A DNA stretch of 64,000 bases, taken from contig NIVC01001907.1 in the NCBI GenBank assembly GCA_002269645.1, positions 124,001 to 188,000 on the forward strand, in the 5' to 3' direction. Shown here in pieces: positions 1-64,000 of the stretch. Every line of letters starts with the position of its first letter. Within the stretch, counting starts at the first letter, position 1. Under the pieces are notes generated by a model. It was not told the origin of the DNA. It did not search any database and saw nothing but the letters and a program-made list of their open reading frames with translations. Origin of the DNA: Macrostomum lignano (lineage: Eukaryota). The position numbers and the translations under genes were made by a program.

Positions 1-42
1 TCTGTCTTAGTGTCTGTCTGTCTGTCTGTCTGTCCACATCAG

Positions 43-2327
43 CGCCTGTTCCACACGCCATCACCAGGTGCACATCGATGGTCACTCGGATGGAGCGCCA
101 ATTTTGCCTGACCGGAGGTACCCGTTTGCGGCTAAGTTTAGTCAGAAGGAGCACATGAAGCTGTTGATGACGACAAATGACAATTTTATAATGGTGCGTT
201 GTCGACAGTGCTCTGCCTTTTCAAGTCTAATCGTACAATTACCGTTTTATGCCCAACCAGTTTGATTTACATGTAAGGGGTTGTAGCCTAGTTGTTAGAG
301 TGTCGGACTCAAGATTGAAAGGTCAGGGGTTCGATTCACGACCCACTGGAACAATTTGGGCCCTTGGACAAGAAATTCAATTCTATGCATTGCTTCAGTT
401 CACCCAGCTGTAAAATGGGTACCAGCATTAGCTGGGGTAATTTAAGGGTGCGTCTTTGGACTGAAAAGGCGTGTGCAGCCTTCATATTTGCCCATTGAAA
501 AGGGTGCAATCGAAAAATGTTTTATTCAAAGAAGAATTAAACTAAGGAGATTAGAGCTGTCTAAAATTCCTTTTTTACATGTATAGAATAGTCTAAGTCA
601 ACTGTTAGTCCTTCACCGGTATTCAGACCTACGCTTTGCCGAGCCTACCTACGATCTACCTTGATAAAACAAATTTTCAGGGATCCAAAGTAGCGGGCCT
701 GGTCTCGAACGGACTGTGGATCTACCCTGATTGGCTGGATTTCAATGACACAGGTGAGCTTGAGACCAATAGAATCTACGTGATACAGATATTGAACTTT
801 TAGTATTGAGTTCATCACAAAAGGGGACCGATCCTACATCTTTGTCGCTACCTCTAGCTGTCGTTGGACTACCAGACTCCTGCAGATTGTAGTCATGTAG
901 ATTGTAGTCCTGCAGATTTTAGTCCGGCAGTTTTATTCCCAAATGCATACTATCGATTTTATCTTCATCGTCAAAAGTTAGCACTCCGAACATTAAAATT
1001 CAAGGTTTGCATTGAAAAACAAGAAAAACAATTGAAGCAATAAAAGTCAATTCAACTCAGCTCATATTGCCTGGAAATACATTTCTCCGCACCCCCTTCC
1101 CCAGAAATCGAGCTCTCAAGCACAGGCATTACAAAATTCAAAGGAACTCTGCAGGCCTGTAACTGCCCAGTGTACGAGCAGGACCGGTACCCAGTGACGT
1201 CACCCACCGTCAACACCACCGACACCTGCTCAATGAGCATCCGGGCGGATATCGATCGGCCCCTATGGCTATTACGACATTTTTGCCTCTTTCTGAAAGG
1301 TCCATTCCTGAATGTGTTCGCCTCGGAGAGAAACATAACCGGCGATCTGCTCTCCGCCATCTTCGCCAGGAAGCTGCGCCTGCCGAAGGACCGTCCGGAT
1401 GAGACAAAGTTCAACACGCTGTTCAACGCTGAGGAGGATGAAACTAACAATGGCCTGAACGACTACATGCTGGACATCGATGAGGATTATTTCGGAACGC
1501 ATCTGGTAGCTCGTCAGCTGCTGACATCCGGAATCTCGCTGGATGTCGGTAGAAAACTTCGTGACCCTCTAGAGTACTTGTTCTGCCCAAAGCTTATAAA
1601 TGAGGAGAAAACTGCGGACGACTGGTTCGTCAAGATGCTCGACGTTGTGGCAAGTATTGGTGAAAAGTGCACGGAAGGCGATAGCGAAGAGCACTGCTTA
1701 CCGTCTGACATCGCCGACAGGGTTGCTCAAGACAAAGAACTGCTGGACGTCCTGCGCAGTGCTGCATGTCCGGAGCTGCCGCAGACGCAGCTGAAACAGC
1801 TGACCAGGAAGATTGCTTTGATACTGGCCGGCCTGAACAGAAACCAACTGCAGGTTCTCCAGAGCATCGGTCTGTGCCTTGGCATGTCGCTACGGACAAA
1901 CCTCCAACCCCTGGACTCTGTGGTGTCTGATAATAGCTTTGAAAAGTCTTCTTCTAGACATCTATTCGGTCCTAAGTCCACATTGAAGCTGTGCTTGGGA
2001 CACAATCTGCCCAACGATTCTGCTGTGCAGGAGTTCCTCGATGACCAGGCAGGTGTGGACGCTCGACTCGAACGGATGACGCAGCTGCTGCGCCAGTTGC
2101 CGAAGACGCCCATCGCCGTGACCGTCTGCCGCAGCTCCAGAGACGGCTACGTGCCTCGACACCAGATGAGCCGCGTCGAGAACGGCATCTTCAAAGCGTT
2201 GCGCGAAGTATTCGGCGAGATCAAAGTTGAGTACGACGAGCAGCTGTTCCACGGCAAGGAGGGCTGGTACGAGTACAAGGCCCGGCAGCTGGGCGACGGG
2301 TTCCGGCCGGCGGGGGAAAAGATCTAA
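43..2327 (+). CDS. UPF0489 / C5orf22-like protein (3' exons; 5' exons lie upstream of the window)
   Basis: Exons 43-193, 681-753 and 1105-2327 join in frame through GT-AG introns (phases 0 and 1). Motifs [32 protein letters not shown] and [14 protein letters not shown] parallel UPF0489 motifs (HFDSHPD, LDIDLDFFS, TIARSSLDDYCP; recalled). Confidence 0.75.
274..440 (+). mobile_element. tRNA-derived SINE with Meta-like central domain, in intron 1 of the UPF0489 gene
   Basis: Pol III A box TAGCCTAGTTG and B box GGTTCGATTC, followed by CCCTTGGACAAG...CACCCAGCTGTAAAATGGGTACC, which resembles the conserved core of invertebrate (Meta-type) SINEs. Confidence 0.65.
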
Positions 2328-2544
2328 CATCAATCTTTGACAGTTTTTTGCCTTTGCTGCTGGTTGGGTTTATTTGACCAACTATTTCGTCGATAATCTT
2401 TTTCTCGGTTAAAGGTCTATTTAAAGATTTGATGTCGGTTTATAGCTTAATCAAACATATATTGAATGTCTAATATTTACTGTACCAATACGGCATTGCT
2501 TTGTTTGTTTCCAATTATTTAACAAAGTTTTCATCTGGTCAGTA

Positions 2545-2880
2545 AACGTGACGCCGAGTGCGGGCCTGCCCTCGTCGATGTGGCAGTGCAACTCGGCGCA
2601 GATCATGTGACCTGCCAGCTGGAGTCGCCAACGGCACAGTAAGCTGCTTGAAAGGTGCCAACAGGGCGATCCGTATTTGTAACGACGCTAAGAAGGCCAG
2701 CGTGCCTTGCGTCAACCTGCTGTTCGAGCGAGTCTGTCAGCGTCCAGGTCTCGGCGTTCCGAATGTGGCCTAAAATAACGCCGCCCTCTGGCGGTCAGAC
2801 AGGGACTGCAGGACAGCCCTCACGGAAAGAAAGACAGCCCAGGCAAGCCCGGCAGCCTTGAGGCTCAGCAAGGACCTCTG
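2545..2880 (-). mobile_element. Degenerate non-LTR retrotransposon (RTE-like) fragment, region downstream of the RT domain
   Basis: Clearly homologous to 14090-14500 (shared blocks GTGCGGGCCTGCCC, TGTGACCTGCCAGCTG, GCGTCAAC, CAGCCCAGGCAAGCCC); frameshifted. Confidence 0.65.
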
Positions 2881-3064
2881 TACGTAGTATACCAGAATAC
2901 AAAACTCAAAGATCGTTTAATTTGTGGAGGCCAATTTCCTGGAAAAACACAGGAAAAAAAGTAAAAAAAAAATTTTTCATGCCATAATCAATGATTGCGT
3001 TTGATCTGGGGTAGTTAAGATTATCATTCTTTCAATTTTGTATTCACAGCATGTTTTTTATTTC

Positions 3065-3530
3065 ATAAGCAAAAAGTTGTGGCCCTTTGACAACTCCGGG
3101 ACAGTCGCTGACTGCGCCCGGCAGCTCAAGGCCAGTGGCAATACTGTGTGGCTGAAGTGGATCCAGGGCAGGCAGGGTTCCCGGGGAATGAATTGGCGGA
3201 CACCCTCGACAGGAGGGGCGGATCTGGCTCTTTCCTAGGCCTTTTTGAACCAAAACCGGAAGGAAAATCACGCCCACGTCATGACCCTTACCGGCCATGG
3301 TATCTCGCTAGGCACTCCTTCCTCCGAAGCGACCTCGAGAGTGAACTTTGCCATTTTTTCGAGTGCGACTATGAAGATGCTTAGCACTTTGTTTGTCACT
3401 CACTGCCCTTTCTTTACCTGCAGAGACCGGCTACGCTACCTCGGGACGAACCCGTCTATTGACGAGGTCTGCCCAGCCTGACAGGATCCATCCCACGGCT
3501 CATCCAGTTCCTTCGGGCGACTAGACGAGC
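3065..3530 (+). mobile_element. Degenerate RNase H-bearing non-LTR retrotransposon 3' fragment
   Basis: GNTVWLKWI..G / AGFPGNELAD (RNase H C-terminal motif, split by a frameshift), then LTGHG and a Cys/His knuckle remnant (HFVTHCP). Confidence 0.7.
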
Positions 3531-4445
3531 CACAATAATGTTCACAACTTTGGGCTCATGAAATAAAAAGAAAACAATATGAAAATGAAACATTCATTAG
3601 ACAATTATATAAAATAGAACAACGTAACGTGTTTTGTATGCTAAATTAAAAGAATGGTACTCTTCACTTGATTGGCCTCCAAAATTTGCGTTATCAGTCG
3701 AATTTTACTTTCTATTATACAACAGTGGTCCTTGGTGCTTGTCTGTGAATGCGTTGTCCTGGGCTTTGGACATAGAGTTGGGATTAGGGTTAGAACAGGG
3801 TACGAGTTATTGGCACGCACAATGGAGTTGAACTATCAATGATTATAAGATAAAAGTTTTGTTTTAAAAACCTGCTTTGACTAGTGATTGTGATTTTTCT
3901 GGCAGCGGGAGCCTTCAGAACATTTCCAAGAAATCAAGTTTTGCGTCCCTCTACTTCGTATGTGTATTGATGGTCTTTCAAAAAACAGAATACACGGATT
4001 CTTTAGACTAAAGAGCGACCAGAAATACGATTAACATAAATGAAGTCGTTTTTTGATAAGTTTTTGTTAGAATATCTGAGACATACACTAGTAAGAGCCA
4101 TAAAAAGATTGCTCTGAGCGTTTAGTATGCTTAACCACGTTTAACGACATCCTGGAAGTGAGCTTATATGCAGGTTTATTAGCACTCAATATTTTTGTTT
4201 AATCTATTAACTCGCATAAAATAAACATTTTATGTTGGCTCCTAAAATTCAAAGTACAGAATCTATTTTGAAATAAAAAAATCGCCATGTACTTATTAAG
4301 GTTACAAGCAGAAAATGTTTCTGGCTGGTCATTGGACTGTATCATTGGTTACTATGCTGTAATGTGGTTGCTACGTTAATGACTCAAGCGTTAAATCATA
4401 CAACTCAATTAACTACAATGAGTCTCGGAGTTAACTAGCATTGCA

Positions 4446-7400
4446 TCACTCAGCGGCCCGTTTCTTCGGCATTTTGTAGCTGCGAATCCAGATCTCCGAC
4501 AAGCAGACGGACGAGTGGAACCTGAAGAATATGATCAACGGCAGGAAGATGTACTTCACAATGCTCCACGCCATCTTTCCAAAGTATCCGTTGGGAAAAT
4601 CTTCCGCAAATGTGCGCTTGGCTTCGAACACGGCCTCGATCCACATGGCCAGGTTGGCAATGAGCAGCCCGATGGTGAGTCCGCGGCCCGGCTTGTGGTT
4701 GTTCTCGACTAGCTCCAGGGTGATGCGCCTCTGGATGGCCTGCATGATGAACAGCGTCTGCGAGATGGACTGGACCACCTCCAGCACGGACTGCGGGTGG
4801 GGCGTTGGTTGGCGATTGGCTCCCATAGTGCTTCTGTCTGACACTTGATACTTGTGTCTCTGACACTTGATGCTTGTGTCTCTGACACTTGATGCTTGTG
4901 TCTCTGACATTTGATGCTTGTGTCTCTGACACTTGATGCTTGTGTCTGAGACACTTGATGCTTGTGTCTGAGACACTTGATGCTTGTGTCTGAGACACTT
5001 GATGCTTGTGTCTGAGACACTTGATGATTGTATCTGAGACACTTGATGCTTGTGTCTGAGACACTTTATTATTGTATCTGACACTTGATACAGATACACT
5101 CTGAGACTTGATGCTTGTGTCTGAGACACTTTATTATTGTATCTGACACTTGATACAGATACACTCTGAGACACTTGATTCTTGTGTCTGACACTTGATG
5201 CTTGTGTCTAACAGGTAGCGTCTCTGTCTAACCAATGATTCAAAAAGATAATTTTGCGAGACACGTGCCGTAATGTTTAAATTCGACTTTCAGCACCCAA
5301 CAGAGCTCACCTTCAGTCCAGCCGCCTTAGTGATAATATTTTTATGTCCGATCCATGTCGGACAGTGGCTGATGTCGCTGGAGTCCACAGCGCAGGAGCC
5401 GACGGAGATGGCCACAAACAGGTTGAAGCACAGGATGCCCGCCAGGCCAACAAACAGCAGGTTTACGTCGAAGGCTTCGTTGCCGCGGACTCTGTAGAGT
5501 CGCAGATGGCGGACCGTCTTAACGATGCCAGTCACGGACATCGCCGAGGTGAACAGCAGCACCAGACACTCGATGCTGACTATGACCAGCGTGTAGATGT
5601 TCTGGTGCGGCTGTTGAAGGACCGGGTTGGTGGGCCTGGGATTTGATTTTTATTCCGCCTTCCAAGATTTTGTGCTTGCTGAGTTTCTTAGAAAATGTTA
5701 AGGAGGCTGGTTTTCACCGAAATAGGAACTTTCACTTTTTTCAAATTAAAATTTTTATTGCTTTCGATAGGAGGCAGGCCCAATGTTCATCTTTTGATAT
5801 GCTGTGCCTTTCTTATGGCTCTATCGATTTTCATGAAGCTTTTTGTTTAGAAAATTAGAATTCTATGTCAATTTTTTTTCTTCTACGTGCATTCCCTGTA
5901 CCTAAAACTCAAAAATGCATGGCACAGCTCGACTCATTGATTTTATGAATCTATTTTGTCATCTCTGTTACACAATACTGTTCAGTCAGCTAAGGACAAA
6001 GTACCCTGTAGGTTCATAAAACCAATAAGCCGAGCCGTGCCATTTTAATGGTTTTTAGGCACAGGGCATGTACCATTGTACGTAGAATAAAAATTAACAT
6101 AGAATAGATAGAATACATAGAAGTTCAGTAGTCCTCACAGATACTAGAATAACTAGATGGACCACTCAGCGCATTTGCGTGTAAACTACTTTCAGTTCAG
6201 TAGAAAGTTAAACAGCAGCATTTTAATGCATTTTTAAAGCCAAGGCTCATTTACTGGCGGCTCTTACTCCTAGCATAAACCCTCCAACCGCGCCTTTTTA
6301 CACTACCCCCCGCCCCGCCCCAATTTTATTGCCTTTTATTGCCAATGTACATCACTGCTGAACCAATTAGCAAACTGTTTACGCCTGCAAGCTTGGCTTC
6401 TAAACTTATCAAAGTCATTTTATCTGCCTTTTTTATAAAATAGTTTATGTATTCTTCTTTGCTACTGAACTGAAAGTAGAAAGCTGTTTTGCTAAGTATT
6501 ATATGCCTATCTAGTTATTTTAGTATCTGTGGGCGAGACTTGCACGACAAACCTTAGGCCAAATTTGCTGTGACCGCGAGATAGTCAGAGGACGCGTTCT
6601 ACCTCTGAGCTTCCCCCCGCTCTCAACCCCGGGATTTCTATAGGGGATTTGAACCCTATCCAAGTTAGACTGTTTGGGATTTGACAATCTGAAGAACGCA
6701 AACTATCTGGGTTGTTGACGCACATTTTTGTCTGAGTTGAGCATCTGCAGGCTGATCATGGGCACCAGAACGCAGATCATGATGAGTAGGCCCAGGAAGA
6801 GACCTTTGTGCGACTTGTGACAGGCGGTGAACCTCGGCCCCTCCGGGTACATCTTCCTGCCGTAGGGGGTCACTTTGGTGTCGCCTATTTTGCTGAACAC
6901 TTTGAAGCAGATGGCAGCGCAGATGAGGCCGTACTCGACTGCGCACGGGTACAGGTAGGGGCCGAGCTTGTGTGATGGCCCGTTGTCTAGCAGATTCTCG
7001 TGGCAGTCTGGAGAGCAGATCACTGGTTGTATTACTCATTCACTCACTCACTCACTCACTCACTCACTCACTCACTCACTCACTCACTCACTCACTCACT
7101 CACTCACTCACTCACTTACTCACTCACTCACTCACTCGCTCACTCACTCACTCACTCACTCACTCACTCATTCACTCATTCACTCACTCACTCACCCACT
7201 CGCTCACTCACTCACTCACTCACTCACTCACTCACTCACTCACTCACTCACTCATTCACCCACTCGCTCACTCACTCACTCGCTCACTCACTCACTCACT
7301 CACTCACTCACCCACTCGCTCACTCACTCACTCACTCACTCGCTCACTCACTCACTCACTCACTCATTCACCCACTCGCTCACTCACTCACTCGCTCACT

Positions 7401-10400
7401 CACTCACTCACTCACTCACTCACCCACTCGCTCACTCACTCACTCGCTCACTCACTCACTCACTCACTCACTCACTCACTCACTCACTCACTCACTCACT
7501 CATTCACTCACTCACTCACTCACTCACTCACTCACTCACTCACTCACTCACTCACTCATTCACTCACTCGCTCACTCACCCACTCGCTCACTCACTCACT
7601 CGCTCACTCACTCACTCACTCACTCATTCACCCACTCGCTCACTCACTCAGTCGCTCACTCACTCACTCACTCACTCACTCACCCACTCGCTCACTCACT
7701 CACTCGCTCACTCACTCACTCGCTCACTCACTCACTCACTCACTCACTCGCTTACTCACTCACTCGCTCACTCACTCACTCACTCACCCACTCGCTCACT
7801 CACTCACTCACTCACTCACTCACTCACTCACTCACTCACTCACTCACTCATTCACTCACTCACTCACTCACTCACTCACTCACTCACTCATTCACTCACT
7901 CGCTCGCTCACTCACTCACTCGCTCAATCACTCACCTGTACCATTGCCAGTGTAATTTTCAACACCACCGTCTGGGTGACTCTTTAACGCATTGTGACTG
8001 TCGGCGGTGAGGCCCACCTTGATTTCATAGATGACAGTCTTGACCCAGATGCACAGGTTGGTGACAATCAGGTGCACCATCATGAACCGAGTCAGCAGCA
8101 GCTGCGTATTGAACGTAATCTGATGATGGCAAATGGGAGTCGCTAGTTCCCTAAAATCTACCTAAAACATTTGTGAATAATCACAGAAAAATGTACATGT
8201 TAGCTTCTAGAGACGGAAGCCAAGGGCTCACCCTGTGATGCTTGAACAGGTAATAGGTTTGGGCCATGATGAAAACCAGGTGAACCACCTGCTTGGGAAT
8301 GAACCACATGTCATGGCAGGCCGCCAGGCTTTTCCGCTCGATCACCTCCGAGATTTTGAAGCCGTCGTGAATCATGACCCCAAAACCAAACACTGAAAAA
8401 TTATGAGATAAAGTGTTGCGGAGAAATAAAGTTTATGTTTTCATTATTCGATTCGAAATGAAATACATGATGCACTCACCAATGGCACCAAGTCGCAGGT
8501 ACAAGTTAATCCCAGTCTCCGATTGCGTGATGGGATTGACCTTTAATGCGCTGGGTGTGAAGGGTGACTCTGCGTGGGTGCAACGGTGCAAAATTGCATC
8601 GCGTTAGTGAAGTCTGAGTGATATTTTCAATGATAGAATACTATAGGATTAGCGCATTTTTGTTGCAACATGGCCTTAGTGCCAATTCAAGCTGCAGATA
8701 CGAGTGTTACATTTCGATTAATCATTGGTGCATTCTGGATACGTCAACCGCAACAAAATCTGCACAAAATTAGAGCGTATACTCTTTTTCAGTAGTTTTT
8801 CTGCGCAGAGTCACCTAAATTTAATCTGATAGCAAAAACTTCCTTTCCTTCCTAGGGGTTTGCGGCATATGGGGTTAAGAATGAACAATAAGCATTTAAC
8901 TCGATGTACAACATCGAGTGAACGCCAGACGGCCGAACCTCAGCCTATTGGGCAGTACAAATCCAGCTCAGCCAATGAGAGAGCAGTATGGAGAGAGGGC
9001 AAAGTCAGACGGACGAAACTCAGCCTAGGGGCCAGGCCAAATCTAGCTCAGCCAATGAGAGAGCAGTAAGGAGAGAGGTCAGAATAAGCTAGCAAGAGCA
9101 AAGCCTAAACTGTTTATTGGCCTGGCTGGGGCGCCACCCTTTTCTTTATTGCTCGCTTGTGCACACGCACTGGATTTGGGTTTTTAGGTTTTGCTGCAAC
9201 CTTCGGTCTTAAATTGATTTTTTAAAATAATTTCGATTCTGAGGCACGTCTGGAGTCGGGTAAAACAGGGTGAATATGCTGATATAACGGGTCAATTCTA
9301 CGAGAAAGCCAAATGCGATTGCTGCTGCTCTAGTAACTCTAAATACGAGCGTATCTTGCAACGTTTACTATATTTTTAGTTTTACTAAGTCGGTCAACTA
9401 ACGAGGTTCAATTTTAGTATATAGATTTAAAAGTAAAAAAACGCGATTATTACTATTGAAAATTAGTATATAAAGCGCATTTTTTTGAGATAACACCAAT
9501 AGTTATTCAATATGGTATGTAGCTCTAGTATGTACTTTATGCACAGTCTGCTTCAGCGCTAATTTTGGCGCCACAGGTAGGCACTCATTTTGGCGCTGCA
9601 GGCACTCATTTTGGCGCTGCAGGCACTCATTTTGGCGCCACAGACAGGCACTCATTTTGGCGCCACAGACAGGCACTCATTTTGGCGCCACAGACAGGCT
9701 TTCATTTTGGCGCCACAGGCACTCAGTTTGGTGCCCTAAAACAAAATTATTGATTTCCACATCGGGTCACAAGGTAAGTGGCTTTTACTGGGGGGGGGGG
9801 GACATGTCCCCCCTGTCCCCCCGGTGGCGACACCCCTGGGCTTAACAATAAAGCCAAATTTAACAATAACGAAGAATACTAGAAAAAAACCCTTTGACGC
9901 TTAAGGATGAATGACTCAAATTAAAGGCAGGTGACATTTTCTGAGGAAGGCCAAGCATGAAGGAGAAATCTTCAAGAATGAGCTCTGACAGAGTGCGTCC
10001 GACTCGCCTGGAGTGTCCGGCCCCTCGCCATCGGGCGACGCCAGGTAGCGCTCGTCGACCTGGCCGGCTCTCCTGCCACTGACAAGCACAGGAGGCAAGT
10101 CTGTCACCAGTGGATTTCGTTTCAGCATGCGACGGCGCGGTCTGTAGATCTGCGATCCGGCGGCGCCGCCGATGTCAGGTGCTGTGGATAGAAGGCCTTC
10201 ATCGGCGGCGTCGGCCTCCGTGGTGGCCAGAGGGACAGTGCCTTGATGATCGGCGCCGTTGTGCGGAAGTTCCGGGCTGACCGGGTCTGTCTCCAGCGCA
10301 TCGGCAGCGGCCTCCTGAAGGTGCGCCATTGGGATTTCAACCGTCTGCGGGCTGTGGCCGACGCTCAGCCCCTCGGAGGAGAACGCGGCAGCGGCGGTGG

Positions 10401-11575
10401 CAAATCGCTGGGCACGCTTTTTAGCTCGACGCTGGTGCAGCGAAATCAGCGAGTTGAGATAAATGATGCAGATGATGCCGACTCCGTGCATGAAGATGTA
10501 GAACATCTGCGGGGTGTTCAGATGGGGGGACCCCAGTGTTTGGATAGACTAAGTCACCCAGTCACTGCACTGGTCAGTCATTTTAAAAATCTGTCACCCA
10601 GTCACTGCTCAGTCATTTGGAGGACTGTCACCCAATCACAGTGCTTAGTGATTTTGGAAATCTGTCACCCAATCACAGTGCTCAGTGATTGTGGAAATCT
10701 GTCACCCAATCACAGTGCTCAGTGATTTTGGAAATCTGTCACCCAATCACACTGCTCAGTGATTTTGGAAATCTGTCACCCAATCACAGTGCTCAGTGAT
10801 TTTGGAAATCTGTCACCCAATCACACTGCTCAGTGATTTTGGAAATCTGTCACCCAATCACACTGCTCAGTGATTTTGGAAATCTGTCACCCAATCACAC
10901 TGCTCAGTGATTTTGGAAATCTGTCACCCAATCACTGCTCGGTGATTTTGGAAATCTGTCACCCAATCACTGCTCGGTGATTTTGGAAATCTGTCACCCA
11001 ATCACTGCTCGGTGATTTTGGAAATCTGTCACCCAATCACTGCTCGGTGATTTTGGAAATCTGTCACCCAATCACACTGCTCAGTGATTTTGGAAATCTG
11101 TCACCCAATCACTGCTCGGTGATTTTGGAAATCTGTCACCCAATCACACTGCTCAGTGATTTTGGAAATTTGTCACCCAATCACAGCTGTGCTCAGTGAT
11201 TTTGGAAATCTGTCACCCAATCACACGTCTGCTCAGTGATATTGGAGGGATTGCTCCCATAAGTTATTATACGTAGGCCAATCTGTGCTGTGTCTCACCT
11301 GCCTGTAGGCGGCATGCTCCACGGGCTTGGCCAGAGCGTCGCTGATGGGAATGACCACGCCGTGCATAAGCACAACCAAACCGTATAGAGTGAGCAGGGA
11401 CTGCAGAATTGAGCTGCAAGTTGAAGCTCGATGATTGGCTGTGAATGCCAGCTGGCTTGGCTGTCTGGAATAGGGATAGAAAACTTTCACTCTGAGGAGT
11501 CATTGTTTGCACTGGATTCTTCATCGGGGTGGCCGCTTCAATTTTGCAGAGCACCTCAGCGGGGTTTGTTTCCAT
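4446..11575 (-). CDS. Otopetrin family proton channel, about 700 aa
   Basis: Exons 11491-11575, 11299-11438, 10008-10506, 8480-8569, 8232-8392, 7936-8119, 6724-7022, 5311-5610 and 4446-4790 are phase-consistent. Otopetrin motifs: LYLRLGAIVFG, VTNLCIWV, YLYPCAVEY, KGLFLG, KPGR, PLIIFFRFHSSVCLSEIW. The first exon and the 10008 donor are tentative. Confidence 0.9.
4836..5210. repeat. 22-nt minisatellite (TGTCTCTGACACTTGATGCTTG) in the last otopetrin intron
   Basis: Directly visible tandem array; it explains the spurious repetitive ORFs here. Confidence 0.95.
6136..6531. mobile_element. MITE-like element with long terminal inverted repeats
   Basis: CACAGATACTAGAATAACTAGATG near-matches the reverse complement of TATCTAGTTATTTTAGTATCTGTG; the inner pair CTACTTTCAGTTCAGTAG / CTACTGAACTGAAAGTAG is exact. 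No TSD found. Confidence 0.6.
7033..7935. repeat. (ACTC)n microsatellite of about 900 bp forming almost a whole otopetrin intron
   Basis: Direct; source of the SLTH pseudo-ORFs. Confidence 0.98.
9557..9740. repeat. 21-25-nt minisatellite (GGCACTCATTTTGGCGCCACAGACA)
   Basis: Direct. Confidence 0.9.
10552..11235. repeat. About 37-nt minisatellite (AATCTGTCACCCAATCACACTGCTCAGTGATTTTGGA)
   Basis: Direct; fills the otopetrin intron between 10507 and 11298. Confidence 0.95.
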
Positions 11576-12422
11576 GAGCGGTTACCTTAATTTGGGGCTT
11601 GTGCGTAAAAACTTTGTCGATTGGTTGTGGCTTTCGTTACCAGCATTAGCATGCGATTCTTCATTGCTGGCGATAGCTGGTTTTACCATAGACAAAGCCG
11701 TCCTAGACGTATAGACTACGTAATACACGATCTTTCTTGTAGATCATTCTGAAGAAAACTCACCTCTTTCTCGGCCTTCGAGACGTCAAAGAGTTTTGCT
11801 TGGAGTGGGATTTTATTATAGACTTCAGACGCCCCATGGAGAGGCTTGGTTTTTCAAAAATTAAGAGAAAAGCTGGTTAAAGCTAGTTAGAACAAATTCC
11901 AGTGTCCAAATTGAGCCTAATATATACACCTAGAGGACTTCCACTCATTATAAGGCCTGGTTTTGCAGCGTACTCAGTTTAGTGGTAGAACAGAACTAGA
12001 AGAAATTTCAAACGGAAAGAAATTTAACTTGAGCATAGCTAGCAAAACAATGAGCACGGTGCGATGCGATGTAACGTGCATGCCTATACATATAGTTAAG
12101 AGTAGAGGGCTTCTACGGCCTCGAAAAGAGAGTTGGCTATCAACTGAAGGGTCTTTGAAAGAATTCACTATTGAGTGTATAAGAGCTACGAGCTAAGCAA
12201 AGGCCATCAAAATATAATAACCAAAACTGAAGAGACGCGCAACAATTTTAAGTATAGAAAATGTCATCGAGAATCTTAAAAATGGAAAACGAACTCGCGC
12301 TTCTTCAATGTATTTGTTGAATAAGCGGTCATTTAAAAAACAACCATGTTATACAGGCATAATAAAATATTAAGAAGCAGTCATCAGCAACTATAGAATT
12401 AGATTCGTAGCCTTGTAGCCGT

Positions 12423-12888
12423 TCACTTCTGCTTGTTCTCGGACCCGTCCTCGTAATCGGCAACTGCAGGTGTTCAGAATGAGGAGGCAAGGGGGCGACG
12501 GATTAAACGCAGTTGAAAAAAATCAGAGTTTGTTAGATAAAAAGCTACTACAAAAATAAGTGCTCACATTTGCCAAAGTACTGACGGATCTTCTGCAGGT
12601 GAGCAGGCACTTCTTTTTCAGGCTCGGCACCTTCCTCAGGCTTGCGAACTGTGTGGATTAGGAGATAAAAAGGGGAAATAAATTAGCCATCACCAATTAG
12701 TACTTTACGAGCTAAAGTTAGCTATTTGCGAAGACCTAAACAGGAAAATGTACATAGAAATTGTATTCCTCACCAACTTTGCCAACGGAAATGTCGGTGC
12801 CAGGCACAATGTGGAAGATCTGCGTATTACTGCCGTCGCCGTTGTCGCATTCGCTGATTGGGTTGCTGAAATCTCGCTTGTTGGCCAT
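12423..12888 (-). CDS. Small uncharacterised 78-aa protein, three exons
   Basis: Exons 12774-12888, 12568-12648 and 12423-12463 have GTGAG donors and CAG acceptors, both introns phase 1. Product: MANKRDFSNPISECDNGDGSNTQIFHIVPGTDISVGKVVRKPEEGAEPEKEVPAHLQKIRQYFGKFADYEDGSENKQK. Not in the ORF track. Confidence 0.7.
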
Positions 12889-13989
12889 TTGTTTTAGTTG
12901 AGCAGCAGGTTGCGGGCTGGAGCTAACTTAGATTGGGTAGTTGCGCTTGATACGACGTTGACGTTGCGAGCCGTGGGCCTTGGTAAGTGAAATCAAAGGG
13001 CAGTCCCTGTCGTTTAAATAAGCGATAGAGAGGTCTACATAGAGGGCTTGTGATTGGTGTTTCAGCTGTATGGGGTGGGTGGGTTGGGGGTGATGAAATG
13101 ACTTTTCACTCTCTTGCCCCTAGCTAAACGCTCATTGGCTGGCAGAGTTTAGAGTAAGAGATTGGCTTCGCTAAATGGCTTTAAGGGTCCTGTTTTGTTT
13201 GGACTGGATTTAAGACCGGTGCGAAAAATAACCACCGATCAAATTCCTTTTAGTGGTAATCAACTCAGCCCTAAGTTAAGACAGCCTATATTTCATGTAC
13301 TTCAGTTCAATGTACAAAGTAAGGAGGGGTACATTCTATTTTCACAAGTTGCAGGCAGGCGCTAATAATTTGTTTTTATTTTCGATTCATAAGTCAGACA
13401 TTCATTTTGCATGGGTGAATCAGGGAGTTGTTAGGACAGTAAAATAAGTCATCAATCAACAAAACATTTGCTAAAAATGAACTTTTCAAAATGGAAACAA
13501 GTAAATATACTCAGCAAAATGGAAAAGTCGCCACCCTTTGCCCCAGTGAGCAGTGTATTTTGACCAGCGTTTAATTGTCACCTGGCCAACCATTTTGATA
13601 ATAAAAAATGCTTGAAAAACACAATGAAACCGGGCGGCAGCTTCAATCCATCCAATATTCGCTCTCCGCTCTTCCCAGCCCAACTCTGCGCCGCGTGGCG
13701 CAAGTTGTGTCACTCAAAAGTCAATATAGAGCTAAAATTCACCGCGTACTCTCAAGGGTGGCGACTTTTAGTTTTGTTGAGTATACTTCAGTAGATAAAG
13801 AACCGGGACAATAACATTGTTGATTTTCCATAAAAAATGGCACTTACAACCACAAGAAGTGTTTATAAATTGAAAAATGAAATTCCATGCGTATGTAGCT
13901 CGTTGTACCCGATTTTAAGACCAGTGGGGGTTCCGGAAACCGCACAGGACATATAGATAACAACAACAACAACAGAATACGCGTTCAGC

Positions 13990-14815
13990 ATCACAGGGCG
14001 CGCCTCAAGGCCAGGTCGCGAATGAACGCCACGCCGCCGGCCGATTCCGGGGCGCCGGCGTCTGCCAGCAGGCAGTCGACGAAACGCCGAGTGCGGGCCT
14101 GCCCCCGCTGGTAGGGTGCCTGCAGCGTTTAGCAGCAGCACATCCTGCACCGGCTGTGGGCAGTACGACTCGGCGCGGATGATATGTGACCTGCCAGCTG
14201 AAGTCGCCGATGGCGCGACAAGTCGCTTGGACGGATCCCAGGCCGGCGAGGTGATACAAAGCCGCTTTGGTCACTCGCTCGTAGCCGACCTTGAAGGCGG
14301 CGCGCAGCAGGCGAGCGTGCGCTGCGTCAACTTGTTGCTCGAGCGACTCCGTTAGCTGTGTCTAGGTCTCGGCTTTGTACAGCAGAACGGTCTCGATCAC
14401 CGCCTGGAACAATCGCCCTCAGGCGGTCAGGTAGGGCCTGAGACTGCAGGACTGCCCTCACAGAACGAAAGGCAGCCCAGGCAAGCCCGCAGCGACACCA
14501 ACAGGCCGACACTCGCCGCAACAGTCTAGCTTGTCCAGTTGTCGATGGCCGCCCTCGACAACTAGACAGCAGGGCGAGAGCGTCGGCGTAGCCAAAGCAC
14601 GCTGAGTCGCCTCTCTGGTTGACGTCGACCCACGCGTCGCCGCAACAGAAGCCGCGTCGTTGTTGGTAGGAAGAGTGGTCCGCAGCACCCAGCCAAGCAC
14701 CAGAACGAACAGGAACGGCGCAAGCGTATCTCCCTGAAACACCCTTGAGGATGTCTCAAAGAAGTCCGATAGGCCGTTCGGTGTTGAACAGCGGCATCGC
14801 GCCCCACAGTGTACA
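13990..14815 (-). mobile_element. Degenerate RTE-like LINE reverse transcriptase fragment
   Basis: QGDTLAPFLFVLVL.WVLR (RT motif) and the downstream LAWAAFRSVRAVLQ segment; multiple frameshifts. Confidence 0.8.
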
Positions 14816-15699
14816 TGTAGCTTTACAGTTTCTCACCTACATGTACTGTATGCACGCATTTCATTTTCGTTGATCGATTAGTAGTTAGAGCAAAAACATT
14901 CATTTTTTTATACGGAGACCATGCAAGCAGACAACCTGAGTAGCATATGACTCTAGCTGTTTGTCGAGTTTGCTTCTGCTAAAGATCCACACACGAGCTG
15001 TATTGTACAGAAATGACGAGGGGTGTCTGGAAAGTTCTGACACTTTTAATCAGTGGCATTGTGATGGGTTTTCACACAACTTTTGAATGAAATGACCAAA
15101 ATACACAGCCACGCGACTGAATTCGTTGGAAAGATCAAGAGATTTGCCGCTTTAAATTGACACCAAACTTGTGCTTGCAGCTGCTACTGCAGCTGTTGCT
15201 CTGGGATTATGGGTGGCATCGCTGAGATGTCAAGGGGGGAGGTTGATATGTTAAGGCTTGTGGGGAATTGCTGAGATATCAAAGCTTACAAGGGACTGCG
15301 AGGTATATTGCAAAGCAACGCTACATGCAGTTTATTAGAAAACTTGTACTGCATTCTTTGGCTCCCTAAAGGGGGGGGCGTTGATTGCTAGTAATCCGTA
15401 CACGTTAACTTCACAATCCTGCAGTCCTGTAATCCTGCCCATTAAGCCAATTCATGAAGATAATCTTGAGCAAGATAATAAGCAGCAAGATAAGAGCTAA
15501 TAGGAGCTGATAAGAGCAAGATAATACTGTACGCATGCACGCACTCTTACACACGCTTACACAGGGTGCACAGTGGCCCTGACTTTCTAATCGTCAGGCA
15601 TGTACTCTCTGTGCCTTGATCAAGAAGTTTTCGTGTACACAAGAGCCAAAATGAATGTGGGGTCGCGCGCACCGGATCAAACCAGGGGTTTGTGGCGCG

Positions 15700-17105
15700 A
15701 AGGGTGTTAGGGCCAGGTGCCACAGGGTGTTAGGGCCAGGGTGCTACAGGGTGTTAGGGCCAGGGTGCTACAGGGTGTTAGGGCCAGGGTGCCACAGGGT
15801 GTTAGGGCCAGGTGCCACAGGGTGTTAGGGCCAGGGTGCCACAGGGTGTTAGGGCCAGGTGCCACAGGGTGTTAGGGCCAGGGTGCCACAGGGTGTTAGG
15901 GCCAGGTGCCACAGGGTGTTAGGGCCAGGGTGCCACAGGGTGTTAGGGCCAGGGTGCCACAGGGTGTTAGGGCCAGGTGCCACAGGGTGTTAGGGCCAGG
16001 GTGCCACAGAGTGTTAGGGCCAGGTGCCACAGAGTGTTAGGGCCAGGGTGCTACAGGGTGTTAGGGCCAGGTGCCACAGGGTGTTAGGGCCAGTAAAGTA
16101 CAGGGTGTTAGGGCTAGTAAAGTACAGGGTGTTAGGGCCAGGGTGCCACAGGGTGTTAGGGCCAGGTGCCACAGGGTGTTAGGGCCAGGGTGCCACAGGG
16201 TGTTAGGGCCAGGGTGCCACAGGGTGTTAGGGCCAGGTGCCACAGGGTGTTAGGGCCAGGGTGCCACAGAGTGTTAGGGCCAGGTGCCACAGGGTGTTAG
16301 GGCCAGGGTGCTACAGGGTGTTAGGGCCAGGGTGCCACAGGGTGTTAGGGCCAGTAAAGTACAGGGTGTTAGGGCTAGTAAAGTACAGGGTGTTAGGGCC
16401 AGGGTGCCACAGGGTGTTAGGGCCAGGTGCCACAGGGTGTTAGGGCCAGGGTGCCACAGGTTGTTAGGGTTAGGGTGCCGCAGGGTGTTAGATCAAGGTG
16501 CTACAGGGTGTTAGGGTCAGGGTTCCACAGGGTGTTAGGGCCAGGGTGCCACAGGGTGTTAGGGCCAGGGTGCCACAGGGTGTTAGGGCCAGTAAAGTAC
16601 AGGGTGTTAGGGCTAGTAAAGTACAGGGTGTTAGGGCCAGGGTGCCAAAGGGTGTTAGGGTCAGTAAAGTACAGGGTGTTAGGGCTAGTAAAGTACAGGG
16701 TGTTAGGGCCAGGGTGCCACAGGGTGTTAGGGCCAGGTGCCACAGGTTGTTAGGGTTAGGGTGCCGCAGGGTGTTAGATCAAGGTGCTACAGGGTGTTAG
16801 GGCCAGGGTGCCAAAGGGTGTTAGGGTCAGTAAAGTACAGGGTGTTAGGGCTAGTAAAGTACAGGGTGTTAGGGTCAGGGTGCCGCAGGGTGTTAGATCA
16901 AGGTGCTACAGGGTGTTAGGGTCAGGGTGCCACATGGTGTTAGATCAAGGTGCTACAGGGTGTTAGGGTCAGGGTGCCACATGGTGTTAGATCAAGGTGC
17001 TACAGGGTGTTAGGGTCAGGGTGCCACATGGTGTTAGATCAAGGTGCTACAGGGTGTTAGGGTCAGGGTGCCACATGGTGTTAGATCAAGGTGCTACAAG
17101 GTGTT
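15700..17105. repeat. 23/24-nt G-rich minisatellite containing TTAGGG (GGGTGTTAGGGCCAGGGTGCCACA) with higher-order variants
   Basis: Direct; variant units (GTAAAGTACA, GATCAAGGTGCTACA) occur in clusters. Confidence 0.97.
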
Positions 17106-17480
17106 AGGGATAGGGAGTGTTTTGGGGTGAGGGGGGGGGGGCTTCTATAAGTCAGCGGTGCTAGAAGAGTTCCCAGTGAAACCAGCCCAAAAACCAGGCC
17201 TAAGTTCTAGCTTACAATCTCCATGTTTCAGGTTCTCAATTACTCGTATGACAAAATTAATCAGCTGTTTGAAGTCACCGTTAGTAGTCCAAGCCTCTGC
17301 AAAAAATCAGGCTACTGAAGCCTAAACAAAAAACTAACAAAAACAAGTACAAATCGCTATAATAAGCAAAACATTTCCAACAGTTCCAAACCGTTTCCTC
17401 TCTAACAAATCAGTCAATAGCTAGTGTATTTGTTGAACTAGTCCCATTCGTGAAAACGGCAACAATAGCGACGGTTCATT

Positions 17481-17906
17481 TCACTCCTGCTGCTCGTCAG
17501 TGCGCAGCTTCGAGCTGCCGTTCACAAGCCGGATGCCAAGCTGAGCAGCCCGCTCCACCATGCCTTTGCGCTTCTTGGAGCTCACCGTGTGCGCAATGAC
17601 CCCAGCATAACGCCTGTTCTCCATCATCAGCATCTCCAGCTCTCTAGCGTTGTGCACCAGCACGTGACGGAAGCCGTCCCTGTGAACGTGCTTAGTCCGC
17701 TTGTCGGATCCGAATCCAATCTGCGGCATCACCGACTGGCCTTTGAATTTCCTGCGCATCCGGTTGTCGATGCCTTTAGGCCGGCGCCAGCTTGGCTTGA
17801 CGCGGTCGTAACGATCGCTGTGGTGACGCTGGATGTGTTTGTTGCGCTTCTTAATGCACACAGGTTTGCGCAATGGTTTCACAGCATTGATACGCTTTGC
17901 TGCCAT
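17481..17906 (-). CDS. RPL32: 60S ribosomal protein L32 (eL32), divergent copy
   Basis: [62 protein letters not shown]. The start may be on an upstream exon (acceptor-like CTGAC...CATGGCAG). Confidence 0.95.
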
Positions 17907-20579
17907 GGCAACAGGTCAGTAGCATGCATATTTATGATCCAGTTTTTTTTGAGGAATTGCATTTGGAATGATGTAAATACCATTTTCAATTAAGCTAGAT
18001 TTGGACAGGAATACAGGATTCCTGATCCTAAACTTTTACCTTGCTAGACTAGGGAAATCAGCCAACATTCTCAATGTATCAATGTTGCTAAAAAATATGT
18101 CTAGATCACTTACTGGTCCTTTGCCTATGGCCCCAACCCTACCACCATTGTCACCACTCATATTAACCAAAAGGTGGCTTTAAAGCACACAGTGATATGT
18201 ATGCACACAGTTATTCCTTTAACTATTGGCAATCCTAAGTAGCTTTCAAATTTCCTTTCTTTGAACCTTTGTTCAAATGTTCAAAGTCTTGTTGCCTCCA
18301 ATAGATAGTCTAGATAATGGCCTTTATACTATCTAGAAAATTCTGGCATATTTTTGCCTTTACTGATAATCTTGGCATACACTTGACTTGGCATACAAAA
18401 TAGCCAAGTTCAAGCTTGGTGTATAAATAATATCATTAAATATCAATCAAGGAAAGCTTGGCATAGCAAAAATAAAAAAATGTAAATGCAACTTATAAGG
18501 AAAACAAAAATAAAGCAAAAACTTTTTAGCAAAAAATGCTTTAAAATTTAGGGCCTAGTAAAAGTCATTAATTTTTCTAAAAATATATCTTCTAAAAGTT
18601 TGCATATAAGGGGCCTAAGTGACAAAATTTATATAGGCCTAGAATTAAAAAAAAGAACTTTCATTTTGGCATATGCCTACCATAATCTAGATTACGCTAA
18701 GCTTATAGGTTGTATCTAGTTCCCAGTGAGCTCCACGAAACCCACAAACCCAAGGACACGCCGGCCGGCCGGTGCAAAGCACGTGTCCTTGGGTTTGTGG
18801 GGTGAGCGGAGCAAACGCGCGAGGCACAAACAGCCAGCCAATGCGCGAAGCGCATTGGGTGGTCTGGCTTGTGACGAATATAATAATATGAGACGTGTGC
18901 ATCGAAAAAATGACAAGAAAAATCTCACAAAAACTGCTGTAACTTCAAAACTACAAGTGCGAATTTCACAAGTGAGGTGTCATTTTAAAGAGAAGAATCT
19001 GATCTATTTAACGAGTATAGTTTTGTATAGATTCACTGCGGAAAAAAGGAACAGGCTTTAGTTTAAATGTTTGTCTTAAGATTATGTCTTTACAAAAGTG
19101 CATTTCCTCATGCACATTAAAACTCAAGCTAAAAATGTTCGAGGGTTATAGGTGCACCTTACTAAGATGCATAACATTATTGGGTTGTTTTTTTCAATTG
19201 TATCAAAAAGTTGGCACTTTGGTTGCAAAAAAATGCAAAAATTGGAAATGTACTTTTACAGTTTTTTGCATTTTTTTCTATACTGCTTATAGTTAAGCAT
19301 ACATACTATGCACCAATCGATGCGCAATTCAAAGACACACAAGTGTGGAAATTTTCAATTCCTAAACATTTGAAATCAGGAAGTTATCGACGAAAGACTA
19401 AAAATCATGATCTCAAACTGCTTTGAGGAAAAGTGCTCATTATAATTTTTGGAATATGGAAGAAACAATTCAACGCCATCATTTAATTCCAAACTAACTG
19501 TACTATAAGGTACTGCAATGATTTTTTTATTGAAAGAGCGAAACCTGTTTAAATATTTGAAAAATGGAAAAAAGTGACCTTTTTCATAGAAATACACTCT
19601 TTTGACTGCTTAATCCGATTTCCAACAACAAAATAGTTACTTTCCTGCTGGTGCAAACCATTATTAGGGTGAATTTTCAAAATTGCATACTGTGCGAAAA
19701 GTAAATTGAAGCTTAATATTTATAAACATTAGAAACGGGACCACTAATGGGTATTTTACTTTGGTTACTTACTATGGACTAAACTGGCACTGGCAGAGAC
19801 AGATTTGAGACTTGAGAGAAACTAATCGCTGCATTGTATTGTATTTGGCTCCAGCATTACAAATTACAATAGCTATTTCAGTGTCTAACTGGCTAAGTTA
19901 TCAAAAAAGCTAGGTACTAATCACCAGTTTGACCATCAGCTATACCTACCACGATTTTAGTCACATGCAATGCAACAGTAATACCCTCCTTTAAAAGTTT
20001 TCAATATCTAAAATGATGTGTTAAATTTCTTAAACAATTTCTTAAAATTCATAAACAGTGAAATTTTAGCTGGTTACGTGCTGGTGGTTTGAAAGAAGCT
20101 ACTTTTGTGCGCAAACAGCGTACATGTAAAATAAGAAGGGATTGGGTCCAGATAAGTCTTCCCAAATGTACATGTATGTACAAAGACAAACACTGACAAG
20201 AAAAATGGCTCTAAAAACCATTGTTATTGTTACACTGTGTGTGTCTAAATTTTTATTAACTTGACTTTGACTTGTCTTTACTCTAGCATGGTCAAGGATA
20301 ATTACTGTTATACTTCATACCAAATGTACAATTAATTGTATAAGATTAAGAAGGAATAATACAATCGAGGTCGAACCCATGATCACTTGACCCACCCACC
20401 CATGATCACTTCTGATTCTGACCTACATGTATCTACTATATCCTGCCAGTTTCTCCAGTTTTATGGGTCTTGGTGTTGGTGATTCGAGCAATTCCATTAT
20501 ATTTTATTGGTGCAGTGCGTCTATTAATGCTTAGCTACTTGTATTTGTGTTGCAGAACTTATGCTTGTAGTTTCCCTTC

Positions 20580-21366
20580 TAGGGATGTTGACCCTGGGAG
20601 TGCTCCCCGGGGAGCTTGTAGGGGAATACCGAATACTCTCCAGGGAATTGAACTGGGGACCCTGGAGAGAAAAAATATGAAAAAATGCATTTGTAACTTA
20701 ATTTTTGCCATTAAAATAAGAAACTGATTCACAGAAAGCTGATTGAAACTCTGTCTATGCTCTTTTACCGCATAATTGCTTATTTCAATGTATTACATGT
20801 ATTTCAAGCACAACACACGTTTGATTGTTTCTTCACTAATAAGTCATTCAATCAAGCAAATTGCACGTAGAAAAGAAACCCGTCAAGAAAAAGAAACCTT
20901 ACTGACTAGTGACTGCTGTGTTGGTCTGCATTGACGGCTTGACGCAGGCGCTGCGCTGCATCATGCGTCAGGCACTGATGCATAGGGGGGTGTCATACAT
21001 ATACTCCCTATTAGACAAGGACAAAATGGTGATTTACATATATATGCAAGAAATAAAATTCCGATTATAAAAACAGTCTCATTCATTAATTATCCTCTCA
21101 CGAGCGTAGCTGTTTAGCATGCATTCCAACAAATGCACCTTTCCGATAAAGGTGCGCGCACGATTTCGTGATGCTACATTGCCAAATACAGTTTTAAAAA
21201 ACATTGTTTAAAGTTTTTACCCCTGCGCCTTGAACATGTAGTACAAAGCTTAAATCAAAGTTTAAAAAAATCCACTTACAATCTAAGTTATCCGCCGTTT
21301 TTACTTATTTTTTTCTTTTCACCGGGGTCCCCAATAAGATAATTCCCTGGGGAATCGACATCCCTA
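20580..21366. mobile_element. Possible non-autonomous hAT-like element
   Basis: Inverted terminal blocks TAGGGATGT / ACATCCCTA, CCAGGGAATT / AATTCCCTGG and GGGGACCC / GGGTCCCC; the putative 8-bp TSD matches only 5 of 8. Confidence 0.45.
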
Positions 21367-24300
21367 ATTCCTTTCCTATAAATCATTTGACGTTAGAGAC
21401 ATTTTACAACTCTCGCCCTACTTTATTTATTAGGCTAACTTTATGTGTAACACGACACAAAATATTAGGAGCATCAGCGTTAATAATGCCTTGAAAGTCT
21501 TTAAATAATCAATACAACACTAGGTATTATAAAATTCCAACCCCAAAGCTCACTGGGGCGAAAAGACTTTGTCTTCATTAACTAGTTAGGAAAAAAACTT
21601 CAAAGATACAAAGTTGTGGTGAGACCTCATAATGAAAAAATATGTCATTTATAAAACAAATATTAGATATAACAAACATCAAATCAGGCTTAATCTGTAA
21701 CAAAAAGTAGAGATTTTTTGTTATCTCTTCTATATTTTAAGGCTTAGGTAAGCCAATTTATATCCATGCAAAATTGCAAATCTTGTTATACAATACAAAA
21801 AAGTTAAAAATTATGAAAAAATGAAACTATTTTTCTTATCAAAATTAAACTATACCACAATACCTAAATTGGTAGCAAGTCAATTTGCTGAAAGTTGTTT
21901 TGCTTAATAAATAAACAACAAACAAATAAATAAAATGAATAATGAAGAGAATATTGTTAAATGTTTAAATCAATCAAGGTTGTTTCATTGAACAAATAAA
22001 TAAAATTAACAAATGAAGAAATGAAATATTAATTATTAAAATGTAAAATGTCAAAATCAATCAATGACCCCAATAACAAATAAAGATAACATATACAATG
22101 TTTAAATGTTAAAATATAAAACATCCAATTCAATCAATAACCTTAAAAAACAAATAAATAAGGTACCATTTAGAATGTTGAGTGAAAAAAATGTAGACAT
22201 TGAAATTATTCCAAGACCCCATCAATGTCCCACACCATGTTGAGGCAGTTGCAGGCATACAGAAGGTGCTGTGCAGTTCAACTAGGGCCTAGTAATGAGG
22301 GAAAGGCAGAAAGGGGTGGAGTAGGTCCTACTTTGGCTACTATAATGTGCAAAAGTAGGAAAGAAAATTGTCTTTTGATATATATCAGCCTAATACATGC
22401 TATATAGCATATATGATATATGGCAATTGTTGTGCAAAAAATATTCTTGTCATATTTTATTTTCAATGTAATCAACATCAACTAAAAACTAAAAAAATTG
22501 AAGTCATTCATAAGTCATAACCTTATACACTGTAAAGTCTGATCTGAAGATTGCAGTTTAAGCTGAGAAAAATATATGTACAGGCCCAAATTGGCCAAGT
22601 TAGAGATGATATATTTGAGTTTCTGAAGTGAGCAATATGATATACATGAATCATGCTAACCAAGATAAGATATACATTTATATTAGATGTTAGGCCCTAG
22701 AATATCTCACTTATAAACAGTGAGATATGAACAGTGAGTGATACAGTATATTGCTTTTGAATTAGTGGATATTAGATTCCCAATCAGTAAATTTTTGGCA
22801 AATTTATTTTTGGCAAAAAGGTATTTGGCAAATTGACTTTTGGCAAAAAAGTTTTTGGTGAATCATTTAGTATTCCCTAAATAAAATGTCAAAGCTAAAA
22901 TACAATACAAAAACAAAACAATAATTCTAAAAATTTAAATAGGCCTTAACATGAACCATATAAAATTTAAGGTTAGGCTTATTTTTAGGCAGGCCTAATT
23001 TGATAAACCTAGAAGTAGGCTTAGGGGCCTAGTGCAAGTTTCCATTGTAAAATTAAACTCCTAGGGTATAATTAGATCCAATTAAGCATAGGGCCTAGGC
23101 CTAGACCTAGCTATAGTAGGGGGCTATAGCCACCAAAAAGCAGAAAACCAGATACACCCTGTCTGACTTGCTATGAGATATTAATAGTACTACGTCTAGG
23201 CCTCAACTTGCCAGTTATATTAGGCCTAGGCCCCCTACCACCTGGGGTTATTTGTATATTTTCAATGTGGAATTTGACAAGTTTTTAAATGCGTCAGACA
23301 TCGGATCGGGTTAGAAAGACTCGGAATCAGAGTCAGTGCTATTTGACATCCAGTCCTGGATTGACGGACCAACTAGCAATCGCCAATCGGCAATTGCCAA
23401 TATTAATAGCATCAGTGAAAAGTGCGGCCAACATCTCTAGAGCCTAGGGCCTAGCCTAGAATATACACTGCTAAGCCTTTATGATGCACATAAGTTAGCT
23501 ACCTTTTTATTTGTATTTGTACACTGATGACCCTTGGGGCCTGACGTCAACGACGACGAGCTAACCTTTACAAGTAGTAATATTAGTAGTAGTAAGTTGG
23601 CTGAGGCAAGAAGCCTCTTTGGCAAATATATTTCTGTGTATTTAAGATTACCTCAGGAATAGGAGACAATATTTTAGCATTAGTTATTTAATTACGATGA
23701 GTACAAGATCGCATACTTAAATTTGACAATTTAAGTTTTGACAAATTGTGTCAGTTATGTTTCCAAAATTATACTGCAAGATAATATGTTACACATTTAT
23801 CTATTTTATGTTTGTATTTATTGATAATAAGTAGTGTATACATTTTCTACATATTGCAATAGATATTTATTTATTAAAGCGCAGGACTCTCTTTCCAAGA
23901 ACTTGATGCTATTCAAATGCGTCCAAATTACTGTTTATTTAATAATATCAAATTCAAATTCAAGACATTGTGGGATTGGTGCATATGTTTAGTTTTCTTA
24001 TGGTAAATGTGGATGCTAATGTAATGTTATACCTGAAAGTTCTATTTCCCTAGTGTACACCAAGGCTCTTAGTGAAGAGCAAAAACAGACCTATGGTATG
24101 GTAGAATTTTCTGATATAAAAGCCATACATACTGTAGTTCTAAACTAGGCCTAGGGCCTATGGTTTATACTTTATAGGCCTTGAGAAGATAGAAAGCCTT
24201 GTGGTTGTGAGCTATTAGGATGGTCTTGTTAAGTAAATATACAAGGTAGGCCAAACTACTTCTTGACAAGTGATAAGAAAGAGTAGGCCTACCAGTACCA

Positions 24301-24541
24301 GTGGTTCAACTTCAGCAGTTTTAGCCTAGTTTATTATTTATATGCCTTGCCTGTCATTGACTGATTTTAGGGTTTTACATAAAAGCTGTCTAGTCAATGT
24401 TCCTGATATTTTTTTACAAGATGTTTAGTTTAGTTTAGGGCAATATGATTTTAACCTAAACAATAACAAAGTAGGCCTAAATAAAGTGTTATACAAATAA
24501 ATATTCCTTTTGATCTTACATTTTCTAGTCCTAGCCACCTA

Positions 24542-24984
24542 CCATAGCTGGGAAGGTGGCAGTTTTTGGTGAATTTTCCGGTGCAAATTGGCATTTTTTT
24601 GGCACACACAGCGCACACGGCGTACAAGGAAAAATTGGAAATGCTCTGGCGGCGCACATGGTGCATGGCGCTGAAAAAATATATAGTTACACTTTGTTAT
24701 ACTTTGCAAAATATATAGTGTCAGGCCTAATTCCATAATTCGTAAAATAAAATTACGTAAATTACGTGAATCATGATATAAAATATGTAAATGAAATTCA
24801 AATTTGTCTACCGTAAATTCCTTACGGTAGAATAAATACCTTACCTTACCTTACCTTACCTTAGACTTACCTTATCATGGTGCGCTGCTGCGCACAAAAT
24901 CTTTTCTTCATGGTGCACGGTGCACAGTGCTCAAAAGCCATCAAAATAGTTCCGGCGCACACTGTGCCACCTTCCCGACTATGG
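24542..24984. mobile_element. hAT-type MITE
   Basis: TIRs CCATAGCTGGGAAGGTGGCA / TGCCACCTTCCCGACTATGG, flanked by a perfect 8-bp TSD GCCACCTA (24534-24541 and 24985-24992). Confidence 0.88.
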
Positions 24985-27204
24985 GCCACCTATAGTTCAG
25001 CTTGTGTATTAGTGTATGGCTATGCCAGGTTTAATGCTGGAAAAAATGACAAGACCTCATTTGTATGTTGGGTTTGTGTACTAATATAAAAATTGTAATT
25101 TGACACAATGTATATAGGCCTACTATGCCATATATCTGGAATACAAAATCCCAAGGTAAATAAACAAATCAAATAATATTTTTTAGGTAGGCCCTAAACA
25201 AAAAGAATAATTATGGCTATATTATTATTTAGCTAAATGCTTTGCCATTTAATTAGTACTATTATATATATATATTCATAAATTATATATTCTTAATTTT
25301 GGGTTGGCATTTCTTTAATTTACCTTGGCCAAGCCTCTTACCACCTGGCTAAATTGTCCAGGCTGGCTAGGCTAGATGTTAGGTAGCCTATATATAAGCT
25401 CTGAGTTGGTAAGTCTTATATAATATTTATATATACTAACATAATAGTGCTTTTTATATTGTATACTACTAGTATCAACTTAGGAAAATCATATTTGATT
25501 ATGATAAGGCCTATAACCTAGGGAATGATAGCTTATAGAACCATAGCTTAAGATACTAATACTTGGATAAAAAGTGATTGAACCTTATTTTCCCAAGGCA
25601 CTTACTTGCTTTAGATAAAGAATTGTTTAAAGGTTTTGTTTTCAATTGCTTATATTGCTTATATTGTAATAGCAATGCAATTGCTATAACTTCAACCCAA
25701 GTTGAACCTTGGGTTATAGTCAAAAAGCAAAGTCCCATTGTTCTAATCCAAACTATGGCCAGAGTTTTGAAGGTAGAGACTACTTAAGTAATTCTACTAA
25801 TCAATTCTTAGTGCTCCATTTTTAAAGACTCTAAGGTTCCTAAAGCCCCTAAGCCTCCTAAAGCCTTACTACTCAATCTAAGCATGCTATGCTTGAAACT
25901 GCTCATGTATCCCTGCCTTTCTTTAAGAAGTTATATGTGTTATCCCATCCTAAATTCCTTTCTTCATTTATGAGTCACAATCCAACAACCCCTAAAACTC
26001 TTAACTCTTTAAATGCAAACTTCTCAGTCCTTAATCTTCTAATTCCTTTTTATCCCTCATTCCTTCTTTTTATTTATGAGCCACAAGGACCAATATTCAA
26101 ATATTGATTTGCTCCAAATCTTCACCCTACAATAAAGTAATTATTTAGTATTTAGATTGTCAGCTCTCTAATTTCAATTCAAACTGAATATTTGATCAAT
26201 TCAATTTGATGCTTATATTTTGGAATGTGTCTTATCTTTATTATAAATGTTATTACTTAGGAATGAATGATTTAATCATTGCAAAGTGGGATTAAGATCC
26301 CAAAGGGAAATCCTAGGATTTTCTAATCCTAGACCTAGACAATTGTGATCCTAGGATTTAGGCCTAATCAAGGATCTTGGCCTATTCAGGATCTTGGGAT
26401 CTCTAGATTGTATTCCCTTGTCCCAGGCTATAGGAAAAAAAGTTATAACAAGGGTTTCTATCTATTGTTTATTGTTAAAAGTAAAAATAAGTTCTACTTC
26501 TACCTATGTTACAAAGCTGAGTGATATAGATATAACAAAAGAGTTCCTTGCCTTTGCTTTTAAAGGTAATATTGCTCTACATGTAATAGAAGGTGTACAA
26601 TAATGAATTGCTATGATTTTACTATCACTATTTGATTTGGATGTAGACAATTGGACTACCAATCAATTTGAATACTAATAAAATGATAGACTGGGTTTTT
26701 TGCCAGACAGTATAAAATTGTACTTTGTATCTATTTAAAGGCATAATTTTAAGGCTTAAATTCTTTTACTTAAACCACTAGGAATATAGACACATTTAAA
26801 CATTTTCTTCTATCTAAAGTATGCCTTGACCTCTTGTCTCATTTTCTAGATGTTATTTTAAGGCAGTGCAAATGAAAGCAATTTTTATTTTAACCATCTT
26901 TTTATCAGTGTATTTTAATGGATGACTGCATTTTTAATTAGATGATTTTTAATCAATCAACCAATTTTTCAACCAAAATTTCAATCAACCATTGATAAGT
27001 TGTTAAAAATATAAACAAAATAATTAGTGGTAAGATGTATGGGAATTATTATTTTAGATATGCTTATATTTCTAATAATAGTTTTTAATTATCACTTATT
27101 AAAAAAATAAGTCTATTATCCTATTACTATCTTATTTTAATTCTATAGCACTGATATTATATTAAATATTTTGTAGTAGACAAAATAACTATATCATATT
27201 TTTG

Positions 27205-27515
27205 CAGCTAAATCACTATCAGATAAACTGACAGCAGATAAAATTCTGCCGACTCCCTTGAGCAGGCATACAAGCGCGCGGATATGTTACGCAAGCACAC
27301 ACTCACATAGGAGTGTACAGCGGCCCTAACTTTATCAATTGTTAGGCATGTACACTTCACTGCACCTTGGGGGGGTTGGCTCTCAAGGCCGTTAATTGCA
27401 CAATTGAGCCAAGCCAAGATTCCAATCCAGCCCCAAATTAATGTGGCTGCACTTGGAATCGAGCCTGGGTCGCGGCACACCAGAGCAGCTGCGCTACCGC
27501 TGGGCTATGGCCCAT
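27205..27515 (-). mobile_element. tRNA-derived SINE
   Basis: Minus-strand head GGGCCATAGCCCAGCGGTAG...CCCAGGCTCGATTCC (A and B boxes) without a proper cloverleaf, followed by a non-tRNA body. It is a CpG-containing island inside a CpG-free region. Confidence 0.6.
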
Positions 27516-29599
27516 TTCCCAAGTGCTTTTTAGTCTTCTAGTGATGCTTTGCTCTGGTCAGAGAAATGCTCTAGTTAACAAAGTAGTTGAAATGATAAAT
27601 GATATGGAAATAAAGCATAAGGTAATACTTGACTTTAATTATTTGACAAAAACTACTAATAACCTTGGAGAAAAAACACTTGAATATGCTATTAAAAAAG
27701 TTGTAGAATAGTTTAGAGGTTTTGTTTTTAAAAATAAGTGAAGATTGAATAAAAAAAGGATAGACATTTAAGAATGATTTACTAATATAAATATAATTAG
27801 TTATTGCAATGCTTCTATTTCAAAGCAGCCAAAGTTATTATAGTAGTTCTTTATTTAGTATATTTAGATTTGTCCTTTTAAAATTTTCTATTGTTGCTAC
27901 CAAAATTGTTATAGAGTTGACTTAATTTCAAATCTTGTCATTGCTAGTAAGTTATATCAAATGTTATGATTCTCTCTTAAGTTATTTTAATAAAGGTCAC
28001 TAATTTATAACAAGACTGTAATATATTTACTGGTTTTTAACCTAAGTTCTCAAGAGTAACTCTGAGCATAATTATTAGAATAAGTGTGAAAAAAGTTTAA
28101 CTATATGCCTAATATTTCTTACTTCATAGTCGCACCTATTGTTATGTTTGTAGCATTTTTATTATACCAATTGGTCTATTACTAGTGTGGAATTTCTTTT
28201 TTCCAAGAATAACTCTTTTTATAAATATCTTAGTAGCTCATAGTTATCTAGGTATTCAACTATCCAGTCCTTAGGCTTTACTAAGATTTGAAGGTCATAA
28301 CCTTATTATATATACAGTGTATATATTTTTAAGTTTTTCTTTATTTTACTTTGATCTCTTTAGTATTCTACTTATTAATAGTATATATAGTATGTTTTTC
28401 TTTAACTTCACTCAGAAAATTTTATTGTCATTAAACAATTCTCAATATTTATTTTTAACACACTTCACACTAGACCAGGCGGCAGGCCTTTCAATAAGCA
28501 ATTACAAAGTTAGTCACTAAGCTGTTAGTTGATACTGTATTGCTAAAAATTATATCTATTTTACTAAATCTGTGGTTCATTTAAATTAAAAAGCAAATGC
28601 AAGTAGTATGAAAATTATCTATATATTTGAACAAATTATTTCTTGTAGATTCTCAAGAAATTTATTTTGTACAAAGTTTTATTAAAAGCAAAAAATAATG
28701 AAGGCCTTCTACATTGATAAAAATCTATGGAAAGAACATTAAAATTTAAATAATGCTAAATTGAAAAAAATCTATCATGGTTAAAAACCCTATAAATTAT
28801 TTCACTTAACAACTACAAGTTTATATTAATTATAGCTATAAAATACCCAGATTTTTTTATAAGTGACACCTAAACCACTTTGTAAACCACTTGTGTTTGA
28901 ACTAATCTTTCAAAGAGCCATTGTGTAAGTTTAAAAATAAAATTTTCAATACTAGTCTGCTAGTAATTCTGTTAGAATTTCAAACTATAGACTACTATTA
29001 GTAGGCTGATAATTATGGAAAGCATTCCAAATTCAAAGTACAGAATGTTATTGATGCTGGCTTTGCCTTTTAAAGTGTCTATGCAGTCTAACTAGTGATG
29101 GGTGCAAAGATGTCACAGACCCATTCCAATCCCCTATTCAAGAAGTAATGCGGAGAAGTGTGTCGAACTTTAACGCCCAAGATCTTTAATAGAACTTATT
29201 TAACAAAATGAAAGTTCTTAACTACAAGTTTAAAAAGTGGGCATCAATCGAAAAAAACTCAGCTATTTCGGTGTGTTGTTGTATGTTTGTGGAGCAGTAA
29301 AAGTAAACAGCAATTCATATAGACGGAAACCATTTGTAGCAAATAGAGAGCTTACAGACTCATCATAAATCATATCTTAAGTAGAAGTAGAATCGCTAGG
29401 GAAAGAGTGGAACGGCTCGGAGCAGTGAGGATACAATCTTCTCAAGCCTGCTCACTGCCTAACTAAAAGGTGACTGAGGAGTGTAAGGACAGCATCTCTA
29501 AGGTTGGGCGCTCTGGTTTAGAATTGGAAATGCAAAGCATTCTCTGCGCGTCTCGTATTCCCTGCTGCGTGTTGCCTTTGCTCGCCTAGGCCCATATTT

Positions 29600-29801
29600 C
29601 TCTTTTTCACCACTTCAACCAGCCTTGCTCTCCGTCTTCTCTCCACTCCCCCATTCTCTTCCGTCCTGCCTCTCTTGTGTTGTGTGTGTTTTTTTCGTCT
29701 CGAGGCTCGCTAAATCGATTTTGGCTATCGCTTTCTCTTTATCTCCTTAAGCTCCGAGGGGTTTGCCCTTCATCACTATATTCTATATTATTATCACTAT
29801 A

Positions 29802-29836
<35 letters not shown>

Positions 29837-30930
29837 TTCCGTCTCTCATCCTCTCTCCCTCTATCCTCTCCTTCTCCCTATCTCGTCTCTGTAGTCTCTT
29901 ACGTACTTTCTTTTCCTTTTTTACTGGACGCGAATTTGTTTCTTTGCTTCTCCACCCCCCACCCCCCCCTGCCCGGTCTGGTTTTCCACCCTTTTCCATC
30001 TCTACAGTTTTTTCTCCTTTTTTCTCTTACTTGTTTTGTGCGCGCGCTCAGGCGCTCGACTTTACTTTTCCCTTCGGAGAGGGGGGGGTAGTCTTGCCTT
30101 TCTTCTTTTTGCTGACTTTCCTGTCTTGCCCAGCTCTTTCTGTCACTCTTTCTGTCTGTCTATCTCTCAGCGCATTCGTGTGAGTGTTGTGTGCTTCCTT
30201 TGCCTTTCTCTCTTTTTTATGCTTTCCTCGTACTTCTGTTCCAGCCCATCCCGCGCCGAACTGAGGGACGGAGTTGCCAGGCTATTGGGGAGAAAAAAAT
30301 AGAAAGCAGCTGAAAGAATCGCGAACGGAGACAGGCAGAGAAAATGAGATAGAATGACTGAATGTTGTTCAGAAGAGAAGGGCGTATTGCGGGGGACTTC
30401 GCTCCCCTCAGCCTCTCCTATTTCCATCATTCCGCAGTGTGTTAGGTCGCTCCCTTCTGTATCCTTTCAGTTCTCTTTCTTCTTTTTTCTACTCTGCCCA
30501 AACTGCGCCAGCCAGCTCCCCTTTTCCCCTCCTAAGTGTGTATAAAGGCCAGCAGACTCAGGGCGAAATGGGGGCGAGGCAAAAAAAGGAAGCAGCCGGG
30601 CGCCAACCTCATCCTAGATCCCCTCTCTCTTTTCTCTTTCTCTCTGTTCTGTCTGTCTTTCCCCCCTCACATACACACACAAATCCTTCAACTCTAGAAT
30701 GGGATCGGGGAATGGCTTGTGGGGGGGGAGAAGGGAAAAGGGACCCTTTTTCTCCCTTTGCTTCGTAGTCTCTTTCTCTTCTGTCTGTCTGTCTCTCCCT
30801 CCCTCTCTCACTGCCACTCTCCCTTGTATCCTCCACTCGCATTGCCAGACCCCCTCGCTAAGATGCTCTTCCCAAGAGAGAGAGAGAGAGAAAGGAAAGG
30901 ACCGCACACTCACACGCTCGCATAAATGTA
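29600..30930. repeat. CT/GA-rich low-complexity region upstream of the zinc-finger gene
   Basis: (CT)n tracts and polypyrimidine runs; ORFs here are compositional artefacts. Confidence 0.75.
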
Positions 30931-31106
30931 TATAAATATCTTCATCAAAATATTGAGTTCCGGACTCGCTTCTCGGTCTGACAATTTTTGCGCGTCTCTT
31001 AATAAATTGCTAATCGTCATTTTCTTAATCCAAATAGGATTATTAATTTATCGAGTTGATAAATTTCAGCTTGAGTGATCCCTGGCAGCAGCAAAAAATT
31101 ACAGCA

Positions 31107-31526
31107 ATGGCATCTGCCGCTGTCGAACCGCTGCTTCCGCAGCAGCAGCAGCAGCAACAACAACTACAGCTGGGCAACCTGGATAAGATGCTGGTGCACG
31201 TGTTGCGCTGTCCCCAGTGCACTTTTCTAACCCTGGCCCAGAAGCGGCTGCAGCAGCACATCGCCGAGGCGCATCCTGGCGAGCCAATATTCTACACCCT
31301 GCACACCTGCGCCGTTTGCAGCGCCGTCACCACGGAGAAGCACCTGATGGAGGAGCACAGGCTGCTTTATCACTGCGGCGAAACTGAAGACTCTCTTCTG
31401 CTCACCGCTCTGCCTGCGGTTGTAGACGGAACTGAAAATCACGCCAACGCTGCCGCCGTCTCCGCCGCCGTCTCCGCTGCCGTCTCGGCCGCTGCAACCT
31501 CCCTCGCTGGCTCCATCGAGTCCAAG
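31107..31526 (+). CDS. C2H2 zinc-finger protein, first coding exon
   Basis: Poly-Q, two C2H2-like fingers (CPQC...HIAEAH, CAVC...HRLLYH), donor AAG|GTAACC, phase 0. Confidence 0.8.
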
Positions 31527-31659
31527 GTAACCGGAGCACTGTAGCTTAACTAAGAATAAGCTAGATTGCGTAAGCATGCTTATGTGCCTACTTAATTAGT
31601 AGCATCGTTAGAACCTAGCGCTATGTTGTGTATTTAAATTCTCTATTTAGCTAATTTAG

Positions 31660-31937
31660 CCCGCTACCCCAATAAAGGGCCACCCACCACCCCAATATAG
31701 GGCTACCCGCCACCGTAATATAGAGTTACTCACCACCCCAACGCCACCCTAATATAGGGCTACCCAACAACCCAATATAGGGCTACCCAACAACCCAATA
31801 TAGGGCTTACCTCCACCCCAATATTGATTTACCCGCCACCCCAATATAGGGCCACCCGCCACCCCAATATAGGGCCACCCGCAACCCCAATATAGGGCTA
31901 TCCACCATCCCAATAAAGGGCTACCCACCACCCCAAT
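31660..31937. repeat. 22-nt minisatellite (CCACCCCAATATAGGGCTACCC), left part
   Basis: Direct; the same array resumes at 40538 after the transposon. Confidence 0.92.
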
Positions 31938-32221
31938 CCCGTGTGGCCATCCGATCAGGTTTTTCGCCCGGTAGGCGATCGGGATTTTTGCCCGGTTTGT
32001 AATACATTTTTTCCTATCTAAAAACCCGAAAATCCTCGGGAAAGTGGTCTCGAAAACGGACGAAGACGGCAGTTTCGTCTGGTTGTTCGTCAGGAATTTC
32101 GTAGAGGACATCAGGTATTTTCTCGGGTTTCTCTTCGGCTACTCAAACTGATGAGTACCCTGAATAAAACCCGACAAATGACCGGATGAAAGTGCAATAG
32201 CAGAACCCAGCAAATAACCGG

Positions 32222-32520
32222 GGCAAAATCAGACTAAAACCTAACGAAAGCGACACGACGACCCAACCGGACGAATATCCGGAGCAAAATCAGACTAAAA
32301 CCTAGCGAAAGCGGCACGACGACCCAACCGGACGAATACTCGGAGCAAAATCAGACTAAAACCTAGCGAAAGCGGCACGACGACCCAACCGGACGAATAT
32401 CCGGAGCAAAATCAGACTAAAACCTAACGAAAGCGACACGACGACCCAACCGGACGAATATCCGGAGCAAAATCAGACTAAAACCTAACGAAAGCGACAC
32501 GACGATCAAACCGGACGAAA
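32222..32520. repeat. 61-bp subterminal tandem repeat (about 5 copies) inside the transposon
   Basis: AAAATCAGACTAAAACC starts recur at 32225, 32286, 32347, 32408 and 32469. Confidence 0.92.
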
Positions 32521-32818
32521 AACCCTGCATCCCTATCGAATTGTGTCTACTCTCGGAAATATGTAGTGCCGACTTAGTAAAACATCTACAGTGCGCTTCT
32601 GTCAACGGATACCGTGAAGAGTAAAGAAGTAAGACAATTGACAGTTAGTGTTAATACAAAATATGTAACGTTCCATCTTGCAATTCATCAAACTGTTCCA
32701 AATCACCTATAAGATCAATATACTCCTCTGTTTTTTTTTATTCCAAAGATGTTGTAGAATACAGTCAGTAGGCGCATAGTCGCTAGTCATCTAGGCGCAT
32801 AAATGCGGGAATTTAAAA

Positions 32819-34710
32819 TCACTTCTGACTGGCCAAAAGTATGTTCAGAAAGTCGCCGCAGCTGACTGTGCCGTCCATGGCGCTCTGATCGTCGTCCCCC
32901 TCCAGATGCCGCATTTCGACCTCTCTGGCATTTCCGGCGTCATCGCCGTCATCGGCGTCATTGGCGTCAGATGCAGCTGTTGTATTCGAGAGGGTTGGCT
33001 GACAGACTTCGCGGCTCTGAGCAGAGTCAGCGGAGTCTATAATGACGACTGTTGTGGCCTTCGGCTTTGGCGGTTTCGGCTGCTTCCGCTGGGGGGTAGG
33101 GGCGGAGCGCGTTGGGAGTTCCAGTCTCTGCCGTGCAGTCGCAGTGCATTGCGTGAACGCCTGACTTAGACTGTCGGCAGTGCACTGCACCCCGGCGTTC
33201 GCGAGCCACACACGTACTGCAGCCAATTTTCCCGGGTTTGCGGGTGAAGATGTGGCCTGACCGGGCGCCTTGCGCCCGGACAGTGTGCAGCAGGCGAACT
33301 CCCTGTCCGTGAAGACGGCACGCAGGGCAGCTCGGAGAACGGCCAGCGTCACAGACTTTCGGAGTGCAGTAAGTTTTGCGTCCTCGCCATCCTGTTTGGC
33401 TGGCACTTTTTTGTAGGCTTCTAGCCGATCTTCCGCATCGTGCCGCTTATTCAAAGCTACCTTAACGAAGCTCTGCTGCTCAGAGAATGGCACAAGAGCT
33501 GAAGCAGCTGTTAGGTCAACGTTCGGCGTGGCGGCGTCGCAGGCATCTTTCAGAGCGCGCGTCTGCCCTGCGGACAAGCTCTGCGTTACAGTGAAGGACA
33601 TGGCGTCCTGCCTGGAATCGCTGGCGTCGCCGTCATCACCGCCATCGGCGTCATTGGTGTCAGATGCAGCTTTTGTACTCGAGCGGGCCGGCTGAGAGAC
33701 TTCGCGATCGCGGGCATTCTGGGAAAGCAGCTCTGACCCCTGAATAAGCAGCGAGTTGCACTGCTGCATGCTGCTGACCAGCAGCACGTTACGATGCTGC
33801 TCGTCCTCCAGTTGGCGTAAAAGCGTCCGCTCCATACGATTCGCGACACGAAGCTGCTCCGTTAATAGTCGGACGCTTTCTCGCTGATTCGTTTCTTCAA
33901 CTGTGCTGTGCTGTAACTGGCTCCCTAGAAAAGTATGCGGTGGTTCAAACAAAAAAGGCACTATACCCGACCTGAAAGTGCAGAAGTAACGACCAACAAT
34001 TGATGGCACTCACGCAGGGTGTCTATAAGCGACGACTGTCGCTCGTTCTCTATAGCAAACGTCCGGCAGGATGCACAGGCACGTGGAAGTTCCGATGGCT
34101 GAGCGTGTACGTTTCCTAGGACCGCTGTGCCGGTCGCGATGCTTCTGGAAGCGAACGGCCCACGTACTAGTGTCCCGAGCCATTTTTTCGCGGCCTTCCT
34201 GTTCGCCTTAGCGACGACAATTAAGACTTCGCTGCCGACATCGACGTTACTCGGGGACTCGCGTTTGCGTCCAACAATGTCATCGCGCGTGCTGACAACT
34301 TCTGTTTTTTCGAAATAGTTGGAGTACTTAAAAATAAAGAATCGCGGTACCGCTTCACGTTCGTAGGGCACCATGTCATGCTGTATGAAAACGTCATCCC
34401 GTTGGGTGCCCTCTGCGACAGCAGACGAAGAAGGGCCCGAAGTCTGTGCAGCAGACATGGTGTCAGTATCTTCGATGGCTGACAATAGCGGATCCTGCAG
34501 TCGACGTGATTTCTCGGCAGTACAACCGAGAAATTGACTCAATGACTCATCGTCATCAGTCACAGCTTTGCGCTTCTTTCCACCGGACTTACTCGACGGC
34601 GCCTTTGTTGGAGCTGATTTGGAGGTCGGCTTCGACTTCGACTTTGAAGTGGACGTGGAATTTGAATTCGACTTGCCGACTACGGCAGTAGTCTTCTTTC
34701 CTGTGCCCAT
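32819..34710 (-). CDS. Transposon accessory protein with coiled coil and BEN-like domain, about 600 aa, two exons
   Basis: Exons 34014-34710 and 32819-33924 join through a phase-1 GTGAGT...TTTTCTAG intron. BEN-like segment: LRAALRAVFTDREFACCTLSGRK...NPGKLAAVRVWL...TATARQR. Confidence 0.7.
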
Positions 34711-34946
34711 TAGGATTAGGGCAGCTGAAAAAGGTGAGTTTTTTGTGTCAATACTGTGTTCTGTGTTCACATGGGTGAAATGTAATCGTACTCGTACGTT
34801 ATACTTTAACTAGGCCTGGACTCAAGAGTAACAATTAAGGCTGTCGGTTTCCTCCTCAATCAAAAAGTCCGTACAAATTGTGCCGGCAACAAGGCCTTGT
34901 GTATTTATCAGCATATGCTGGTATACATACAAACGTGCATGTCTAA

Positions 34947-35125
34947 CGTCCATCATCTCAATGTCATCATCATCTCAATGTCGTCATCATCTCAATGTCA
35001 TCATCATCTCAATGTCGTCATCATCTCAATGTCATCATCATCTCAATGTCATCATCATCTCAATGTCATCATCATCTCAATGTCGTCATCATCTCAATGT
35101 CATCATCATCTCAATGTCATCAATC
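34947..35125. repeat. 17-nt minisatellite (CATCATCTCAATGTCAT) between the transposon accessory genes
   Basis: Direct. Confidence 0.9.
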
Positions 35126-35164
35126 CATCAATTGAGGCAGTCTCCAGTCCATCAATCGCAGTAG

Positions 35165-35950
35165 TCACTCGTATTCAGTGCGGGGTCTCGGTGACAGACC
35201 CCGAAGCGGCCTTCGACGCCGCTTTCTCACTTTCAATTGATCCAACGGTACGGGAGGTGGTGATGGCGGCATCTCAATCGCGAAGAAGTTTGGCGCTTGC
35301 ACGATCCGCCTGTGTCGGTGGCGGCCGTGCAGCGCTAAACGGCGTGCTCGGCTAGTCGGCGACAGCTCCGCGTACCATGAGGCGCAGTCCGGGCAAGTTT
35401 GCGCAGGTAGTAGGCGTCGCTCGTCCCAACGCCTCGACTCAAATGACGGTGGAGCAGCCGGTGGTAGCCGGTTGTAGTCCTCCCACGTATACTTGGACTC
35501 AGCAGTGGCTCGCGCGCGGGTCGACGTTGGTGGCGGGCCGGGAGAGTGACCACCGATTGTGGTGTCGCTGCCGTCATCGGAGTCGACGTTGGCCTTGGGA
35601 ACGTCATGCAGCGGCCAAGTAAAGGCTGTAGAAGCAGTAAGCAGAGACTGGGACGCAGCCTGAGTCGACGTTGGTGGCGGGCCGGGAGAGTGACCACCGA
35701 TTGTGGTGTCGCTGCCGTCATCGGAGTCGACGTTGGCCTTGGGAACGTCATGCAGCGGCCAAGTAAAGGCTGTAGAAGCAGTAAGCAGAGACTGGGACGC
35801 AGCCTGAGTCGACGTTGGTGGCGGGCCGGGAGAGTGACCACCGATTGTGGTGTCGCTGCCGTCATCGGAGTCGACGTTGGCACGGGCATCCCCGTCAGCG
35901 ATCATTCGGTCGAAAAGTTTTTGCCAGTCAATTATGGGGCGATCCGACAT
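35165..35950 (-). CDS. Transposon-borne 261-aa protein with CtIP/Sae2 C-terminal-like domain
   Basis: Intact ORF. RWDERRLLPAQTCPDCASWYAELSPTSRARRLALHGRHRHRRIVQAPNFFAIEMP aligns with the CtIP C-terminus (ERRKL.GHTC..C..YY...E.KL..CSRHR...TPENFW.V.FP; recalled). Internal 144-bp repeat in about 2.5 copies. Confidence 0.78.
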   Translation of the reverse strand: MSDRPIIDWQKLFDRMIADGDARANVDSDDGSDTTIGGHSPGPPPTSTQAASQSLLTASTAFTWPLHDVPKANVDSDDGSDTTIGGHSPGPPPTSTQAASQSLLTASTAFTWPLHDVPKANVDSDDGSDTTIGGHSPGPPPTSTRARATAESKYTWEDYNRLPPAAPPSFESRRWDERRLLPAQTCPDCASWYAELSPTSRARRLALHGRHRHRRIVQAPNFFAIEMPPSPPPVPLDQLKVRKRRRRPLRGLSPRPRTEYE

Positions 35951-36791
35951 GATTTAAATCCAATGGGGTCAGTCTGAAAAGGGTTTTGACCACCTATAAG
36001 AATATTCTTATTCTTATGCATATGAACACAACAAAAAATGAAGTGAATATAGTATACAGAAGTAACACGTAAATAAGCTACTGAAATATTTTAAAATTAT
36101 ATACGTATATACGTATGTTATCGTTATCGTTCTGGTCTCTCACTTCTACGAGTATGGCTCTTGTTCTACTTCAAATATCAATGTGAGAGCCAAATAACTA
36201 AGGCGGCGGATTCAACTGACTTTTCCTGATGAGGCAAACACTTGGTGTTAACTTACAGACCGTTGTATTTGATGGTCACAATCTCGAGATGTTATCTTAC
36301 AAAATATAGTGTCTAAGATGGAATTCCAAATAAGAAGCTCGTTCAGCTTAAGTTACAAAGGGTTTCTAATTGTTCGGGTAAACCGAAGGTTCAGTCTATT
36401 GTAGAACGTGAATTGGGTGTCCTCAGCTTTTGCTATTTGGAGCGCATTCATTGGTTAAAATACATTCAATCTGGATGGGAACTTTCTAGAGCCAAAATGT
36501 ATCACTTCACTACATATGACTCATAAAGCATCTCATCCAGATGCTTCTGGAAACCGGACTCAATTTTTTGGTTTAATTGCATCTACTATTACGTGCATAT
36601 ATATACATTTTTACAAAATCGCTAACAATTAGAACGACTACTACAGTTTGTTAAAAAATATAATAGAAATTTGATTATTTTTTTGCCAATCGTAAAGTAA
36701 GGAAAAAACGAAAGGAAAATACGTTTATGCTGGCAATCAGTTATCCTAGCCTGTCAATCAGTTATCCCATTGCCATGGACGCCAGCAGACT

Positions 36792-39700
36792 CTACGAATA
36801 GCCCAACTGCGGATGGGCCAGCAGAGCTACTTTTGTGTCGGTGACGACACAGACGCCACGAAACTGTGACAGCCCCACATGAATCGGGTCGCCGAGGTAG
36901 CTCAAGTCGCCGAAGGGATCGCATGCGAATACTCGGAAGTGCGCGAGTCGACAGCCTCGATTAGGTGACGTTGTGGCAACCTGTGCTAGTTCCTCCAGCG
37001 GGTCGACGGCCGCGAGAACTGGCAGTACAAGCAGTCCGAGCCTAACCTGCTCACCTTGACATTCGATGGTTTGCACTCGGCAGAATCGGAAATCCGTCGT
37101 AGTGTCACCTTCGATGGCCACGAAGCCTGCCGCATCCTGACATCCGGGAGTGAAAATTCGTATTGTCCAACCGGATTTCAGAGTGGCACTGTGCCATCCG
37201 ACTTGCCAGCGCTTCGGTCGACGAAGCACGACATCTGGAAGGGTGAGTACTTCTGTTCGACGGAATAATTCCTCTTCGTCTTGCTGATCCCCGTGCCCGA
37301 TCAGTCGCGCTCGCGCTTGGATGGTGCCGATGTGGCGCTCCACGGCGCCAACCAGCTCGACGTCGGTGCGCCGCGTCCCATGCAGGCGTTTTTGCAGGCG
37401 CAAGTGCGTGCTTTCGAAAATTCCAGCCGATAGGCGGTGCGCAGAGCCGGCCAGATGGACGTATGTCAGCATGTGGCAGCACACCTGATGAGCATTATAG
37501 GTTAGTGCTCTTAAGGAGTACAACCTATACAGTTTGTCGTGGAAGTGGCGCAATGCAATCTCTACGTGCCGCAACTCAGACAGAGGCGCATAATCGGCAG
37601 TCATCCAGAACACTGCAGCGGAAAGAAGTAACAGATGCTGGTAGTGGGCGGGTGGTAGGACGGCTTCCAAAACGAGGGGGCCGTAAGCCATCAGCCACAT
37701 TTCAAACTCGTGCCCACGGAAATTGCGGAGGTCACTCAGTGGACGCACTTCATGGCGTTGGACGTTGATGGGCAGCCGGATGCGGAGCAGCGTCTCATCG
37801 ACCTGATGTTGAAGCCGGTGCAGGTCCGGACAATTAGTTTCTCCTCGGTCCGGCTTCTCGGCCCGCACCAGAAATAATTGGTACATTATCATCCGGACCA
37901 GACCTAGGTGCAGCTGGTGGAGGTAACACGGCGGACATCCGCGCATGAAGTCAAAGCCCGGGAGGCGTCCTAACGGAGAGTGGCCTCGGACACCCAATGT
38001 GTCTGTGTTCTGGTGCCGAGCACCTGCTAGGTGTTGCTCCGCTAATCTGCGCGTATCTGCCATGCTCCGCAGGACAGTTTGCAGACAACCTAGACGTCGA
38101 GCAGCATTCTGCATTGCTGGCGTTAAGCCGACGTCGAAGACACGCCCAGAGCCTGAAGGATGAAGACGCGTAGCAATGTAGCACTTCTCGCAGCCGTAGA
38201 TAGCCGTGCATCGTCGCATGCGGAGCGCATCTGCACGAGCCGGTGAGTCGAACATTGCTAGCAACGGATGGAAGCGTATCGTACGCTGAACTCCATCAGC
38301 GTCAGTGTACGTTACGCCCCGGATGCGTAAAGAAATCAGCGCGTCGACGACCACCGGAAGGAAAGCCGCTGAACTCACTTTGGTCTTAGCAGCCCAGAGC
38401 CCACAGATTATGACATAGCGCAACTTGACATGATCGTGAACCTCGTTGATGCTTAAGTAGACTGGACACACCTCTACCTTGCTGGTTGACCGTGCTGGAA
38501 ACCCATCAGAGCTCAGAGTATACGAGAGGTCGCTCTTAGCAACTAGGTTTATCGACTCCCGAAACTGTCTGTACAGGTGACTGTTGTAGAAATGGATGGT
38601 GTCTTCGTGCGGATTGAAGTCGGAAGGAAAAGTCAAATTATGCAGCAGTCCACATGACTCTATGTGAGTTCGGATCTGCTTTCTAATGTTGAAAACCCAG
38701 AAGTTTGCGACTCTCATTGATCCGCAGTCACTGCAATGTCCACCGTTTTGACTGCAGTCTCCTCGGTAGTTTACGTAGCACTCGTTGCACACAGTGACGC
38801 ATTTTGCGGAGCCGATGTAACTCTGGGCGGATTTTAGCGTCCGCCACATAGTTCTTGCAGTGCGCGGAATTCGACTTCCCGGAACCAGACAATGCACAAG
38901 ACGTAGAAGTCTGGTTATTTTTTTACTTGGGATTCCAAGATCAATGGCGCAGTCGTTGATATGACACACAGCTTCACCAATGGTGCCCGTGATGGGTTCG
39001 CCGTTGTGCCACGGTAGCTGTAGCCAGGGATCAAGAACTGGCTGTTCCTGGCCATCGCTGTCGCTGGAGTCAAGTGACTCAGCGTCACTGCCGTCACTGG
39101 AGTCTGTGGGAAACGCGCGATAGTTTTTCTGTATCAACGGATATCGGGGCCGCATTTTGCAGATCCTCGATGCTACTCACCATGCTCAGAGGGCTCAGAG
39201 TCGGGTGTCTCTGTACCGTCGCTGCCATTGCGGCCAGCGCTGTTTACGGACTCAGCGTCACTGCGGCTTTGGTCGCCTCCACTGCTGCCGTCACTGGAGT
39301 CTGTGGGAAACGCGCGATAGTTTTTCTGTATCAACGGATATCGGGGCCGCATTTTGCAGATCCTCGATGCTACTCACCATGCTCAGAGGGCTCAGAGTCG
39401 GGTGTCTCTGTACCGTCGCTGCCATTGCGGCCAGCGCTGTTTACGGACTCAGCGTCACTGCGGCTTTGGTCGCCTCCACTGCTGCCGTCACTGGAGTCTG
39501 TGGGAAACACGCGATAGTTTTTCTGTATCAACGGATATCGGGGCCGCATTTTGCAGATCCTCGATGCTACTCACCATGCTCAGAGGGCTCACTGTCACCG
39601 GTGTCTACGGACTCGGCACCTCTGAGAAGCTGCGACGATGCTGCGACGACAGTGCTACTGCTGCGCGAAGTACTAGGTACAGCGCGACTAACCGGGGAAC

Positions 39701-39797
39701 GCGGTCGGTCAGTCAACTCAGCGCAGGCCGCGTCAATATTTTGTTGCAGTCGTCGCGCCCGCTGATAAAATCGTCTGTCGCGTCGTGATCGCTCCAT
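36792..39797 (-). CDS. CACTA/EnSpm-type DDE transposase, about 924 aa spliced
   Basis: Exons 39575-39797, 39378-39497, 39181-39300 and 36792-39103, all introns phase 1. Motifs: CxxC zinc knuckles, SSDGFP, CPVYLSINE, GLW, FDSPAR, GCEKC, YLHQLHLG, TYNAH, SAGIFES. Confidence 0.92.
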
Positions 39798-40537
39798 TGT
39801 AATTATTTCAGGTTTCTTAATTACCAGCACTGGAAATTCATGGAACTTTATTAACAAAGGCTGCTACGTACGCAACGCCTAGCGGGCCAATTCGGGGATG
39901 GGACTTTGCTTATACATTTTTGTAAAAGAGGAAATCAACGTTGGAATCCCACAGTAACATGCAGCCTTCAGAAATGTGTGCGATGACAGCATTAAAATGA
40001 CAATATATTTTTATTCTCAGTTTACGTGAACTACGCTCGTAATAACATACGAAGACGCTCATATGATATATATAAAGATGAGCGGAAAAAATACTGCAAT
40101 AGAACAAAACAGGAGCACATTACAGGACATGCAATTACAAGAAAATCTTCATGTCAATTGTCAATTATACACTGTGTCTCCCATACCATTTTCAACCCAA
40201 TCCTGAATTAAAGGCTTTCATCAGCTCTTTTCTCCGGCTCTTGTCCGGTCGAAGAACCAGAGAAAGAACCGGGCAAAATTCCAGGCGGAAATGTTAGTTT
40301 ATCTGCTTTTACTCCGGATTTCCCTGCGTTACTAAACTGGTTCCAAATCTGGCGAAGGACCGGGTAAAAAACCAGAGCACTCGTACGGTTTTTCCTCCGG
40401 AATTTCGCCTGGTTTAGAAAGGCAGAGAAAAACCGGATAAATTCGCCTGGTTTATGTTCTTCGCCTGGAAATGGGGCAAAAAACATAGCAAGCCAGAGCA
40501 AAACCGGGCGAAAAACCTGATCGGATGGCCACACGGG

Positions 40538-41025
40538 ATATAGGGCTACCCGCCACCCCAATATAGGGCTACCCACCACCCCATTATAGAGTTACCCACC
40601 ACCCCAATATACAATATAGGCCACCGCCACCCTAATATAGGGCTACCCAACAACCCAATATAGGGCTACCCGCCACCCCAATATAGGGCCACCCGCCACC
40701 CCAATATAGGGCCACCCGCCACCCCAATATAGGGCCACTTGCAACCCCAATATAGGGCTATCCACCATCCCAATAAAGGGCTACCCACCATCCCAATAAA
40801 GGGCTACCCACCACCCCATTATAGAGTTACCCACCACCCCAATATACAATATAGGCCACCGCCACCCTAATATAGGGCTACCCACCACCCCAATATTGGT
40901 TTATCCGCCACTCCAATATAGGGCTACCCACCACCCCAATATAGGGCTACCCACCACCCCAATATAGGGCTACCCGCCACCCCAATATAGAGCCACCCGC
41001 CACCAAAGTATAGGGCTACTCGATA
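40538..41025. repeat. 22-nt minisatellite, right part
   Basis: Same unit as 31660-31937. Confidence 0.92.
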
Positions 41026-41059
41026 CCTTAACCAACCTATGCACCATTACGTATTACAG

Positions 41060-44000
41060 ATCGCAATGGACTCCGTACTGCTTGGCAACCTGTCCTCAAT
41101 GCTTGAGAGCGGCAGTCACGGGCCTATTGCCGCAATTCCCAACCAGCCCGTATTCCCTACTGAGTACATTACCGCAATGCCGGTTGCCTCTACCGCTGCC
41201 AGATCGCCAGCCGCCAGTTACCCCAACGGTCTCCATGGCAACAATAATAACAATAACAACAGTACCCATAGCAACTATAATAAACGCCGTTGCCAACGCG
41301 GTATCCAACAGCGCCAGGTTGCTCGGGCTGCCGCTTTCCTGGGCGTCGATGCCGTTGCGCCACTTATCGGCCGTCAGTCCCAGACTCCCAATCAGCATCA
41401 TCACCAAAAGCAGCAGCAGCAGCATACTCTACCGCCAAATGGCGTCGAATTAATGGAAGACGAGGCCTACCTTGGCGAGGACAGCGCCAAGCCCTGGCTG
41501 TGCAGAGTTTGCAGCACCTGTTTTCCGCATCAGGCCAGCCTGAGGCGGCACATGAAGTTGCACGACACTAATAAAAGATTCAAGTGCGACAAGTGTCATA
41601 AGCGATTCTCTTATCGGTGAGTTTTTGCCCCGGCTGTTGGACAAAATGCCCCCTTTATTTGTTCAATGTGATTTTTAAGCCGCTTCACAGCCGCTAATAC
41701 TCAAAATCTCACCCTGAGAATAGTCTCAATCTCACCCTTAGAATCGCCTCACAATCTCACCCTGAGAATCCCCTCACAATCTCACCCCAAGAATCGCCTC
41801 ACAATCTCACCTGAGAATAGTCTCACAATCTCACCTGAGCATAGCCTCACAATCTCACCCTGAGAATCCCCTCACAATCTCACCCTGAGAATCCCCTCAC
41901 AATCTCACCCTGAGAATCCCCTCACAATCTCACCCTGAGAATCCCCTCACAATCTCACCCAGAGAATCGCCTCATAATCTCACCTTGAGAATCGCCTCAC
42001 AACTCACCTGAGAATAGTCTCACAATCTCACCTGAGAATAGCCTCAAAACCTCACCCTGAGAATCCCCTCACAATCTCACCCTGAGAATCCCCTCACAAT
42101 CTCACCCTGAGAATCCCCTCACAATCTCACCCTTAAAATCGCCTCACAATCTCACCCTGAGAATCCCCTCACAATCTCACCCAGAGAATCGCCTCATAAT
42201 CTCACCTTGAGAATCGCCTCACAATCTCACCTGAGAATAGTCTCACAATCTCACCTGAGAATAGCCTCACAATCTCACCCTGAGAATCCCCTTACAATCT
42301 CACCCTTAAAATCGCCTCACAATCTCACCCTGAAAATCCCCTCCCAATCTCACCCTTAAAATCGCCTCACAATCTCGCCTGAGAATAGTCTCACAATCTC
42401 ACCTGAGAATAGTCTCACAATCTCACCTGAGAATAGTCTCACAATCTCACCTGAGAATAGTCTCACAATCTCACCTGAGAATAGTCTCAATATCTCACCC
42501 AGAGAATCGGCTCACAATCTCGCCTGAGAATCGTCTCATAATCTCACCCCAAGAATCGCCTTATAATCTCACCCTGACAATGCCTTAGAATCTCATCCTG
42601 AGAAAAGCATCACAACCTCACCCTGAGGATCGCCTCATCGTCATAATCTCACCCTGAGATTCGCCTCAAATCACCCTGAGAATCGCCTCACAACCTCACC
42701 TGAGAATCGCCTCACAATCTCACCTGAGAATAGTCTCATAATGTCACCCAAAGAATCGCCTTATAATCTCACCATGAGAATGCCTTAGAATCTCATCCTG
42801 AGAATAGTATCACAACCTCACCCTGAGGATCGCCTCATCGTCATAATCTCACCCTGAGATTCGCCTCAAAATCTCACCCTGAGAATCGCCTCACAACCTC
42901 ACCCTGAGAATCGCCTCACAACCTCACTCTGAGAATAGTCTCACAATCTCACCCAGAGAATCGCCTCACAATCTCACCTGAGAATAGTCTCATAATGTCA
43001 CCCCAAGAATCGCCTTATAATCTCACCCTGACAATGCCTTAGAATCTCATCCTGAGAATAGTATCACAACCTCACCCTGAGGATCGCCTCATCTTCATAA
43101 TCTCACCCTAAGATTCGCCTCAAAATCTCACCCTGAGAATCGCCTCACAACCTCACCCTTAGAATAGTCTCACAATCTCACCCAGAGAATCGCCTCACAA
43201 TCTCACCTGAGAATCGTCTCATAATGTCACCCCAAGAATCGCCTTATGATCTCACCTTGAGAATCGCCTCACAATCTCACCTGAGAATAGTCTCACAATC
43301 TCACCTGAGAATAGTCTCACAATCTCACCTGAGAATAGTCTCAATATCTCACCCAGAGAATCGCCTCATAATCTCACCTGAGAATCGTCTCATAATCTCA
43401 CCCCAAGAATCGCCTTATAATCTCACCCTGAGAATGCCTTAGAATCTCATCCTGAGAATAGTATCACAACCTCACCCTGAGGATCGCCTCATCGTCATAA
43501 TCTCACCCTGAGATTCGCCTCAAAATCTCACCCTGAGAATCGCCTCACAACCTCACCCTGAGAATCGCCTCACAATCTTACCCTGAGATTCGCCTCAAAA
43601 TCTTACCCTGAGATTCGCCTCAAAATCTCACCCTGAGAATCGCCTCACAACCTCACCCTGAGATTCGCCTCACAATCTCACCCTGAGAAGTGAGAATAGT
43701 CACATAACCCCACCCTGTAGATCAATCGCATGTTGGCCTCAAACCGACTTAAATCGCGTCCCCTAATTCGTCCCGCAGCTGCAACCTGATGCTGCACTAC
43801 CGCACCCACACTAACGAGCGCCCGTTTCACTGTGTAACCTGCGGCGCCCGTTTTAACCAGCGAGTCCATCTGCAGAATCACATTCAGAATGTGCACAGCG
43901 GACCCGGCGGCGTGAGGCCAGCCGTTACTCACGAGTGCGACATCTGCGGCGCCTGGTTCGTGCAGATCAACGCCCTGACTCGGCACCAGCGACTGCATCA

Positions 44001-44280
44001 CGACGAGGCTGCTGGCACCGTTGCTAAACGACATTCAAACGATTCTTTGAAGCACGAACCCCAGCTGCCGGAGTCTGATGATCGCAATGGGGATCACGAT
44101 AATCGGGATTTGCCGCCTCCACAGCTGGAGGCGTCGAATGTGCCAGATGACCAGCTTGAGCAGCCGGTCGATTCGAAGAACGCCGAAGCGCCTCGCTTGT
44201 CCGAGATGGAGACGTCTGAGAGTGCCGTTATTAGCGAAGTTTGCGCCGAAGCGTTGGAACAGGCAAACGGTCCGGAGTGA
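41060..44280 (+). CDS. C2H2 zinc-finger protein, exons 2-3 (41060-41616, 43779-44280)
   Basis: Fingers KPWLCRVC..HMKLH, RFKCDKC..HYRTH (split by a phase-2 intron), ERPFHCVTC..HIQNVH and HECDIC..HQRLH; phases match exon 1. Confidence 0.88.
41700..43690. repeat. About 25-nt minisatellite (TCACAATCTCACCCTGAGAATCGCC) filling zinc-finger intron 2
   Basis: Direct; about 2 kb with higher-order blocks. Confidence 0.95.
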
Positions 44281-44349
44281 TTGATTGGTGTCTGATTAAC
44301 TTGCTTGTTTACACTGGGAGTCCGTCCATACTCCATTCTTTTCTTTGGT

Positions 44350-44955
44350 CATTGCGTGTTGGTCATTGCCTCCTACCTCTTGTGATCATTGCCTGTCGGT
44401 CATTGCCCTTTTTTGATCATTGCCTGTCGGTCATTGCCCTTTTTTGATCATTGCCTGTCGGTCATTGCCCTTTTTTGATCATTGCCTGTCGGTCATTGCC
44501 CTTATGATCATTGCCTGTCGGTCATCCCCCTTATGATCATTGCCTGTCTGTCATTCCCCCTTATGATCATTGCCTGTCGGTCATTCCCCCTTATGATCAT
44601 TGCCTGTCGGTCATTCCCCCTTATGATCATTGCCTGTCGGTCATTGCCCTTTTTTGATCATTGCCTGTCGGTCATCCCCCCTTATGATCATTGCCTGTCT
44701 GTCATTCCCCCTTATGATCATTGCCTGTCGGTCATTCCCCCTTATGATCATTGCCTGTCGGTCATTCCCCCTTATGATCATTGCCAGTCTGTCATTCCCC
44801 CTTATGATCATTGCCTGTCGGTCATTCCCCCCCCTATGATCATTGCCTGTCTGTCATTGCCCCTTATGATCATTGCCTGTCTGTCATTGCCCCTTATGAT
44901 CATTGCCTGTCGGTCATTGCCCCCTACCACTTATGATCATTGCCTGTCGGTCATT
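44350..44955. repeat. About 31-nt minisatellite (TGATCATTGCCTGTCGGTCATTCCCCCTTA)
   Basis: Direct. Confidence 0.93.
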
Positions 44956-45647
44956 GCCTTCTCTACCGCCCCTGAGTCACCTCTATTTTTCAGTATATAT
45001 TTTTAATGGCATTCTAGTACAACTCGTATTAAGCAGCGTTGATATTAAATATTTTAAATAAAATAAACTTTTTGCGCCCTATACTACTGCCAGTAAGCTG
45101 CATGTTGTTGCGTTGTCTTCTTACACTATTTTTGAGTGTTGTCTTTCTTCGTGTATCTGCGTGGACACTGAACTCATATTTGAGCATGAGATTACTATGC
45201 AATCTTGCACAACTCATAATCATATTTCTCTGTTGATTAATCTGGCACAGATTTTGTCTCTAAAGCTTCTTCAAAACGTTTCTACTATAAGTAGCTTACA
45301 CGCAAATGTGCTGCTGAGTGGCCAATCTCTCCTGGAGATTAGAGACTTCACTTTTGCGTTCGAATTTTATATTAGTCACGACGGATGGTTATGAAAGTTT
45401 TGCAGTAATTTTTCTATTTGTTTTTTCGCATCAATTGACACTTTTTGTTCTGCATATTGGTACATAATTTTTATGCAATTTTTTCATGTTTATTATGCTT
45501 GCACTTTTGTGTCACAAACTCAGCCTAGTCATCACTTGTGCAGTTATATAGAATTATATGATTAATCTGTGAGATTTTGTTGTCCGCCTTCAATAACTAT
45601 GGTTTTGGTTAACCTCAGTTCTTTTAAAAAAATTGCTAACTCTCGAA

Positions 45648-45836
45648 AGGACGAATCTCAGGGTCGATTCCCATCTAAGAACGAATCTCAGGGTCGATTC
45701 CCATCTAAGAACGAATCTCATAGGGTCGATTCCCATCTAAACACGAATCTCATAGGATCGATTCCCTTTTAAAGACGAATCTCATAGGGTCGATTCCCAC
45801 CTAAACACGAATCTCATAGGGTCGATTTCCATCTAA
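45648..45836. repeat. 30-32-nt tandem repeat (ACGAATCTCAGGGTCGATTCCCATCTAAG)
   Basis: Direct; about 6 copies. Confidence 0.85.
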
Positions 45837-45919
45837 TCTTGTAAGTTTTACCAGTTTTTTAACCGTGAAATTTCAATTAAGCAGTATTTATTGAATGCAT
45901 GCTACTGACCTCATAGCAG

Positions 45920-48900
45920 ATGAGTAGTCTAGTCAGATGTTTTTCGCGCATTTTATTTTTCCAGCCTATCCTACGCGTTATCCGCGAGAACCCGAAGAAG
46001 TGCGCGGCCGGCGCCCTAGCGGCTGGGTGGCTGGCCAACTGGCTCTACACACGGCAGGCGGAGCGAGCCGAACTTCGCCAGCATTGTCGATGGGCGAAGG
46101 CGTTCGGCGATGCGCCCGTCAGCGGCCAGTGGCAGCAGACGGGCCAGCGTAGGCCGCAGTCACAGCAGCAACAGCAGCCGCGTCGGGTTACAGTGCTGTT
46201 TAATCCTAGGGCAGCTCAGAGCGCCTGGTTTGAGAAGGCTCTGTCGCCTATGCTGCATTTGGCTGGCTTTGAGGTTGGACTTTCATCTCTGGAGTTGGAG
46301 GGCTGGGATCTCTGGAGTTGGAGGACTGGGATCTCTGGGGTTGGAGGGCTGGGATCTCTGGGGTTGGAGGACTGGGATCTCTGGAGTTGGAGGACTGGGA
46401 TCTTTGGGGTTGGGTAGGCTGGGATCTTTGGGGTTGGGTAGGCTGAAATCTCTGGGGTTGGAGGGCTGGGATCTCTCGTATTGGAGGACTGGGATCTCTG
46501 GTGTTGAAGGGCTGGGATCTCTGGTTTTGGAGGGCTGGGATCTTTGGTGTTCGAGGGATGAGATCTCTGGGGTTGGAGGGCTGGGATCTTTGGAGTGGGT
46601 AGGCTGGGATCTCTGGGGTTGGAGACTGGGATCTCTGGAGTTGGAGGACTGGGATCTTTGGGGTTGGGTAGGCTGGGATCTTTGGGGTTGGGTAGGCTGG
46701 GATCTTTGGGGTTGGGTAGGCTGAAATCTCTGGGGTTGGAGGGCTGGGATCTCTCGTATTGGAGGACTGGGATCTCTGGTGTTGAAGGGCTGGGATCTCT
46801 GGTTTTGGAGGGCTGGGATCTCTTGGGTTGGAGGGCTGGGATCTCTTGGGTTGGAGGGCTGGGATCTCTGCGGTTGGGTAGGCTGGGAGCTCTTGGGTTA
46901 GCGGTCTGATATCTAAAGTTTTGGACTTTTAATTTCCATTAAGGAATTCCAGGTCTGTAATAGTATAATTTCCTAGATATCTAAGGTGCGGGTTCAAATT
47001 TTCTGAAAAGGCCGCAGAGGTTCAAATTTGCTAGAAACTAAGAAATGATTCCAATTTCCTAGAAATTTAGTATTTTTTCTTGGAAAGCTCGAAGTTCTAA
47101 TTTCCTAGAAACCAAGAGCTTCCAATTTCGTGGAAAATTGGGTGGGGGTTCCCATTTCCTAGAAAGTTAAAGATTTCAGTTTCCTAGAAACTCAGAGATT
47201 CCAATTTCCTAGAAACTCAAACATTCCAATTTCCTACAAACTTAGAGATTCCAATTTCCCGGAAACTCAAAGATTCCAATTTCCTGGAAACTCAAAGATT
47301 CCAATTTCCTGGAAACTCAAAGATTCCAATTTCCTGGAAACTCAAAGATTCCAATTTCCTGGAAACTCGAAGTTCTAATTTCCTAGAAACCAAGAGCTTC
47401 CAATTTCGTGGAAAATGGGGTGGGGGTTCCCATTTCCTAGAAAGTTAAAGATTTCAGTTTCCTAGAAACTCAGAGATTCCAATTTCCTAGAAACTCAAAC
47501 ATTCCAATTTCCTAGAAACTTATAGATTCCAATTTCCTGGAAACTCAAAGATTCCAATTTCCTGGAAACTCAAAGATTCCAATTTCCTGGAAACTCAAAG
47601 ATTCCAATTTCCTGGAAACTTGGGGTAAAAACATTGCGATCTATTGAAAATCTCCTAATCAGAATTCCTTAATCCGTGCTCCATCATTCACTTGTCGTCT
47701 GCCTGCTGCAGGTGCAACTAGTTGAAGGCGACTCGGAGGACGAGAACAAAGGCTTCATGGAGGTGCTGGACCTCAACAGCACTGACGCTGTGCTGGTTGC
47801 AGGCGGCGATGGCACCCTGATGCAGGCGGTCACGGGTCTGCTCCGCCGGCCAGACTCTCGCCGAATTGCCGCTCGCCTGCCGGTTGCCGCCGCTCCGCTT
47901 GGCCGGCGCAGCGATTCGACGTCGACAGTGTCGACTGGCGTTGGCGGCGGCGCAAGTCCCGCCGAAGGCCTGCCGGAGGCTTGCCGGCGGACTGTGGAAG
48001 CCCTGCTGCAGGCGACTTCCGCAAATTTCAATAATACTGCAACAACTACTAAGCGAATAGCTGCTGTTCGACCCATGCGAGTTCGAGTCAGACTAGGGGG
48101 CGATTCTGAGCTGCCGAGGGACACCTACTGCCTGACCGCGCTCGAGTGGTGCGTTTTGGCCATATTTATTGCATATGCAGCGTATTAAGATTCCTACACT
48201 CGTAGATAAGAGGTTAAAAATTGGAATTTGAGAATGGGAATTCAGATATTGGGATTTGAGAATGGGGATTTGGATATTGGCATTTGAGAATGGGGATTTG
48301 GATATTGGCATTTGAGAATGGGGATTTGGATATTGGGATTTGATAATGGGGATTTGGATATTGGGATTTGATAATGGGGATTTAGATATTGTGATTTTAG
48401 AATTAGAATTCGGTTATTGGGATTTGAGAATGGGGATTTGGATATTGGGATTTAAGAATGGGGGATCTGATATTGGGATTTCAGAATGGAGATTTGGATA
48501 TTGGCATCTGAGAATGGGGAATCGGATATTGGGATTTAAGAATTGGGATTTTAATTTTTTGGGATTTTAGAATGGGATTCAGATATTAAGATATTAAAAT
48601 GGGGAATCGGATTTTGGGATTTGGAAATGAGGATTCGGATATTGGGATTTCAGAATGGGGATTCGGATATTGGGATTTGAGCTTAGAGATTCGGATATTG
48701 GGATTTGAGCTTGGAGATTGGGATATTGGGATTTGAGCTTGGGGATTCGGATATTGGGATTTGAGCTTGGAGATTCGGATATTGGGATTTGAGCTTGGAG
48801 ATTCGGATATTGGGATTTGTGCTTGGAGATTCGGATATTGGGATTTGAGCTTGGAGATTCGGATATTGGGATTTGAGCTTGGAGATTCGGAAATTGGGAT

Positions 48901-49447
48901 TTGAGCTTGGAGATTCGGATATTGGGATTTGAGCTTGGAGATTCGGATATTGGGATTTTACAATGGGAACTGAAAGATGGACAATTATTGGTACGAGCGT
49001 ATTAGGAGTTTTGGATTTAAAAATAAATAAGGATTTGTACACTGTGGATTAACTCAATGGCAGGTCCAGTCTTAGACAGCGCGAGCGCGCCACCGAAGCC
49101 TCAGCCATTCGGCGCAACCTGCCTACAGTGGCGCAGCGCTGTCTGCACTGGCTGGCCGAGACCGCCTCGCCTTCGGCCGCTGCCGCCGTCCCAGTCGGCT
49201 GCGTCATTGACTGGACGCCGGCTTGTCCCGGTTGCGCCCGCTGCGTGGCTCCCGCCCCGGCACGCAGTCTGAGCAGCCGCCTGCTCAGCGTCAGCCAGCG
49301 ACCCTCGCCAGCACAGCAGCAGCAGCAGCTGGCGACCGCCTCCGTCAACCCGACTGCGGCCAGTGGCGTCAACTGGAAGTACCGGCGACTTTGGGGATTC
49401 GTCTAAGCCCAACGCCTACCGGCACTGCCGGGGGCGTACTGCTGCAG
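45920..49447 (+). CDS. AGK: Acylglycerol kinase, exons 1-3 (45920-46273, 47712-48148, 49064-49447)
   Basis: N-terminal KKCAAG..LA.GW..WLY, VTVLFNPRA, FEK..SPMLHLAGFEV, VLVAGGDGTL..AVTGLLRR and CPGC..C all match AGK. Exon 3 changes frame near 49270-49320. Confidence 0.88.
46274..46900. repeat. G-rich minisatellite (GGCTGGGATCTCTGGGGTTGGAG) in AGK intron 1
   Basis: Direct. Confidence 0.92.
47040..47620. repeat. 25-nt minisatellite (TTCCTAGAAACTCAAAGATTCCAAT) in AGK intron 1
   Basis: Direct. Confidence 0.9.
48220..48960. repeat. About 27-nt minisatellite (GGGATTTGAGCTTGGAGATTCGGATATT) in AGK intron 2
   Basis: Direct. Confidence 0.92.
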
Positions 49448-49554
49448 GTTGGCGTTGCGGGCTGCGGTTTGGGGATCTGGGATATTGGGTCCGTTATTGT
49501 CCAGAAACTGGCATTTTTAATTTAGGATTTGGGATTTAGGATTTCAGATCTAGG

Positions 49555-50614
49555 ACCTGGGATCTAGGATCTGGGATCTAGGATCTGGGATCTAGGATCT
49601 GGGATCTAGGATCTGGGATCTAGGATCTGGGATCTAGGATCTGGGATCTAGGATCTGGGATCTAGGATCTGGGATCTAGGATCTGGGATCTAGGATCTGG
49701 GATCTAGGATCTGGGATCTAGGATCTGGGATCTAGGATCTGGGATCTAGGATCTGGGATCTAGGATCTGGGATCTAGGATCTGGGATCTAGGATCTGGGA
49801 TCTAGGATCTGGGATCTAGGATCTGGGATCTAGGATCTGGGATCTAGGATCTGGGATCTAGGATCTGGGATCTAGGATCTGGGATCTAGGATCTGGGATC
49901 TAGGATCTGGGATCTAGGATCTGGGATCTAGGATCTGGGATCTAGGATCTGGGATCTAGGATCTGGGATCTAGGATCTGGGATCTAGGATCTGGGATCTA
50001 GGATCTGGGATCTAGGATCTGGGATCTAGGATCTGGGATCTAGGATCTGGGATCTAGGATCTGGGATCTAGGATCTGGGATCTAGGATCTGGGATCTAGG
50101 ATCTGGGATCTAGGATCTGGGATCTAGGATCTGGGATCTAGGATCTGGGATCTAGGATCTGGGATCTAGGATCTGGGATCTAGGATCTGGGATCTAGGAT
50201 CTGGGATCTAGGATCTGGGATCTAGGATCTGGGATCTAGGATCTGGGATCTAGGATCTGGATCTAGGATCTGGGATCTAGGATCTAGGATCTAGGATCTA
50301 GGATCTGGATCTAGGATCTGGGATCTAGGATCTAGGATCTGGATCTGGATCTAGGATCTGGGATCTAGGATCTAGGATCTGGGATCTAGGATCTGGGATC
50401 TAGGATCTGGGATCTAGGATCTAGGATCTAGGATCTGGGATCTAGGATCTGGGATCTAGGATCTAGGATCTGGGATCTGGGATCTAGGATCTGGGATCTA
50501 GGATCTGGGATCTAGGATCTGGGATCTAGGATCTGGGATCTAGGATCTGTGATCTAGGATCTGTGATCTAGGATCTGGGATCTAGGATCTAGGATCTAGG
50601 ATCTAGGATCTAGG
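49555..50614. repeat. (GGATCTAGGATCTG)n 14-nt satellite, about 1.06 kb
   Basis: Direct; highly homogeneous. Confidence 0.98.
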
Positions 50615-50944
50615 AGTAGTAATAGAAAATTACGTCCATACCTCACTTTTCAATTGCAAAACACGTAATAAGGTACCCGTCAGAAATTTTATTACGCACA
50701 TACCCTATTTTTCTGTTAAAAATCAAGTAGTAAGGTACCGAACCAAAGGGTAGGGTATTCTACAGGAATTGTAACTACACTGCACCGCACCCACAAAGAA
50801 TCCAAAAGAAGAAAAGATCTCAATTTCGATCAACCAACCAACCAACTTGTCCAAAAACGCACTTTCGGTATATTTCTGCATTACAAGAACAGAGGCAACA
50901 CATGTGCTGCAAAGCGTCGTAGGCAAAAATACGTGCGCCGAAAT

Positions 50945-51370
50945 TCATTTCCTTCGACGAGACCCACAACCAAGAATACGCGTTAAAAAGAATCGAAGGC
51001 CACCACCACCAGTCAGTTTGAAATACAAATAAAACAACACCCAAATACCACAATGACCAGTCCGAGGATCCTGAATAGCAAATCGGCTGTAGGACCAATT
51101 TTGAAAATCCCCACATTCTCGCCTCAACCACCGTCTAATATTTTCCGATGGATTTAAACCAAGCGTATCAAAATATTCCCCGACTCTTCGTCCACGGCGC
51201 CCCCTAACCCGCCTGCTACTCACCCAAACTACAACCCAATGCCTACCAGGAAGATTCGAAGTGTCTGTATTCGCCACAAAGAAATAGTCTTTATCATCTA
51301 AAGGTTGCAGCTGCCGCCAACGCGAAACCCTCTGCTGACTAGGTAGAACGAACCCCCCTTCTCGCTCCCT
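50945..51370 (-). pseudogene. Polinton adenovirus-like cysteine protease remnant
   Basis: ANTDTSNLPGRHWVVV, EYFDTLG, IQD..TGHCG: His, Asp, Gln and Cys catalytic residues are intact. The frame is open upstream to about 51370 but has no ATG. Confidence 0.8.
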
Positions 51371-51597
51371 TTACGTTGGTGGCTCCCAACTCGATCCACC
51401 CCTTCCTCTCAACCAACCCTGACCCTCCCTAATCCACCACATGAGATCTCAGTCGTCCCTATGAGTAATTTTGCTGAATATAAGATCCTACCGACAGCAG
51501 TCCGGAAAATTTTCTAGTCTTGTCTAAACGCATTCACTCACTACGAATATGGACAAATCCGCGCAAAAGAAGGAACTAGCTGAGCGATATGTGAGAG

Positions 51598-51864
51598 ATG
51601 GTAAGCATTGGGCTTTTTGTTTATTCAGAGGCTAATGAGGTAGTAATGGGCTGCGTCTTCTCTCTTTGCAGCGTTCAAGAACGGGGTCTTTGCGCGGCCG
51701 CCGCCGGGATATATATGTACCCCGAGCATGTCACGGCTTGCGAAGGTAAATACGCCCTGGCTGTACAAGCCCTAGGTGCTGGCTGCTTCCGTTTCTTCTT
51801 CAGGGAGAAGGAGTCGGGAAGAGTCACTACGGTTGACTACTGCGATTTGACTGCGGACGCCTGA
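51598..51864 (+). CDS. Hypothetical 88-aa ORF inside the mini-Polinton
   Basis: ATG-initiated ORF in a GC-richer block of the element; no recognisable motif. Confidence 0.25.
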   Translation: MVSIGLFVYSEANEVVMGCVFSLCSVQERGLCAAAAGIYMYPEHVTACEGKYALAVQALGAGCFRFFFREKESGRVTTVDYCDLTADA

Positions 51865-52814
51865 CTGTGCAATGGAACGAAGCTCGTAAATAATTTGGTA
51901 TTATTAGTATTGTAATTATTTATCCACTATTCGTTAGGGAATTTTAAAGTTATTTAAAAGACTGTCAAATCGCATTTTTGCGTTCATTTGCATCAAGAAA
52001 TTAACGTCATGAATTAACTAATCGTGTATCTCATCTGTTAAAATATATAGACATGTCAACTTGATTCGACCGAAAGACTGTTTCTTACTACGATGGTTCA
52101 GTTTATTATTGTGCATGGCCGTCAGTACCGAACTCAGGCGGATCTTGTCACAGCAACACTTACAATTACCTGGTTTTTTGGATTTGATCGGTTTCTCGAT
52201 CGGTGACTGAGAGTTAAAAACTGCATATTTCTTTTGGCGTATTATATTTTAGTCAAGTTGTATTCAAGTATACTTAGTTTCGTAAGTCTCAATGGTCTTT
52301 TCTCGAAAATGAAAAAATTGGGGTCTTGAATGACTCCTGTTACAAAAAAGGCTGGGCGCAGCACGTGGCTTATTTACTGCCTGTGTCCTGTTCTGAGCTG
52401 GGTTTTGCTTGCAGAGGGATTGTGGCACAATTTTGACTTCTGCAATTTATTAAGATCTTTTCTTTTGTTCTTTGTGGGTGTGTGTTTCCTCTATTCTTGT
52501 AATGCAGAAATAGCTGTCGTTTTTCAGCAACTTGGTTGATCGGTGTTGTTGGGGTCTTTTCTTTCTCGTTCTTTGTGGGTGCGGTGCAGTGTAGTTGGAA
52601 TTCCCGTAGAATACCCTACCATTTGGTTCGGTACCTTACTACTTGATTTTTAATACAAAAATAAGGTATGTGCGTAATAAAATTTCTGACGGGTACCTTA
52701 TTACGTGTTTTGCAATTGAAAAGTGGGGTATGGACGTAATTTTCTATTACTACTTCTAGGGACTGAGATCTGGGATCTCAGAAGCGAAGGCTGCCCGCAA
52801 CATTTCATTGCCAG

Positions 52815-53132
52815 GTGCTCCCAGCTCGCCTATCAGGCGGCCAGCTGTGGCGGGCCATCGGCACCAGACTGTCTGGTGGCGACTCTTCCACTGCCGCAGC
52901 TCGAATCGATCAGTTCTACACTGACTGCTCTGAGACTCAACTACTGGCTGGCGGCGTCTCCGTCCGCCTGTTGCGCAACAATGAGGCCGCCGCGTCGGCC
53001 CAGCAGCCTACGCCGGAAGAGCTGGAGAAGCAAAAGAAGAAAGAGACGCCTTATTTTCTTGATAACGAACTGTTTGACCCGGTGGACGTTCAGGTCAGCC
53101 TTAGCGAGGTGCCGCTGCTGCTGTGCGCTTGA
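52815..53132 (+). CDS. AGK: Acylglycerol kinase, last exon
   Basis: Acceptor CATTTCATTGCCAG, phase 0; FLDNELFDPVDVQVSL resembles the AGK C-terminus (IDSEEYEAMPVEVKL; recalled). Confidence 0.75.
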   Translation: MLPARLSGGQLWRAIGTRLSGGDSSTAAARIDQFYTDCSETQLLAGGVSVRLLRNNEAAASAQQPTPEELEKQKKKETPYFLDNELFDPVDVQVSLSEVPLLLCA

Positions 53133-53344
53133 CGTTTTGGCAGGTTGAACTTTTAGCAGTGTTTAGAAAAGTGATTTGCTAGCAAAATATATTGGTTTCG
53201 AGTTGCTGGATTTCTTTGTTAAATGACTGGCATTTCTTACTAATCGCGTCTTTATGTTCGGTTCATTTGCAAATTTTATTTAGGCTTTTATTTGTCACGT
53301 TGCTTCACCTTTCACTTGCGTGAAATAAACTAATTGTGCTCTCC

Positions 53345-53820
53345 GTGTGTCCTTAAATCCGCCTCTCTCCGCTCTCCCTGAGCAGTCCTTGAATCCGTCT
53401 CTCCGCTCTCCCTGAGCAGTCCTTGAATCTGCCTCTGCGCTCCCATGAGCAGTCCTTGAATCCGCCTCTCTCCGCTCTCCCTGAGCAGTCCTTGAATCTG
53501 TCTCTCTCCGCTCTCCCTGAGCAGTCCTTGAATCTGCCTCTGCGCTCCCATGAGCAGTCCTTGAATCCGTCTCTCTCTGCTCTCCATGAGCAGTCCTTGA
53601 ATCCGCCTCTCTCCGCTCTCCCTGAGCAGTCCTTGAATCCGCCTCTCTCCGCTCTCCATGAGCAGTCCTTGAATCCGTCTCTCCGCTCTCCCTGAGCAGT
53701 CCTTGAATCCGTCTCTCCGCTCTCCCTGAGCAGTCCTTGAATCCGCCTCTCTCCGCTCTCCCTGAGCAGTCCTTGAATCCGTCTCTCTCCGCTCTCCCTG
53801 AGCAGTCCTTGAACCCGCCT
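53345..53820. repeat. About 33-nt minisatellite (CTCTCCGCTCTCCCTGAGCAGTCCTTGAATCCG)
   Basis: Direct. Confidence 0.93.
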
Positions 53821-54238
53821 CTTACCGCCCTCCTTTTATAAGCCATAAGGTCTGTCACCTATTATTCGATTAGCCATTTTCGTTACTAACTTGTTCAACA
53901 TTTTCCGCAGCTACTGCAGTTCCAGTGGTACTCCGGCCTCCATTTAACTTTTTATTTTTCGCTAACATTTCAGCATTGTGTTTGCAAAGACGCGCCTGCG
54001 GCTAGAGGGGGTCAGACAGAGCGAGCGCGATAGTAAAGCGGGGGCGGCTTGTAGGGTTGGATACAGCAGCGTTTCTAGCATATTTTAATTTAGCTTTTTT
54101 TTAGATCCGTGCTACTTATAGGGGCAGTTAAGGGTTTTTAAAAAGATATTTTTGCCAAAATGCTTCAAAAATATATTCACACTGCTATTAGCGGTAGTAC
54201 AAGTAAATCAATGGAAGAATTTTGAATATTGCAAACAA

Positions 54239-55873
54239 ATGATGCTCTTATTGACTGCCGCCCATCGCGAGGCTGAGGCCGCCCGCTGGCTTGGTCACGT
54301 GCGCGCTGGCCGCCTCTCAGCCGTGGCGCGCAGCCTCGGCGCCGGCGATCTCGGCGTCGACACGCGCGCCGGCCCAAACGGCAACACCGGCCTGCACGAG
54401 GCCTGCGCAGCCGGTTGCTTCGAGGTTGCCGCCTTTCTGATTGGCCGTGGCGCCAAGTTGGACGCCGCTAACGATTGGGGCTCCACGCCGCTGCACATGG
54501 CAGTGGGATCGGGACATCTGGCACTGGTGCGCTTGCTGATTGAGCGGGGCGCCTGTCTGGATCGGGTGGACAGGTGAGGCTTGAGGTGGTGGGCAGGTGA
54601 GGCTTGAGGTGGTGGGCAGGTGAGGCTTGAGGTGGTGGGCAGGTGAGGCTTGAGGTGGTGGGCAGGTGAGGCTTGAGGTGGTGGGCAGGTGAGGCTTGAG
54701 GTGGTGGGCAGGTGAGGCTTGAGGTGGTGGGCAGGTGAGGCTTGAGGTGGTGGGCAGGTGAGGCTTGAGGTGGTGGGCAGGTGAGGCTTGAGGTGGTGGG
54801 CAGGTGAGGCTTGAGGTGGTGGGCAGGTGAGGCTTGAGGTGGTGGGCAGGTGAGGCTTGAGGTGGTGGGCAGGTGAGGCTTGAGGTGGTGGGCAGGTGAG
54901 GCTTGAGGTGGTGGGCAGGTGAGGCTTGAGGTGGTGGGCAGGTGAGGCTTGAGGTGGTGGGCAGGTGAGGCTTGAGGTGGTGGGCAGGTGAGGCTTGAGG
55001 TGGTGGGCAGGTGAGGCTTGAGGTGGTGGGCAGGTGAGGCTTGAGGTGGTGGGCTTAGGAGCGGACAGGTGAGGCCTAGGAGCGGACAGTTGAGGCTTAG
55101 GAGCGGACAGGTGAGGCCTAGGAGCGGACAGGTGAGGCTTAGGAGCGGACAGGTGAGGCTTAGGAGCGGACAGGTGAGGCTTAGGGGCGGACAGGTGAGG
55201 CTTGGGGCAGGTCATTTGCCAAACCGGGCGATTATTATTGATATTTCTAAGAAATGTTTTTGACGGCTAGAGTTTTTCAGTAAAAGTACATCACCAAAAA
55301 ACTGCACAAAAAAACCATACGGTCGTTAAAGAAATTGGATCAAAAGTGTTCTTTGCCACTGACAGCGGCAGTGTAAGCGTATTGATGGAATAATTTGTAG
55401 TGGGCTATAAAAACATGCCATAGCCCTTTCCTCCGCTGCTGGATTCCCACAGCCGGTTGGGCTCGCCGCTGCACTATGCGTCCGCGCACAACCAGCCGGA
55501 GGCGGCCATCCTGCTGGCCAGCGCCGGCGCCGATCTGGAGGCCCGCTGCCGCTGCCGCTGCGGTCCAGCCGCCGAAACGCCGCTGGCGGTTGCCTGCTCT
55601 CGCGGCCACTGCCGAGTTGCCGAAGTTCTGCTCGCTTTCGGCGCCGCTCCGCCTCGGCCGATGTCGACTGGCCAAGCGCCTCTGGCCGCGTGGACGGCCG
55701 CCACGGCTGCGGGGCAGCGGCCGGAGCAGCTGACTGCGTTGGCCAGGCGAGCCGTCTGGCGCCGACTGCGGCAGCTCGGCCCGACAGCGGCCAGGCAGAC
55801 CGCTAATTGGCTGCCCTGCAGGCTGCGCGACTTCCTCTGCCTGGGACTGCCGGCCTGGCCTTGGCCGGAGTAG
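54239..55873 (+). CDS. Ankyrin repeat and SOCS box protein (ASB-like)
   Basis: Exons 54239-54573 and 55453-55873 (phase 2). Ankyrin repeats GNTGLHEA, GSTPLHMA, GSPLHYA and ETPLAVA; SOCS box PEQLTALARRAVWRRL...LPCRLRDFL. Confidence 0.88.
54571..55205. repeat. 23-nt minisatellite (CAGGTGAGGCTTGAGGTGGTGGG) starting at the ASB splice donor
   Basis: Direct. Confidence 0.96.
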
Positions 55874-55874
55874 C

Positions 55875-56330
55875 TGGGTGTTGTCTGGCCTGTGCTCAGC
55901 TGCTGTCTGGCCTGTACTCAGCTGCTGTCTGGCCTGTGCTCAGCTGCTGTCTGGCCTGTACTCAGCTGCTGTCTGGCCTGTGCTCAGCTGCTGTCTGGCT
56001 TGTGCTCAGCTGCTGTCTGGCCTGTGCTCAGCTGCTGTCTGGCCTGTGCTCAGCTGCTGTCTGGCCTGTACTCAGCTGCTGTCTGGCCTGTGCTCAGCTG
56101 CTTATGTTTAATGTCTATTCTTATATCTTTAATCTACTCAGCTACTCTCTAATCTACCCAGCTACCTTCTAATCTACTCAGCTACTCTCTAATCTACCCA
56201 GCTACCTTCTAATCTACCCAGCTACCTTCTAATCTACTCAGCTACTCTCTAATCTACTCAGCTACTCTCTAATCTACCCAGCTACCTTCTAATCTACCCA
56301 GCTACATTCTAATCTACCCAGCTACCCTCA
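55875..56330. repeat. Two adjacent minisatellites (22-nt CTCAGCTGCTGTCTGGCCTGTG; 20-nt TCTAATCTACCCAGCTACCT)
   Basis: Direct; 3' of the ASB stop codon. Confidence 0.9.
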
Positions 56331-57109
56331 ACTTTTCTACCTTTTATGCTGTATCTACCGCTCCCCAACCAGCCAAAATGAATGCTATCAATCTACCAGT
56401 TCATCTGTTGCTTACTAAAAGTTACCCAGTGCACTTATTTGGATCGGTCACGCCCACAAGCCTTGCATCATCTGTATAGACATGCAGCCATCAATCAGAT
56501 TTTTTATATTATTTAATGTTTTGTATGTAGTATCTTAGCTTACTTTGTTTTTAGCTGGTAATCATCGGCTTTCTGATTTATTTTTTAAATTTTCAAATTG
56601 TTTTTGTCACATACTTGCGACGACCGGGTGTCATCTAGACAGAATTGCTGCAGATCTACCCTGTCAGTAGCTTTCTTTGCTATTCTCTGTTTTACCATTT
56701 AGATTTCTATATATAGAATATAGATAGAGATTTATCCTTATCTGAAGCCTATATGCATATTGTGCCTTCTTTTTTCAATGCTCTAGTTTTTTCCCCTAAT
56801 CGGTTTACTTTTTGACTTGACGACCTTTTTTTTACAATCAATTTTTGTTGTTTTTTGGGATGATTTTGTACCCTGTGCTCAAGATGATGCTGCCACATAC
56901 TAGAGTTCGTGTGCTAACTGCTGATAATTTGGAATTTTTTTTGCCTTCCTAGCTCCTCAAAAAGCTGTTTAATAACCTTGAATTACTACTGCCCTTTTAT
57001 ATCAGTAGCTATGTATGTATTTTGATTGTAAGTTTGTACCCACTTGTTATCATAAGTTTTTCTTTACTAACAGTAGTAGCTGAAAGTGAATACAGAATAC
57101 GCATTGTAA

Positions 57110-59375
57110 TCTGTCTAGGCGGTGTCTCTGGGAATTGTTAGGCAGTGTCTATGGGAATTGTGAAGCATTGTCTATGGCAATTTTTAAGATTTGTCGTTGG
57201 GAATTGTTAGGCAGTGTCTATGGGAATTGTTAGGCAGTGTCTATGGGAATTGTTAGGTGGTGTCTCTGGGAATTGTTAGGCAGTGTCTCTGGGAATTGTT
57301 AGGCAGTGTCTATGGGAATTGTTAGACAGTGTCTATGGGAATTGTTAGGCAGTGTCTATGGGAATTGTTAGACAGTGTCTATGGGAATTGTTAGACAGTG
57401 TCTATGGGAATTGTTAGACAGTGTCTATGGGAATTGTTAGGCAGTGTCTATGGGAATTGTTAGGCAGTGTCTATGGGAATTGTAAGGCAATGTCTTTGGG
57501 AATTGTTAGGCAGTGTCTATGGGAATTGTCAAGCGGTGTCTATGGAAATTTTTAGGCAGTGTCTATGGGAATTGTCAAGCGGTGTCTATGGGAATTTTTA
57601 GGCAGTGTCTATGGGAATTATTAGGCAGTGTCTATAGGAATTATTGGGCAGTGTCTATAGGAATTATTGGGCAGTGTCTATAGGAATTATTGGGCAGTGT
57701 CTATAGGAATTATTGGGCAGTGTCTATAGGAATTATTGGGCAGTGTCTAAGGGAATTGTTATGGGTGTCTATGATAATGGTTGGGCAGTGTCTATGGGAA
57801 TTGTTATGGGTGTCTATGGGAATTGTTATGGGTGTCTATGGGAATTGTTATGGGTGTCTATGGGAATTGTTATGGGTGTCTATGGGAATTGTTATGGGTG
57901 TCTATGGGAATTGTTATGGGTGTCTATGGGAATTGTTATGGGTGTCTATGGGAATTGTTATGGGTGTCTATGGGAATTGTTATGGGTGTCTATGGTAATT
58001 GTTATGGGTGTCTATGGGAATTGTTATGGGTGTCTATGGGAATTGTTATGGGTGTCTATGGGAATTGTTATGGGTGTCTATGGGAATATCAGAAACATCT
58101 CTTATCAGAAACTTGATAAGCCAACTGCATGTTTTAGTTCCAAACTGGCTTGAAGTCCGTACATGCTACTGTTAGTAGCACAATGATATTGTATTTTTTA
58201 GCTAAGCCTTAAAGATTTATCGAATTCCCCCACCACTTTTTGCACCAAACCTTTGCATTGTTTTCTTTTGCTAAAGCAGAAATATAGACGGTTTCATTTT
58301 AAATTTATTTTATTTAGTCTTCTTTTTCCTGAAATAATAGTTTGGCTTTTTCATTGTATTATCTTTAATAACAGATATGATGTGATTTAGAAAGTTTTAA
58401 GTTTTAAACTATCGTCTTTATAGCTGGTTTGCCAAATGCATTCATAGTCAAGTGCATTTATAACTTTGCAATGAAATTGACTATAGAACTGCTCGGCAAC
58501 CAGCTTACAGTAGGCGAACACCGATCTGAAAAATGGATAGCAGGTGTTTTCAAGATGCCGGACGCATACAGGTGTGGCGGCTGCATAGATTGCTTCATTG
58601 CGCCATGTATAATGCGTCCTACAGGCTGTTTTTTGTCATAAAAATGCTGCAGTGTTAGATTTAACTACTGTTAGTAAGCTAGAGGAATGGGCTTTGGGTG
58701 TCTATCTAGTTAGTGGATGTCTATGGGGAATGTTTGGTGTTGTCTCTGGAAGTTCTTGTTGATGTCTATTGGAATTGTTAGTCAGTGTCTATGGGAATTG
58801 TTAGTCAGTGTCTATGGGAATTGTTAGTCAGTGTCTATGGGAATTGTTAGTCAGTGTCTATGGGAATTGTTAAGATTTGTCTATGGGAATTGTTAGGCAG
58901 TGTCTATGGGAATTGTTAGTCAGTGTCTATGGGAATTGTTAGTCAGTGTCTATGGGAATTGTTAGTCAGTGTCTATGGGAATTGTTAGTCAGTGTCTATG
59001 GGAATTGTTAGTCAGTGTCTATGGGAATTGTTAGTCAGTGTCTATGGGAATTCTTAAGATTTGTCTATGGGAATTGTTAAGATTTGTCTATGTGAATTGT
59101 TAAGATTTGTCTATGGGAATTGTTAGGCGGTGTATATGTGAATTGTTAGGCAGTGTCTATGGGAATTGTTAAGATTTGTCTGTGGGAATTGTTAGGCGGT
59201 GTCTATGGGAATTGTTAGACAGTGTCTATAGGAATTGTTAAAAAAGTGTCTATGGGAATTGTTAGACAGTGTCTATAGGAATTGTTAGGCAGTGTCTATG
59301 GGAATTGTTAGACAGTGTCTATAGGAATTGTTAGGCAGTGTCTATGGGAATTGTTAGGCAGTGTCTATGGGAATT
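57110..59375. repeat. 23-nt minisatellite (GTGTCTATGGGAATTGTTAGGCA) in two blocks, 57110-58085 and 58770-59375
   Basis: Direct; a unique spacer of about 700 bp separates the blocks. Confidence 0.93.
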
Positions 59376-59475
59376 CTCTGAGATATCTGCCATCTTCATC
59401 GCTGCATCATGCCCGCAGTCGAAGTCCAAGAGCGGTCAGTCGCACAGAGGCGGGCAGACGGCGGCCGACTCAACA

Positions 59476-62400
59476 ATGTCCCCGCTGTGGCTGCCGTCGG
59501 TGACGCTGGAGTCCGAGTGTCCAGGCATCGCTGCCCTGCTGAGCCGGCCAGCTGTCCGGCCGGAGGACATTGACCGGCTGCAGTGGGAGGCTGAGACCCT
59601 GCTAGCCAATGTGAACAAGCGCAGCTTCCTGCTTGCCGCGGAGATCAGCGGCACCCCACTGCCTGGCGGCCTGATCACCCGGTCGAACAAGTCAGAATGG
59701 CTGCCGGGAGCGGCCGTGGTCAAGTCAGTTCCCGGCAAGCCGCTGGCTCTGACCATCTCCTTGAAGCGGCGTCGCGAGGACTCGACAAGCGCTGACGGTG
59801 AGACAACGAGAAATAGCTCAGGGCTCAGTTTTTGTTGCCAGCTTTGAAATAAAAACTGTGACACGATGTTCCAATTGTTCTACTCCTAAGTGGGAATTCT
59901 GATACAGTCTAGTATGATAAGCCGCAGGTCCTAGCTGACTGCTAAAGATTTAAAGGATAGATCTGAAGGATAGATCCGAAGGATAGATCCGAAGGATAGA
60001 TCCGAAGGATAGATCCGAAGGATAGATCCGAAGGATAGATCCGAAGGATAGATCCGAAGGATAGATCCGAAGGATAGATCCGAAGGATAGATCCGAAGGA
60101 TAGATCCGAAGGATAGATCCGAAGGATAGATCCGAAGGATAGATCCGAAGGATAGATCCGAAGGATAGATCCGAAGGATAGATCCGAAGGATAGATCCGA
60201 AGGATAGATCCGAAGGATAGATCCGAAGGATAGATCCGAAGGATAGATCCGAAGGATAGATCCGAAGGATAGATCCGAAGGATAGATCCGAAGGATAGAT
60301 CCGAAGGATAGATCCGAAGGATAGATCCGAAGGATAGATCCGAAGGATAGATCCGAAGGATAGATCCGAAGGATAGATCCGAAGGATAGATCCGAAGGAT
60401 AGATCCGAAGGATAGATCCGAAGGATAGATCCGAAGGATAGATCCGAAGGATAGATCCGAAGGGTAGATCCGAAGGATAGATCCGAAGGGTAGATCCGAA
60501 TAATAGATCCAAAGGGTAGATCCGAAGGATAGATCCGAAGGACGGATAGATAAACGGACGGATAGACGGATAGATCCGAAGGACGGATAGATAGACGGAC
60601 GGATAGATCCGAAGGACGGATCCGAAGGATAGATCTGAAGGTGATAAAAAAAGCGCAACACTTCAGCAGGTGCCGCAGCCGCTGCCGACGCCTCAGCCAG
60701 TCCTCTGTCTGCCGATGAAGTTCTGGCGCCGCCGGCTAAACGAGCCGCGGCCGCCGCCGCGGTGGCCGCTTTTCCAGGAAACAACAAGCCGCTCCGACCA
60801 GGCGGTGTCTATCAGCAGCGGAAGAACAAGGCGGCTGCTGTCGCTGCGGCTGCTGCTTCTGCACCTGCTGGAGCTTCGGCTAATTCCGACTCGGCGGCGG
60901 AGTCGGCGACACCTCAGCAGCAGGCTGACGCACCGCCGGGTCTCTACGAGGTGCCGAACAAATTCTGGGCCCTGATGGAGCCGTACTGCGCCGAGATCAC
61001 GGAGGACAATCTGCACTCGCTGGAGCTGCTAATTCGATCGTACGAGATCGGCGAAGACTCCGGCTTTTTCCGGATGCCGCCGCTGCCTAACTCGGCCGCC
61101 GCCGAGGTCGCCAGCAACGGCGAGTCGAAGTCGGCCAGCGGCTTCAACGGCATTAGCAGCAGCAGCAGCAACAGCAGCAACGGCAAAAATGGTCGTAACG
61201 GCGCCATTGTCGAACATGGCGGCGAGATCGACGCTGGATTGCTGCCAACCTCCGATTCTTCCCAGCAACAGTCGGCTGGCGACAATGGCGCCGCTCTCAT
61301 GATGCGCCTGCAGGCCGAGATTTGCGTCGATTCGACGCCATTGGGCAGCGCGGACTCTGGCGCCGGCGCCGATGCGGGCGGTTTGGGGCCGCTGGCTCAG
61401 CAGCTGGTGGCCGCTCTGGTGGCCAATGACGATGAAGACAGCGGAGTCTGCAAGTCGGAGACCCTGACCGACACTGACGATCCTGGACTGGTGAGACCGG
61501 CTGCTGTGCTGTCAGTATTGAGTTTGGTCTGTCAGTAGTGAGTTCAGGACTGTGTCAGTAGTGAGTTCAGGACTGTGTCAGTAGTGAGTTCAGGACTGTG
61601 TCAGTAGTGAGTTCAGGACTTTGTCAGTAGTGAGTTCAGGACTGTGTTAGTATTGAGTTCAGGACTTTGTCAGTAGTGAGTTCAGGACTGTGTCAGTAGT
61701 GAGTTCAGGACTGTGTCAGTAGTGAGTTCAGGACTGTGTCAGTAGGGTGTTCAGGACTGTGTCAGCAGTGAGTTCAGGACTGTATCAGTAGGTAGTTCAG
61801 GACTGTGTCAGTAGTGAGTTCAGGACTGTGTCAGTAGTGAGTTCAGGACTGTGTCAGTATTGAGTTCAGGACTGTGTTAGTAGTGAGTTCAGGACTGTGT
61901 CAGTAGGGAGTTCAGGACTGTGTCAGTAGTGAGTTCAGGACTGTGTCAGTAGTGAGTTCAGGACTGTGTCAGTATTGAGTTCAGGACTGTGTCAGTAGTG
62001 AGTTCAGGACTGTGTCAGTAGGGAGTTCAGGACTGTGTCAGTATTGAGTTCAGGACTGTGTCAGTAAGGAGTTCAGGCCATCAAAGCCTCATCTCGCCGC
62101 ACCGCAGATGCAGCAGACAGCGCAGCTCGCCGCGCTGCCAACCAAGCAGCTGGCCAAACTGCTGGGGGTTTCCAACAGCTGCAAGCTGGAGCGCCGGCTC
62201 CGCAAGCAGCTCGAACGGCACGGCGTCTCGCCCGGCAGGCTCGCAGCTGCCGGGGCCGCCAGCGGCGCCGCCAGCGCTGGAGGAGCCGGCGCTGAAAGCG
62301 ACTCAGAGGGCGCGGTGGCCGCAGCCGCCGCCGCTGAAGCTGCCGCCGCCGCAGCCGCCGCGGCCGCCCAGTTGACTTCCTCATCCTCGGCCTCGGCCGA

Positions 62401-62716
62401 TCCGGACGACGAGGTGGCCACGGCGCTGCGCGGACGGCAGCGCGAGCTTCGCCGACTGTGCGACTTCAACAGGGCCACGCTGCGGCGGCTGTACGCGGCG
62501 GCCAAGCTGGACACGCAGCGGCAGGCCATCCGGCGTCGCCTGGCTGTGGCCGACGCCGACGTGGTGGAGGCGCACGCCAGGCTGCAGGCCTACCGGCAGA
62601 AGCGACGCCAGCCGTTAAAGAAGGACCGCGACGCCGCTTGGAAGGCGCTCCGCGAGCGGGCCAAGATTGTGCGCGAGCTGGAAGCGTTCGAGACCCGGCA
62701 CAAGGCGCTGCTGTGA
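59476..62716 (+). CDS. TADA3: Transcriptional adapter 3 (SAGA/ATAC HAT module)
   Basis: Exons 59476-59797, 60670-61490 and 62108-62716 (phases 1 and 0). CP..AALL.R...EDIDRLQWEAETLL, PNKFWALMEPYCAEIT, GPLAQQLVAALV and DDEVATALR.RQ.EL...AWKALRER match TADA3. Confidence 0.92.
59950..60640. repeat. 13-nt minisatellite (GAAGGATAGATCC) in TADA3 intron
   Basis: Direct. Confidence 0.97.
61520..62076. repeat. 23-nt minisatellite (GTCAGTAGTGAGTTCAGGACTGT) in TADA3 intron
   Basis: Direct. Confidence 0.96.
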
Positions 62717-64000
62717 GCGGCCGGCCAATGTCTGATGCTCCTCAGTCTTTGCTGTCCCGCGTCTCTAGTTAATAATCTCCCCTTTGTGCGTTTGAATTGT
62801 ATTCCTATTAAGTGCAACTTGCAAGTAGAAAGCCTGGGGTATAAGTCGTTTCTTAGAATTCTTTTGAAGGCCGATTTTACGCTTAAAGTCTCATTCTAAG
62901 AAAGCTTAGCAGGCAAGTCACTTTAAAATGTAAGAGCATTTGAAGTTGGAATCTCGACGGCGTGTGAAGAAGCTTAAGAAGCGGCTCCCCGGTTGTCTAC
63001 TTTTGTACGTCCTTGACTTGTACATACTGTAGTTAAAACCAGTTTGTTTTCCTATCTGAAAACTGTATTATAGCTTCATTGAAACCATTAAATTCTCCTT
63101 TGATACCAGCTCGGCACACGACGAGTTTTCCTTGTTTGTTTCACTGAATTTCATTTCGCATCAAATAAAAGTGCAACAATTTAATTAACCATTCTCTGGG
63201 TTAAAATAATTAACTTTTTATGTATAAACACTGTACTTTTAAGCTAATGCTTGGCTTGTTTTTGCTTGCATTATTTAAATTTAATCATCTACGGATGCAA
63301 TTGTATCTTGCATCATAAACGCTCTCAAAAAACATGATCCTACCTATATAAGTAAAACATCGCGGCGTCCCGGTATTAGTCAGTTTTAGCATTGGCCGGC
63401 TGATCAGGTTGAGTGTGCGTTACATGGATGCACTCTTATGCAACTCGATCTGTACAATCTGTACATCGATTGCGTGCAGACGTGCCTCGCAAGCGTTTAA
63501 TTGCATGTCTGCTGTCTGTGACATGCATAGCCGGCCCTTTTTGCATGTACAAGCTATGATCGTAATCACTCTGTATGCATAGTATTGCCAGGTAAGAGTA
63601 TTTACTACTTCACGCTACGCTATTCTAAAGTCTATTTTTTAGTACGATGTCTATTGAATTTTGCGGTCTTCTTTAAACAGTGAGCGAATATAACTTGGCC
63701 ATGGACTGCGATCGATTCAACGGTTGAGCAACGATAATGCCTTAAAGGGCTCAGTTTAGTTCGGCCTTTCAATTCTCTAACATTGCACGCATGTAAATAG
63801 TAGCAGACTAATAGATTGTCTTCAAAAGATTCTGAAAGCCAGCTCAGTTTGCTCAGGATAATTGCTCGGCGAAGACGAAGGTTTCCTAGAAAAAACGATT
63901 TTTTATTCATCACAAAAATCTTAACAAACTGGCTGTATAAATTAAGACACTATTTAAATTTTCTATGAGATACTTGAAAATTCTGCTAAGCTGTAAAAAT

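Follow-up and report, generated by a model that had tools for sequence, protein, structure and literature searches.

Transposons can carry genes of cellular type as accessory cargo, such as the RPA-like genes in Helitrons. Genes for TET/JBP dioxygenases are carried by the KDZ, Plavaka, EnSpm, hAT, Harbinger, and Helitron elements of fungi (PMC12730594). In C. elegans, Turmoil-1 is a case of gene capture by a DNA transposon (PMC2572040). Pack-type captures of this sort have rarely been reported in animals.

A cut-and-paste transposon gains copies only if repair of the donor break uses a template in which the element is still present. So far, the choice of repair pathway at the donor site has been treated as the host's decision. 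In Sae2, Rad50 binding and activation of the Mre11 endonuclease are functions of the C-terminal module. A monomeric, phosphorylated Sae2 deltaN169 retains Rad50 binding and stimulates MRX to about one-third of the wild-type level, and the S267A change removes what activity the monomeric fragment has left; in vivo, Sae2/CtIP needs its tetramerisation domain (PMC6167383). When SDT motifs lie in acidic, disordered segments, they act as CK2/Nbs1-FHA ligands (PMC8079451). The hAT, Transib, RAG, and MULE transposases leave hairpins on the flanks that host enzymes must open (PMC5499845), and Ac/Ds excision revertants were not recovered from yeast mre11 or sae2 deletants (PMC3299998).

Here we describe a DNA transposon in a 64,000-nt stretch of Macrostomum lignano DNA, the whole of which we call the window. 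Between its terminal inverted repeats (TIRs) lies an ORF that, judged from its sequence, is a truncated gene of the CtIP/Sae2 family. An earlier sequence-only reading of this DNA knew of no described transposon with such cargo, and we likewise found no report in the literature of a DNA transposon with CtIP/Sae2 cargo.

An 8,600-bp transposon in a satellite array

The element is 8,600 bp long and is bounded by 35-nt TIRs that are 100% complementary (Table 1). Its termini are CCCGTGTGG...CCACACGGG. Together with the letters of the 2-bp insertion-site duplication (TSD), the pair of inverted repeats spans 31936-31972 and 40503-40539. The left flank ends in ...CCCCAAT, the right flank starts with ATATAGGGC, and the satellite consensus is CCCCAATATAGGGC. 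Therefore, one AT was duplicated. These perfect repeats and the TSD bear out the TIR-bounded transposon of the sequence-only reading. The 23-bp flanking arrays were considered as a part of the element and rejected, because they have a direct, in-phase orientation at both sides. The element occupies an intron of a host gene, and every element gene is on the minus strand, antisense to that host gene. The whole region is extremely repeat-rich, with numerous tandem arrays. The internal repeats of the element are 99-100% identical, and from these and the perfect TIRs the element looks very young. The carrier is apparently an autonomous, recently inserted TIR DNA transposon.

Table 1. Features of the transposon, with positions in the window
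Feature	Position	Strand	Evidence or content
Left TSD copy, AT, 2 bp	31936..31937	.	Flank comparison with satellite consensus
Whole transposon, 8,600 bp	31938..40537	-	Perfect inverted repeats; joined flanks give a 23-bp satellite unit plus one extra AT
Left terminal inverted repeat, CCCGTGTGGCCATCCGATCAGGTTTTTCGCCCGGT	31938..31972	+	100% complementary to 40503-40537
Subterminal tandem repeat, 61-bp unit, 5 copies	32213..32519	.	Repeat detection
396-aa ORF, core gene of element family, earlier called BEN	32819..34009	-	tblastn to L001 8710-9330, E 1e-13
269-aa ORF (ORF269), core gene of element family	33961..34770	-	tblastn to L001 7869-8216, E 9e-13
Tandem repeat, 17-bp unit, 10 copies, directly 3' of CtIP-like ORF	34951..35122	.	
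CtIP-like ORF, 261 aa, ATG start	35165..35950	-	ORF call; 61% GC island, spacers 35-40% GC
CtIP/Sae2-like C-terminal domain, residues 153-253	35192..35494	-	CxxC, RHR, NFF, PPSP, KRRRRPL tail
144-bp tandem repeat, 2.5 copies, 100% identical, 48-aa units	35520..35881	-	Acidic VDSDDGSDTT (SDT) motif in each unit
Transposase-like ORF, 787 aa	36792..39155	-	44% identical to P0002 on L001, E 5e-196; 24% to P0003
Tandem repeat, 197-bp unit, 2.6 copies, triplicating 5' end of transposase-like ORF	39088..39591	.	
Right terminal inverted repeat	40503..40537	-	Perfect complement of left repeat
Right TSD copy, AT, 2 bp	40538..40539	.	Satellite reconstruction

The core genes of the element

The residues D217, D303, C322-x2-C325, H556-x4-H561, and E581 are invariant in the 787-aa ORF and its two relatives, P0002 and P0003, with an H-H spacing of x4 in the 787-aa ORF and x3 in P0003. 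The motif order D-D-C(2)C-H(3-4)H-E is the CMC/CMCT signature (PMC12730594), and the 787-aa ORF appears to fit the CACTA/Mirage/Chapaev/Transib clade, by motif order only. The 2-bp TSD is within the range of the clade (2-5 bp), subterminal repeats are present as in other members, and the second core gene downstream of the transposase matches the TnpA/TnpD arrangement of En/Spm. However, the terminal letters are CCCG..CGGG, with neither CACTA nor the CA..TG of CMC/CACTA elements, and Pfam found no transposase family on the full-length proteins or core segments, even at E<=10. Thus, of the earlier label "CACTA element," the motif order of the transposase-like ORF stands, but the ends and the Pfam domain do not agree with it. 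A PDB profile search with the transposase-like core gave no match. The AlphaFold2 model of the 787-aa protein, made from a three-sequence alignment, had a mean pLDDT of 33.5 and was unusable. No relatives were found in JGI metagenome contigs scanned with the transposase alignment.

The 269-aa ORF, which Pfam assigned to no family, probably serves as exon 1 of a gene that runs on into the 396-aa ORF. The conserved segment of the 396-aa ORF scored 13.7 bits (E 0.075) against BEN (PF10523), whose gathering cut-off is 23.2, and HTH_64 scored 23.5 bits on this ORF against a cut-off of 27. BEN did not match the L001 homolog, and a PDB profile search with the 396-aa ORF found nothing relevant. The CtIP-like ORF had been placed between transposase and BEN genes. 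Its position is correct, as there are ORFs on the same strand at either side, but the BEN label was not upheld.

Structure of the CtIP-like ORF

The intact 261-aa ORF that had been noticed is present at its reported position, on the minus strand and with an ATG start. It sits 3.2 kb and 4.6 kb inward of the TIR pair. The peptide RWDERR...AIEMP, which had been placed at about 35265-35435, maps to 35267-35431. An in-frame TAA precedes the ATG by 6 nt, and an in-frame TGA is also nearby upstream. These stops preclude the in-frame joining of any hidden N-terminal exon. A splice-acceptor-like TTTTCAG lies about 25 nt upstream of the ATG, and ORF269 likewise has one just upstream.

The N-terminal half is a recent tandem expansion of identical units and resembles no CtIP significantly. 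It contains three acidic SDT motifs, and its GC-rich repeat region is open in several frames. The N-terminal coiled coil of the host protein P0008 and of the short CtIP P0005 has no counterpart in this ORF. In the C-terminal domain, the ORF and the host protein both read VQAPNFF at the segment aligned with the CDK site, where frog CtIP has STPENFW and P0005 has RTPPHFW. At the position aligned with T847/S267, the ORF has Ala or Gln, and the host has changed likewise. All three flatworm-type sequences keep another [ST]P site, PPSP/PPTP, about 9 residues farther downstream. A conserved "VV" segment has been deleted from the element's copy.

Homology of the C-terminal domain to CtIP/Sae2

We searched residues 150-261 exhaustively with phmmer against 1.84e9 representative proteins, which stand for about 15 billion clustered proteins including M. 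lignano proteomes. Four proteins were found at E<=1e-3. The best match, P0004, is the CtIP-like protein Mlig004387g2 of M. lignano (E 4.1e-23). P0005 (E 2.4e-10) is a short CtIP with an N-terminal coiled coil, and it scores 37.6 bits against Pfam SAE2, above the cut-off. P0007 (E 7.1e-4) is a C-terminal fragment of frog CtIP with an SAE2 score of 51.8 bits. The fourth, P0006, has zinc-ribbon repeats and a Mab-21 domain; it was rejected as spurious, since it matches only around the CxxC. Over 93-98 aligned columns, the domain is 58% identical to the host CtIP, 41% to P0005, and 33% to frog CtIP. The CtIP-like ORF, the host, P0005, and frog CtIP all agree at fifteen invariant columns, including C186, C189, and R210-H211-R212, and a six-sequence alignment has the CxxC and RHR in conserved order and spacing. 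The domain is collinear with that of the CtIP/RBBP8/Ctp1/Sae2 family (PF08573) and keeps its CxxC, RHR, NFF/NFW, downstream [ST]P, and RRRxP tail. However, the protein differs from the family in having no N-terminal coiled coil or tetramerisation domain.

PF08573 did not match the full-length ORF. On the isolated C terminus, it reached 15.4-17.7 bits against a cut-off of 19.8, covering only profile positions 7-35. The host CtIP proteins are likewise below the cut-off, with 14.3 and 13.4 bits; the SAE2 model is thus insensitive to macrostomid sequences. A sequence search of PDB chains with the ORF, its C terminus, and a four-sequence profile retrieved no CtIP C terminus. An isolated CtIP C terminus is expected to be disordered. 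In a word-indexed homolog search, the full ORF found only P0001, as repeat words swamped the candidates; the C terminus alone found nothing, and the index missed even P0004. JGI metagenome contigs scanned with the CtIP-domain alignment contained no relatives. The sequence-only reading had noticed a likeness to the C terminus of CtIP/RBBP8 and had proposed an HMM search to check it. Pfam SAE2 fell short (17.7 against 19.8 bits), but phmmer matched members of the family, and the E-values together with the invariant columns confirm, at the level of sequence and well beyond chance, the homology between the C-terminal ~100 residues and the C-terminal domain of CtIP/Sae2.

Relation to the host CtIP gene

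The host CtIP gene, Mlig004387g1/g2 (PAA88737.1 and PAA54340.1), is multi-exon and lies in a conserved ACS-CtIP-EMP24 synteny on two homeologous scaffolds. Because the host gene is at an ordinary syntenic locus, the element's copy is separate from it. This dismisses the concern that the ORF might be the host's only CtIP locus, misassembled between repeats.

The region homologous to the element's copy lies wholly within the last exon of Mlig004387, and by sequence comparison this exon of the host lineage's own CtIP gene is the closest relative of the conserved domain. That exon also has an acidic S-D/E-T motif upstream of the domain, as in the element's copy. However, the element's copy is a single exon inside a mobile element, it differs by 4-aa and 2-aa in-frame deletions, and the N-terminal half of its protein is new sequence, tandemly triplicated. 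We considered an origin as a retrocopy and rejected it for want of evidence: the ORF is bordered by neither a poly(A) tract nor a duplication, and in any case the homology is confined to one exon of the host gene.

At the nucleotide level, the copy resembles the host exon only in patches of about 39 nt. Over 101 codons, the element and host copies differ with a pS of 0.81, which is saturated, and a pN of 0.32. Since the synonymous sites are saturated, the split between them must be ancient. With P0005 as the outgroup, 12 changes are unique to the element copy and 9 to the host; with frog CtIP as the outgroup, the counts are 7 and 11. The positions common to the element copy and host against each outgroup number 26-34, which supports an origin of the copy in the host lineage. 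In a neutral simulation, saturated divergence led to about 17% identity and a <1% chance of an open frame, and the observed identity is 58%. The synonymous saturation and a rate of change no faster than that of the host gene indicate that the ORF is not a decaying fragment. The lack of acceleration further indicates that purifying selection acted during most of the time since the split, although the selection may predate the capture. Thus, the neutral evolution that had been named as a refuting condition is not what these comparisons found. If the capture or a horizontal transfer was recent, the constraint could have acted earlier, in another donor species or in a paralog that has not been sampled.

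Other copies and the passenger question

The only complete related element that was available, L001, comes from a marine metagenome. Its counterparts of the other three ORFs are in the same order, and the CtIP-like gene is absent from it. Therefore, this gene is not a conserved part of the element family. The ends of L001 are CCCGCTG...CAGCGGG, and it has no clean TSD. The only other copy of the CtIP-like gene detected, P0001, is frameshifted, and it adjoins a different gene, for an RNA polymerase subunit that is absent from the 64,000-nt window. The search for other copies that had been proposed thus had a mixed outcome: a second copy was seen, but it is frameshifted, and L001 does not have the gene. 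When the element was compared by tblastn and blastn with the remainder of the window and with ~46 kb of M. lignano scaffolds, no other copy or fragment turned up. Exact-protein look-ups of the 261-aa ORF, the 787-aa ORF, ORF269, ORF396, and P0001 found none on record.

These results bear on the main alternative, in which the ORF is a Pack-type transduplicate without function that was captured recently from a diverged CtIP and is open only because the time has been short. The donor would be either a paralog that has not been sampled or, if the element later moved between species by horizontal transfer, the CtIP gene of another flatworm. The absence from L001 and the frameshift in P0001 agree with such a passenger, as does the apparent youth of the element. 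DNA transposons often capture gene fragments, mostly without function, and the protein has no N-terminal oligomerisation domain and no T847-aligned residue. The open frame is weak evidence by itself, because the GC-rich repeats are open in several frames. However, the exhaustive search returned nothing closer than 58% identity among the ~15 billion clustered proteins, which include those of M. lignano. The ORF has its own ATG, in-frame deletions instead of frameshifts, 15 of 15 invariant columns, and no rate acceleration, and it forms a compact GC-rich coding island with the same upstream TTTTCAG as ORF269. On balance, we find a functionless passenger somewhat doubtful.

Discussion

The ORF is very probably a captured, CtIP-derived cargo of the transposon, and we lean slightly towards its being functional. 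By analogy with known systems, a role in steering repair is plausible. We suggest that the element took up the 3' exon of a macrostomid CtIP gene in the spacer that separates its two core genes, and that this exon then gained its own ATG and a new N terminus. The product would be a monomeric "mini-CtIP" without the tetramerisation coiled coil, but with the module of CxxC, RHR, conserved [ST]P site, and basic tail. Its three acidic SDT motifs are of the kind that binds the Nbs1 FHA domain. Co-expressed with the transposase, the mini-CtIP would engage the host Mre11-Rad50-Nbs1 at excision breaks. The motif signature of the 787-aa ORF is common to Transib/RAG1, and as in that class the flanks at the donor site may be hairpin-capped, so that host enzymes must open them. 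In this scenario, the mini-CtIP would promote clipping and resection, and donor-site repair would be copied from the sister chromatid or homolog. Such repair would restore the element and raise its copy number. That the ORF acts in the pro-resection direction is a tentative proposal, and we hold the full chain, from capture through the pro-resection mechanism, with the same reserve. The most specific version, in which the transposon keeps a minimal CtIP under selection and recruits or activates host MRN at its own excision breaks, biasing them to homologous recombination and making transposition effectively replicative, seems rather unlikely.

The opposite direction of action is improbable, in our judgment. 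As a dominant-negative decoy, a monomeric module with three SDT motifs would occupy Rad50 and Nbs1 without bridging ends. Host resection or checkpoint signals would then be damped at transposon breaks, and end joining would be favoured or the excised ends protected, with no boost to recombination. A constrained protein is probably doing something, the candidate Nbs1-binding motifs are multiplied, and both the tetramerisation domain and the CDK-site threonine, which are needed for full Sae2 activity, are missing. However, a monomeric Sae2 fragment is partly stimulatory in vitro. The Ala at the CDK position also occurs in the host CtIP, so this change is not specific to a decoy, and the protein still has the [ST]P site (PPSPPP) that flatworm CtIPs conserve. 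It is highly improbable that a host CtIP paralog only seems to lie inside the transposon through nested insertions or misassembly: although the region is extremely repeat-rich and there is one complete copy only, the TIR pair is perfect, the clean 2-bp TSD restores the satellite phase, the ORF is flanked by two same-strand element genes whose order is conserved on L001, P0001 adjoins a different gene, and the true host gene is elsewhere.

If the mini-CtIP reading is true, an element with its own resection cofactor would mean that transposons can encode the choice of repair pathway. A CtIP trimmed to the C-terminal module and SDT motifs would be a natural minimal construct for the study of CtIP and MRN, and a CtIP-derived module that raises homology-directed repair, if real, would be of practical interest for genome editing. 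Even as a mere passenger, the ORF would be a gene capture of unusual age and preservation for an animal DNA transposon. The carrier itself represents an apparently undescribed family of CMC-like elements that occurs in a flatworm and in a marine metagenome.

Like the transposons that carry TET/JBP genes, this element has a gene of cellular origin beside its transposase, one that could plausibly alter how the host handles the element. Here, in contrast, the cargo is related to a cofactor of double-strand-break resection, with one intact copy so far. As in the Pack-type captures of Pack-MULEs, Pack-CACTA, plant and bat Helitrons, and Turmoil-1, a piece of a host gene lies inside a TIR transposon, and the fragment has an identifiable parent, the closest being the last exon of Mlig004387. 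Typical Pack-type captures are recent, belong to non-autonomous elements, still show nucleotide similarity to their parent, and are for the most part in decay. In contrast, the carrier described here looks autonomous, with an intact transposase-like ORF and a partner gene, and its copy has lost the nucleotide similarity to the parent while displaying a host-like amino-acid constraint.

The CtIP-like ORF lies inside a TIR transposon

The sequence-only reading had placed an intact CtIP-like ORF inside a TIR-bounded CACTA element, between the transposase gene and a BEN gene. The ORF is present, and the C-terminal peptide quoted from it maps to 35267-35431. The transposon is also present, bounded by a perfect inverted repeat pair (31936-31972 and 40503-40539). 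We interpret the outermost AT at each end as a 2-bp target-site duplication. This duplication is readable because both flanks consist of one 23-bp satellite (ACCCCAATATAGGGCTACCCACC), with orientation and phase unchanged across the element. When joined in silico, the flanks restored the satellite unit with exactly one extra AT. Therefore, the element proper begins and ends just inside these ATs. It lies antisense in an approximately 9.5-kb intron of a host C2H2 zinc-finger gene and could affect the splicing or expression of that gene.

Features of the window (positions in nucleotides)
Feature	Position	Strand	Remarks
Exons of host C2H2 zinc-finger gene	31107-31527 and 41061-41618	plus	poly-Q N terminus; flank the element
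23-bp satellite (ACCCCAATATAGGGCTACCCACC)	31666-31937 and 40538-41019		in-phase arrays; insertion target
Element proper	31938-40537		8,600 bp; 35-nt TIRs starting CCCGTGTGG
CtIP-like ORF	35165-35950	minus	261 aa; ATG start
144-bp tandem repeat	35520-35881		2.5 copies, 100% identity; encodes ORF residues 24-144
197-bp tandem repeat	39088-39591		2.6 copies, 99% identical
Satellites downstream of host exon	41700-43689, 44379-44955, 45651-45836		25 bp x 80, 30 bp x 19, 32 bp x 6

The element has four minus-strand ORFs, in the order 787 aa, CtIP-like 261 aa, 269 aa and 396 aa. The last two (ORF269 and ORF396) lie in different frames, share 49 nt (33961-34009), and are probably two exons of one gene for a second core protein, with a short intron between them. 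The 197-bp repeat has tripled the 5' end of the transposase-like ORF (its start codon and first ~43 codons) along with a GTGAGT donor-like site. By its arrays (197-bp, 144-bp, 61-bp and 17-bp), the element has had several very recent internal tandem duplications.

The 787-aa protein had no Pfam match, even at E<=10, and a PDB profile search found nothing. Its AlphaFold model (pLDDT 33.5) was too low for use. Two homologs, P0002 and P0003, are 44% (E 5e-196) and 24% identical to it. D217, D303, C322-x2-C325, H556-x3/4-H561 and E581 are invariant in all three proteins. In the CMC/CMCT clade, the duplications measure 2-5 bp and the termini are usually CA..TG (PMC12730594). The motif and the duplication fit this clade, so that the CACTA label can be defended at clade level, but the termini themselves are not CACTA. 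The BEN label of ORF396 was not confirmed (13.7 bits versus a cut-off of 23.2; its homolog on the related element L001 has no hit).

Elsewhere in the window, positions 6001-8000 have a strong GC skew (-0.44), with ORFs open in three frames (6968-8010). A dispersed repeat at 6136-6498 also occurs on M. lignano scaffolds NIVC01002929 and NIVC01000176 (79-92% identity). Positions 18001-30000 form an AT-rich 12-kb block (GC 0.31-0.35 versus about 0.5 elsewhere).

The ORF C terminus is homologous to CtIP/Sae2

Pfam found no family in the full-length ORF. With the isolated C terminus, the sole family was PF08573 (SAE2/CtIP C-terminus), but at 15.4-17.7 bits, below the gathering cut-off of 19.8, and aligned to the CxxC half of the profile only. 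The host CtIP-like proteins P0004 and P0008 (Macrostomum lignano BOX15_Mlig004387g2 and Mlig004387g1) also fall under the cut-off, at 14.3 and 13.4 bits. Therefore, the low score of the ORF reflects macrostomid CtIP divergence and, judged against these host proteins, is not counter-evidence to homology.

We ran an exhaustive phmmer search with ORF residues 150-261 against 1.84 billion representative proteins and found four matches at E<=1e-3. The best was P0004 (E 4.1e-23, 57% identity). The second was P0005, a 315-aa metagenomic protein with an N-terminal coiled coil (E 2.4e-10, 43%), which exceeds the Pfam SAE2 cut-off at 37.6 bits. P0007, a CtIP C-terminal fragment of the frog Staurois, matched at E 7.1e-4 (40%; Pfam SAE2 51.8 bits). 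We rejected P0006, a zinc-ribbon repeat and Mab-21 protein (E 1.5e-4, 39%), as spurious: it matches only around CxxC and has no Pfam SAE2. An alignment of the ORF, P0004, its homeolog P0008, P0005 and two frog CtIPs has 15 invariant columns, among them C186, C189, R210-H211-R212, F222, P228 and the R244-R245-x-x-P248 tail. Together, the three genuine matches and these columns, with both CxxC and RHR, confirm the proposed homology.

The ORF also keeps NFF, the counterpart of NFW in other CtIPs, and a basic tail, KRRRRPL. It shares an [ST]P site with the other flatworm-type sequences (PPSPPP in the ORF, PPTPEP in the host, PPTPSP in P0005). Four residues are deleted at the conserved VV position. 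The ORF has no N-terminal coiled coil; host P0008 has an N-terminal coiled-coil segment. At the position aligned with CtIP T847 and Sae2 S267, the ORF has no threonine (VQAPNFF), a change shared by the host CtIP.

The host CtIPs carry an alanine aligned with this vertebrate CDK site, T847. A PPTP site nine residues downstream is conserved among flatworm-type CtIPs. From these aligned residues, the two observations suggest that the regulatory phospho-site shifted in the host's lineage.

The ORF has no in-frame upstream extension and a repetitive N-terminal half with acidic motifs

The ATG is preceded in frame by two stop codons, TAA at 6 nt and TGA at 21 nt, and therefore no in-frame N-terminal extension from an upstream exon is possible. 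An acceptor-like TTTTCAG precedes the ATG by about 25 nt, with a similar site at ORF269. The ORF forms a GC island of 61% among spacers of 35-40%. No CtIP is significantly similar to its N-terminal half. The 48-aa repeat units each contain an acidic VDSDDGSDTT motif, and this half has three exact SDT motifs in acidic context. The last exon of the host CtIP has a similar motif, SVDDEGSET, at a collinear position. The Nbs1 FHA domain binds SDT motifs within acidic disordered segments in a CK2-dependent manner, and the pSXpT motifs of Ctp1 serve likewise (PMC8079451). By analogy, the three SDT motifs are putative Nbs1 FHA ligands.

The ORF is lineage-specific cargo whose ancestral lineage was under purifying selection

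Both host CtIP genes are multi-exon, and on each of the two homeologous scaffolds the neighbors are genes for an acetyl-CoA synthetase and EMP24, one on either side. This normal cellular locus excludes the scenario in which the ORF is the host's only CtIP, misassembled between repeats. The region homologous to the ORF lies wholly within the last exon of the host gene (12467-13069 of L003, the Mlig004387g2 sequence), so capture of genomic DNA would suffice, without intron removal. The window and the host CtIP scaffolds also share a repeat (92% over 154 bp).

The P0002 gene is located on a 10.2-kb Tara Oceans contig (L001; ENA ERZ976238, positions 1-10198). This is a complete element, whose 33-nt TIRs (97-129 and 10011-10043) start CCCGCTG and whose subterminal repeats are CCGG-rich; it shows no clean target-site duplication. 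One strand encodes homologs of the transposase, ORF269 (E 9e-13) and ORF396 (E 1e-13), in the window's order and with the same two-part layout of the last two. Because its transposase-like protein has no Pfam match, this marine eukaryotic element probably belongs to an undescribed CMC-like family. The 1-kb spacer between the transposase and ORF269 homologs contains tiny ORFs only, and tblastn of the CtIP-like protein found no match on the contig. By this gene order, the CtIP-like gene is therefore lineage-specific cargo, placed between two core genes and outside the basic gene set of the family. The M. lignano UniRef model P0001 contains a near-identical, frameshifted version of the ORF fused to an RNA-polymerase-subunit domain. 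That domain is absent from the window; therefore, going by this gene model, there is at least one more copy, a degenerate one, at a different locus. Together with the repeat shared with the CtIP scaffolds, this model points to M. lignano or a close relative as the host.

The ORF retains almost no nucleotide similarity to the host exon. Over 101 aligned codons, pS was 0.81 (saturated) and pN was 0.32. Over 98 aligned columns of the domain (93-104 by pair), the ORF is 58% identical to the host, 41% to P0005 and 33% to frog; the host is 42% identical to P0005 and 30% to frog. Relative-rate tests found no acceleration of the transposon copy with either outgroup (unique changes in ORF and host: 12 and 9 with P0005, p 0.5-0.7; 7 and 11 with frog CtIP, p 0.35-0.5). 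The ORF agrees with the host against the outgroup at 26-34 positions, which groups the cargo with the macrostomid gene. When we simulated neutral evolution from the host exon to a divergence that saturates synonymous sites, ~17% identity was left, with a <1% chance of an open frame. The domain has therefore not evolved neutrally. The lineage leading to the ORF has, by these comparisons, been under purifying selection comparable to that on the cellular CtIP, which does not in itself prove selection while on the transposon. The selection may instead have acted before a recent capture, either from an unsampled paralog or in another flatworm followed by horizontal transfer.

Possible roles of a transposon-borne CtIP

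The hAT, Transib, RAG and MULE transposases leave flanking DNA hairpin-capped, and host enzymes must open it (PMC5499845). Yeast deleted for mre11 or sae2 yielded no Ac/Ds excision revertants (PMC3299998). We tentatively favor a reading in which the element would co-express the mini-CtIP, which would bind host MRN at excision breaks and promote clipping and resection. Donor repair from the sister chromatid or homolog would then copy the element back.

A recent, functionless passenger is a possible though somewhat doubtful alternative. The frameshifted second copy would suit it. The favored reading, recruitment of MRN by the mini-CtIP, can be compared with monomeric phosphorylated Sae2 deltaN169, which keeps Rad50 binding and is about three-fold weaker than the full-length protein in stimulating the MRX endonuclease; its residual activity depends on S267, and oligomerization is required in vivo (PMC6167383). 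Retained binding would also suit a decoy, in which the same module damps resection; residual stimulation would not, and we consider a decoy unlikely. It is highly improbable that the ORF is not truly cargo, enclosed as it is by the TIRs.

That DNA transposons capture genes is well known from plants and seldom documented in animals. In agreement with the sequence-only reading, a literature search of some but not all journals turned up no mobile element described as carrying a CtIP/Sae2-family gene. As cargo, the CtIP-like gene is unusual and conserved and suggests a mechanism; so far, the case is built on one intact copy. Transposons with accessory cellular-type genes are known; fungal elements likewise carry such genes, TET/JBP (PMC12730594).
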